In this document: positions 1-64,000 of the stretch, one piece after another | How positions within the stretch are numbered: position 1 is the stretch's first letter | Layout: every line of letters starts with the position of its first letter | From: Yuukianura sp. NJ FZ-2021 | Taxonomy: Eukaryota | NCBI GenBank assembly: GCA_046563655.1 | Contig: CM102290.1 | Span: forward strand, 13,206,001-13,270,000 | Length of the DNA stretch: 64,000 nucleotides | Direction: 5' to 3' | The notes under the pieces: generated by a model | The model's input: only the letters and a program-made list of their open reading frames with translations | Databases searched by the model: none | What the model was told of the DNA's origin: nothing | Made by a program: the position numbers and the translations under genes

Positions 1-225
1 TAAAGGAGATTATTAAGTTGCCCTTGAGTTGTAAGTTTTTATAAGTATAATAATAAATTAAGCAGAAAGTGATCCAATTCAAGTAAGAACAAAGTATCAC
101 AAGTACAGAGGTCGAAGTTAAATTTAAGAAGAAGTAGTTAAACTGTACGTAATTATAAAATATACACGCAAAAGGAATTAAAAACGTTGCTCCAGAAATT
201 AACAAATTTACGCACATGAGATGTT

Positions 226-897
226 TTAGATGTCATTGGCAACCTGGCTTTTGTCGAGTGGTGTTTGATATGTTTTGGCTGTAGCTGGATCTTGACATGA
301 GTTGGAGTCTCGGTCACATGCAAACATGGGGTCACATGGACACATGAGTAGATAAGCACTTTGTACTTCTACAGTTCGCAAGTTGGGGTACGACAGGCTA
401 AAATTTGACGGTGCCGGCTGACTTGCTCTGCAAGGATCGTCTTTCACACCGAGTCGGTTGCAAGTTGGCACACTGTATCTCTGCATTCCTGTGATGTAAA
501 TTATTCTCAATTATAAATTATAGTTATAAATTATAACTTATTATAACTAATTGGGTTAATCTGTAACAGGTGATTAGCTCGAAAACAATAAGCTCGAATT
601 CATCAAGTTGGCAACAGTGGCACTGAATTTATTGGGGCGTAGGTTGGGGTTTTTAAAATGGCGGTTGCCAACTTGTGGAATTCGCGCTTATTGTATTCGC
701 ACTAACGACGTGCAACAAAATTCATTGCAAATTTCCAACTTACCGATCGTACAGCAATAGTTTTCGGGGCAATCCGAGTTTCTGACGCACTCCGTGTAGC
801 CTTTGAAAATTTCGTGCGTTGGCGTTCCCGCCGGGGACCCAGAAGTCAGGGAAATGGCCAAAGCGAAGACCAAAACCGGACTTAATTTGATCATCAT
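226..897 (-). CDS. Astakine-like secreted cytokine (prokineticin-domain family), 2 exons (744-897, 226-488)
   Basis: Signal peptide MMIKLSPVLVFALAISLTSG. Splicing at G|GTAAG...CAG|GA joins CVRNSDCPENYCCTI to GMQRYSVPTC...PC...MCPC...C...C, giving the 10-Cys prokineticin/astakine pattern without an N-terminal AVIT. Confidence 0.85.
567..712. mobile_element. MITE, family A (TIR CAGGTCATTAG...AAGTTGGCAAC, ~50 bp), in the astakine intron
   Basis: Imperfect ~50-bp terminal inverted repeats. Homologous copies at 25140-25285 and 29223-29391. Confidence 0.8.
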
Positions 898-1494
898 CCT
901 AATTACTTTGCAACGTTAGCTAAAGAGTAACTTGTAGTAACTTGTTTCGTAGTTTTGCTAAACTTCGTGGCGTTTAGGGTAGTTGTTGGTCCTGTGGCGT
1001 TGGACAGTTGTCTAGTACTGGCGTTGGAGACTTTTGACTTCGTTGGACCGAAGCTTGACTTTTATATTTAGATGAAAACTGGGGAATTGGAGGGCAGTGG
1101 TTCATTTGTTCATTGGTTAATTATGTGTTGGTGGGTGAACCTAATGCATAAAAATACTATTCCAGGTAAGGAATTTGAGTAAAAGCTTAGCCAAAGTGCG
1201 GATGACGACAAAGGTAAAGAAGAAGCTTGAGGTTGTCAAGGTTAAAGGAAGGTGGATTGTTGCAGGAAGGAAACAATGGGGATTTAAGTTACAAAACAAC
1301 TTCATTTCATTCAGTTTTTCCCATTTTTTGGTTGAAATATTTTAGACTTTACTCATCAACAGACGTTGACGTCAACTGGATACAAATCATGCAGATCTAT
1401 TCCACTTTTGCACACAAATTCTGCTTAAACAGACGTTTGCATCGGCAACTATCTGTGTAATTATTGTCATAGTCATAGTTATTAGTAAGTTGAT

Positions 1495-1672
1495 TACCGT
1501 AAATTCCCAAGGAATGTCTGTTCGTACCCTTCCCTTAAGGAGTTCTCGAAACAAATAAGGGCTCGAATAGTGCCCCGGGGCACTACATCATTTGGCTAAC
1601 GTTCGTATAGCGTTTTCCTAACGTAAGGCAAAAGAAGTAGTACCCCGGGGCACTATTCGGAAATCTACGGTA
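1495..1672. mobile_element. Tc2/pogo-like MITE, family B (TA-CCGTA...TACGG-TA)
   Basis: Ends are taccgtaaattcc and cactattcggaaatctacggta, with TA flanks and internal ccccgggg repeats. The same right end occurs at 21765 and 42420. Confidence 0.7.
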
Positions 1673-2244
1673 CGTGTAATTACGGTGTACTTAAGATTAA
1701 ATGATCATCAAGGTATCTTCATTAAGTTAATACCGGATTCATCCTATCACAACTTTAAGTTGTTAACCTGCATTTCAATTAATGTAATATCATGAAACAT
1801 TCAACCTTAATTGAAAAATAATTGCACTAAAATCAGTTGTATTGCATACAGCAACAGCAAGAAAAGATTTTTCCCACTGCTCACTGCATTATTAGAAGCA
1901 AATGTTACCAAAATTTATTCAAAATAGTACAAATGACAAAGTTAGAAATAACAGAATGCAAAAAGGAATCACGATTTGGTCTACATCAAGGTTCCATGGT
2001 AACCAGATCTTTTTGAAAGTTTTAGAAAACAATTAAGTAGGAACCTTGGTATAGAACACTGGGAAAGGCACATCTCGGTTTGATCATTTTTTTATGATGT
2101 AAAACGTAAGTACAACGTTTGCATAAATATGGAGGCTATGGTACAATGGCACCTAGTTTTTTAGCATTTTTAGTTAGCCTCATTCAAAATATAAGTATAG
2201 CTTTTTGTTGTTGTTGTTGTTGTTATTATTGCTTGAGAGGTTGA

Positions 2245-4131
2245 TTATTTGCGGAAGCCATACTTGTTGAGCATGTTTGAAATATCCTGTCTCTTTCCGA
2301 CTGTAGCAGTCGCAGCAATGGAGTCCAGGACACTGCTTCTTGTGTAGGGTACTGGAACGCCGGATACGCCAGTAGCTTTGGGCTGAACAGCCTGAAAAGA
2401 GACATAATGATTAAAAAAAATTCATTGAAGTCAAACACAATATAATAAGTAGGGTTTCCTATTACCTTCATCTCAATCTTAGTGGTACGAGTTGGTGGAA
2501 CAACGGTTTGACCAGGACGCATGATCTTTGGAAGAGTCACGACAGTGGTAGCATTGAGTCCCGATGCAGGTCCAGTATCCTTGGCAAAAGTAGAATTCAG
2601 ATTGACTTTTGGCGCAGTCGCAGCAGAGACTGATGTTGCTGCCGAACTTTTTGTGGGTGTCCCACGGCTCAAAGGTCTCATGGCTGGTGGTGGTGGTGCC
2701 GGAACAGCGAATTCTCGTCGAGGACTCGAAAATCCAGAAATACTGGCCCGGGCTCTAACCGGAGAAGGAGCGAACTTCGTACACTTCGGACTTGGCGGAG
2801 GCATCTAATAATATACAAAATAAGTTATAACATTTATATTTAATTGTTACTGAAAGTAAAACAAAGCAAAAAGTTGTCAGCATACCTTGGATGCGGCTTG
2901 TCCATAACCACTGGATCTGATAAATCCACTGCCCATTGTGTTTTTCAATGAGCTATGTCTTTGAAGCCCGGTGCCACCAAATCCTTCTGTGGAGCAACTC
3001 CGACCGAAATCTGCACGAATTGACCTTGGACTGGAACTTGCCATTGGCGGAAGAAACTGACGCGGAGCAGTCAAGCAAGATTGAGTTCGGCGAAGACCAG
3101 TTGGAGCCTTGGGCTCTTCGGATTCCAAAGAGCGAAGGCTCAGACTTGTTGAGCTCGTTCTGTTGAGAGGTCCATCTCCATAAATAATTGGAGAGGGTGG
3201 ACCAGAGCCTGGACAGCTACTGCAATCCTCCTGCCCTTGGAAAGCGGTGACCTTGACTTCTCGCACAGGAGACCACACACGACTACCTTCCGGCCAAGTG
3301 GGCAATGTGTCCTGGGAACGACTTTTCCCGTGATTTTGAGCTGAGCTCATGGTGGCTGCGAATATCTCAAGAACGTCATTCGAAAGCTTGCTGGCTCTCG
3401 ATCTTGCATTGACCATCTCCGGTATGTCTTCCGCTTGCCATCGGAGCAGGTCTGCTTTTTGGGGGCTAGCTTCAGCGAGGACTCTTTCACAGATTGCCTG
3501 GATTTCGAGTGCCTTAGCATGCAGCATTGTCGGAGACAAATAAGGCTTGAACGGTTTTTTCACCTTATTTGTGTTTCCTTCTACCAAGAGTTCAGAACCA
3601 GGAGTTGCGGAAGTACTGGGCTCCTTCTTGGCGTATTTGATAAACAGTTTCTCTGCTTCTTCTTCGAAATTCAAATTAGGGAATTGAGATTGCGTACTGA
3701 TATCCAGAACTTCTATAGAAAATGAAAGGACATGATTAACTTCCCAAGTGATGTGAGATAATTAACTGAACCTTACCTATGTCGGAACAGCTGAGTGCGT
3801 TCCCATTTTCATCATGCACATTTTGCAACGGCTTCGTCTCGGCTGGGTCATTGACCTTTACTGGACTCGTCTTCCCAAGTTCACAAACTGGAAGTCCGGT
3901 AGTAGATGTAGATGAGTTCCTCGTTGGAGTTCCTTTACGGTAAATCCCAAACGTATCGTCATACTCTGCACCTGAATCATAAATATGTCCAAGTTAGAAC
4001 AAATTAAATCACAGAAGGATACATGAAATGAAGTACTTACTTGCAAGCAGAGCCTGCGGAACAGTTACTCGCTGTTCATCGCTCAAATCCAACAGCACTC
4101 CCTCAGTATGACGGGTGTCTCCAGTCTCCAT
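2245..4131 (-). CDS. Uncharacterised Ser/Pro/Thr-rich, probably largely disordered protein, 5 coding exons
   Basis: Frame-consistent GT-AG splicing from METGDTRH... through SAEYDDTF..., EVLDISTQ...NFEEEAEKLF... and MPPPSPK... to AVQPK...NKYGFRK*. Many SP/TP sites; no domain recognised. Confidence 0.75.
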
Positions 4132-7030
4132 TTCAATGAGTATCGGTTTGACCTTTGACACACCACAGAGATCTAGTAAGATGAAGATTGGATTGATTGG
4201 AAGCAGAAACCGGTCGAGAGAATCTAATCAACAACAATTCAAAAAGTACCAACCGAAAAGATTCGTGCCTCACTATTTCTCTGAATTCCGCGATTCCTCT
4301 GAATCCGCCGATCTCAAGGCAAGGATGCGATGCGATGTATCACACAACACATTAAACAAACAAACTGAACAACTGGTACGGTTGCTATGCTATTTATCAA
4401 TTATCCACCGAATATAATCGTTTCGTTTTTTTTTTGCAAAATGGTAACAAAGTTATTTATCACCAATTTTGGCCTGATTGCCCTGACAACATCGCGGTTG
4501 ACATGAAATGGACTTGATTCCATTGTACCGCGTGTTACACCGGATTGCTTTATAATCAAATCTTCGTCATTTAAAGCCGGTGTTATAGTTACAAAAATAC
4601 TTTTTAAATGAATAGAAAGACATATCAAACGTAAATTTTGTCCATATATTTAAAATTTCTCGTAAGTATGATTTTGGATAAAACAAAATTGGTTAAACCT
4701 TAATTTTTCTGCAAAAATCGGGAAGCCACGCTAAAGTTGTAGTGTTTGGCTAAAGAAGCAGAAAGAATTTGACGTTTTTCTAAAAACCAAAATTTTTTTT
4801 TTCTAGTAATTCAAGTCTACTCGGGAAATGATGGTCGGAAAGTGTGAATTTTAGCCGGAGTTTTCCTGGTTGTTTTGTTTTGGAGAAGGAAGCATTGCTC
4901 ATCTTCCTCACTTTGGGAAGGCAACAACCCCTTCAGAATTTGTAAACGAACAGAGAGATGCATGTGCTCTGCCAGTCGGATCTTTCAACCATCTCAGGAC
5001 ACACGGATCTCCACTTCTACGCACAACAGCACCATTATTATTGTCTCCATTTAAGCAAACAGCACTTAACACATATATCCAGTGCACCAGATTTATAGTA
5101 AGTGCCTTCCAGAGGAGTCAACAACAAGGTAAAATCCAAATACAAATTTATATGTTGTGTAGCTCAAATTTAACAGCATAAACATAACCGGCAATTCCGG
5201 AATTCCCCTGAGACAAATACTTAAATTTTGACAGCATTTTACGATATTTACAAATTCTGCACAAATGGAGAAATTGAAACCAAAAACTTCGTTAAGTGAA
5301 CAAAAAAAAAATAGGCAAACGCCAACCTAACCCAAAACCCGTAAATCGTTTGACGCTTTCAAGCAGAAATAAGACACTAGCTTAGCTTTTAATATGAAAC
5401 CAAAAATTTAAACATTTGAAATATATAAAATGTAATTATTCCGATTCTTAAATTTGCTTGATTTTTTTAAACAATTTTTTAAATTTCAAGTTTTCGCACA
5501 ACAATTTTGTGTAGCAAAACATTAAGTGCACTACGCTTAATTCTACTGATTCAGTGGAGAAAGTTAGACACACTACTGGTTTAACTCTGTACAGATCGAT
5601 TTATCGACCGACCTGGAGACATCTAGGCAATGAACTCCGTTTCTCGTATCTTGTTCATCCACAAATCTTAAAAACTATTCACTTACTAACACGGAAATTC
5701 AATCACACTTTTAATTCCTGTTGGTTATAAATCCAGGAAACAGAATTACTTCCTCTCTCAGATTTATCCAGTTTCTACATGATTAACTTTCTAATAAAAA
5801 TGTTTAGGATGAATGAAGCAAATAGACAGTTGGCAGCTTAAGAAGAAAGTAGGAGGGGATTTGTTGCCGGAAATTTGGAATCGAAACAAATAGAAGATTA
5901 ATCTTCATACTTATTACAAAGTTCAGTCGAGCTCAGAAAAACTAGCCAGTGCCATTTTGGTCTAGGACCTCCACATCCTGTGTCTTGAAAAAAAAAACAA
6001 TGAATTGGTAGCTCTGACACAATCACCAAAAAAGACAATTTTGAAAACAATGTTTAACGGAATTAAGATAGTAGCGAATACAAAAACAAAAACAATTTGT
6101 CTGAAATTTCTTGAAATTATGAAAAGTTTAGTTTGAAAAGCAGTGACGACTTTCCTGACATAATTTTCTTTTCCCGAAATTTTGATTTTGTAATAGAATC
6201 CAATGAATTGAATAAAACGTAATGCGCTTTATTCTGCAAAACCGCAATTAACGCAATGCAATTTCCAGTATTCCGCAGTTAGTCAATAATTCAACATTCT
6301 TAGTACGAGATATTACAGTTAAATTTACAATTAAATTTTGCAATTGAAATTGCAGACTTAGAGGCCGTGTTAAAGAAATTGCGGTTTCTGCAAAATTTGA
6401 GTTTTAGCTTTTTGAGGTTATTTATTGCCTTCCGCCTTAACATTTCCTGTACTGGTCTTGAGGGGAAGAGGATTTAGTAGATGAATTCTTGAAAACGGCT
6501 TAAGTAATGACATTACCTTAAGTAAGGAAGTGAAGTTAGAAAAAAAGCGGCAATTGGTGTTAATTAGTTCAAATTAATTTTTATAATTGATTTTTAATTC
6601 TCCAGGTTTGTCTTTAAACAGTTCATTTCATCCGGAAAGACGCTAAGTTCAACCGACCAAGTTATGTATCATAAACAGAAGTTTTTAAGTTGTGTACGAC
6701 TCAAAATAATACAGAACATCAGCAGTACTTGGACGAAAGCGAATCTTCTCACCTGAAAATCACCCCCTCCACAGTTTTTTTCACTTGGAAAGAACTGAAC
6801 CGAATCGGCCCTGAACATCCACGACTGCGACTGCCATGTCAACACTTTCCTTTGGAACAGTCAGACGGACGAATTTGAAAAAACTGAGAGAGACATGAAT
6901 GTGCTCCCGAATTTAAGTTCAATTGATTTAAGGAACGCAGTGTTTCAGTGACAAAGAATTTGACAAATTTTTGGTGGAAGTTGTCCGATGACACGGCTGT
7001 AATTCCCAAAGCATCACGTGAATTAAAAAT

Positions 7031-20645
<13,615 letters not shown>

Positions 20646-21688
20646 TAACTGACCACCACTTCCTCGGGTCAATTAAGTCAAAAAAACCGCGATGCTAATC
20701 AGCAGAAGCCTAAAATTTAATCTTTGGTCTCTCTTTTGACCTCTTCCGCTGAGATCCAATCTTGTTCGAACTTATATATTAGACTCCCCGGCTCTTATCC
20801 TGCCATGACATGTTTCAAATGCCGCAACGCTTTCTGCCGAATTCTCAACGACTGAGATTTTCGGAGCAAAATGCCTTTAAAATGATACAATTTAAGCAAC
20901 GCCTTTTTTGTATAAAATGCAAACATTCCTAACAACTTAATTTCAGAACTGGAGAAGTTAGGCTCTAATAGTAATTGAAAAAGAAATGAAGATGTGATTT
21001 TAGAGCACAATAATTCTTTCATTTCGCAAATGTACACAAGTCTTTAAAAGTTTAAGCTTAAGAGTTAAATTATACTAAACAGTACGACGTTTTAACAAAC
21101 TGCCAATCTCTGTCTGCTTTGGTGAAAACACTCTCATAAGTTACATAATTGTTGACTTTCACCATTTTTCTCCATCATCAGCTCAATAATTTCGCTTTAT
21201 TCTTCAGTTCTTTTTTAAAGTTGAACAGCAATGTCTTCGGCTGATTCTAGTCACGCTCACGCATGATTAACGTTTTTTTAAAATTTAAATCCTCGTCATC
21301 GCTTGAATTTTCTAATTAATGGGATTGTATTAGTGCAAAGTCTTGAAAATCCAATTTTAGACCGCCAAATGATGCTCTATCTAGAAAAATATATTTGGTC
21401 GTTACACTTACAGTTGTTAGTAACTGACATTGTTAGCTGTACTTAAGACTGGTCTGCGAGGATTCACTGTTTTTTACCTATATGCGGAAGTTTGTTTCAT
21501 TTTTAGAATAATTTATAACAAAGAGACACTCACACATCCAAAAAGATTTCGGGTTGAAGTAAACTTGGGCGGTCAGGCTGTACCCACCAGTTTGAAAATT
21601 CGCGCTGCTTTAATTGTACCCATCGGATTTCGAAAATTACATTCGATGTTGACAAAGTTGTCTTTATGAGATGAGTGAGTGTTTCTAG

Positions 21689-21765
21689 TACCGTAAATTT
21701 CCATTGTACATGGTGTACAATTTCTTTGTGGTGTCGGGAGTTGTACTATTTGGAAATCTACGGTA
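21689..21765. mobile_element. Minimal family-B MITE
   Basis: taccgtaaatttcca ... tggaaatctacggta. Confidence 0.6.
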
Positions 21766-22703
21766 AGTTCAGTTACTTTAACTTAAGCTAAATCCTCGTA
21801 TTTTTGCTCATTTAATATTTCATCACGACAGTTGGCTTGTCAATTTCCTGCCACCTCGCAGTTAATTGTGTGCTACGGACCAGACAATTTCAACCAACTA
21901 CAAGTTCATTACTTATTTAAATGACAATGATTTTTAATTAAATCGGTTATTTAAGTTTTAGCCTTGTTCCGGAAAGGTTCCAATGATATTTACTATTGCT
22001 AGTATTATTTTTATCATTATATTGGTAAAAATTATTGTTCAAATTATTATCTCAATAAATGCCAATTTACAATAATAATTCACATCAAAATAAATAAAAT
22101 CCTCTCGTTGTACTCGATACTTCTGTATTGCCGTTTTCATTTCCAATGCTACGGCGTGGTTTTGGAGCTTAACAATCGGTACAGCAGGTATTCAACTGAA
22201 TTGTGCATTACAATTAATTTGAAAATCAATGCTAATTTTTGCTAAAAGCACTTGCTAATTCTAAATTGCTAATATTAGAATTGATTAGTACGTACTTGGC
22301 GTCACGTCGTCATGAGGAGGAGATGTTTACAGCGCAAACTCCTCCCCCCTCCTTCTCCCTCTTTTTTTGTTTTCCCATCATCTGATTCTCTATTGCCGTT
22401 TTCCATTTTACTTTTTACTACTCATTTCATCATCTGGTTGCTGCACAATTCACTGAACTTCGTCAGTCGTTCTATTATTTGTCGCATCAACAGTATCCAT
22501 CATCGTCAGTAGTGACAATTCGTCACCAAATGTAAGTAACGTACGGGTATTAACTCCAGGGATAACCTTAGTCACATGTCTCTTTTGGTTTTACAGAAAT
22601 TACTCGTACTCGCTGAGAGTGAATCATCTCAGGCAAAGGAAACGGTACTGACAGACACGGAACTTAATCTGCGGACATACTTTAGCTAACGACAGGACGG
22701 GAA

Positions 22704-24116
22704 ATGGAGAAAGAAACTGTTAATCTGGATTCACCGTAAGTTCGCCCTAAACTAAAAGTAGTTGTGCTCAATTGATGGGTCAGTCTTGACTCAGTCGTAC
22801 TCACTGTAACTGGTAACGTTATAATACTTGAAAGTTGAAACGTTACTGGTTGTTTTTGTATGCAGAGACAAGCGCAGCCCACGAACAAATGTCGTGGATT
22901 TGGATGAGGACCTCGGTTCTGGAGCAAAACCTGAAAATCTGGATAAATCTGCTGAAGTTGGATCCGCTGGTGGTGATGACAACGTTGACCCTCCAAGTGC
23001 TTCTGGAGGTGAACACGTTCCACCAGAAAGTTGGGGAAGTTGGTTCACCAAATCATTTGAATCAGCCAAGGTCAAATCGACGGAGGTGTTACAATACTTG
23101 AAACAAGATATTTCGGAGTTTGGAGAGTCCATCCAAGAGCTAGGTAAGTTTGACAATTCGTGTTTATTCTTACGCATCAAAGTTCATTCCAACAGTATAA
23201 CAATTACACAATGTAGGTTACGAAGTTGGAAGGGACATCAAGGACAAGCTCAACCTGGAAGATAATGCCAAAGCCGCTGTAGAAACGGTTGAAGAAACTG
23301 TGAATACGATTTTGGAACAAGTGTCGTCCATCTTCGGAGTTGAACCGGATGACGATGACGATACATCGCTTTTGGTTTCCAGGGATGGGCTCGTTATTAT
23401 CAGTCGAGTTGAGGTATAACAGCGCCAAAACTATAACTTCTATATCTGTTTAACTTAGATTTATATAATTAATCCAAGATTTGTTGTTTCTTTGTAGGCA
23501 CGTATTCATGCTCTCGCCACGAATGAGGATATTTTCCTGCATGATCCTGCTGATATCGAATCCTACGAAGCTTGGATGGCAGTTTTTGATCTGGAGTCAA
23601 AGACTGAAGAAATGTCTAAATGGTTGGCAAACAATCCGCATCTCCAACTCCATTACTCTCAGCTGGTTCCGGACAAGGTCTCTCACTTAGTATTTTGGCA
23701 TCGTTTCTACTTTCAAGTTTACTTGGTTACGTTGGAGGAAGAGACCATTGCTGTTCAAGAAGAGTTGGAGGAAAAGCGTGCAAAACGTCGTCAAGCAGTT
23801 GAGCGTAGTTCAGAGAGTCCAACTGACAGCCAAGAAAGTACGCCATAGTTCTTATTTTTATTGGATACATTCTTATATTGGTCAATTTTGATTTGATACT
23901 TTCCTGTCTTGCTTTTCAGGTGGAACTGACATTGTCCATATTTCAGAGGAGGATCAGAAACGGCTCCTGACAGAATACGAAGAAGAGATGAAACGTGTTG
24001 GACCAACCTCGGCCCACCACTCCCGCCGTTCCAGTGAGCAAATGTCTTCCTCTTCTTCGGGTAGCTTCGCTTTTGTTACACACGATGCTGTAACGAACGA
24101 GGCTAAATTGGAGTAG
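22704..24116 (+). CDS. BSDC1: BSD domain-containing protein 1, 5 coding exons
   Basis: Contains WGSWFTKSFESAKVKSTEVLQYLKQDISEF and the BSD core HYSQLVPDKVSHLVFWHRFYF, followed by SEEDQKRLLTEYE. Splicing is frame-consistent to TAG at 24114-24116. Confidence 0.85.
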
Positions 24117-24907
24117 CAAATCAAAAATCCCGCATTCAATTCAACTAAAACTTAATTCGAAAACAAAAGTACGCGAAAAATCTAAACAGTGGACCATCGT
24201 ATTAGGTACCACATCATAATCTTATTGTACGAATATCTGCTAGTAAGAATCATAATTTTGAAGTCAGTCTCTGCTTTTTTTTCACATGCCGCATTTATAC
24301 CTATTTGCTGTTAGGTTTTTCAGTGACTGCTTAAAAAAAAGAGAGATCTTCATGTAATAGCTAGGAAGCGAAAAAATCGGAGCAGTTCAATTCAAGAAAA
24401 AAAGAGTAGGAAAGATCTTTCGCTGTTTTAAAATGTTGATTCTTACTACACGTTAAACCTTACAAGTACATTATATAAAAATGGATCTTCACGAAGCCTG
24501 AACCTTTACCAATTGTGCTTCTTTAGAGCCAAATTATTCAATCAATCAGTTTTAAGATCAGGTAAATTCAGGCCACTCAGAAGCTAACACTAGGCTTTGC
24601 GCATGCCCATGACAGAGCCACTTTTCCCCCAGCATCAGCATCATCTGCAAATGACTTTTAAGTTTCAAGCGTGCCTTCATGCTAATTTTACATTTAACAG
24701 CGTCAATTAAACAAATCAGAGTCAATTGACTATCTTTGTTAGTTACACATTGTAGGAATGAACACTCCAAACAGCTTTTCTTCAACGTTTTCGCGCATTT
24801 TTTTTTCGTTTCCTAACAACTTGATTACAGGTAGGTATAGGTACGTATTTATAGTGTTTGATAATTAATCGTCTGTCTAAGGGAGAGTTATTAAAGTTGA
24901 AGCTTTT

Positions 24908-24960
24908 ATGTATTTACGTATTTACGTTATTTACGTATTTACGTATTTACTTGTTTACGT
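24908..24960. repeat. Short tandem repeat (TATTTACG)n
   Basis: About 6 imperfect copies are directly visible. Confidence 0.8.
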
Positions 24961-25139
24961 GAGGTGAAATAAGAGTAAAACGGTTCTGGTTGTTTTGTTG
25001 CCTCGAAGCCAATTTGAAATGATTTGTTGCTAAGTGGCTCACTTGCCATTTCCACGAAGCGACTTATGGGAATTTGAAAGTGTAGTTTGATTGAATCTAT
25101 GCTGGTAATTATGGTTGTAAAGAAATGATTTCTCCGTAG

Positions 25140-25285
25140 CAGGTCATTAGCACGAAAACAATAAGCGCGAATTCATCAAGTTGGCAACAGTGGAACTGAA
25201 CCTTATTCGGGTGTAGATTAGGGTTTCATTGGTATTGTAGATTCAGTGTTGCCAAATTGTGGAATTCGCTTTTATTGTTTTCGAC
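25140..25285. mobile_element. MITE, family A copy (right TIR eroded)
   Basis: caggtcattagcacgaaaacaataagcgcgaattcatcaagttggcaac ... gttgccaaattgtggaattcgc. Confidence 0.75.
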
Positions 25286-25705
25286 TTAAAATACTGGAAC
25301 TGATTTTTCTGTTCGCAACGATTGAAGTTATTATGTTGGGATAATAATAATAATATTGATATAATAATAGTAAAAGGAGGGAATGGACGGAAGGACAAGT
25401 AGGGCAAGGAAGTAAGAAGCTTCGATGCTACTTTCAGAATTTTGTAAAACTTCTTCGAGGCGTTGCTTCGGATGAGTTCCTTCCGCCTGCTTTGCAAATT
25501 ACAATTGCAACAATCGGCCTGATACTGCTGAGACGTTTAGCATCCCCTTCAGTCTCCTCTTGCAACTGAAAACGGCAGCATCTCATGTTCGTTGTGTATT
25601 CGCAGTATTTTGTTCCAAGTTCAAAATAGCGTTTGGCGGCGGTTTTTGTCCAGAAGTGTCAGAAATGTTCGGGTGTTGTGCCGATACTTGTTGCCTATTT
25701 ACAGA

Positions 25706-28700
25706 ATGAAGCGAAGGCCGACAACTGTGTCTAATGGGTGGATTGCTCATCTTCTGACAGCTTTAGCAGTTGTCACATTTGTAAGTAACATTTCTTGAAA
25801 ATTCGTCAAATTTACCACAATTTTAAAAAATTTAACAGTGGGGAAAAGGAAAACAAAACCTGACTTATTGCCTAACCTCAGTTAGACGGCTCTTGAAATA
25901 AACACGCTGTAAACTACTTTAAATTCTGTGTAAAAGGCGTCAAATCAAAAGCTGTGCAAATTGCTAAGCCAGAATCACAAGAAGGTCAGCTTTTTAGCCG
26001 CTTGTGCATCTCTGAAGCGGAATGTGTGAATGTGTCAGTGTCATCCGACTAGCACAAGCACACCAATACTTCACTCAACTGCGACACACTTATGCTTTCA
26101 ATTGAAACAACAAACACAACAAATTACTTTTCTTCTCTCTGCTAAAGCGTAACGTACGCAAGAAATGACCAATCCAACATCAACGTCAATGTCTTTCAAT
26201 ATATTAGAAACAGCTTCCGCTTTACTGTATTCCACCTCATCTTCATTTCGAAATCCGTATTATCGCGTGGTTGTCGTTTGACAGACGTTTTAAATTGTAA
26301 TTGAGGTTTATGATAATGAATTGTGATGTGTCGTAATCCCACGTTTTACACACGCACCTAGCGTATCTAAGTGTTAAAAGTCGAATTAGCAGATTTTAGT
26401 CTCCGCAACGACTAACGTGACTATGAGGGAGGACGATTTTAGTTGAATCTACAATTAGTCTTTGCAATTTTAATTTGCAGCTAACTGGTTCCATCATAAT
26501 TGGCTACGTGGCTTGGATTCTGTCAACTTCTGTGTCAATTCAAAGATTTCAGTCTGGAACATTGGTAAGTTATTGGAAGTTATAAAAATTTAAAAAAAAG
26601 TATTGGGATTATGAACTTTGAAACATTGAATGAACAAAAATTATTCGTTAATGGTTAAGTCTAAATTAATTTAGAAAAGTATAGGGAGTCCACATCCGTT
26701 CCGTTTTTCTTTGCAGAAACTTTCTCTGTTAACCTTTCACATGAACAAAAGAGAGGTATTGTGACATTGAAAATTGAATTGGAAACGAAGCATGAGAAAA
26801 GTGAAATTGAAATATTTTTCATAATTCATCGGAAGTCATTTTACTCAAACAATTTTGTGTTTTTTGTGTTTACAGCACGAAATTTTGGAAAACGTAAAAA
26901 TCTCTAATTCAGATTCTTTTTTTTAAATTACAATTTCTGTAATCCAATGTTTGTGGTTCAATCGTTACTAACCAGGAAGTCGTTTTATATTTTACACTAT
27001 TTTTTTTGTATAGATTTTTAAGTTAATTTTTTATTAGATTTTGACGTACATCGTGATATGCGCTGGATTCACATTGTTTTTTACTGGCCTTATCGGCTGG
27101 GTCGCTGGAGCCAGTGAAACGCCTTGTATCATTCGTTTGGTATGGTGAAATCGTATTTTTACTCAAAAATATTAAAAACACTGTTATTTATATCAGTATT
27201 TAAAAAAAACAGTTTATTAAAACAGTTTATTAAAACGTTTTAAACATCAAAATCTGCACTTTGGATGCATAAATTTCAATAGTACAAAAGACAAAATTTT
27301 GATAAAATTTTAATCTTGACTTTTTTTTTCTAAACTAAACCAATAATGTGAGGTTCAACCACAGTTATGGGTGAAACGTTATGATGAAATATGAGAGACC
27401 AAGCCACAACACAATTGATTTGTGAATTACGAGTGATTGCTGGGGACTAAATTGAATTGTCCCCATACGTTAATATAGTAACATGCAAATTGGAATTGGC
27501 ACTCGTACTTAATAAATGTAATGTCTTTTGTTGGTTTTCCTTTTGTTCTAGTTCATTGCATTTGTGGTCGTTACAATCCTGGCTGCCATTGGTCTCGGAC
27601 TTACTGCAGCAGCAATTCGAATTGAGGTAGTTACTCCCTTCCAATTGGTTCCCACGCTAATGTTGACATGTGAATTAGTTCACGCAATGCAAACAAAAGA
27701 AATTCCAATGAAACATGAAGGAACGGAAAGTTAAACGAAAATGAGAATTGCTGGTAAAAAGAAAGTATCGTTTATTCCTCCGTCAACATTTGCAAACATT
27801 TTTTTTTCTTTCAAGAATTGTTTGACTATTAAATTCCCGTTAAACATTTTTTTTGTGCAAACGAAACTAACGAGGAGCTCTGCCATTACAAATTGAAAAT
27901 TTTTGTTAATGCTTCATTTTTTGTTTAATTTAAAAGCCATTAAATTACACAGTCAGCCCTTGGTACGTATGGGATTATTAATGAATTGCTGCAGTCAATA
28001 CGAATTGCAGAAATGCAATTTGTTTCGTTTTGAAACAAATTGCAAAATTTGTTTGAAAATTTTTGTATAAATAAAAGAAAGTGAAAATGTCAGAATGACA
28101 TTTTTTTTTAAAATTAACTGCATTGCAACTAAATGATAGTCATAATACCAATACAATCGTACGTGTGAAAGCGTTTCTAATTTCGTCAATTTCGAATTGA
28201 CAGTGCTTAAAGTACGTATAATATGAAAACTGAACGTTTGAGCAAATTTTTGTCAATTTCCGCACAATTGTGTGTAAAAAGTAGTAGACGAAAAGAGATT
28301 TTTGAACGAATTTTTATCAATTTCGAAATACGAGGTGACACTTGACTTGGTTGTGCTTACAGTTGGAAGACATATTTCGATTTGGATGGCTTGAGGTGAA
28401 CCAAAGTACGCGAAATGTCATCCAATCGTCGGTATGACCTTGACACTTTAAAGATGACACGCTTAAACATTAACTCTGATGTGAATGTTTAAATAATTAA
28501 ACTGAATTTTTTGTTACTTCGAATATTGTCAATGCTAAATAGCTTAACTGCTGTGGATTCAACGGACCCCGAGAATTTGCTGACAACAATTACCACATAG
28601 ACGCATCTTGCTACGAAATTTTTCAAGGAGAGAGGCGGCTTAAGCAGGCAAAGCCTAACAGAAAATTTTGATACAATTTAAACAACATTTGAACAAGTTA

Positions 28701-28955
28701 ACATTCTTTTGAACTGTTTAGGCAAGTTGTAGTGCCGCACTTCTGAGCTGGTTCAAATCTAGGAAAGGAACTTGGATTGGATCTGGCCTTGGACTGTTCA
28801 GTGTCCAAGTACTGTCCATCTTGGTCGCATCTTACAACCTCCATTCTCTAGCACAGAAACGCAAAAACAGAAGAAATGAGTCCAGGTCAAGCTCCAATCG
28901 ACATCTGTACGCTCCATCTGATGGAACGAGCGAAACGTTTCGTGATTCGCTATGA
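25706..28955 (+). CDS. Tetraspanin, 7 short coding exons (missed by the ORF track)
   Basis: Spliced product has TM1 (WIAHLLTALAVVTF|LTGSIIIGYVAWIL), TM2 (ILTYIVICAGFTLFFTGLIGWVAGA), TM3 (FIAFVVVTILAAIGLGL), an EC2 loop with IQSS|LNCCG...DASC...ASC, TM4 (WIGSGLGLFSVQVLSILVA) and a basic tail. All introns are phase 0. Confidence 0.85.
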
Positions 28956-29222
28956 AAACAATTTTCATGATTCACTGTAACAAAATATTTTTATGTAAAT
29001 GAGTTTTTGTTTTTGGAATATTTGTTCCAAGTGTAATATTTCCTATGTAATATTTTTAACCTACATAGTAAAATATTAGTAAGTGTCAGCGTTGGTAATA
29101 CTTTCTAAACCCAGTTTTACTGCTAATACAGCATATTTTGTCTAATTTTTTGTAAAACATGATTTAAAAATGGAAGTATCGAAATCCATAAAAAATAGTT
29201 TCTATATTTACGCTGATAGTTT

Positions 29223-29391
29223 CAGGTCATTAGAGCGAAAACAAAAATCGCGAATTCTACAAGTTGGCAGCACTGCACGTAGATTACCCATGAACCCCCT
29301 TTTAAAAACTCAACCTACGCCACAATAAGGTTCAGTTGCGCTGTTGCCAACTTAATGAATTCGCGCTTATTGTTTTCGCACTAATGACCTG
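29223..29391. mobile_element. MITE, family A, best-preserved copy, between the convergent tetraspanin and NIPP1 3' ends
   Basis: caggtcattagagcgaaaaca...aagttggcagca and tgttgccaactt...tgttttcgcactaatgacctg. Confidence 0.85.
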
Positions 29392-29512
29392 CTGCGACGC
29401 TGATCACCCCACGAACAACCCCCCTAATAGATATTTTTTAAAATTTTAAAATAAATTGGTAAAAATGTAAACGCATACATTACTAATTAATGACTAATTA
29501 CCTTAACGTGTT

Positions 29513-31125
29513 TCATACTAACAAGTTTCCACTATGTTTTTTCCCTGGCCACGCCTCCTTAGCATACTTCTTCCGCTTAGGCTCATCTACAAATTCTGAT
29601 GGTGGAGGTCTAGCAGCCGAAACTGTTGGAGGAGGTGGTGGGGCTTGTTCAATTTTCTTGATATCGTCAATTTCAGGAGCTGGATTCGGCAGTGACATGC
29701 CCAATTTTGTGGATAGATTTTGTAACGTAGTAAAGTATGGTGTATTAACTGAGGTTTCAACCTGGAAATCCTCATACAGACTAACTTTTGGAACCAAATG
29801 ATGCTTCACTGGTTGATGTGGTACGAGACCCAGACTTAGACGAGGACGCTACAAAAACGGAACAAGAAACTTTTATATTCGTAGTATTATATAAACTAAA
29901 ATAACAAACTAACAAAATATTGCGAATAAATAATAAGCAGACAAAGCTATGGGGAAAATAAACTTGAAGTTTGTAAGCAGGATGAAGGTGAAGAAGGAAT
30001 TGGATTTTGCGAGGAGTGAAAGCTTGGTTCAAAGGTAAGTGCTGCGTCGCCCTTCGTAGAATACGAACACCTAAAGCACATAGGTCAAAGTTACATAAAA
30101 CAATACCTTCTTTTCAGATGGAATCACAGTGCTTTGAACTAAGTTTCTGAATCTGCCAATCGTTGGATCAATGTCTTCAGGATTTATTACCTCATGCACG
30201 TCACTAAAACTCACGCTTAGCTTCTTCCGCTTCTTCTTCCCTCGATCGTCGTCAGTGATTCCGAGCATGGAGATGCGACGATTCTGGGCAGTGTTGTACT
30301 CCGTCAGATTCTGAAAATTTCAGAAGTATAGTTTCGGTTTCCAAACGCATATTCTCTTCACGAGGTTAAAAAAACATGTAAGTATGAAATCTTACATCCA
30401 GTTCAGTGTCAGCTTCTGGCAAGCCCAGAAGTGCTCCGTCGTTATCTGAAACTTGTCGCTCTAGTTCGTAAATAACAGGACGAGAAGGATTGACTGGACG
30501 CTGACGCAGGATGTACTGGCGAGTAGAAGCTCCAAAGTGAAAGCGGCAATCCATTTGAAGCTGCGTGGGTTTATTGGCTTCAAGTCTCAACGTCCCGATA
30601 AACGTTCCATGTGCTGAAATACAAAGTTTGAGTGTATTGGAGTCTTTACTTGCTTTCGTGAGCATGAAAGATTTTAACAACATACTGCTTCCAAGGTCAA
30701 TCAAAAACGCTCGATCCAAATGCTTGTGATACACGAGGGCGGCGTGAATCCGAGAACAGGATGCGTGGTCGATACAAATATCGTTTTGTTGAGGGTTACG
30801 TCCGAAAAGGTAGTGTTTCTTCTGATCAACCATCAGTTTCTAAACAAAGAAGCATGGTGTTAATCGACTAAAATGTTCAACTTAGGGTATTTGTAATAGT
30901 TTTGCCTTTTCAACTTAAATTCATCATTTCTTTTACCTGAATCAGTTTGTCTCCCTTCATGACGTCCAGATGATAACCAGACGGAGGTACTTCGGCCCTT
31001 GATGTTCAAGTTTACGATTATTCTTCATACAATTCATCCTCCTTAATTTATTTTCTTAAGTTTTATTATTACCAATCGGGAATCTCGTAGCCTGGACCTG
31101 GACTCGGTTGACTCGTAGATGACAT
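29513..31125 (-). CDS. PPP1R8: Nuclear inhibitor of protein phosphatase 1 (FHA domain)
   Basis: MSST...YEIPDW|AEVPPSGYHLDVMKGDKLIQ|KLMVDQK; FHA motifs FGRN, SRIH, STHGTF-like; NLTEYNTAQNRRI; EVINPEDIDPTIGRFRNLVQ; C-terminus KKYAKEAWPGKK. Confidence 0.93.
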
Positions 31126-31769
31126 GCTGTAAGAGTGACAGTCTCCCAGTAACGACTAATGCCTTAATTCACTCCCCAATTTAACCTTTCAAAAAAACAC
31201 ATTACAATTATTGCACAAGTACAATACAATTTCATTCAAAAATCGGAATAACTTACTTGGTCGATTTACAGTTGGATCATCCAACTTGGACTTGGATGGA
31301 TGCGCAAATCAGGGGTTACGTGTCGTCCTTATGAACTTGATGTCTGAACCACGATCAACTGCTAGTGGTTGACTAATTGATTAATGTACGAGTAAAACTA
31401 AAAACCGGCTCAAAATAAGTAAATCTACGAAGTGTAATCAACTGTCTACTAAACAACAATCAACTCTCAGTTCTAAAATCTTATTCACAATCACCTGTGC
31501 TCTTTCCTTTTATATATGGAGACAGTGATGGTCGCTCGTGTAAATATGCGATGTGGACGCAGCTCCCCTGCGGATTGTACATGCGATGTGGGGTTTTGGA
31601 TTTCAAAACGCACAACGAAATATCATGTCCGTTTTGTTTACTGCAAAGTTAGTAATATAAACTCCTAACTGACTAGTACTGCCAATACAGGAAATTGTTA
31701 TACTATAATAGAAATGAGATACTATAACTTATTATTATCTCTGGTAGTATAAATTCGTAATGAATAAAT

Positions 31770-32030
31770 ATGTTATAGTGTATAACGTAGTATCACTCTT
31801 CTCTCAATGAGATGAACAACTTTTGTCAAGGCCATTTTCATGTCACCGGCGATAAACGCTAAACGTTCCTTGACCATTGACCAGGAACGGGTTGACCCAC
31901 CGGGATGATATTCAATAATGGAAATCCGGAAATGTAGGACCGTTTGGAGATAATTACTGCTGATGGGCGGATGGACGGCCATACAGACAGACTGAGACAA
32001 CTCAACCATAAAGTAGCTTTCGCTAAGTTA
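31770..32030 (+). repeat. Family E (Helentron/HINE-like) copy
   Basis: ggagataatt...ggacggccatacagacagac...aaccataaagtagctttcg, matching 11470-11612. Confidence 0.55.
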
Positions 32031-32441
32031 CCTAATAAGGGTTTATAAAACTTAACAGTCCGCTCTACCCAATAAGACTCTAACATAATAAATTATTAGT
32101 TAAGCTAATAATCATTTACTTTATTATTGAATTAAAGATACAACTGACACAGGGGTATTCATTGTCAACAGACGTAATTGATCACAAAGCTCCAATCTAC
32201 TAAAAACTATCCTATTGGTGATAATCAAACTGCTAAAAATATCTGTAGTACCACGTTCAGGAGGTCAAGTTTCATAAAAATATTTTATGAACCAATAATC
32301 TAGTTTTGCTAAGCTCTGAAAAATCATATTGCACACATTAATTTGGTAACAAAGTGAAAGACAATCTGTTGTCAGTCTTAAACAATTCAAGGCAATATTG
32401 TTTGTTCCTTCTTCAAAAAATATTTGTTCTTGGCACCAGTC

Positions 32442-35400
32442 TTAATAGGGATGGTGAAGGGGATGATGAATTTGCGTAAGAGGATGGCTTTGCGTCTTCT
32501 CTTGTACGCTGGTAGGTTGTGGGACGGTTCCATACGGCCATTGATAAACATACTGAGGATAAGCATATTCCGGTTGCAGTGTATACTGAGCAGGCGGTGG
32601 AAAAGCTGTATTCGGATACTGGAAAAACACAAAATGCAAACAAAAAGAAATCAGATTAGGAGCAATAATCCTACGAACGACGGTGGAATAAACGATAAAA
32701 AGCAAACACTATGCTATTTACCACATAGTTATGGGCAACTGGCTGCGATTGACTTGATTTTTGTTCTTCGATGGATTTCAATGCCACAGAAACTCCGGCC
32801 AGCATTCCCCTAACGAAGTCAATATCACCACGCCCCAGTGATGTATGAAGGTAATCTCGGTGACGCTGGTAAGTTTTCTCAGATCCAGACCCAGTCAACT
32901 CTCGTAAACCAAATGTTTTCAACGCCTCTTTAGTTACGCGTGTCCACTCTGTCTTAGAACAATAGAAATTGGACACTGGAGGCGGAGGAGAACGGCGGGT
33001 TGGTCTTGGTGGGGCGCTCCAAGGCTGCGAAAGAAGCTGCAATACATAACAAAATGGTATGGAGTTATGCTTGAATTTTATAAACTAATATCATTACATT
33101 TAGTTGTAGTATTTTAAAATTATCAATTAAGAGTAAATATTTAGAAAGGAAGCGATACCGGACGACGTTGTTGTGAGGTGACTGTGGCTGGCCTGTCGCG
33201 GATCGGAACTAAATTCGGGTTCGAAGTTTTTGTAACTTTGGCTGGAACTGGAGTTGGTTGTTGTGAGGATCGTTTAGGCGCGGACGTTGGTTGCTCTCGA
33301 GGCCTTGGAGCAAAGTTCTGATTCAACGGAAGGTAAATGGCTTTGCCATTTCCAGCACTACATGTGGGAAGTCCAAGGTCGTTGCGCAAAAGTCCGGTGA
33401 GCTGAAGAATGTGGAGTACTCTCATTGGAAGCCCATAGAGATCCGGCCCAAAAGCACTGAAGATGGCAAGCAAGGTTTGACCAGGAATGGACTTGAAATT
33501 CTCCCAAATAAACTCTACGTAACGAACTTTGATAGCATCGTCACTGAGTTTAAGTGTCTGGCGGCTATTTGACATGTATCTCTTCAAGAGGGCTTTGAAT
33601 AATTCAAACGGTATTACACAGTTTAGTGGACTCCATCCGTTTCTGGGCGGAATCTTCTGTTCTACTCTTGCCTCTTGGTTCAACGAAAGTTGGAAGAGAG
33701 ATGCACCGGTTTCCATCAAGATCTGACGAGATGCTTTGCCCAGGTCAATCTTGTTCCTTAAAGCCATGTCTCTTTTTCTGTCTATTTCTGGCTGGAGAAT
33801 ACGTCGCCAATTATCCACTTCACCTTTCGTGAGTTTCTTAACTTCGAAAATTCCAGCGGGAGATAGCCCATGGCGCCTGTTCTCGTTCTCAATGTGCATA
33901 TACACACCACGGTTCAAGACTTCTTTAGAAATACCACAACCCCTTCTGCGATACCTAAAAAATACAAATGGAACATTTTTAATTTAACCGTATGATTCAC
34001 ATTTACAGGGATTTGAACAAAATTCTAAACCTTCGAGTTTTTTGAACTACAATTCGTGATAGCAGCCTAACCTAAAAAAAATAATGGAGTTTTTCTACTA
34101 ACAATAAGCGATCAGCTAAAAACCAACGTTTTTGCAGAAATGTCAGAGCGCCCCAAGGTAAATAGAATACTCCTAGGTACGGTTTATTTACAATGAAAAA
34201 GAATTTCGGCAATTTTTTTTCCCCTCGACGACGTCATTTCTACCGTGAGTTTTTTAATGTTCAACTTGTGTTTTCTCTGTTTCCGTGTTAACGCCTTCAT
34301 TGAAAACTTTTTCCTACAACAGAAATCCTAAAAAACTCACTGTATTCCCCACGATGACGTCACGGATTTTAATTTACTTTTTTGTTGCCATTGGATACCG
34401 CCCCTAGCTGAGAGCGCCCCAACTACATTCGAGATTGTTTAAACAATATAATTATTAACAAAGTTTAACTTGTATCAAATTAATTTAAGAAATGACATTT
34501 AAAAAAACTGAAAAGTCAATTATGAACGTTTTCTGTTGTTTTTTTAAATCCATCAAGCTAAAATCATTTTAAATATTTTAATTTTTTTTTAGTTAATGCC
34601 TTCTTTTATTGTTCAATTCAAACAATTTGCAATGTGCGTTGGCGTACGTTCGAGTGTTTTTTTTCCTGATCGCTCAGTAGAAAAACTCCACCCTTTCTCA
34701 GATTAGGTTTACATACCACTGAATGAAAAGATCCATTCCATTTCCAGTTGCATTGTTGCTGTTGGCGCCGGAGAATTGGATTTGTATTGCTCGCAAGACC
34801 TCTTCGAAGTGAAAGTGGGAAAAATCCAGTTCTCGTTCCAGCCTGAAAAGTGAAAGAATTGGATTAAAGCAGCCAGTAAGTTACCCTGCACGGGTACTTA
34901 AATATTAGGAATAGGCATTGAAACAATGAGAATTTACCTAGTGTAATCTGCATGACACACAGCAGGTTCCTTTGTTGAGGATTCTTTTTGGATTTGACTG
35001 CCCAATGAAACTTGCGGCGGGGCGGTTTGACTGCCCAATGAAACTTGCTGCGGAGGGACTTGACTGCCCAATGAAACTTGCGGCGGGGCGGTTTGACTGC
35101 CCAATGAAGCTTGCTGCGGGGCCACAGCCATCCTTGTTCCAGTATTTATGAGAAGATTTTGTGCAGGCTCGGAGTTGGGCACAGTTTGAGACCAGTTGAT
35201 GAGCATTTGTTTTGAACAGAAGAGGCTAAGAATTCTTCCAGGATAGAATTTGAGATCCGTTCCAAAGGCAGAAATAACGGCCATGAGAAATTCTTCGTCC
35301 GTAGATGCAACGTTATGCATATACTCTATGTACCACTTCTTCAAAATGGCCGTTCGATGAGTCTGTGTAACAACACTTCCAACGACACGAGTCAAAAGCA

Positions 35401-36487
35401 TCGTTTTTTCGAACAGTTCGAACGCCATTGAGAGATTTAGTGGACTCCACTGAGCGTTCCAAATTAAGTCGGTCTGCAAAACACAATTAACGAACAGTAT
35501 GAGTTTTCAACTGTTTCTTTTGTATAAGCTAATATTTCAACTGCTACGATCATAGTATTAATTATAATATATGAATATAACCTATATGATAAGTCTTACG
35601 TTCATAATCGCCGCCCTCGGAAGTGGTTGAGAAAACTTGGGAGTCAATATAGACTGGAGTTCAGTTTTCCCGTCAATCAAGAATGCCAACATTTCTGTCC
35701 AGTGCCGCCTAGGATGAGAAAAAGTTGTTTTCACTTCGTTTGGATCGGCAGTACGCTGTCTAATAACATTATCCATATCCTCGTTTAGTTTGTTTCTGAC
35801 AGCCCATCTCTCATAGGCAGCTTTAGCAACAGCATCCGTCGCAGTGTCTTCTTTTACTTTGGGAAGACATCGGTTAAAGATTCGTTGGTTCTCCTCCATA
35901 TGACGAAAGTAGTTCAGCATTATAGTCTTCTGCTGAACTGATCCCACACGTGATGGAGATTGAACACCCTTTACTTTGTACTGGGAAACGAGCTCTACAC
36001 AGATCCACTCCACATCCATAACTTTAGGCAATGGATTGCCGGGGAACTTCTGTGCATGGGAAGCCATGATTTCTTCTAGAGTCCTCTCATTACGTTTTTC
36101 ATTTTGGTTTTGGATCTGACTTTCATTGTCGTCTTCCATCAAATCAACAACTTCTGGAGGAGGTTTCTCAGGAACGGGAAGCTCAACCACTGAAAGAGGT
36201 GGAGACACTGCGGGACCATAGTCATACCAACTGGTATCATGGTGATATGTCGGCGTAACATATCCAGAACTGTCCTCGAGATTAATAGTCTGAACAAATT
36301 CGTCGTCGTTGCCATTTTCTTCAAGATCAATAACTTCCACAACCTCCAGTACCGTAACAGGTGAATCAGGGCCTGGAGAAATTCCGTCGGGAACCTCACT
36401 TCTAATGGGTGGTCGTGGTTCTACCCGCGGTAGTCTGATGGAAGGTGGTGGCGGTGGCATCATTGTGGATTCTCCACGGGTGGTCAT
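32442..36487 (-). CDS. Orphan protein of ~950 aa: N-terminal SIM cluster, two copies of an unrecognised ~230-aa domain, Tyr/Pro/His-rich tail; 6 coding exons
   Basis: Frame-consistent GT-AG joins: 36487-35600, 35473-34938, ~34842-34717, ~33954-33159, ~33036-32722, ~32618-32442. The internal duplication is visible (WSPLN...FELF...SAFG.DL). Confidence 0.8.
34993..35120. repeat. 33-bp coding minisatellite (~4 units) encoding SLGSQ(TA/VP)P(P/Q)QV
   Basis: tttgactgcccaatgaaacttgcggcggggcgg repeated in tandem with alternating variants. Confidence 0.9.
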
Positions 36488-38030
36488 GATTTACTTCTGA
36501 TAGTTATCTGACGTGTCTAAAACAGAAAACTAATTAAAAAGTTGTCCAAGGAAATAATCGTTAAAACCGTTTACGCCAGGTTCAGAGATCTACACACACA
36601 CTAACTAGGTTTTGAAGATTTTACGAGACTGGGGTTAAGCGCTCAACGTAACGTGAGTGCCTTCAACAAGTAAACCGAACAATTAGTTAAGTTACTAGTT
36701 AATACTTTAAATTGACTAAAGCTGAAATAGTATACCTTCCTGTCTAATGAATAATCGGCATTTCACCCAAGGTTTTAGTCCCGGCTCCCGTGTTCCAACT
36801 GAAGAGTTGTTTTGTCTGTAAACATTTAAAAAATCAACTTACTTTTAGAAACAGGTGAAACTCAAAGAAGCAAGTTAAATTCAAAAGTTGAAGTTAAAGA
36901 TTACCTTGATAATGATAAGAAAGTTATTTTACCTTCTTTACATTTGGAATGTTGAACTTATTTAATTCGAATTGCATTGCAAGTTGCAATTTGCAACTTG
37001 TTATTGGGTGCTGTGCTGTGCTAAGAAAACAGCTCGAGTGTAAGTTGAGATAGTCGTGCAACTTACCAATGTAACCGGACTCTTTTTTCTAATAGTTAAC
37101 GGAAGGATATGATTGGACGATGCAACCATAAGGCTTGTGAACTTATATTTTCGACTGAATAACATCAATGGAAAGTTATTCCAGCCGCAGCCACCGAATT
37201 CTACATCATAATTGCCGGTGGCTACATTGTTTGAAAACAATTGCGTGTATGTATCGTTATTTCAACCCATGATAATACGTATATATTCCAATTCAAAGAG
37301 TACCATTATAATTAACTTACTCTATGCGATGACGACTTTCCGTTTGTTTTTTTTTATACTGATGTTACTTTGTGAATAACTCCTGAGACACAGTACAAGC
37401 TAAAAGCGGCTGGTTGCCTTGGGTCCATAACTGAATTAGTATACTGTATGATTATGGTTACATCGAAGGTTGGTCGAATTTACTGTAACAATAAAATGGA
37501 AGGAGGTTGGTTACAACAATGTAGTTCCGGTTGGCTTCAACGAAATAGAATGTCTTTGCTACATGTGAGTGTGCTCTTCCCGCGTTTTTGTAGAAATAAC
37601 GCGGCATCGTTGTCAATGTTAGGTATGTTTCTAAAAAAATTATAAACAATAATTGTTGTAATTATTGTACAAAATCTCTAAAATAATCTAACTGCGTTAA
37701 TCCAAATCAAGTTCAATCAACAACTTTTAGTCTTTATTGGATAAAACTATACAAACTACAAAATATACTTTGGAGTTCATTCATCGACAAACCTTTTTAT
37801 GTCCGAACAGACATTTAAAAAATGAGCTTCATACATCATGCTTCAACACGCCATGCAGTATTTAAATGTAAGAAAGTACTTGTTGATCCAACGTAAGCCA
37901 AAGTACTAGAACCTGATCATGATCATAACTACTTAATACTAACTATCTTGTAGGTGAACAGCCATGCTAAGTGAAACCAGGCGTTATTAACAAAAATAGA
38001 AAATGAACATCTCCGAGGAAGTAGGCAGTC

Positions 38031-41000
38031 TCAGAGGAAATACAACTGGTGAGCCAAATTTTCATGAATGTACTGGCCCTCCTCACGGTAAGTCGTTCCA
38101 GTCAAATAGGATAGCTTATGTGCATATTGGCAGACGAAAGGCACAGACACGGTTCCCGTCCAGTTATAGTAGAGATGGCAGAATTTGTGAGACAGAATCT
38201 GCAAACGATCTGGCGGGAACTTGTCTTCTACTCTGAGTACATTGTAAGTCGTCGGACTCACAGTTTGTCCCCTCCGTGGTTGTTGCGATATAAGGAAAAA
38301 GTCAAATCTGAAATCAAACAGGAACCCTTGCAGTTAGTACAATTTTGGATTTCTATTCTATTAACCGTTAATTAAGTATAATACCTTTCTGGCATTGTGA
38401 TGACACTGTCGACACATGTTCCCGGTTGTGGATTGTCAACTTCTCCTCTGAACTTTCGCATCAATCGAGCATTTCCCTTCTTCGTAACAATGATGAAATT
38501 AAATTTGAGTATTTTGTTGGATCCACTGTAGACTCCCTGGATACTTTCCTGTAAAACCAATATGGTAATGAGTGGAACTGTCAACTTACGAACAAATGTG
38601 AACATTCAAAATGTTTTAAACTTACCAAGAGTTGTCTCACTTCATGGTCGTTTACATACTGAAAAATTTAAAAAAAAAAGTAAGGGAATGGGTTTACACC
38701 AGCAATGCATGTGCATCAACAGAAAATACAAGCGGAAATGCATAGGCAGTAGTTTAATAAGCATTTACAAAGTTTTATTTTTAGAAATGCTTACGGTGAG
38801 GTCTCCTTCTCCAACACCATCACGGTACATGAACACACGATCCGGCAGCTCGTTATTCTTTTGTTGAAAAGCCATGAGACATTCTGTTAAAAAAAAAATA
38901 TTTACAACTCTCTGACCGTGGTTGAGTAATATTTTTAAGCTAATAAGCTCTGTTACTTGTGAAATCTTTGCACATATTATCCGATAAGTTATCAGCATTG
39001 CAGTGTGTAGACACGGTGGAGAAAAACTGCGAAAAAGAATTGTTGGTCGTTGCAACCATAGCTCCAATTGATATCTTGGCCTTCCCTTTGCCACTGTGGT
39101 GAACGTCAAAACCAACGACCATGGTGTGCTGTAAAACCAAAATGGCACAAATTAGAACCAGAATGAATGGCAAGGCAGTACAAGTACTCCGCAGTATTAA
39201 TCCATAAAGATTACACTCTGTTTGAATGGATTCACAGCAACCCATGGTGAACCTCCAAGCTTAGCATTCATTTGAATCACGACCTTGGTGCAAACGCTTT
39301 TCAACCCTCCTGTTTATTAAAAAAAACAGATGAATCAAATATTTCATTTTACAAATAGTATACTAGTGGGAAATTCGTAGTTGTTTACCTTGCTTCTGCT
39401 CTGCGAGATGTTTCGACTGGAAGCACTGTGACCGCACTATTGATAACAAGAGTCAGTCACTTTCTAGGCTTGATAATCTCACTACACTATGAAATTTTAT
39501 GATTATGAATAATTTGAAATACCTCCGAACTCGATGTTGCACCTCTTCTTGATAGCAGCATACGCGTCTTGGGAATTGTTCGTCAAAATGACGAATATCA
39601 TTTGCAAGCCCTTGATCTTATCCACTGCTTCGTTGATTCCATTGACGTAAGCTCTGCTCGCATCTCTTCTGGTGTCTGGACATGCGATGCTGAAAACATT
39701 ATTTACACGATATTGAGATTACACGATTTTGTGAGAAGTGATACAGAGAATGAATTGACGAATGCTTCTTACACTTCTGGGTTTGGGTTTATAGGAAAAT
39801 TTAAGCCATTAGCAACAAATTTCAGCGCATCCAGAAGTCTGGATACTGAGCTTCGATTCTCAGTCCCTACGATAATGGCCCAGTTCTTCATTTCAATGGA
39901 ATTGTGCATCCGCATTTTTCCTGCATACAAAACGATAAATTATGATACTAAAAAGTGAAAGACACAGTAAAACGTTTTTACTAAAAACTGAAGACATTGA
40001 CTCACCTTTGAAGTTATTAGTCCAATCTGCATTCGGTTCAACTTGAAACTTCTCTTCTGCATCGTTCCTGATGTTACGCATGATCATGTTTTCTGGCGGT
40101 AGAATTCGACCTGGAACGTCAACCATGTTGCTATTTACCGACATGCCCCACTCTTTGAGATTTCCTTGAACCTGTTTTGGAGTATAAATTAACGTTTGAG
40201 TAACGTTGTCATATTGAAGTAGAAAAATACTGTGTGCTAGAGTGCAAGTATTTTCTTGTGATGGATACCTGAAGATTCGATGTCAGTCTGCCCATAAACG
40301 ACATGAGTTGGTCGTGGCGCCTCCTGGGTTCCAATGAAGTGACACTGTGAATGTCACGCATTAAGTTGAAGTCACTCTTTTGATACTCGGAGAGTCCAGT
40401 AATGTTACAAAGCTCTGGGATAAGAAGGATATTCGAGCTCATTCCACGATGACGATCTCGTCGGCTCGGTTTACTGATCAGCAGTGGCTGATTCATATCC
40501 CGAATCCGAAATCCTGGATACTTTTCGTTGTAATAATCCAAGAAAGACTTTTCTTGCTTCTGGTCCCCACGACCTAGTTCGAATGTTGATCCAGGGGTTT
40601 TGTCCCAGTCAATGTCATGAATCTTGTAGGTCTTTCGGTTGTACTTGGTGATAACGACGTTCCCTACAATCTCACTCTGAATTCGTGGTTTATTAAACCC
40701 ACAAGATTGTATCACTTCCAAGCAATTTTCCAAGCGAAGGACTTTGGACCTGAGGTCAACATTGACCAATAATCCTCCATCGTAACAACGCAAGGCGACT
40801 GAGTATCCAGGCCAAATCTCCAACCTGGAGTTGGCCAGCTGCTTTGTGTTTTCCCGTTCAAAAAAATGTCGACCAATCTCATCTAATCCCATTAGTCTCA
40901 AACACGTTCTGACGATGATTCCGTAAACTTGGAGGTATTGTGAATCTCCAGGCTCAACTGTACCAACTTGCTTGATCGTAATTTTGACCTGTTGACCGGT

Positions 41001-41774
41001 ACTGCTCATGGAGTATTTCTCAGAATCCTAAAAATTAATTAAACTTCAGAAAAAAAGAAATTTAAACATAGGTATACTAAAAAGAGGATTTCTCACCAAA
41101 TTAGCAAGAAAAGAATACAGATTGCTGCCATCAAAGATGTATCCGTGCAGATCACTTTGATGAGCACGGACTAAAGTACGTTTGTCATGCGTCTTTTCTG
41201 GTTCGGGGTCGAAGTCAACACGGTAATTGTAAAGGGTCAAGTGGTCTGCAGTTGTTTTGACCTTGAAGTAGTTGGCCAATAGTTGAACATGTTCTCCGGA
41301 TCGACCTAACTTGCTTTCGACATTATCCGGTTTAGTTTTGACGTTGTCATAACTTCGGATCTCTTGCTCTTTCAGTTCCTGCCTCTCCTTTTCCATTTTT
41401 GCCCGGAATTCGTCTGGAGGTAAACGAGGACGTCGTCCGCGACCACCACCGTTGCCTCCACGAGATCCGCGGTCACCGCCTCCACGAATGTGAGGATCGC
41501 TTCCTCTACTGCTATGACCACCTTCACCTCTGCCATAACTGTCATCTCGTCTTTGGCGCTTCGAATCTAAAGGACAGAATGAGTTAAATTATTAGCAAAT
41601 CAAGAGTTGCCAGGGTCAGTAATTAGAATTTTTGTCAGTGACCTCGTTAACGGTCAACAATTTACCTTCATCTCTGCTCTCGTCCCGCTGTCTACGACGA
41701 TCACCTCCGCCATTTCCTCCGCCGTATCCCCCTTGATAACCGGCTCCACCACGACCCCGTGGTGTGTAAGACAT
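38031..41774 (-). CDS. piwi: PIWI-clade Argonaute A (Piwi/Aub-like) with a variant catalytic tetrad D-N-D-H
   Basis: RG-rich N-terminus (MSYTPRGRGGAG...), LLANYF, PAZ (YNRKTYKIHDIDW...LLIPELC), MID (YAAIKK, SQC, QMNAKLGG), PIWI domain (GFDV, YRDGVGEG, PGT, HLYYNW, CQYAHKL) and C-terminal LYFL. All exons join in frame. Confidence 0.95.
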
Positions 41775-42040
41775 TGAGTGTAATTCTGCCGCTATTCAAT
41801 CTTATGTGTTTTGGAGCAACTTTGTTTTTATCTTCTGTAAAGAAGCAACACTGACAATTTGAGGCTAGCCAAACGCATACTGAGACACCACAAACTAAAC
41901 ACAACAAATCCAAACAAAAAATCTTGCAGGAAAGGATAGGAGAAATATTTTTTGACCGTTAGCGCCTGCCGGCTTCTCTCCTCCCTCTCCAGAACCTCCC
42001 TATCTAAAACCACACGACATTTGAACATTTCGAATCGTAA

Positions 42041-42420
42041 TACCGCAAATCTCCAAATAGTGGCCCAGTTCCAAATAATGTCTCCCTCATTAGCGCGCAG
42101 TGTTGCTGGACGCTTAAACGTCCAGTGGTTTATTTCCAAATAATGCAAACCCGCAGGCAAAGCTCCACCTCTTTGAATTCATCCATTTCGTCCATTTCTT
42201 CCACTGGATATCAGCCGTGGATTCAATGCCGAAAAAGTGGATATTCACTATCCAGCAACACGGTTAATACCCCATACCCCTCACATAATAGTACCCCGCC
42301 ATATTCCTCCTTGATAGACCCTATACCACATAAACCTGAAGGCCGACGGTAGAATTATTAAAATCCGGTTCCCCGGATAGTAAATAATACTCCGGAGGTA
42401 CTATTCGGAAATCTACGGTA
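42041..42420. mobile_element. Family-B Tc2-like MITE just 5' of the PIWI-A coding start
   Basis: taccgcaaatctccaaatagtg ... gtactattcggaaatctacggta. Confidence 0.65.
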
Positions 42421-44689
42421 AGATAGCATCTAACCGAAGAAATCATAAACGGCTTGGAAGGAAAGCCAATAAGGTTGAACGAACTGATTTAATTAACTAG
42501 GCTTTTGCTTTTGCAGCAGTAATCATAGTTTTTACATGAACGTCTTCAAATTATAAAAGTCTTAAAGAAAATGCATAGTGTGTGGTTTAATCAGTGGTGA
42601 TTTTGCATTAGAAATGATGAAATGAATGAAAAACGAGTAGAATTGTTAGAGAAGCAAAAATGTGGAGTCTTCAACTTAGAAAATGTAGTGTCAGCAAAAC
42701 CACAGTTAGCAACAACGCGTGTAATCTAATTTACTCGTTTCAAATTTTTATAGCCGTAAACAATTTTTACTGCAAATGGTCACCCCATCTATTTCCTTAT
42801 TACTTTTTGTTCTCCGAAATTTTCTACCAGTACCGCCAACGATTGTATTAATTGTAGTAACCATAAGGAATTAAAATTATTTTTAGCTAATTTTAATTAT
42901 TCTTTTGAAAAGTAATGTCTTTTATTACTTTTAAGTTTCAGTTTTACACGCTTCAGTTTTTTCAGTATTTAGTACGAGGTCATGATAATTTTAGGCGTCC
43001 TTCAACCGGCCCTGTTGCCGAAGGGCTTGTTCAAAGGGCTCCCAAAATAGATCCCTACCCGGTCAAATTACAACGACAATGTACGACTTAAATGTTGGTC
43101 CAACGGACAACGAAAAGCATAAAAGCAAACCCATGCAGTAATGCCAAGTGGAAAATGTACTTTATGAATAAGTTTCTTTGAAAAACTGAAATTGGATACC
43201 ACGGATGCCCATGACAAACAAAATAGTCTGTCTCGAAGAAAAACTAATGGGAAAGGTCAACCAGGTCAACCCGATAGCCATTTCGTTAAGTTTGTTATTG
43301 GATGTCGTAAAATGAACCTTAAAAACTGAAATGTCAGTTCATACGGAGATTTGTTTGTCAGAAATGCCCGCTGGGCAGTTCCAATCCAACTTCAGGTCCT
43401 TGTCTCATAAATTCAGCGTTTAATCGACCTTGCTTCAAGTTGCAGCAAAAGTAAAAAGTGGGTTGGATAAAATCAGCAGGGCCGGAACAACTAAAAACTC
43501 GGCCGAGTAAATTTTCCCGAAATTAGAACATTAGCATTGACATTGATTAATTACCATGGATTTCGTTAGAGTTGAATAATTAAAATTAAAATTATTAAAA
43601 ATTAAAGTTAAAACGTATATAAATCCGTCACATTGAAATTGTATTTTCTTTATTGTGAAATCGATTACAATTTCGTAAATTCCGTAAATCTGTTTGCGTT
43701 TTTTTTTTTTTTGAAGTTAGAGGTACTAAGACGGACGTGACGGCCCTGTTCTGATCGTTTTGGACGATGGAATATCTTCTTACATAGATTACCACTATGT
43801 CCTGTTTATTTCGTAGAAATAATCTTTGAAAAAGTGCTGATGCTGTACATTTGAGGGGCTTTAACATTTCCAAAATTCGAACCCAACCGCCTTCAGCACG
43901 TTGGTTCAAGGACACACACTTGCTTCAGGGTTGCTTCAAAACTGTAAAAGAAACACAGTAGAAACCCCGGGTTGGTTTGGCTTTGGAACTAAGGACCAAT
44001 GGGACGCTTAATTTTTTTTCACATTTCAAAACGCATGAACAATTCGCTTTAAATTTGTTTCAATTTTTTCTATGATAGCATGTAGCTACCATGGGGTTCA
44101 TGAATCGCTGAATGTTCATCAATGCTAGCAAAAATTTAGATTTTCCTTTACTCAGATCACTAATAGTTCGGGGGTGGATTGACTACAAAGTACGATGTAC
44201 TAATTGCCACCCTAACCGAAGAATAAGGCGGGTTTAGTGCACAGAAAATAGTTTTGACCCCCTAGGTTCTATAAAACCCGGATTTTTAGTCTAACTAATG
44301 TGACAAAGATGCAGAACAAAGAAGTCACTATAGTACTTATAGTACTACATATAGTACTTGTAGTACTATAACGTCTCTCCATGCGTTTAGCACTACTTGA
44401 AACTTTAGATATTTTTGAACTTCAACAAGTTGGACTTAAGGAGCTAAATTTAAGTAGAAAACATGAAAAAATGCTGTGAAGAAATAGACTTTTAGGAACA
44501 GAAGGGCCTCTTTTTCTTTGTTCAACTCATTCAGCTTAAAAGTTTAGAGCTCAAATTTTGTCAAAAGTATAAAAATTTTATTTTAAAAAGCCTTACTTTG
44601 TTTTTCTAAAAACCACTTCCATAACCTTTGTAGTTTTCCATTGAAATTGACCCCAATCTATTGTCTCTTCGTTCCTTCCCGTTCTATTG

Positions 44690-44910
44690 TTAATTTTTCG
44701 GTTCTCTCGACCATAAAATTTACTTCGACGCTCTCTGTTCAGTCAGCCTTTGTTCTTCAAGTCTTCTCTATTTGCTCCACTCCGTTTGTGGTTAATTGCG
44801 ATTTCAAGTCCATCTGCTAACTAACAAAGTCAACAAAATAACTGCTGGGTACACAGAAATTTCAACCGAGATTCAAACCGATTAATCGACTCCTGTCATC
44901 CTTCAAAAAG
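44690..44910 (+). promoter_or_regulatory. Putative TSS and non-coding first exon of PIWI-B
   Basis: Pyrimidine-rich stretch with an Inr-like TCAGTC (~44738), ending in an AAG|GTAATT donor at ~44910. An acceptor TTTTAG sits just upstream of the ATG at 46393. Inferred, not demonstrated. Confidence 0.4.
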
Positions 44911-44974
44911 GTAATTGATTATCAAATTATAAGCATTTTTGTGGTATTGGCAGCATACAATAGTTCATATAAGC

Positions 44975-45212
44975 AGCGTTGTCAAAAATATGTGCTAAAA
45001 GCCTCGAAATATTGATAAAAAATAGTTTTTTTTTTAAATCGCCCAATATTTCATAATTTAACATTAATGGCATATGCAAAAAATATTTACTAAATCTAAA
45101 AAAAACTTGGACAAAAAACTTTGTTTATTAACATTGTTAATAAACAAATATTTCCGCAATTTGTTAATTTAGCATTAGGAGCATAGAGACTAAATATTTT
45201 TGACATCGCTCT
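44975..45212. mobile_element. MITE-like inverted-repeat element upstream of the PIWI-B ATG
   Basis: gcgttgtcaaaaatat / atatttttgacatcgc. Confidence 0.55.
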
Positions 45213-45321
45213 TCATAAGAGATGCGATGAGACCGGGAGTCACTCCGAATCTGCGATCAGTTCTTGGCGCTCACTTTGAAGAGAAAGTGGTTCTCTTTAT
45301 TTTCGGTAATTGGCAAGTTGA

Positions 45322-45548
45322 AATTCCGGTTGAAGTAAGCGATCCGTAGTTTAATAGCTACACTGTGTAGTAACTTAGGTTGACCCTTTAGCTTGGTATT
45401 TTTTAGTAACATGTTTTATGTAACATTTGATATAAGTAGCTACATGCAATACCAGCGTAGCCACCTACCTTGTGGCTACATATTGGTTGCCAGCGGCTAC
45501 ACTGGTTGACTACAAGGGTTATCGTTAATACTTACTTCAACCGAAATT
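45322..45548. mobile_element. MITE, family F copy
   Basis: aattccggttgaagtaag / cttacttcaaccgaaatt, matching the TIR at 19442-19574. Confidence 0.7.
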
Positions 45549-46392
45549 CTATTCTGCAAAATCTAATGTTGTTATTTTCTTTTTTCGAATACCATACACA
45601 ACACAGTATACATAATACATAACTGCATAATATCTATGCAAGTATGTATATTATAAAAGGTTTGAAGCATAACCTTACCATAAACTAAGCTCAAACGTTT
45701 TCCAGAATTTATCAACCGCAACATTACGAAGGCTGACGCGGAATACAAGAGTTAGAAACACAACTTATTTTAATTGGAATATTTATTAAAGTACATAACT
45801 TATTTATTAATTAAATTATGAAATACTTATTTATTAAAGTAGAGCAGTGTTTATATTAATTATAAGTGCAAAGTGCAATACTGTTGAGCACCACCTACGA
45901 TTTTAGTGATATGTAATTAATTTTCCACACTGATGTCAATCTGAAAATTTTTTTCTGGACTCTACAAATTTGTAACTTCTATACAATCTTAAACATAGGT
46001 ACATTTTACCGCACACTAAACATTTTAGTGTGCGGCAACCATAATATTACTACTTTACCGCGGTGAAAGGAAATTTACATTACAGTTACCCTACTGCTAA
46101 CTACTTTGGAATCCAAAGTTTTGAAAAATCCTGCTGTATCCAAACTTTGTATACAACAAAAAAAATTACGGAAAATTCCGTAATTACTTTGTTCTTTGAA
46201 GAGTCCAGACAAATTTTTTTCCAAATTACGATTCAGCATAGTATAGAAACTAATTAGCACCGAAATCGGGGAAATGGTGACCATAGACAAATATTTCTTC
46301 GCGGAGTCCGAAATTTTTTTGAACTTCCTTACTATTAGTAGCATTCATGAAATTAAAATTGGTTGTTTATTATTGATTTTAGACACTTCGCT

Positions 46393-49300
46393 ATGTCAAA
46401 CGCTTGGGCTGGACGAGGAGCACGAGGTGGAGGTGGGCCGAGAGGCGGTCGTGGTGGGGCTAATGGTGGTGGACCACGGCCACCACAGCCGAACAATGGC
46501 GGCGGACCTTATCCACCATTGAGGCCACAGCATCACTCTCAGGGTAATCTGTCCGATTACTTTTATGCATTAAGGCTATGTGCGGTTACGGTTCAATCTC
46601 TGAGCAGAGTGTGAGATAAAAAAATGAAGGCAAATATAATTAGTCCGAACTTAACGGAAATTCCAGGCATGGCTTCCGTAACCCAAAACATGGCCAACAT
46701 GAATGTTTCTCAACAACAACGACAGCAACAACCACAACGCGGAGGTGGTGGACAGCATGAAGGTATGTTTTGGAACTTGATTACTAAAAATAGTCCCGTC
46801 GTGAGAATTTTGAATGTTTCAAATTGCCCCAATCGAACGATGTGTTCCATTGTTGCCGATTTTATCAAGCAAATTGAGCCCATATGCCTTAAATCTAGTG
46901 TTCCCAGTTTCGGTCACTTTTCAGAATTTTTGTTTGAAAAGAACGATTACACAGTAGGCGCATGCGCCACGTCTAAAACCTGGCCACGCCCCCAAAATTT
47001 TCAAATTTACCAGGCCTCCTATAATGTCAAAATAAGTTTCGGTCATTTCGTTAGACTGAAAAGTGCTGGTTCGAAATGTCCAAAAAACTTTTTCAGAGGC
47101 GGACGATTAAAATGTTCAAAAAACGTTTTCGGGCGGACGATTGAAATGTCCAGTGACTGAAACTGGGAACATTGTCTGAATCTCTTATGTTTAGGAATGA
47201 GTAGCCGCGGTCGTCCTCACCGTGAACAAGGTGCAAGCGGGTATTCTGATGGGAACCGTGACCAAGGATCCAGTAGTCGCTCTGGCGGGAATGGACGGAG
47301 TCGTGGTGCAGATCAAGGAAGTGAAGGACCGAAGAAGAGAGGAAGGCGGGAAAACAATTTTGACCTCGTGTTGTCACGTAATGCCGTTTGTGGACCCGAT
47401 CGGCCGTCGAAACGAGGTGCTGGTGGAGAGAAGATCCAACTCGTTGCGAATTTGTTCCCGTTGAACAAAAAGCCCGACTGGACACTCTACAACTACCGAG
47501 TTGACTTTAAAAATGCGCGGGAAGGAGGGGAAGAAGAACAACGTACGTTTGTCAAGAAAGGACTACTGGCTGAACAGAAGAACTACTTGGGCATGCACAT
47601 CTTTGATGGATCAAACTTGTACACGATAGCAAGACTTACACCGGAGGTAAATTCATCGTTAACTAATCAATTTCTTAATTTGACCAATATCTTATTATAT
47701 TTCAGCCGTTAATCTTGACCTCTCTTCGAAGAAACGATAATACTCCGTTTGAACTTACGATTACTCTGGTTGGTCAACTTCACCCGACGGATGTAGCCTA
47801 TCTCCAATTCTTCAACATCATCATGAGAAAATGTCTGTCACTGCTCAAGTTTACTCTGATTGGTCGACATTTCTATGATCCTGAAGCCGAGATCAATTTA
47901 GCCCAAATTGGCTATGTCCTCATTCCTGGATTCATTACGAACATTCGACAATACGAAGAACGGCTCATGATGTGTGTTGAAATTACACACAAAGTACTCC
48001 GCGAAGGGTCATGTTTACAACTGAGGCGACAATGTCGGAATAACAACGAGTACCGAGACATGTTGGTAGGATCAGTCGTCCTCACCCGTTACAACAACAG
48101 AACGTACCGTGTAGATGACATTGCCTGGGACCAGAATCCAAGCACAACGTTTGAAAGCAATGGAACCCGCGTTTCTTTGGCTGAATACTACAACCGAAAG
48201 TATCAGCTGAGAGTTAATGATATGTCACAACCACTCTTAGTTTCACGTCCGAGAGCCCGGGATCTTCATCGAGGAGATAATCAAACGATTCTTCTCATTC
48301 CCGAATTTTGCCATCCTACTGGAATCCCTGATCAGGACAGACAAAACTATACCAAGATGAATGCTCTTTCAACCTACTTGCAGCAAGATCCAAGTAGACG
48401 AGCAGCGTCAACAATTGGATTCATGCGGCGCCTGCGTACTTCGGATACTGTAAGTTTATTAAACGAAAGCTACTTTATGGCTTGACCTTGTCTGTCTGTC
48501 TGTCTGGCCGGCCGTACATTGATGATTCTTTGTTTGAAATTTGATTTTAACAGACACGCACTCACCTTACTAGCTGGGAGCTTGGGTTTGAAGGGATGGA
48601 TTTGGTCAATATCCAAGAAGGAAGAGTGTTGCCACGGGAAACCCTCTTTTTCAGAGATCCGAAGACTCCGTTCAAGGTTCCGGCTAATGCTGATTGGACG
48701 TCCGAATTAAGAACCGGTACGACTTGTTGTATTTGGAGTTAATTGTTGTAAATAAGATTTTAATGACGCATTCTTTCGTTCACTAGGTTCTGCAAATAAG
48801 ATGGCAGCAGCCCAGGAGTTCCGTAACTGGGTTCTCATTACACCAGCACAAGTGAACACCAATGACCTATTGAGCATCATGATCAAAGTGGGAAATGGCA
48901 TGGGGTTCCCGGTTTCTAACCCGCTTCATATGTAAGTCAATTTTTCCGTTTGACAATGATTCGATTAGTCCATATTTTGTACAATGATGTTCAAATGTTT
49001 TAGAGAGAGGATTCAAGACACAAGAGTCCATGGCTATTTGACGGCTCTGGAGTCCGTCAAGAACAATTTCAAAACGGCCAACCTCATTTTCACGGTCATG
49101 CCGCAAGCAAAGGACACGAGTGCGATTTACAACGAGGTCAAGAAACGCTGCCTCACTGTTTACGGGAGTAAGTCAATTTGAACTCCTACAAACAAAAATT
49201 AGTCGCTTTTCACATGTAGTAACATGAGTTTTAACTTTTCAGTTCACAATCAGTGCTTTCAAGCCAAACACCTCAGCCCGAACAACAGCGGAAGGTTGAT

Positions 49301-50735
49301 GTCCGTCGTCACGAAACTTCTGGTTCAAATTAACGCTAAGCTGGGCGGTGAACCGTGGAAGATAAACTTGAACTTTAAAGTTCCAACGGTATGTATAAGA
49401 TCTTTACAGTAGAACCTCACATTAGCAACACGCTATGACTGGCTGGGTTGATGTGGTACCGTACGGCTCCAATTTCTATTTCATGTGAGATATTGGAAGC
49501 GATCTGTTTTGTTTAAAATCCGTCCAAAAAATTAAGTTTTACGGTATTCCACCGTAGGGGGAGATGGATCTATTGCTTAGGTATGCAAAGAGCCAGAGTA
49601 AAAAAAAAAAAAATTTTAAAAGTTCGCGCGCCGAAAAATCTGGTTTTTCAAACTTTGTTGTTTACCATTTTTGTGTGAGGGATTTTTTAATCAATTTTTT
49701 TTTACTCTGGTTCTTTAGGAACCTAATAAGTAAAAGTTCCGCCTTGAGAGGTTCTACTGTATCAGTGGTCTTCGTTTAATTTCAACATGTGATTGAAACT
49801 TACGTTTTGCAGATGATCGTGGGCTTTGATGTGTATCATCCTGGCAAAGGTAGAGACGCTGGACGGAAAAGCTACGGAGCAATCGTCGCAACGACGAATA
49901 GATGTGCCTCAAAATTCTATTCCACCGTGACCCCACACGAAGGAATGCAGGAGATTTCCAATGCACTGGAGTTGGATATTCTCAGTAAGAAATTCTTAAG
50001 TTACTGTCCAAATTCTTAAAATGCTTAAAAAATTAATCCAAAACATGTTTTTTAAAATTAGAATGCGTGAAGGCGTTTCAGAAAGCAAATAGTGGCGTGG
50101 TGCCGCAATACATAATCCTGTACAGAGATGGCGTCGGGGAAGGGCAACTGGGCTATGTGTACGAAACGGAAGTCGGACAAATTCAGGTATTTTGACCTCA
50201 GTCAATTGCTGAATTGAGAAAGTTTTCACTTTTTCACTTTTAACTTTGTTTAACTTTTACTTTTCCTTGCTAATAGAGGGCGTTGAAGAGCTACTATGAC
50301 ACATTGGGAAAGATGGCGCCAAAACTACTCTTCGTTGTCGTAACGAAAAAAGGAAACGCGCGAATCATGACCCGACATAACCAGAACTACGACAATCCTC
50401 CGCCTGGGACAATCGTTGACAACACAATCACACTTCCAGAAAGATACGACTTTTTTCTGGTGGCTCAACAAGCCCGTAGGGGACAAACTGTCAGTCCAAC
50501 GACTTTCAACGTTCTCCATGACGACGTCAAAATCACTCCAGCCGAGCTTCAGGCCCTAACTTTTCAACAGTGCCACATGTACTTCAATTGGTCAGGAACG
50601 GTGGCCGTTCCAGCAGTTTGTCAGTATGCACACAAATTGGCGTACTTGACTGGAACAGGGCTGGACACTGCGGCTGGAGCTGGACAAGCTCCTCTTGTCC
50701 AGGAACATCTCCTGTCCTATCTCTACTTTCTCTAA
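46393..50735 (+). CDS. piwi: PIWI-clade Argonaute B (Piwi/Aub-like) with an intact DEDH tetrad
   Basis: N-terminus MSNAWAGRGARGGGGPRGGRGG, LVANLF, PAZ (YNNRTYRVDDIAW...LLIPEFC), MID (YNEVKK, NQC, QINAKLGG), PIWI domain (GFDV, QEIS, YRDGVGEG, HMYFNW, CQYAHKL) and C-terminal LYFL. All exons join in frame. Confidence 0.95.
46896..47174. mobile_element. hAT-like MITE in a PIWI-B intron
   Basis: TIR tagtgttcccagtttcggtcac / gtgactgaaactgggaacattg. The flanking 8-mers cttaaatc and tctgaatc resemble a decayed 8-bp target duplication. Confidence 0.7.
48460..48515 (-). repeat. Family E fragment in a PIWI-B intron
   Basis: cgaaagctactttatgg...tgtctgtctgtctgtc is the reverse complement of the 11570-11612 and 31980-32025 motif. 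Confidence 0.6.
49405..49761. mobile_element. Family-D pogo-like MITE in a PIWI-B intron, carrying a nested inverted-repeat element (~49577-49726)
   Basis: Outer TIR tacagtagaacctc / gaggttctactgta. Inner TIR ttagg..caaagagccagagtaaaa / ttttactctggttcttt...cctaa, which is absent from the 10285 copy. Confidence 0.75.
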
Positions 50736-52370
50736 GTTACGAATGGTGGAGCACTTTTTACTTATCATTTAGTAAGCATTTTCGGAAGAGGTGGATACTG
50801 CCATTATACTGCCAGTTGCACATGCACGTTTCAAAGTTACATGTAGAAATCTGTTACAAAATACTTTTATTAAGGACTTTGGCATGGTACGGTACAACTT
50901 AATCATACGACTGTCAATGTCAAACGTTTCTAAATGTTAAAGTTTTAAGAATTTTAAAAAGTTCAAAATTTTAAAGTTTTTAAAAGATTTTATTGTTCAT
51001 TAGTTTTTCTAAATTTGTAGCTGAACCAATGCCTTGATCCTAAATTTTAAATACCTCCTCTATATGCGCATATTCGAACAAAATTATTTCAAATTGAATT
51101 CTAATTTTAAACTATTAATAATCATATATGTTTGTATATAATCTTATCAAATATTTTTATTCTAAATGGAATAAATCCATGGTAAAAAGTCAAGGCGAGA
51201 AGTGAAAGCAGGAAATTTCAAATTCCTGATAACTTTTTCTCATTTAAAATCAATTTTCCCCATATTTAACGTGATTGAAAAAAAATGCCAATGAAATCAA
51301 AATCCTATCAGAAAAAAAATGGAATACTAATCTTGTTTTTCTGAAATATTCTTGTAACTGGGTGCTAAAACAGCACAGAAAGACATCTTCATGAAAAAGA
51401 TAAGAGTGAGGTGAAGCGGTTTTTATTTTTTGGTTATGGCAGACTTGGAGAAAGTAAGGGAAGTGGCGAAAGTTCGCCCTGAAGTTTGAATCTGCCAATG
51501 GCAAAATACAAAATTGGAATGGCAATTGCAAATTGAAGGGGAAAAAATCTAAATTGTAATAATAACGTTCTATAAATTCGCACTATAATAAATGCACTTT
51601 AACAAAATTAAAGTACCATTCTTTTAAAATTTAAAAATAATAAAATGTTAAAGTATATCAAAATCAAAATATTAAAATATATAAACAAAATCCAGAAACT
51701 TCTTATCGATCATGATGTTTTACTGGTTATATGTATGTTGGGGCGACTGGTACGAGGTTCCATTTTGTTAAATGTCTAAATTTCAAAAACATTTGCCTTC
51801 TTGGAACTTGAATTTTCCAACCCATGGTAGTTTTAGCCAGTATTGCTGTATGTTCTCCTGTTTGACGTTTTATTCAGTGGATACCTTTCATCCGGAAGAA
51901 ATGGCTGGATAAAATGGACGGAAACGGATACTTTGACCTTATTTGATGTAAGTAGAAGAAATATTTTATCCTACCGACAACCCTGGTTGTTGGCACAAAG
52001 TGTGCATGTGCCAAAGTGTAAAATATGGAATTGCCATTGCTGTTGATTGAGTGGGTGGGTGGTGCGCCTGTGCGGAGTGACGTGCAGAGTGTAGCTACGG
52101 AGGGATGCATTGGTTTTGATCGACTCGTATGCGTGTCCTCCCTCCCTGTCCCTCCTGTCACTTTCTTTTTCTTCGTTTCTCCGTCCACTGCAGTCTCACT
52201 CTCGTCTCTCAGTCATAGTCGGCCATTTTCACTGATCCCAGTGGTGCCTCCGTGACTAAGACCACAGCAGACACACTCACTCTCCGACTCCGGTATAGAC
52301 GATCCTCTCCTCTCGTCACTACTACTTTCATCAGTTATCTTCAATTAACTAAATTATAACAGTAACCACA

Positions 52371-55300
52371 ATGTCAGAACGAGAGGACAACGTGTACAAG
52401 GCCAAGTTGGCGGAACAAGCGGAGCGATATGACGGTAAGTCCTCAATTAACAATCGTTTTTACCTTGTCACGACAACGTTCCTTCCGTGCCTCATCGGAA
52501 AAGTTCAGTTTCGTTTCAGTGACTTCATATAAAGTAGATCGATGTGTAAAGGGAGGAGTCCGTTCAGCCGGATGTGTTATATCATTAGGTTCAATTCGTG
52601 GTATACTGTCTATCGATGATGTGCGGCGTAGTGTAGTTTCGTAATTAAGGTATGCAGTAACGTATACTTGAGGTGCTTAATGGCGGCTATTAAGTTGTAC
52701 TAGTTAGGGTTGGTGAGTATCGGTGGTTGTTACGGAGGTAGGGTTTTGCGGAGGAAAGAAAACCTTATACGTCATGCAATTTTTAAATCGGGTTTCTTTT
52801 AGAAACTGACTTTCGATTTTGATTTAACTTCGGCAGCTGAAATCTAAAAAATCGGATAAGTACTTTAACAGCGAAAACTCACTGTAACGAAGAGCGTCAG
52901 TTGTAAATGATTGGGTAATATCGGTACATTTCATGTCAAAAGATGTAGGTGGAAGTCAGAATTGAATCGGAAATTCCGATTCGGAACATGTCATTAGATA
53001 AAAAAAAATTATGTAAGCGTGAAACAGGTAAACCAGAATTTGGTAAGCAGATTTAGGCCTGGGAATCGGCGAATCCGGTTCACACGAATTTGTGGGTAAA
53101 TTCGAGCATGCTGAAATCGGATGCGTTTAATCAATGTTGGGTTAAGATTCGGTTAGGTGTGGTCAGTTTTTGGCTGAAAGTCTGGGTTACGTCATACAGA
53201 AATATCTCACAAAAACTTTTGTTTTAATTTTGATTTACTTTTGTTTTTCAAAATTTTTAGTTATTTTCTTTGTTCCAGTAAATCATAGTCGGATTCTCAT
53301 TCCCCATCAAGCAACTGTAAAAGCTCTATGAAATTTATGTTACAGAATTCTTTTCAAGATTTAGTTTTATCCCTCACATAGACGATAACGTCATTTTCGT
53401 CGTTTCGTTTTTTTTAGAATGAGAGATGTGAGTTCAACTTAGAATATAAGGCATATCTGCCGGTTGAAACCATGGACCTACCGCACTCAATGTCCGATGT
53501 GTTTTTAAGTTTCACTCTTCGTTTTTATCTATCCTTAGTTTTCAAGTTTAGGTCAGATGACATTTGAAACTAAAACGGAAATCCAGAATGATTTTTAGTA
53601 GTGTTTCTTTCATGTCAAATAGTACATTGTTGTAAACGAGTAACTCAGGGGCCATTACCGGCTTTGGCTTTGGGTTCGAGCTAACCAAATTTAACGTACA
53701 TTTAAAGTGCATTTTTACCGTACATTGTGCGGTACGGCGTACAAATAATATTCGGTTCAATTCGTAGGCGAGTTGGAGTTGCGCCTTAAATGCCGGGAAA
53801 TTGGTATTTACCGCCTGAAGTTTTTGAGAGACAGCGGGAGTGTGGAAACAATGAATGATACTTGAGTCATCCTGATGTTATACCGCCCTCCACCGTTGTG
53901 GTGGCTCTCCCCCACCTCCTCCTCAATTAATCCTTAACGTACTACGTAGACGTAGGTTGGTGTAGGATGGGAATATGTGAATGTGAGACTTGGTATGTCG
54001 GAATCTGCAGAGTGTAGCCACTGTTACTACATAGGCCTGTTACTACCACCACCACCGCAGGCAAGTGCTAGGAGTCTGATATATAAGGAAAACTCCTTGG
54101 TCATTGCATCCCCTGTTAATGTTCGTTTCCAAGGTCAGTGTGATACCAAGTACTAAGAGAGTACGTTGAGTGAATGATGTACAGCTCTAGTTAGGTTTAA
54201 GTACGTTTGGGAGAGTCTTAAAGACGAAAGTGTTGACATGGCGGGTACTAAATTTGAATTGGTCAATTGATTTCAGGGTAGCTTCGAAATTTTGGCGATA
54301 TTTTGGATACTAGGCAGCGCGGAATTTGAATGTTGAAGTTGAATGAGTTTAACGGCGCATTCCGGACGCTAATTTATGAAACGTTGTCTTTACGTTTTGT
54401 ACTTTTTTGAGTTAAGGTTGTTCCTTATAAGGAAGTAGGATATGCCGGGGTTTCCGGGAAAGTTCAGTTTGAGAAATATGCTGGGCACCTTCCAGACCGC
54501 AACAGGATGACGACAACAACGGAACTGGAGATGACGCTGGTTCTGTACTTCTGTAGTAGTAACTGTCCCACCCTCTAATGGAGTTGCATGTTTGCTTCAA
54601 TTCGTAAGTAGGGATCAAGATCCTATAGGCTATAATTTGGACGGACAAACTGAATGTAGTACATTTTGGATAAAGTTTTGTCTTTTTTAGTCTTTAGTGA
54701 CTAAATCCTAAAGTTTAGTCTTTTTTACGAATTTATGTAGAGTCCAGATTTACGTAACGGTTAAAATGCTGAATGAAATCATAAGCAAAGTTTGCTTGTT
54801 TGAATTTTTGCAGAACACTCATGCGCAGAAGCATGACGTCTAACTCCTGTTTTCCGCCACTTTTTTCTTTGCTGTCTTGAATTACTGTGTTGTAATTAAG
54901 GAGAAAGTGGAAATGATAGTTAAGTTGGCGCGGTTTTATGATGGAGTTGGACACTTCTGGTTATGCGGCCGTGCAAAAACCATTTATATGACAGGTTCTA
55001 ATTAGTAGTTATTATTTTGTATTTCTTTTGCTACGCTTTTCTCCGGATGATGTTCTCCCCCGAACAATTTTATTAAGGTCAAACTACTGGGCTAAGATTC
55101 AAGTCGTTTCGGCCCTGCACTGAGAGGCACAGGCTCTGACGTCCCTGCTTTTCCATGACTCTTGGGGAAATTTCATGAGACTAATTCACTCAATTACTTG
55201 GTTGGTTTGATACTTTCCTTGTTCGTCCGATTTGTCAGACAAACTTTCTCTGCTTGAACAGTTTATGTTTTTGTTTAGTAAGAGTGGGCAAAGTTTGTAT

Positions 55301-58300
55301 TAACCGGAGTTTAAGTTTCGACTTACTTTGGTTGATGGATTATGAATTCGGTTTCACTGCTTTCATGTTGTTAGGATTTCTAATACTATCACTAGTAGAA
55401 TTACTTGTATTGTATAGCACTTGCTACTAATCCTAATCAACAGGAGCTGGAATCAGGGTTAATTACAGCTTAGGCAGTCTAAAATTGGTGTACCACACCC
55501 TGTGACTTTGGCAGTTCGGAAGTAATATTATCCTTGTTACAGTAAAACCTCTCATTTCTGAACTTTTTTTTTAGTGTCATTCACGTGATACAGTAAAAGT
55601 TTAATTTTGTTTTGGGGGGGATGTCGGATTTACACAAAAGAGCTGTGGGCGGTTTGGGCCGACTGTACTGTATTTAGAAAGTTTACGGTAATGGCGAAAA
55701 CCTTTGAACGAACCAATTAATCATAGGTAGAGAGTTTAGGATTGAGAAGTTTGACTGTATTTGAGTTTGTTCAATGTTCAATGAAATTTTCCGGATACAA
55801 GGACGATTCAGTTTCAGTTTTCGAGGTTTTTTTTGTGTGTGTTTTTTTTGTTGGTTTGACCTCTGACCTTTGCTTTTGCTTGGTGAGACGAAAGAAGCCA
55901 TGACTCTCTAGATCTATAGTGAAGTGTGTTCCCACAAAATGGCCTACGCCCTCATACCTCCCTTGCCACAACTTTTTGTTGAAAGGAGAAACAGAAATGG
56001 GTAATGGAATTGAAGTGACGAAAGTGTTTTGGTCGTCGTGTCAATAGTGGGAATTCCGTAGGTCTCTGGTTTGAGAAGTGGAGTGAAGTGTCGAAGTTTG
56101 TGTCGGAGTGTCAAAGTGAAAGTTGTACCGGTTATTTTATGGCGTAATGGGCGGGATACGTTAGTAACAGCTTAACCTGTACATGACCGTGAAAGGAAGT
56201 TGAGAGTTTTAGTACTAAAGATTTGACGGAGTGGAAGGAAGGTGTAAAAAAGTGGCCGAATTCGTTCTGTCACACTGTACTTTTTGATATAATCTCCCTA
56301 TCCTACTGCGTTGTAAATCTCTTTTCCCGTGGAATTGTACTTAGATTAAATTCTACTTTTGCCGTATTTCACCTATGCTTTCCCCAGAACTCATTTTTGT
56401 CTTTTGTGTGGCAAATTCAAAGTAGTAATCTTGATAACTTTCGTCGTTCAGCGTCTGCTTTTCCTGTGCAATACTTTGATCATACATTTGTATGTGAGCG
56501 GTAAATGTCTGGGTTTACAGAGGAAAAGCAGTGAAGATGTAATGAGAGTTGGTTTTGGAAGTATTTGGGACAACTCATACTTTTTTCTGTATTAATCTTA
56601 ACATTCCTGAATGACTAACATGAGTAACCTTTTTAGTTGAGTGGATTGTTCATTTTTGGTATGTAAGATAGATTGGTGATTTATGAGAAATGGATTTCGT
56701 GATGTACGGATGTAAATCGATTGCAATTTGGTCTAATTTCCCTGCATGGAAAGTAGAATTTTCTTAAATGTTTTCAGAGTAACAGTAATAATAAGTAGTT
56801 TGACGTTATTTGATTAGAAAAAGTATTAGAAGACGGTAGAGGTGAAAGAGAAATAGGAAAAGTTGGTAGGGCCATGTAGACAATCCTATTTGTACAGTGT
56901 TGTTCACGGAAAAAACAGACGAAAATTTAGAATCGTTTTTATGTCGTTTTTGGTGAAATCAAAATTTTTTGGGGGGATTTTGAGACCAAAACGCGGGAAA
57001 GAATTTTTTGACTTTTTTTAGGTTTGTGCTCATTATACCCCGTAATTTTCAAAATTAACAAAGTTTTGAGTTTGTTGGGTGTCTACTTTTGAGCAGAACT
57101 TTTGAACAACACTGTATTTTGAACTTACTTCGTCCTAGTAACTGAACTGTGAGAGTAAGGGAAGCATATATGTATTGGAATTATCGATTTGTTTCTGCGG
57201 GCAGGCGCCTTTACTTGGGTGTCTCCTGTGCATCCTTCCACTTGAATCCACTTTTTTCTTTCTCTTTTTCACTCTTTCTCTCTTTTCCTGCGTTTTAGGT
57301 TGAGAGAGTGAAAGTTCGTCGTATGTCGGGAAGGTGATCGTCCTGGGAGGATCCATGTCCATAGTCTATGATTTCAACCTATCTACGAGGAACTTATTTA
57401 ACTAATGCTATACAGGAGAAAAGAGAAAGTAGAAAGTAGTTGTTTGTTGGGCATAAGATGAGTGGTAAAGGGATCGGAGAGATGAGGAGATGGTGATGGA
57501 ATGAGGAATTTTAGGGGAAAGTGGAACTGGATTGGAGTCACCGTACTCTGTGAATCTGTCGTGTATGGAGAAAGCATTGTCTTCCGGAAGTTCCTCTGCT
57601 AGAGAAATTTCTGTGGAGGACTCCTCAAGCCAATGACAACAGGATGTTTTTTTTTGGTTGTCTCTGGGATGTGGACAGGATTTCCGGATTGTAAAAGTCG
57701 TAGAAGGCACTTTTTGAAATAGAATTTAAGGATGTGGAAATTTAAAAGGTCACATCCTACTCAACTCTTAGGCTGGTGAGAGCAGAATTTGTGCCGGAAA
57801 ATGTTTCTCTCCGGAAGAATTTCACGGCTTTTCACTCAGCCAAGTTGGTTGCGGCGACGCATGTTCTCAAAATGTTGCGTAAGAGGCGGAATGACTGCGA
57901 AATTCACAAATGTAGGATTAAGTATGTCGAGGGCTATACTGGAGGCAGGAAACAGCTTTTGTTGCCCCGGGCAACAGCGAAGGAGAAAATCAATCTTGAG
58001 CTTACCGTGTTGTGGAATTTTAATGTAGATTGGTGGAAGATGGAAGTTATTTTTTTAAGCTTAAGTTTAACTTTGTGTTTGACCTTTGTTTTTTAGAAAT
58101 GGTGGAGGCCATGAAGAAGGTTGCAGGCCTAGACGTGGAACTTACCGTAGAGGAGCGGAATCTTCTGTCTGTTGCTTACAAAAATGTGATTGGAGCGCGA
58201 CGAGCATCGTGGAGAATTATTTCTTCAATTGAGCAAAAGGAGGAGAGCAAAGGTGGAGAAGAGAAGTTGGAGATGATCCGCAATTACCGAGCTCAAGTAT

Positions 58301-59591
58301 GTTTCAAATAGACGAAGATGTGTTAGGTTTGATTAATCATGTGATTTAATTCCGACATCTTTTGATTTGTTTCTAGGTTGAGAAGGAATTGAAAGAAATC
58401 TGTTCGGATATCTTGAATGTTTTGGACCTGCATCTCATCGCAAACGCCAGTACTGGAGAATCCAAAGTTTTCTACTATAAAATGTAAGGGGAAATTTTGG
58501 AAAGTTTACTTGGATACTTGGCAGTATATTTTGTGTAAGGAAGTATTTAACAAAATATTTTGGGTTTGAACAGGAAAGGGGATTATCACCGTTATTTGGC
58601 TGAGTTTGCAACTGCTGCCGATAGAAAGGAGGCTGCCGAGCATTCTTTGGTAGCATACAAGTCGGCAAGTGGTGAGTCACTTTAAGAAAGTACTTGAAAT
58701 ACTTGAGATTGAGACTACGCATGTGCCGTGTTGTTGGGCATTTCGGTGACCTTGAACGCGGAAAGTGGTTGAAGCTAAAAGAGGATGATATGATAAAGTG
58801 TCGTAATATGATTTTTAGACATTGCAATGGCTGAGCTGGCTCCGACCCATCCAATCCGTCTCGGTCTGGCTTTGAACTTCTCAGTGTTCTATTATGAGAT
58901 CTTGAACTCTGCGGAACGAGCATGTCGCCTAGCGAAAGCTGCTTTTGATGATGCTATCGCAGAGTTGGATACATTGTCTGAGGAGAGCTACAAGGACTCA
59001 ACCCTCATCATGCAGCTTCTCCGCGACAATTTAACTCTTTGGACCTCGGATATGCAGGGAGAAGGCACAGAAGGTAAACTTTTATGAACATGTCTACAGA
59101 TCCTCAAGTGCCTTTGTTAAGGCATGGCAAATGTTAAGTTTGTGAAGTGTCCATGGTAACATTAAGTCACATGGGACGTGACGTCAAACAGTAATGTCAT
59201 TGGGAATGAGTGTTGGTTAATCGGGAGTTTGAGTTATAAATAATTTATAGAATTTATAAAAGTAATAGAATTTCTGGCGGGAAGCGACGTCACTTTTCGA
59301 ACTTTCGAGATTTGCGGAATTTGTACACACGACTTAATTATAAGTTCCATAGATTAAAAAAAGTTTGGGGAGTGACGTCACAGATTTGAAATGGACCAAT
59401 TACGAAAGCTGTAACAAAATGGGTTGCAGGGGGTGGGAAGAGGCGGGACTTGATAAATTCTATAAATTCCATAAATTCTATAAATTATTTATAACGCAAA
59501 GTGCCTAACGTTGATTTTGGTTTTGGATTTAGGAGGGGAGAGTGAGCAGAAGGAGCCGCTTCAAGATGTGGATGACCAGGATGTCTCATAA
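52371..59591 (+). CDS. 14-3-3epsilon: 14-3-3 protein epsilon, 6 coding exons, ~5.7-kb first intron
   Basis: [31 protein letters not shown]...[22 protein letters not shown]...[21 protein letters not shown]...[15 protein letters not shown]. Confidence 0.97.
59228..59500. mobile_element. Foldback/MITE-like element in the last 14-3-3 epsilon intron
   Basis: Perfect 25-bp inverted repeat gttataaataatttatagaatttat / ataaattctataaattatttataac. Confidence 0.7.
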
Positions 59592-60965
59592 CTAATTAAT
59601 TGTGAAAGTGTCCCGGTTGTTTATATACAATTGGCCAACAAATAAGAAAATAATACACAGCCGCGAACTTTTCTAACGTAAAGCAACAACATAATCTTAA
59701 AAAACAACTACAGGAGAATACTTAAATAATACTGTGAGATGATTCCTTGGTCGCTTGTTAGATGTCTGGATGCATCGAAAAATTGTTTTTTGTTTTGTTT
59801 ACGTGTGACTTTTCACTAAAAAAATATTAAAAACTGAGGATCAGATTTGGTACAACTTTCCATTGTAATACTGTAGTGTCTAATTGGCTGCTGGATGTTA
59901 TTAAACTTTACTTTTTAATTTGTTAGGTTTGTAAAACGTAGACTCATTAACTAAAACTAATGCCCTATTCATGGAATTCTATTATGTAAATTGTACTACT
60001 CTGTAAATCTGTTGTTTGTATTGTATACACACTCTTTTAAGGAGTTTTAGGAAGTCTTACGTACTTTGTACATGTAGTGAGTGACCTGAGGGTAGTAACT
60101 TATGAATGAGAAGTGCAGTGCGCAGTTGGATTCCAGTCACTTGAGTCTCTTTTGGTGGTGGCGAACGTTGTGACACGATGCTGTTAGTGTTTAAGAGGTT
60201 GAGAGGTGTGCGCCGCTGCGTTTAGTGACTGTGCTCCTTGATTAAATCCGATTTGGATCATTCCATCGTCTTCTTCTGCGTCACCATCTTCTTACTAAAC
60301 TCAGCGACAAACACCAACTTCTCATTTTTCATGCCACAATTTTCAAAAAATGCACCATCGCCACCACGACGAGACTCGTGTCACCGCTGCGAATGCAGAT
60401 CGTAATTCCAACTAATGCTTCTGCTCCTGTAGAATTTAAGAACATATTGGTTAAGTTAATTACCAAAATCCAAGGGCTCCTCTCTATAGGAACGGACATC
60501 TCATGTGATCAATCATTCGTTTGCTAGTAGTTCTCCGCATGATCCATTTTCCTTTCTGCTAATTCATCTGGAATGCTTGCAATTCATTGCTGAAAAACAA
60601 TAAGTTACGAATAAAATATTCCCCAACTTTTTATTCTGTCTCTCATAACAAAACAAGGGAAACGTTTTAAAACATAACCTGTTTACTGAGCCCTCATTAT
60701 GAAAAGAACCAGTTTAGTCGTACTTTAACATTGATAAATGTAATTAAACTGATTTGTATGTTAACTAATTGAGCTCAAATTGATTCCTATGGTCAAAATT
60801 ATGGACAGTTGAACAGTATCGAGGAGGTAGTTGGTAGAGATCCGAGCTGAATTCAGCCCTGAGTTTAGGAAAGTCCAAGTTCTTTAACAGGCGGTCACTG
60901 CAAAAGGTTCGGAGATATTGACCATTATACCACCGAGGAAAGCGTTCGGAGTGATCATATGATAT

Positions 60966-61012
60966 GACCAGCACCCAGTGACATATGATTCATATGTCAT
61001 AGGGTGCTGGTC
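60966..61012. other. Near-perfect 47-nt palindrome/hairpin just 3' of the PAGR1 stop codon
   Basis: gaccagcaccc-ag-tgacatatga-t-tcatatgtca-ta-gggtgctggtc. Confidence 0.8.
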
Positions 61013-61053
61013 TGATGCAGTTTAGAAGTCAGTTTACGAGTTTTACTTCCCAG

Positions 61054-61889
61054 TTATGGAGCACCACTGGATCGTGTTCGTGACGTATTGGCAGAGTAGG
61101 AAGGATTCGGTGACTTGTTCTCAATAAGTTTTTGGTCCATGTCCAGAAGTCGGTGCCGTTCCATGCTGGAGAGGATTCCGGCTAAACTTTGAGATTTCTT
61201 TTTATTTGCCTTGAGTACCCCAGTTTTTCCAAATCGACTAATGTGAGGTTGTGGAACGGCCTTTACTTCTTCTTCAAAGTCGAAATCCGTAGCTTCTTGT
61301 TCAGTCCTGAAAGAAAATGCAAGAAGAGTGTCAGTGTCATGGCGGTCATTTTTCTGCTGGATTGAATAGTTTACTATATAAGCTAATCGTCAATCTATAA
61401 AAGTGGTTAATGTAAGAAGTAAAAACGTACTCAATCTTGGAGGAAGGCTTATTCTGAAGTGGAGCTGGAGTTGGTGGTGTTTCGTCGTCTGGATTTTTTC
61501 GTTCTCCTGGACACTTCCAGGTAAACTTCAAAGAGTTGTTGGCCACCTCGCTATACAGAGCACTTATTTGCGTGGGAAACGGAGACCAACTGCTACCACA
61601 CTGAAAATATTAGAATAAAAACATGAACATTGCCTCTTTGTCCCGTCGACCTTCCTGTGAGTAAGAGCTCCACCCAATAACTTTTCATTCAGTCGGTGGC
61701 ACAAGTTTTCTAAATAGGAGTCATTTGTACGCATGTCCCAACTTTGTAGCCACCTATAGTAAATGCAAAACTTAACTGTGGAAGTAAAAGCATTTTGCTT
61801 ACTTTAATACCCAGTCGATCATATTCCTCTTCGTCTGAACATTCTGCCAGTATTTCATCGTAGCTGTTCCGGGTTAGGCCTACTTCCAT
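61054..61889 (-). CDS. PAGR1: PAXIP1-associated glutamate-rich protein 1 (PA1)
   Basis: Motifs ECSDEE, WSPFPTQISALY, FTWKCPG.RK, DFDFEEE and SLAGILSSMERHRLLD occur in the order expected for the PA1 family. The internal splicing is ambiguous. Confidence 0.75.
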
Positions 61890-63726
61890 TATGCAAAATC
61901 AACGCCGATTTATAATGAGAGCAAGCGATACAGTGTACTTTGTCGTAGATGATGCAAAAAAATGTCGTCAATCCGGATACAGACTGAACCTGGGACGCAT
62001 GGATACAAACACCACCTGAAATTAAGAAAATACTTAATTGAAAAAAAGCAGCATAATGATGTACAACAATAATTTGTGAAACTGATTAGTGATTATCGAG
62101 CATGATAGATATTGATGTAATTATCATCTGTACAGTTACTTACTTTTCTAATGATAACACTAAACTCTTTTCTCAGAAAAACAATAAATGATGAATAGTA
62201 GACTTAACCTTACTTACTAATTTTAATTACGAAGTTAAAAGAATCAATTGTTTCGATTTAACTTTGAATTGAAATTCCAGTTTGAAATTTACACTGTGGA
62301 AGTGGCAAATTCCAAATTCGGTTAGACTCAAGGCCTCGTGACACAGGGAATGTTCACCACATGCCATTTAGTTTACGAGGATTTAAATAACACTTAAAAT
62401 TAACTGCTGGTTTTAAGTTATTACAACTTTTAAATGAAATTTTATTTAGTTGCGTCAACCAATCTATTAAGATGCGCAGTTAGCTTGCTAAACCACTTAA
62501 AGACCAAATTAACGAGCTACCCATACATAATGTTGCGGGCGTTACGGAATAAGTGTGAAGAGCAGCAGAGTGGTCAGTTACGCTAATCCGGAAATGCATC
62601 CATTGTAACCACGCAAAACGTACCCACCGACGCCATAGTGGTTACAGTAAGCGGTTCGTTAGAAAGAGATGGCTACTTTATTTAAAAAAAAGCTGGTCTA
62701 ACACTTTTATTTCAACTACAGCATTAGCCAATTGGAGATTACAAAAAATGGCGTAGGTGGTTACACAACGTGGTAACGAATTCTGGCTTACTCCAACCGA
62801 AAGATGAACTAAAAAATGACACATCTTCAAAACCACACAACACAACACACCTCCTTCCTCCCCACACGCTGATAATCAATTTGCAGTTTGTTTATATTGC
62901 TTCAGCTGGTAAATCCCTATCTCTGGCCGTAAGAACTAAACAGGAAAGTTTGATTTTTTATTAATTAATTCACCTACCTGTCTTACGTATCATCTTATTC
63001 ATCCATCGTCTAGTACTTTACTTACTCTTCAACCTCCTCAAGGTCTTTCCTGAATGGAGGATGTATTATTCATCATCACTGCTCAGAGATGCTTATCGGT
63101 GTTACACTAACGTCTACAACGTTCTGACTCACATTTTCGGTTCAAACAGTCTTCTGGTGTTCTAAACATATCATCAGGACAAATCAGGAAGACCTTCTTT
63201 TTCCTGGAAAGACAGAGGAACGTTTTCCGAAAAGTAAGACTAATAAGTATTAAAAATTGTATAATATATAATGTAGTACTTATAATATACAATATATATT
63301 TGTTACGTATTGTGTGGTTGAGGCCATTGGAGGGCCCACGAAGGGTTTTTCATATCTCGGTGTTAGTGGAGGAAGCTATCGTACTAGGACGGGAACGATA
63401 TAGCCAAGATTAAGACGTAAACGTGTCAAATTTAAGTCACTGTATACTTTCAATTTCAAAAGTATTGTATTACAATACATAAACCTACAGTAGTAACCTA
63501 ACTGATGGATACTTCGGCTATAAAATTACTTTGGGTCTCTCACTAAGCCCCACGTATTTATCGTTATGTAGTAGGTAAATACGGTTCGTAAGCATAACGT
63601 TAGGGTTAAAAATGTTGCATACGTTGATGTAGTTGCGATGGTTTAGAGCGAGAACGCACTATTCGGCACAACTCGTTGTAAGTTATTTCATACTAATGTT
63701 TGTCAATTTAATTTGAAACCCGTAGG

Positions 63727-64000
63727 ATGAGTTCCAGTAGAAATCAAACGTTTAGCATTGACGATGCTTTTGAAGAGGAGAATACGGATGCAATTCGAAT
63801 CTATGGAGCAACTACTACTACTGCCCGATCCCCACTAAACATGTACACAAGAAGCGGCTACAATACTTCCTCCATCAAGACGCCCAGTCCTGGTGGTGAC
63901 GCTGTCATCCCTGATGACGTTCAAGTGTACATTCAAGACCCTTCGAACTCCCAGAACATCAGACCTATCCTTAATGGTTTGAAGCGAGGAAAAATGGAGA
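63727..64000 (+). CDS. TMEM134: Transmembrane protein 134-like, 5' partial (runs off the window)
   Basis: Open frame MSSSRNQTFSIDDAFEEENTDAIRIYG...; FSIDDAFE is the N-terminal TMEM134 motif as I recall it. Preceded by an AG acceptor. Confidence 0.65.
   Translation, partial: MSSSRNQTFSIDDAFEEENTDAIRIYGATTTTARSPLNMYTRSGYNTSSIKTPSPGGDAVIPDDVQVYIQDPSNSQNIRPILNGLKRGKME

Follow-up and report, generated by a model that had tools for sequence, protein, structure and literature searches.

Do two PIWI genes and the third gene beside them form one small-RNA silencing module, in which one PIWI has given up slicing and the third gene supplies its cofactor? A preliminary description of this locus in Yuukianura sp. 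NJ FZ-2021 had proposed such an arrangement, so we analysed the whole stretch of 64,000 nucleotides that contains it (the window). We lean, with modest confidence, towards a joint explanation in which all three genes are real but have no proven functional connection, and in which two PIWI paralogues and a neighbour from a conserved family probably adjoin by coincidence.

Layout of the locus

The block lies between NIPP1 and 14-3-3 epsilon, as had been described (Table 1). NIPP1 (2jpe) was the sole PDB match of the FHA exon at E ≤ 1e-5 (E 5.7e-31), and the top PDB matches of the 14-3-3 exon were 14-3-3 epsilon. The start of the 14-3-3 gene had earlier been put near 52.4 kb; the exons identified here lie at 58024..59087. 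PIWI-A (minus strand) and PIWI-B (plus strand) are indeed arranged head-to-head; their putative ATGs, at 41774 and 46393, are separated by 4.6 kb. The third gene, here called the neighbour gene, is on the PIWI-A strand, and its ATG (36487) is 1543 nt past the PIWI-A stop (38031-38033), which agrees with the distance of about 1.5 kb downstream of the DNDH copy given before. A poly(A) signal was found 295 nt 3' of that stop, with about 1.2 kb remaining to the neighbour gene ATG. The 5' end of the neighbour gene, its exon 2-3 and 3-4 joins and the 5' ends of both PIWI genes were placed by splice-site logic and should be taken as predictions.

Table 1 Features of the locus in window coordinates
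Feature	Position	Strand	Basis
NIPP1 (PPP1R8) FHA-domain exon, left flank	30366..30839	-	Pfam FHA, E 3.5e-14
Neighbour gene, 5 exons, 903 aa (favoured model)	32442..36487	-	Single terminal stop; splice-site scores
Neighbour gene exons	36487-35600, 35473-34938, 33954-33159, 33036-32722, 32618-32442 (incl. stop)	-	
Conserved downstream module, exon 4	32722..33036	-	tblastn, alignment with all 5 loci
Helical domain copy 2 (short-form type)	33378..33635	-	Profile search; modelled unit 33953-33348
33-nt tandem repeat, 3.9 copies, in neighbour exon 2	34993..35122	-	TRF, repeat families, ORF translation
Helical domain copy 1 (long-form type)	35192..35449	-	BLASTP of copy 1 vs copy 2
SIM-like cluster 2, bipartite, aa 99-123, SVVELPVPEKPPPEVVDLMEDDNES	36119..36193	-	Conservation in long-form alignment
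SIM-like cluster 1, aa 46-63, VLEVVEVIDLEENGNDDE	36299..36352	-	Regex matches and shuffle control
PIWI-A gene (D-N-D-H)	38031..41774	-	Spliced alignment to P0001, P0002, P0004; Pfam; PDB
PIWI-A coding exons 1-5	41774-41696 (tentative, weak donor), 41566-41097, 41027-40269, 40171-40006, 39920-39773	-	
PIWI-A coding exons 6-10	39689-39523, 39436-39389, 39306-39215, 39128-38957, 38883-38795	-	
PIWI-A coding exons 11-13 and stop	38658-38626, 38548-38385, 38307-38034; stop 38033-38031	-	
PIWI-A Asn codon AAC at glutamate-finger position	38988..38990	-	MAFFT column and codon reading
PIWI-B gene (D-E-D-H)	46393..50735	+	Spliced alignments; Pfam PAZ, ArgoL1, Piwi
PIWI-B exons 1-5	46393-46543 (RG-rich, tentative join), 47195-47646, 47706-48449, 48554-48728, 48808-48931	+	
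PIWI-B exons 6-10	49004-49167, 49243-49388, 49813-49984, 50062-50186, 50277-50735 (incl. stop)	+	
14-3-3 epsilon exons, right flank	58024..59087	+	Pfam 14-3-3 on two exons

The two PIWI genes and their origin

Spliced alignment to three references gave 12-13 coding exons for PIWI-A and 9-10 for PIWI-B, none with an internal stop, and the translation of the PIWI-A model is open throughout. Downstream of 41362, the PIWI-A alignments to P0001, P0002 and P0004 differed only locally, near 41097/41068-41027/41004, 40006/39974-39920/39885 and 39531-39364. The 5' exon of PIWI-A is RG-rich and in frame, and the exon 1-2 join of PIWI-B is also in frame; PIWI introns at the locus measure 59-424 nt. Pfam search identified PAZ and ArgoL1 in PIWI-A and ArgoL1, PAZ and Piwi in PIWI-B, with ArgoN marginally below the cut-off, and the top solved-structure matches were Piwi-like 1, Siwi and Drosophila Piwi (E about 1e-48). 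Spliced alignments, Pfam domains and PDB matches thus bear out two full-length PIWI genes, and both have the architecture of PIWI-clade Argonautes (N, L1, PAZ, MID, PIWI).

PIWI-A and PIWI-B are 41.7% identical. In a tree of 11 rows, built without an AGO outgroup, Ago3, Drosophila Piwi or Aub and with a Siwi-like protein as its only insect row, they formed a clade with one unnamed relative, P0001 (support 100/99; similar branch lengths of 0.88, 1.03 and 0.90). This clade sat within a Siwi/Aub-like branch, also supported at 100/99, together with the Siwi-like protein and P0004, the internal order of which was not resolved, and it was separate from the PIWIL2 branch and from the vertebrate PIWIL1/3 branch. 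The tree of these 11 sequences is consistent with an old lineage-specific duplication of a Siwi/Aub/Piwi-type gene. At 76 columns invariant in nine reference PIWIs, each copy departs at 5, and at 126 near-invariant columns PIWI-A departs at 21 and PIWI-B at 20. PIWI-A is intact, and its overall conservation is about equal to that of PIWI-B, which has a DEDH tetrad and an RG-rich N-terminus and is predicted to be an ordinary slicer-type PIWI.

Catalytic tetrad of PIWI-A

MAFFT alignment with checking of codons placed the tetrad at D49828, E49951, D50127 and H50631 in PIWI-B and at D39107, N38990 (AAC), D38821 and H38120 in PIWI-A, and so confirmed one DEDH and one DNDH copy. Alignment of the catalytic exon of PIWI-B with Siwi 665-714 located D670 and E708 (residue numbering from PMC7015924). 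PIWI-B therefore has a slicer tetrad (DEDH/DEDD) and PIWI-A does not, since Asn occupies the Glu position; its two Asp residues and its His are present. The glutamate-finger column held E in 12 of the 13 rows covering it and N in PIWI-A alone (P0006 was gapped at this column and P0003 had been excluded before alignment), and an Asp (GAT, 38993-38991) lies directly N-terminal of the Asn. At otherwise invariant columns of the catalytic centre PIWI-A shows E>N at the finger, Q>D past the second Asp (motif RDGVGxGQ) and, next to the His, A>F and A>S; four of its five departures from invariant columns fall in catalytic motifs. It retains YAHKL, DVHH and KISIGA, and by reading of the alignment it appears to keep the guide 5'-end pocket as well as the finger-holding His (D+3) and Ser.

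We infer that PIWI-A may bind piRNA guides and cleave targets poorly or not at all, in which case it could serve as an RNA-guided binding platform. In the Siwi study (PMC7015924), E708V only reduced slicing and the His was the essential residue, so loss of the glutamate finger by itself is no proof that slicing is lost. The earlier idea of a split into slicing and non-slicing copies is therefore supported in one half: a lineage split of a Piwi/Aub-type ancestor fits the tree and the catalytic centre of PIWI-A is changed, but the label "non-slicing" is unsupported for a protein that keeps its His, given the residual activity of E708V.

PIWI-A might still be a slicer, perhaps weakened, with the preceding Asp or the new Asp in RDGVGEGD supplying the missing carboxylate, and the two genes would then be tissue-, stage- or partner-specialised paralogues, such as ping-pong partners or somatic and germline copies. 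The retained Asp pair and His, the finger-stabilising His and Ser as read from the alignment, the merely reduced activity of Siwi E708V (PMC7015924) and a constraint on PIWI-A no lower than that on PIWI-B speak for it. We nevertheless regard it as rather unlikely: the first three tetrad positions, including the Glu, were classed as universal across 366 Argonautes (bioRxiv 10.1101/2024.10.10.617571), the Glu is present in all other covering PIWIs aligned here, and the concentration of PIWI-A departures in catalytic motifs looks like relaxation or re-purposing.

Structure of the neighbour gene

The neighbour interval is best modelled as one gene of five exons with intron phases 0, 2, 0 and 0. 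Continuity of exons 1 and 2 is as in the uninterrupted homologues P0020, P0021 and P0037. The phase-2 acceptor before a conserved "RY" is at an identical position in the window and in all five related metagenome loci (L001-L005), a phase-2 donor terminates the domain-1 ORF in the window and in L003, and the module order of L003 is identical to that of the neighbour gene. Pairs of family ORFs also seem, from the equal lengths of their contigs, to lie on one contig, in line with a single gene. The donor at 33158 has a splice score of only 2.6.

A pair of tandem paralogous genes is a less probable reading of the same interval, and we hold it to be doubtful: exons 1-2 would make up a long form, closed by the stop at 34934-34936, and exons 3-5 a separate short form with a small 5' exon of its own. 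It would account for the exon-2 ORF stop directly at the proposed donor, for the short forms of L001 and L004, which seem to stand alone with no long-form domain 1.5-4.5 kb upstream, and for the 983-nt intron of the joined model, which is long beside the PIWI introns. However, a strong phase-2 acceptor (score 9.8) marks the start of the conserved part of exon 3, ahead of the first ATG of that exon, the phase of the exon-2 donor matches in both the window and L003, and the joined model is open over its 903 aa.

The neighbour protein and its family

On the favoured single-gene model, the predicted protein has an acidic, proline-rich N-terminus, two helical domain copies and a low-complexity tail, and the 33-nt repeat encodes PPQ(Q/V)SLGSQ units in the linker past copy 1. 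The helical domain copies are 36% identical over 86 aa (BLASTP, E 3e-11); copy 1 is closest to P0020 (43%) and P0021 (38%) and copy 2 to P0015 (38%), and the two appear to be an ancient duplication. A confident AF2 model of the domain (copy 2), made with 22 sequences, had nine helices (pLDDT 84.7, pTM 0.82). Its 22 members had no consistent Pfam match, and searches of the PDB by profile (best E 1.5) and by Foldseek (best E 1.3), a VIA wide search (best Z 5.1), BFVD (viral structures; best E 0.39) and Atlas (no usable match) gave no convincing match. The downstream module, with the motif W...FGL..LT..GY.E.Y.RH...F.KGMLAG.S..LKS.EE, follows the helical domain by 350-500 nt in L001-L004 (tblastn) and matched no Pfam family; the same was true of the neighbour gene exons.

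A profile search (hmmsearch) recovered 23 homologues with E ≤ 1e-3, of which 10 reached E ≤ 1e-10 (best 2.9e-16). The matches are environmental sequences, all 20 that were looked up being unnamed singletons, and the family has several paralogous forms; among the five related loci, orthologous architecture was found in L003 only. Identity across organisms is 25-43%, which means that this is no fast-evolving orphan, and with the 23 homologues and the shared architecture of L003 the former label "orphan" has to be dropped. The predicted product of the neighbour gene, about 900 aa long, belongs to a conserved family of animal proteins that has no name.

SUMO-interacting motifs (SIMs) have a hydrophobic [VIL]-rich four-residue core adjoining an acidic run, and the neighbour protein has motifs of this general form. 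Exon 1 contains three acidic-flanked SIM-like matches against a shuffle mean of 0.35, a count reached in 6 of 2000 shuffles. Cluster 1 aligned with "EFIELDSD" in P0020 and P0037, and cluster 2 is kept as [VI][VI]E[IL]..P.PPP..[IV][DE]L, with accompanying acidic residues, in five of eight aligned long-form sequences. The excess over shuffling upholds SIM-like motifs as the basis of the former term "poly-SIM", but there are two motif clusters, not many. Going by the SIM consensus, the protein could act as a scaffold that reads SUMO and docks partners through its helical modules.

Link between the neighbour gene and PIWI-A

The tie between the neighbour gene and PIWI is chromosomal adjacency only. 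Most likely, the neighbour gene adjoins PIWI-A by coincidence and would have its own promoter. The module reading takes PIWI-A as a nuclear, non-slicing, co-transcriptional silencer and the SIM-bearing neighbour as its lineage-specific cofactor, which would connect PIWI-A, once engaged on its target, with SUMOylated chromatin effectors, in a role like that of Panoramix and Su(var)2-10 beside Drosophila Piwi. Its attractions are the shared strand and the spacing of 1.5 kb, the remodelled active site of PIWI-A and the conserved SIM-like motifs, together with three precedents: the tetrad-defective Drosophila Piwi works via Panx (PMC7015924, PMC8490990), its effector link requires SUMO and SIMs (PMC8490990), and Piwi and Aub themselves came from a lineage-specific duplication (PMC4824172). 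We consider it improbable, because its support is limited to adjacency, because the neighbour family has several paralogous forms and is conserved across organisms, and because PIWI was present in none of the five related contigs (short contigs of 1.5-12 kb, of which only L003 has the orthologous architecture). Basic N-terminal clusters are common to both PIWIs (KRQRR in PIWI-A, KKRGRR in PIWI-B), so they do not discriminate the two for nuclear localisation. Mouse MIWI2 is nuclear and retains DEDH, which means that tetrad state and nuclear function are uncoupled and counts further against the module. The locus is of interest, and "module" is unproven.

Comparison with known systems

The likeness to Panoramix/SFiNX-PICTS and Su(var)2-10 is conceptual, namely a lineage-restricted adaptor downstream of a non-slicing PIWI, and in the Panoramix arm SUMO-SIM contacts recruit heterochromatin effectors (PMC8490990). 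The neighbour gene differs in having its own SIM-like motifs and a twin helical domain, and no sequence or fold relation to Panoramix was found in comparisons that did not include the Panx sequence itself. ATF7IP/MCAF1, RNF4 and PIAS are SIM-bearing chromatin adaptors, and the neighbour protein resembles them in a [VI][VI]DL core followed by an acidic/serine run, e.g. "EVVDLMEDDNES", in tandem; it differs in lacking the Pfam domains of those families and in a helical domain without a convincing solved-structure match.

Drosophila Piwi is nuclear, has a DVDK tetrad and is no slicer (PMC7015924). It and PIWI-A are alike as paralogues from a Piwi/Aub-type duplication (PMC4824172) and in loss of the glutamate finger (PMC7015924). 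However, in Drosophila Piwi the catalytic His (K818) and the finger-holding His and Ser (K617 and A625; PMC7015924) are gone as well, all three of which PIWI-A seems to retain by reading of the alignment, so that the further losses of the Drosophila Piwi type are not seen in it: PIWI-A has the Glu change and the nearby Q>D, A>F and A>S only. In our tree, which did not contain Drosophila Piwi, PIWI-A grouped with PIWI-B and P0001, and the Siwi-like insect row fell outside that clade. PIWI-B and Siwi/Aubergine-type slicers share the full DEDH tetrad, the RG-rich N-terminus and the N, L1, PAZ and PIWI domains. The identity of PIWI-B, a predicted slicer, to the Siwi-like reference is only 36-37%.

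PIWI gene models and genomic context

The window was animal DNA with a GC content of 33-45%. When the PAZ exon of PIWI-A (minus strand) was compared with solved structures, the top matches were Piwi-like 1, Siwi, Drosophila Piwi and Piwi-like 2 (E 7e-49 to 1e-47), and the two Argonaute genes in the window were assigned to the PIWI clade. Exons of PIWI-A and of the plus-strand gene PIWI-B were modelled with a purpose-written protein-to-genome spliced aligner and three full-length PIWI references. For PIWI-A, the three reference runs concurred on most of 12 exons from 41362 to 38034 and diverged locally at 41097/41068-41027/41004, 40006/39974-39920/39885 and 39531-39364, and the model guided by the database relative P0001 was adopted. 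For PIWI-B, the three runs concurred on nine exons from 47646 to the stop at 50735. Translation of both models gave no internal stops, and the introns were 59-424 nt long with ordinary GT-AG ends. Each gene could be extended in frame by an RG-rich first exon, which puts the ATG at 41774 in PIWI-A and at 46393 in PIWI-B, but these 5′ ends are tentative and the PIWI-A donor is weak. Other 5′ structures proposed by the aligner (PIWI-B exons 46667-46747 and 46958-47062 and a PIWI-A “intron” 41477/41362) were rejected because they had poor splice scores or formed one open frame; they were taken to be artefacts of non-homologous N-termini being aligned to each other.

The two genes are oriented head-to-head with 4.6 kb between their ATGs. 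The left flank contained the FHA exon of NIPP1, and the best match of the 14-3-3 exons in the right flank was 14-3-3 epsilon, so the arrangement proposed in the preliminary description, a head-to-head PIWI pair between NIPP1 and 14-3-3 epsilon, was confirmed by the spliced models and structure matches. Exons that could be recognised as 14-3-3 were confined to 58024-59087 (+), and the start near 52.4 kb that was proposed earlier would imply an intron exceeding 5 kb, in contrast to the 59-424 nt introns of both PIWI genes. Eight ORFs from the intergenic DNA and the 4.6-kb inter-PIWI spacer matched no Pfam family, and the same regions contained no notable repeats and no Rfam match. In the PIWI homologue search the best identity was 39% and the matches were spread over scattered phyla, while a PIWI-B exon matched only generic PAZ clusters in the Atlas. 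Among the remaining features of the window, mir-67, known as a protostome family, is the only clue to the taxon and points to a protostome, the hemopexin exons probably form the C-terminal end of a gene resembling matrix metalloproteinases, and the Ser/Pro-rich frames may be exons of one further gene.

Features recognised in the window by family and structure searches
Feature	Position	Strand	Evidence
Two Ser/Pro-rich open frames, 192 and 294 aa	2226-3761	-	no Pfam family
mir-67 precursor	17773-17853	+	Rfam 54.7 bits, E 1e-9, above gathering score; sole Rfam match in window
Hemopexin repeats, two exons	19420-20645	+	E 3.5e-13 and 3.2e-11
BSD-domain exon	23498-23848	+	E 1e-11
NIPP1 FHA exon (left flank)	30366-30839		sole solved-structure match at E<=1e-5 is NIPP1, E 5.7e-31
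ArgoL1 + PAZ (PIWI-A)	40209-41027	-	Pfam E 1.2e-9 and 9.8e-29
ArgoL1 + PAZ (PIWI-B)	47679-48485	+	Pfam, PAZ E 4.3e-28
Piwi domain (PIWI-B)	50277-50735	+	Pfam E 2.2e-35
PAXIP1_C (PA1 family), sub-threshold	61054-61389	-	24.1 bits vs cut-off 27

Relationship of the two PIWI paralogues

PIWI-A and PIWI-B had 41.7% identity over 768 aligned columns, and P0001 (an 812-aa protein, the best database match) had 42.1% identity to PIWI-A and 40.3% to PIWI-B, which makes P0001 about as distant from either paralogue as the two paralogues are from one another. A maximum-likelihood tree of 11 rows was calculated, from which the relatives P0003, P0006, P0008 and P0009 were excluded and which contained no AGO outgroup, Ago3 or Drosophila sequences. 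In this tree PIWI-A, PIWI-B and P0001 formed one clade (support 100/99) whose internal order was not resolved, and this clade shared a further 100/99 branch, also not resolved internally, with a Siwi-like moth protein and the relative P0004. The Siwi-like branch was separate from the PIWIL2-plus-springtail branch and from the vertebrate PIWIL1/3 branch, and the branch lengths of PIWI-A (0.88) and PIWI-B (1.03) were similar. Within the thin sampling of 11 rows, the tree fits a Piwi/Aub-type ancestor having split in a lineage-restricted way, and Piwi and Aub in flies are described as the same kind of lineage-specific split in PMC4824172.

Remodelled catalytic centre of PIWI-A

To assign the catalytic tetrads, the two models were aligned by MAFFT with 12 of the 13 PIWI proteins from the search (the 524-aa fragment P0003 was excluded). 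PIWI-B had D-E-D-H and PIWI-A had D-N-D-H, and the glutamate-finger column contained Glu in 12 of the 13 rows that covered it, P0006 being gapped there. The catalytic exon of PIWI-B aligned to Siwi 665-714, and its Asp and Glu fell on Siwi D670 and E708, which PMC7015924 names as tetrad residues. The catalytic exon of PIWI-A alone (57 aa) gave no PDB match at E<=1, so its tetrad was taken from the full-length alignment. The finger Asn codon of PIWI-A is AAC (38990-38988), directly preceded by an Asp codon (GAT), and since a change from Glu to Asn takes two base changes, a single sequencing error is an improbable source. The DEDH and DNDH tetrads noticed earlier were thus borne out by the alignment and the codon check. 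The first three tetrad positions are classed as universal in a survey of 366 Argonautes (bioRxiv 10.1101/2024.10.10.617571).

Conservation was then compared column by column, with P0003, P0006, P0008 and P0009 excluded. At the 76 columns that were invariant in nine reference PIWIs, PIWI-A and PIWI-B each departed five times, and at 126 near-invariant columns they departed 21 and 20 times, respectively; judged by its sequence, PIWI-A is not degenerate overall. Apart from an edge artefact, the finger of PIWI-A had changed by E>N, the motif RDGVGxGQ that follows closely on the second Asp had changed by Q>D, and the catalytic His was flanked by the changes A>F and A>S; the departures of PIWI-B were in the L1/PAZ region. 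Because the PIWI-A departures cluster at the active site and overall conservation is like that of PIWI-B, the catalytic centre has been remodelled with the remainder still under constraint. On balance, PIWI-A is somewhat more likely than not to be strongly impaired as a slicer.

At the nucleotide level, the last exons of the two genes formed an inverted repeat (I1), in which PIWI-A 38210-38309 and PIWI-B 50442-50541 were 73% identical over 100 nt, in contrast to the 41.7% identity of the whole proteins.

The neighbour gene belongs to an unnamed family

Between 32442 and 36490, the minus strand contained five consecutive open frames, none of which matched Pfam. Two of the frames had a common 86-aa stretch (36% identity, E 3e-11), and no third copy of this domain was found within the window. 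A profile of the two copies was searched against 1.84 billion representative proteins and gave 23 matches at E<=1e-3, of which 10 were at E<=1e-10 (best 2.9e-16), so this neighbour gene is not an orphan and the label given to it in the preliminary description has to be dropped. The lowest-ranked matches (P0032 and P0034-P0036), which aligned in multiple stretches and only at N-terminal profile positions, may be spurious. All 20 matches that were looked up were unnamed singletons (15 from JGI, 3 from Logan and 2 from ENA), so the family has no name. Its members fell into two groups, “long” forms corresponding approximately to exons 1 and 2 of the neighbour gene and “short” forms corresponding approximately to exon 3. 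Three of the proteins (P0020, P0021 and P0037, 445-517 aa) ran uninterrupted across the position of the first intron, which confirmed the join of exons 1 and 2. Against a word-indexed database, exon 1 scored with none of 460 candidates of near length, and the family alignment gave only two proteins.

The short-form alignment led to five related contigs (L001-L005), all from one metagenome. An exon-4 match was found by tblastn approximately 350-500 nt past the domain in four of the five contigs, and alignment placed this module in all five. One contig, L003, had three same-strand ORFs in a row with gaps of 220 and 70 nt (SIM-plus-domain-1, domain-2 and exon-4-like, SIM being the SUMO-interacting motif), and this module order was the same as that of the neighbour gene in the window. 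Judged from equal longest-contig sizes, three more pairs of family ORFs appear to lie on a common contig. Ahead of the conserved “RY” of exon 3, an intron with the identical place and phase 2 (YAG|GTAY) was present in the window and all five contigs. In the window and in L003 alike, the domain-1 ORF ended at a GTAA donor of phase 2. Splice sites were scored with a matrix derived from the PIWI introns, and the resulting model 36487-35600/35473-34938/33954-33159/33036-32722/32618-32442 was open over 903 codons with a single terminal stop; its donor at 33158 was weak (score 2.6). We favour, as a predicted model, one gene over two tandem paralogues, and this is probably correct.

The domains of the five contigs had 22-39% mutual identity within the single metagenome, which means that either the family expanded in one animal or several related animals were present. 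Four of these members seem to be short forms that lack a long-form domain upstream.

Motifs and predicted fold of the neighbour protein

The N-terminal ~135 residues were rich in Pro, Glu, Val, Ser and Asp and contained two SIM-like clusters, VLEVVEVIDLEENGNDDE (aa 46-63) and SVVELPVPEKPPPEVVDLMEDDNES (aa 99-123). With a regular expression for a SIM consensus ([VIL]-rich four-residue core beside at least three acidic residues), exon 1 had three sites against a shuffle mean of 0.35, and three were reached in 6 of 2000 shuffles. The bipartite second cluster was kept in five of the eight aligned long-form sequences, whose overall identity to exon 1 of the window was just 24-30%, and such conservation at low identity is the stronger argument for a functional motif. 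The 458-aa Logan protein P0026, a long form, had no N-terminal SIM-like motifs and carried “LVDLTEDVDVD” near its C-terminus, which suggests that a SIM-like motif recurs at varying places across the family. Further along the neighbour protein, the linker after the first domain copy was encoded by a 33-nt tandem repeat, and the C-terminus was a Pro/Tyr/Gln-rich tail.

The domain unit was modelled by AF2 with 22 sequences and gave nine helices (pLDDT 84.7, pTM 0.82); an earlier model from the two window copies only (pLDDT 50) was dropped in its favour. Searches with the domain model gave a best E of 1.3 against PDB (Foldseek), a best E of 0.39 against the viral structures of BFVD and a best Z of 5.1 against VIA wide, the last lying inside the noise range of helical models. 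VIA wide also gave weak histone-fold-like rows (Z about 4), which were rejected for the same reason. The domain profile reached a best E of 1.5 against PDB, no Pfam family was common to the 22 domain members, and the Atlas held no usable match for the domain. An absent structural match does not establish a new fold.

Discussion

Two new results are the most solid: a constrained PIWI paralogue, with its departures from invariant columns located in catalytic motifs and the His retained, and an unnamed conserved family whose SIM-like motifs are conserved and whose predicted twin helical domain has no known match. The neighbour protein might be a multivalent SUMO-reading scaffold, in which SUMOylated partners would be bound through the tandem SIMs and other proteins would dock on the twin helical domains and the exon-4 module.

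The neighbour gene lies on the same strand as PIWI-A, 1543 nt past its stop, and this adjacency is the only link of the neighbour gene to a functional PIWI module. A poly(A) signal lies 295 nt past the PIWI-A stop, so the neighbour gene probably has its own promoter. Nuclear function cannot be predicted from the tetrad, since mouse MIWI2 is nuclear and retains DEDH. When both PIWI models were searched against the five metagenome contigs by tblastn, none of the five gave a match, but this says little because the contigs were 1.5-12 kb long and the one with orthologous architecture had only 424 nt upstream. In our analysis such a module is quite unlikely. The preliminary interpretation was partly supported for the PIWI pair, for which the tree fits a lineage-restricted split, and unsupported for the cofactor, which is linked by position only. 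We give very little credence to the fuller scenario, in which a protostome lineage would independently have re-invented the Drosophila solution: a duplicated Aub/Siwi-type PIWI would have given up slicing and become a binding platform, and the next-door tandem-SIM, twin-helical-domain gene would be its adaptor, linking the PIWI on its target to the RNA-decay machinery or to SUMOylated chromatin.

What is understood of how PIWIs act in the nucleus without slicing comes chiefly from Drosophila Piwi and mouse MIWI2. To our knowledge, the cofactors of these two proteins have no relation to each other, so every independent case reveals which parts of the solution are needed. PIWI-A, in which only the finger Glu and a few neighbours are altered and the His is kept, offers a natural intermediate for studying the loss or tuning of slicing. 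The neighbour family, with its conserved SIM-like motifs and a confident helical fold without a solved match, merits description whether or not it has a piRNA link.

According to PMC7015924 and PMC8490990, Drosophila Piwi does not slice and silences via Panoramix, and effectors are recruited by Su(var)2-10-dependent SUMOylation and SIMs; for a module in the window this precedent offers an analogy and no evidence. PMC7015924 describes that the catalytic His is absent from Drosophila Piwi, together with the His and Ser by which the finger is held, whereas PIWI-A, by our reading of the alignment, retains YAHKL, DVHH and KISIGA.

Follow-up and report, generated by a model that had tools for sequence, protein, structure and literature searches.

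The 64,000-nucleotide stretch of DNA analysed here (the window) carries two divergently oriented Piwi genes, PIWI-A and PIWI-B. The original prediction was that PIWI-A lacks the catalytic glutamate of the slicer tetrad and should bind guides but may slice poorly. The locus raises the question of whether this loss is real and, if so, what kind of Argonaute it leaves.

PIWI-A gene structure and expression

The coding span of PIWI-A lies on the minus strand at 38031..41774 and comprises 13 exons with GT-AG introns, giving an open frame of 898 aa (exons 1–7: 41774-41666, 41566-41097, 41027-40269, 40171-40006, 39920-39773, 39689-39523 and 39436-39389; exons 8–13: 39309-39215, 39128-38957, 38883-38795, 38658-38626, 38548-38385 and 38307-38031). 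An RG-rich N-terminus and the N, L1, PAZ and L2 regions, then MID and PIWI, follow one another in a single frame, with the PIWI domain split across seven short exons. Both the first catalytic Asp and the loop with the glutamate finger are encoded in exon 9 (38957..39128, minus strand). With Pfam, ArgoL1, PAZ and Piwi scored over the cut-off and ArgoN under it. The domain order, the MID pocket and the grouping with Piwi/Aub proteins all fit a PIWI-clade Argonaute, and judged by these features PIWI-A is one.

Contigs of four public runs cover parts of the gene. All 12 introns are skipped at their GT-AG ends in contigs of run X4, which is not so in runs X1–X3. Run X4 is labelled "DNA?", and we read it as RNA-derived; since every intron is skipped in it, PIWI-A is probably transcribed. 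Genome searches returned no second identical copy of PIWI-A that could be a retrocopy. The PIWI-A gene is both unbroken and spliced.

Run X3 has the 3' half of PIWI-A (38011-39522) in a single contig whose end leads back into its beginning, with a 6-base microhomology at the junction and a depth of 37 against 0-6 over the rest of the gene. Such a contig could stem from a circle, from a tandem array or from an artefact of amplification. No copy of the arrangement was seen in the genome of the window.

Residue at the glutamate-finger position

The codons on which the prediction was built are both present in the window: AAC for Asn701 of PIWI-A at 38988-38990 on the minus strand and GAG for the Glu of PIWI-B at 49951-49953 on the plus strand. 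In the spliced models the tetrad reads D662-N701-D733-H870 in PIWI-A and D-E-D-H in PIWI-B, so the catalytic glutamate is indeed missing from the former.

The best PDB match of PIWI-A exon 9 is Siwi, the DEDH slicer of Bombyx mori (PDB 5GUH). A phmmer search of PDB sequences aligned the exon with Siwi residues 665-713, with one gap upstream (E 1.1e-05). Siwi Glu708 stands opposite N701 and Siwi Glu707 opposite D700 (38991..38993, minus strand), so that no acidic residue of PIWI-A falls in the Glu708 column. The same finger column was obtained from an 11-sequence exon alignment and from the profile built on it, which was compared with Siwi, EfPiwi and PIWIL2 (E 3.1e-17 for Siwi). In the exon alignment no indel displaces the finger loop in PIWI-A or in L023, the ortholog described below.

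The codon was checked in contigs, not raw reads, of the four runs, which represent two samples and two studies. Contigs of X1 (38000-39383) and X2 (38838-39467) cover the Asn701 codon and contain 0 other letters. Run X3, from the second study, has 7 differences from PIWI-A, all of them away from this codon. The spliced X4 contig spans exon 9, with no exon-9 difference among those listed (38 weaker differences fall outside the listing). Runs X1, X2 and X4 come from one sample, possibly the source of the assembly itself. Most of the exonic differences listed across the runs are silent (15/19).

It is very improbable that Asn701 reflects an assembly error, a misalignment or a duplicate in terminal decay. 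The genome does contain further Piwi copies that are degenerate or incomplete, such as L017 on contig C12, which is matched by its last exon only. Nevertheless, AAC is unaltered in contigs from two studies, the register agrees between phmmer, exon alignment and profile, all introns are skipped in one run, the frame is open over its whole length, and L023 also has an amide at the finger, with dN far below dS. All three possibilities are thereby largely refuted, and a pseudogene was rejected.

Guide pocket and remaining active-site residues

The prediction that the other tetrad residues and the MID 5'-phosphate pocket are kept was upheld. The pocket consists of Y594, K598, Q610 and K639 (39260..39262), together with the PIWI-type Gln635, and the C-terminal Leu898 is also present. 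The Drosophila Piwi counterparts are Y551/K555/Q567/K593/Q589/L843.

Within the active site, all on the minus strand, the first catalytic Asp is Asp662 (39105..39107; Siwi D670), the second is Asp733 with the preceding Arg732 (38819..38824), and the fourth tetrad residue is His870 (38118..38120). His665 (39096..39098), the equivalent of hAgo2 H600, is a finger partner and target-backbone contact. Ser674 (39069..39071) is the equivalent of hAgo2 S610 by alignment column. The plug-in partners H665, S674, R732 and E747 are all retained. Compared with a canonical DEDH slicer, PIWI-A has D, D and H and fails only at the glutamate finger. In the last exon, residue 873, three past the catalytic His, is changed from Ala to Ser in both PIWI-A and L023; the same Ser occurs in the DEDH protein P0162.

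Piwi family in the genome

PIWI-B, the divergently oriented DEDH paralog, lies on the plus strand at 46393..50735. It was modelled from 47197, and a likely RG-rich upstream exon is predicted at 46393-46543. Beyond it, GC skew stays positive throughout the region 52000-60000, reaching 0.31, and neither a long ORF nor a large tandem repeat occurs there.

The 98.7-Mb genome contains 11 Piwi-clade gene models: nine of Piwi/Aub type (PIWI-A, PIWI-B and L010-L016) and two of Ago3 type (L018 and L020, both DEDH). Nine of the 11 have Glu at the finger, and the same nine are DEDH; the exceptions are PIWI-A and L011. Three near-identical DEDH copies, L013, L014 and L015, lie inside 200 kb (G000:C8, 11.6-11.8 Mb).

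L011 is an intact 12-exon sister paralog of PIWI-A on another contig (G000:C4, ~11.27 Mb). It has Glu and Gly at the two catalytic Asp positions, so that its tetrad reads E-Q/V-G-H. Four alignments place Gln at the finger and a fifth places Val there, an ambiguity that arises from a 3-residue insertion in the loop. An acid precedes the finger in all three clade members: D in PIWI-A, E in L023 and D in L011.

A maximum-likelihood tree of the PIWI region was calculated from 35 rows, with L013 standing for the near-copies and AGO-clade rows left out. PIWI-A falls on the Piwi/Aub side (27 rows) of a 100/98 branch, away from Ago3/PIWIL. All nine Piwi/Aub-type genes group with an Allacma fusca Piwi (100/96), apart from insect Siwi/Aub, and PIWI-A probably belongs to a lineage-specific, probably springtail, Piwi expansion. 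Within this group PIWI-A joins L023 at 98/91, the two join L011 at 100/96, and PIWI-B is placed as sister of this amide clade at 92/73. PIWI-B and the amide clade also have a one-residue insertion in common, found in 5 of the 91 sequences scored, including one unrelated protein in another form. PIWI-B is likely the DEDH sister of the amide clade.

The original prediction framed the change as PIWI-A against PIWI-B, and this framing did not survive. The closest paralog of PIWI-A is L011 (49% identity, against 41% to PIWI-B), and the Glu was lost before the species split, as shown by the Gln of L023. A recent point change between the two neighbours was rejected.

Lineage-specific expansions of Piwi/Aubergine are known in arthropods, with duplicates in 28 of 100 transcriptomes, and insects often carry Piwi/Aub duplications (PMC5521735). 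The several Piwi/Aub copies of the present genome resemble them. The available part of that paper does not describe the catalytic states of the duplicates, whereas the sub-clade examined here forms a graded series: DEDH (PIWI-B), D-N/Q-D-H (PIWI-A and L023) and E-Q/V-G-H (L011).

A syntenic ortholog with glutamine at the finger

Scanning metagenome contigs with the PIWI-A and L011 exon alignment gave 223 pattern matches, which reduced to 6 loci. Among the orthologs found, only L023 covers the PIWI domain. It is 72% identical to PIWI-A in amino acids over 272 codons, with pS 0.90 and dN 0.22, silent sites being saturated. The five introns in the available part are the same as those of PIWI-A. 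A NIPP1-like FHA gene then follows on the same strand, as it does in the window (30107..31005, minus strand, matched part only), with 72-94% identity over four exons. On these sequence features L023 is a syntenic ortholog of PIWI-A from another species.

Other searches added less. Those with exon 3 and exon 13 returned no full-length PIWI-A ortholog, and when exon 9 was used in a word-based search for homologs, 2 candidates came up, neither of them significant. A HMMER search of representatives found two fragments of the clade that lack the PIWI domain, P0013 (67% identical, PAZ only) and P0050.

The Piwi and NIPP1-like genes are ~1 kb apart at the L023 locus. In the window, the interval 31100-38000 contains long ORFs that have no Pfam hit (33141-33983, 34934-35506 and 35582-36490), the second of which carries a 33-bp repeat. 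Nothing at the L023 locus matched them, which means that one lineage gained or lost the block.

At the finger L023 has Gln (CAG) preceded by Glu, as read in one contig. D662, H665, S674, R732, D733, E747 and H870 are all retained, four of the seven with a silent third-base change. Among 41 columns with a conservation of 90% or more across 65 DEDH references, PIWI-A and L023 both depart at 2, namely the finger and A873S, while L011 departs at 6, including D662E, H665R and D733G. Along branches of similar total length, active-site residues changed at 0/5 positions in PIWI-A and L023 versus 4/5 in L011 (Fisher p = 0.048; the test is post hoc and small, and the sites are not independent). This contrast favours continued selection on the active site of PIWI-A. 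L011 shows that an intact clade member can do without these active-site residues, yet PIWI-A and L023 kept them.

The Gln of L023, the two shared departures and the decay of L011 together indicate that the loss is old and limited to the finger. It is a real loss and no recent accident. In the PIWI-A lineage the finger likely went from E through Q to N. The simplest history would place a single Glu-to-Gln change in the clade stem, followed by Gln to Asn in PIWI-A and further decay in L011; the single origin leans on reading the L011 finger as Gln, a register made ambiguous by the insertion.

Occurrence of finger-only changes in other PIWIs

Database PIWIs with a complete tetrad numbered 82 (8 of 90 PIWI-domain matches were dropped for lack of full tetrad columns, and P0015 was misaligned there). 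DEDH accounted for 63 of these, and a further 7 had the pattern D-x-D-H with a finger residue other than Glu (4 D, 2 G, 1 T). In a second alignment two of the 7 became DEDH, for a total of 65, and one was gapped at the finger. Neither Asn nor Gln was found at the finger in the 82 proteins under either alignment; together with the Glu of nine of the 11 models in this genome, this speaks against chance as the source of Asn701. Four proteins with a non-acidic finger (P0053, P0060, P0111 and P0117) all lack the H665 equivalent, which PIWI-A and L023 retain. Finger-only loss is, in this set, uncommon but not unique.

In three proteins of the same springtail-like clade, P0044, P0111 and P0117, the finger position is occupied by Asp, Gly or Ala, which suggests repeated independent finger loss within the springtail-like expansion. 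Two further loci, L027 and L028 (~3001-3159), carry a Piwi-like exon of another organism with Glu-Gln at the finger and Pro in place of the partner His; their Gln may be an independent E-to-Q change.

A DNDH or DQDH PIWI was not found among the open-access papers listed, which is weak evidence of novelty because most subscription papers lie outside that scope. The papers listed included no Collembola or springtail Piwi paper on this clade by title or abstract and no relevant report of E-to-Q finger mutants, and the accessible portion of bioRxiv 10.1101/2023.06.23.546240 gave no passage on the tetrad.

Comparison with Siwi and Drosophila Piwi

The Siwi tetrad is D670/E708/D740/H874 (PMC7015924). 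PIWI-A shares with Siwi the MID pocket, the tetrad residues D, D and H, the His located three positions past the first Asp, and an acidic residue at −1. It differs in that the finger change is natural, to Asn (Gln in L023), and in belonging to a separate expansion that groups with the Allacma fusca Piwi. In layout the E708V mutant of Siwi equals PIWI-A, and it is the nearest tested analogue, since Siwi too has an acid at −1. In the sections of PMC7015924 available, slicing by E708V is reduced and not dead, while H874K almost abolishes it, and the authors regard the His as essential and the Glu as facilitating. The predicted combination of guide binding with poor slicing fits this mutant, the only direct PIWI experiment found.

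We consider it improbable that PIWI-A slices at a near-normal rate, with the −1 acid (D700; Glu in L023) swinging in for the finger or a cofactor making the finger needless. The −1 residue is acidic throughout the clade, the whole plug-in network is retained in PIWI-A, and the finger loop of Siwi is described as flexible and disordered (PMC7015924). Against this, an acid at −1 is common, occurring in 25 of 63 canonical DEDH PIWIs, in Siwi itself and in the paralogs L010 and L012-L015; Siwi has Glu707 and was nevertheless weakened by E708V (PMC7015924); and neither PIWI-A nor L023 has an indel that would shift the loop. The suggestion that the adjacent Asp partly compensates was therefore dropped as a special feature, although Asp700 may still be used in catalysis.

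A stronger alternative, which we hold tentatively and below the preferred reading, is that PIWI-A is in effect a non-slicer. Like Drosophila melanogaster Piwi (PDB 6KR6), a DVDK, non-slicing nuclear protein, it would act as a piRNA-guided binding platform that silences through recruited factors, possibly in the nucleus, with D-D-H and its neighbours kept for binding metal or the target backbone. Both proteins are duplicated Piwi/Aub types with a lost finger and a kept guide pocket. A finger mutation abolished slicing in KpAGO, according to the portion of a review seen here (PMC10772731), which also counts against slow slicing. Sister L011 has lost both Asps, so slicing is dispensable in the clade; nine DEDH paralogs remain in the genome; and loss of slicing has been proposed to aid co-transcriptional silencing (PMC7015924, part of the Discussion). 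Drosophila Piwi retains both Asp without slicing (PMC7015924), and a His of the H665 type contacts the target backbone (PMC10772731, in part), so that retention of Asp and His in PIWI-A has non-catalytic explanations too.

Nevertheless, in Drosophila Piwi the essential His has been replaced as well (K818), and so have the partners of the finger (K617, A625), and PIWI-A keeps H870, the equivalent of the essential Siwi His874, as well as H665 and S674. A KRQR NLS-like motif near the N-terminus of PIWI-A and L011 would suit a nuclear role, but the same type of basic motif occurs in the DEDH protein PIWI-B and is thus non-discriminating. Moreover, the tree does not support orthology between PIWI-A and the DVDK protein P0053, which falls outside the 100/96 clade that contains PIWI-A. 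The origin of PIWI-A is independent of that of Drosophila Piwi.

Proposed mechanism of slow slicing

Since Siwi E708V keeps reduced slicing, slow slicing is the best reading, ahead of non-slicing binding and then of near-normal slicing. We put a probability of about 0.5 on PIWI-A being a functional, piRNA-guided slow slicer of Piwi/Aub type, its activity being predicted. PIWI-A probably holds small RNAs normally and is predicted to cut targets slowly. It would work like a weakened Siwi, and neither as a canonical DEDH slicer nor as a Drosophila-type DVDK Piwi.

Loading of piRNAs would occur through the MID pocket and PAZ, and the two Asp and the His would continue to keep the metals in place and the target in position. 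The finger is a second-shell contact that hydrogen-bonds with waters around the site-B Mg, as described in the part of the review available (PMC10772731). An amide at this position can form hydrogen bonds but is uncharged, and in Asn it is also shorter, and would support the metal-bound waters poorly. Cleavage would then be slower, or dependent on near-perfect pairing or a cofactor.

In evolutionary terms, a local duplication would have produced PIWI-B, with DEDH kept, and the A lineage. Along the stem of that lineage Glu would have changed to Gln; another duplication would have yielded L011, which then lost its Asps, and in PIWI-A the Gln would have been replaced by Asn. Slower cutting would give PIWI-A a longer stay on targets, while the nine DEDH paralogs provide fast slicing.

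Significance

Non-slicing PIWIs are already known, the usual loss being that of an essential Asp or His. What appears to be new here is a syntenic ortholog with Gln at the same finger column, and two proteins, PIWI-A and L023, in which the finger alone of the tetrad is changed. A natural finger-only change kept between distant species is a direct test of the weight of the finger in PIWIs, for which the only mutant found, Siwi E708V, was merely weakened (PMC7015924, in the part available).

It is possible, although on balance we think it unlikely, that selection holds this springtail Piwi clade at a deliberately slow cutting rate. PIWI-B, PIWI-A with L023, and L011 would then form a stepwise record of the passage from slicer to binding platform with a stable functional intermediate, in which an amide occupies the finger and the rest of the site is intact across species, while in a sister copy the loss is complete. 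One genome holds a DEDH neighbour, PIWI-A and a further-degenerate sister, and the three related proteins can be compared side by side. Such a comparison would reveal whether the rate of slicing has been tuned and by what route a slicer becomes a binding platform.
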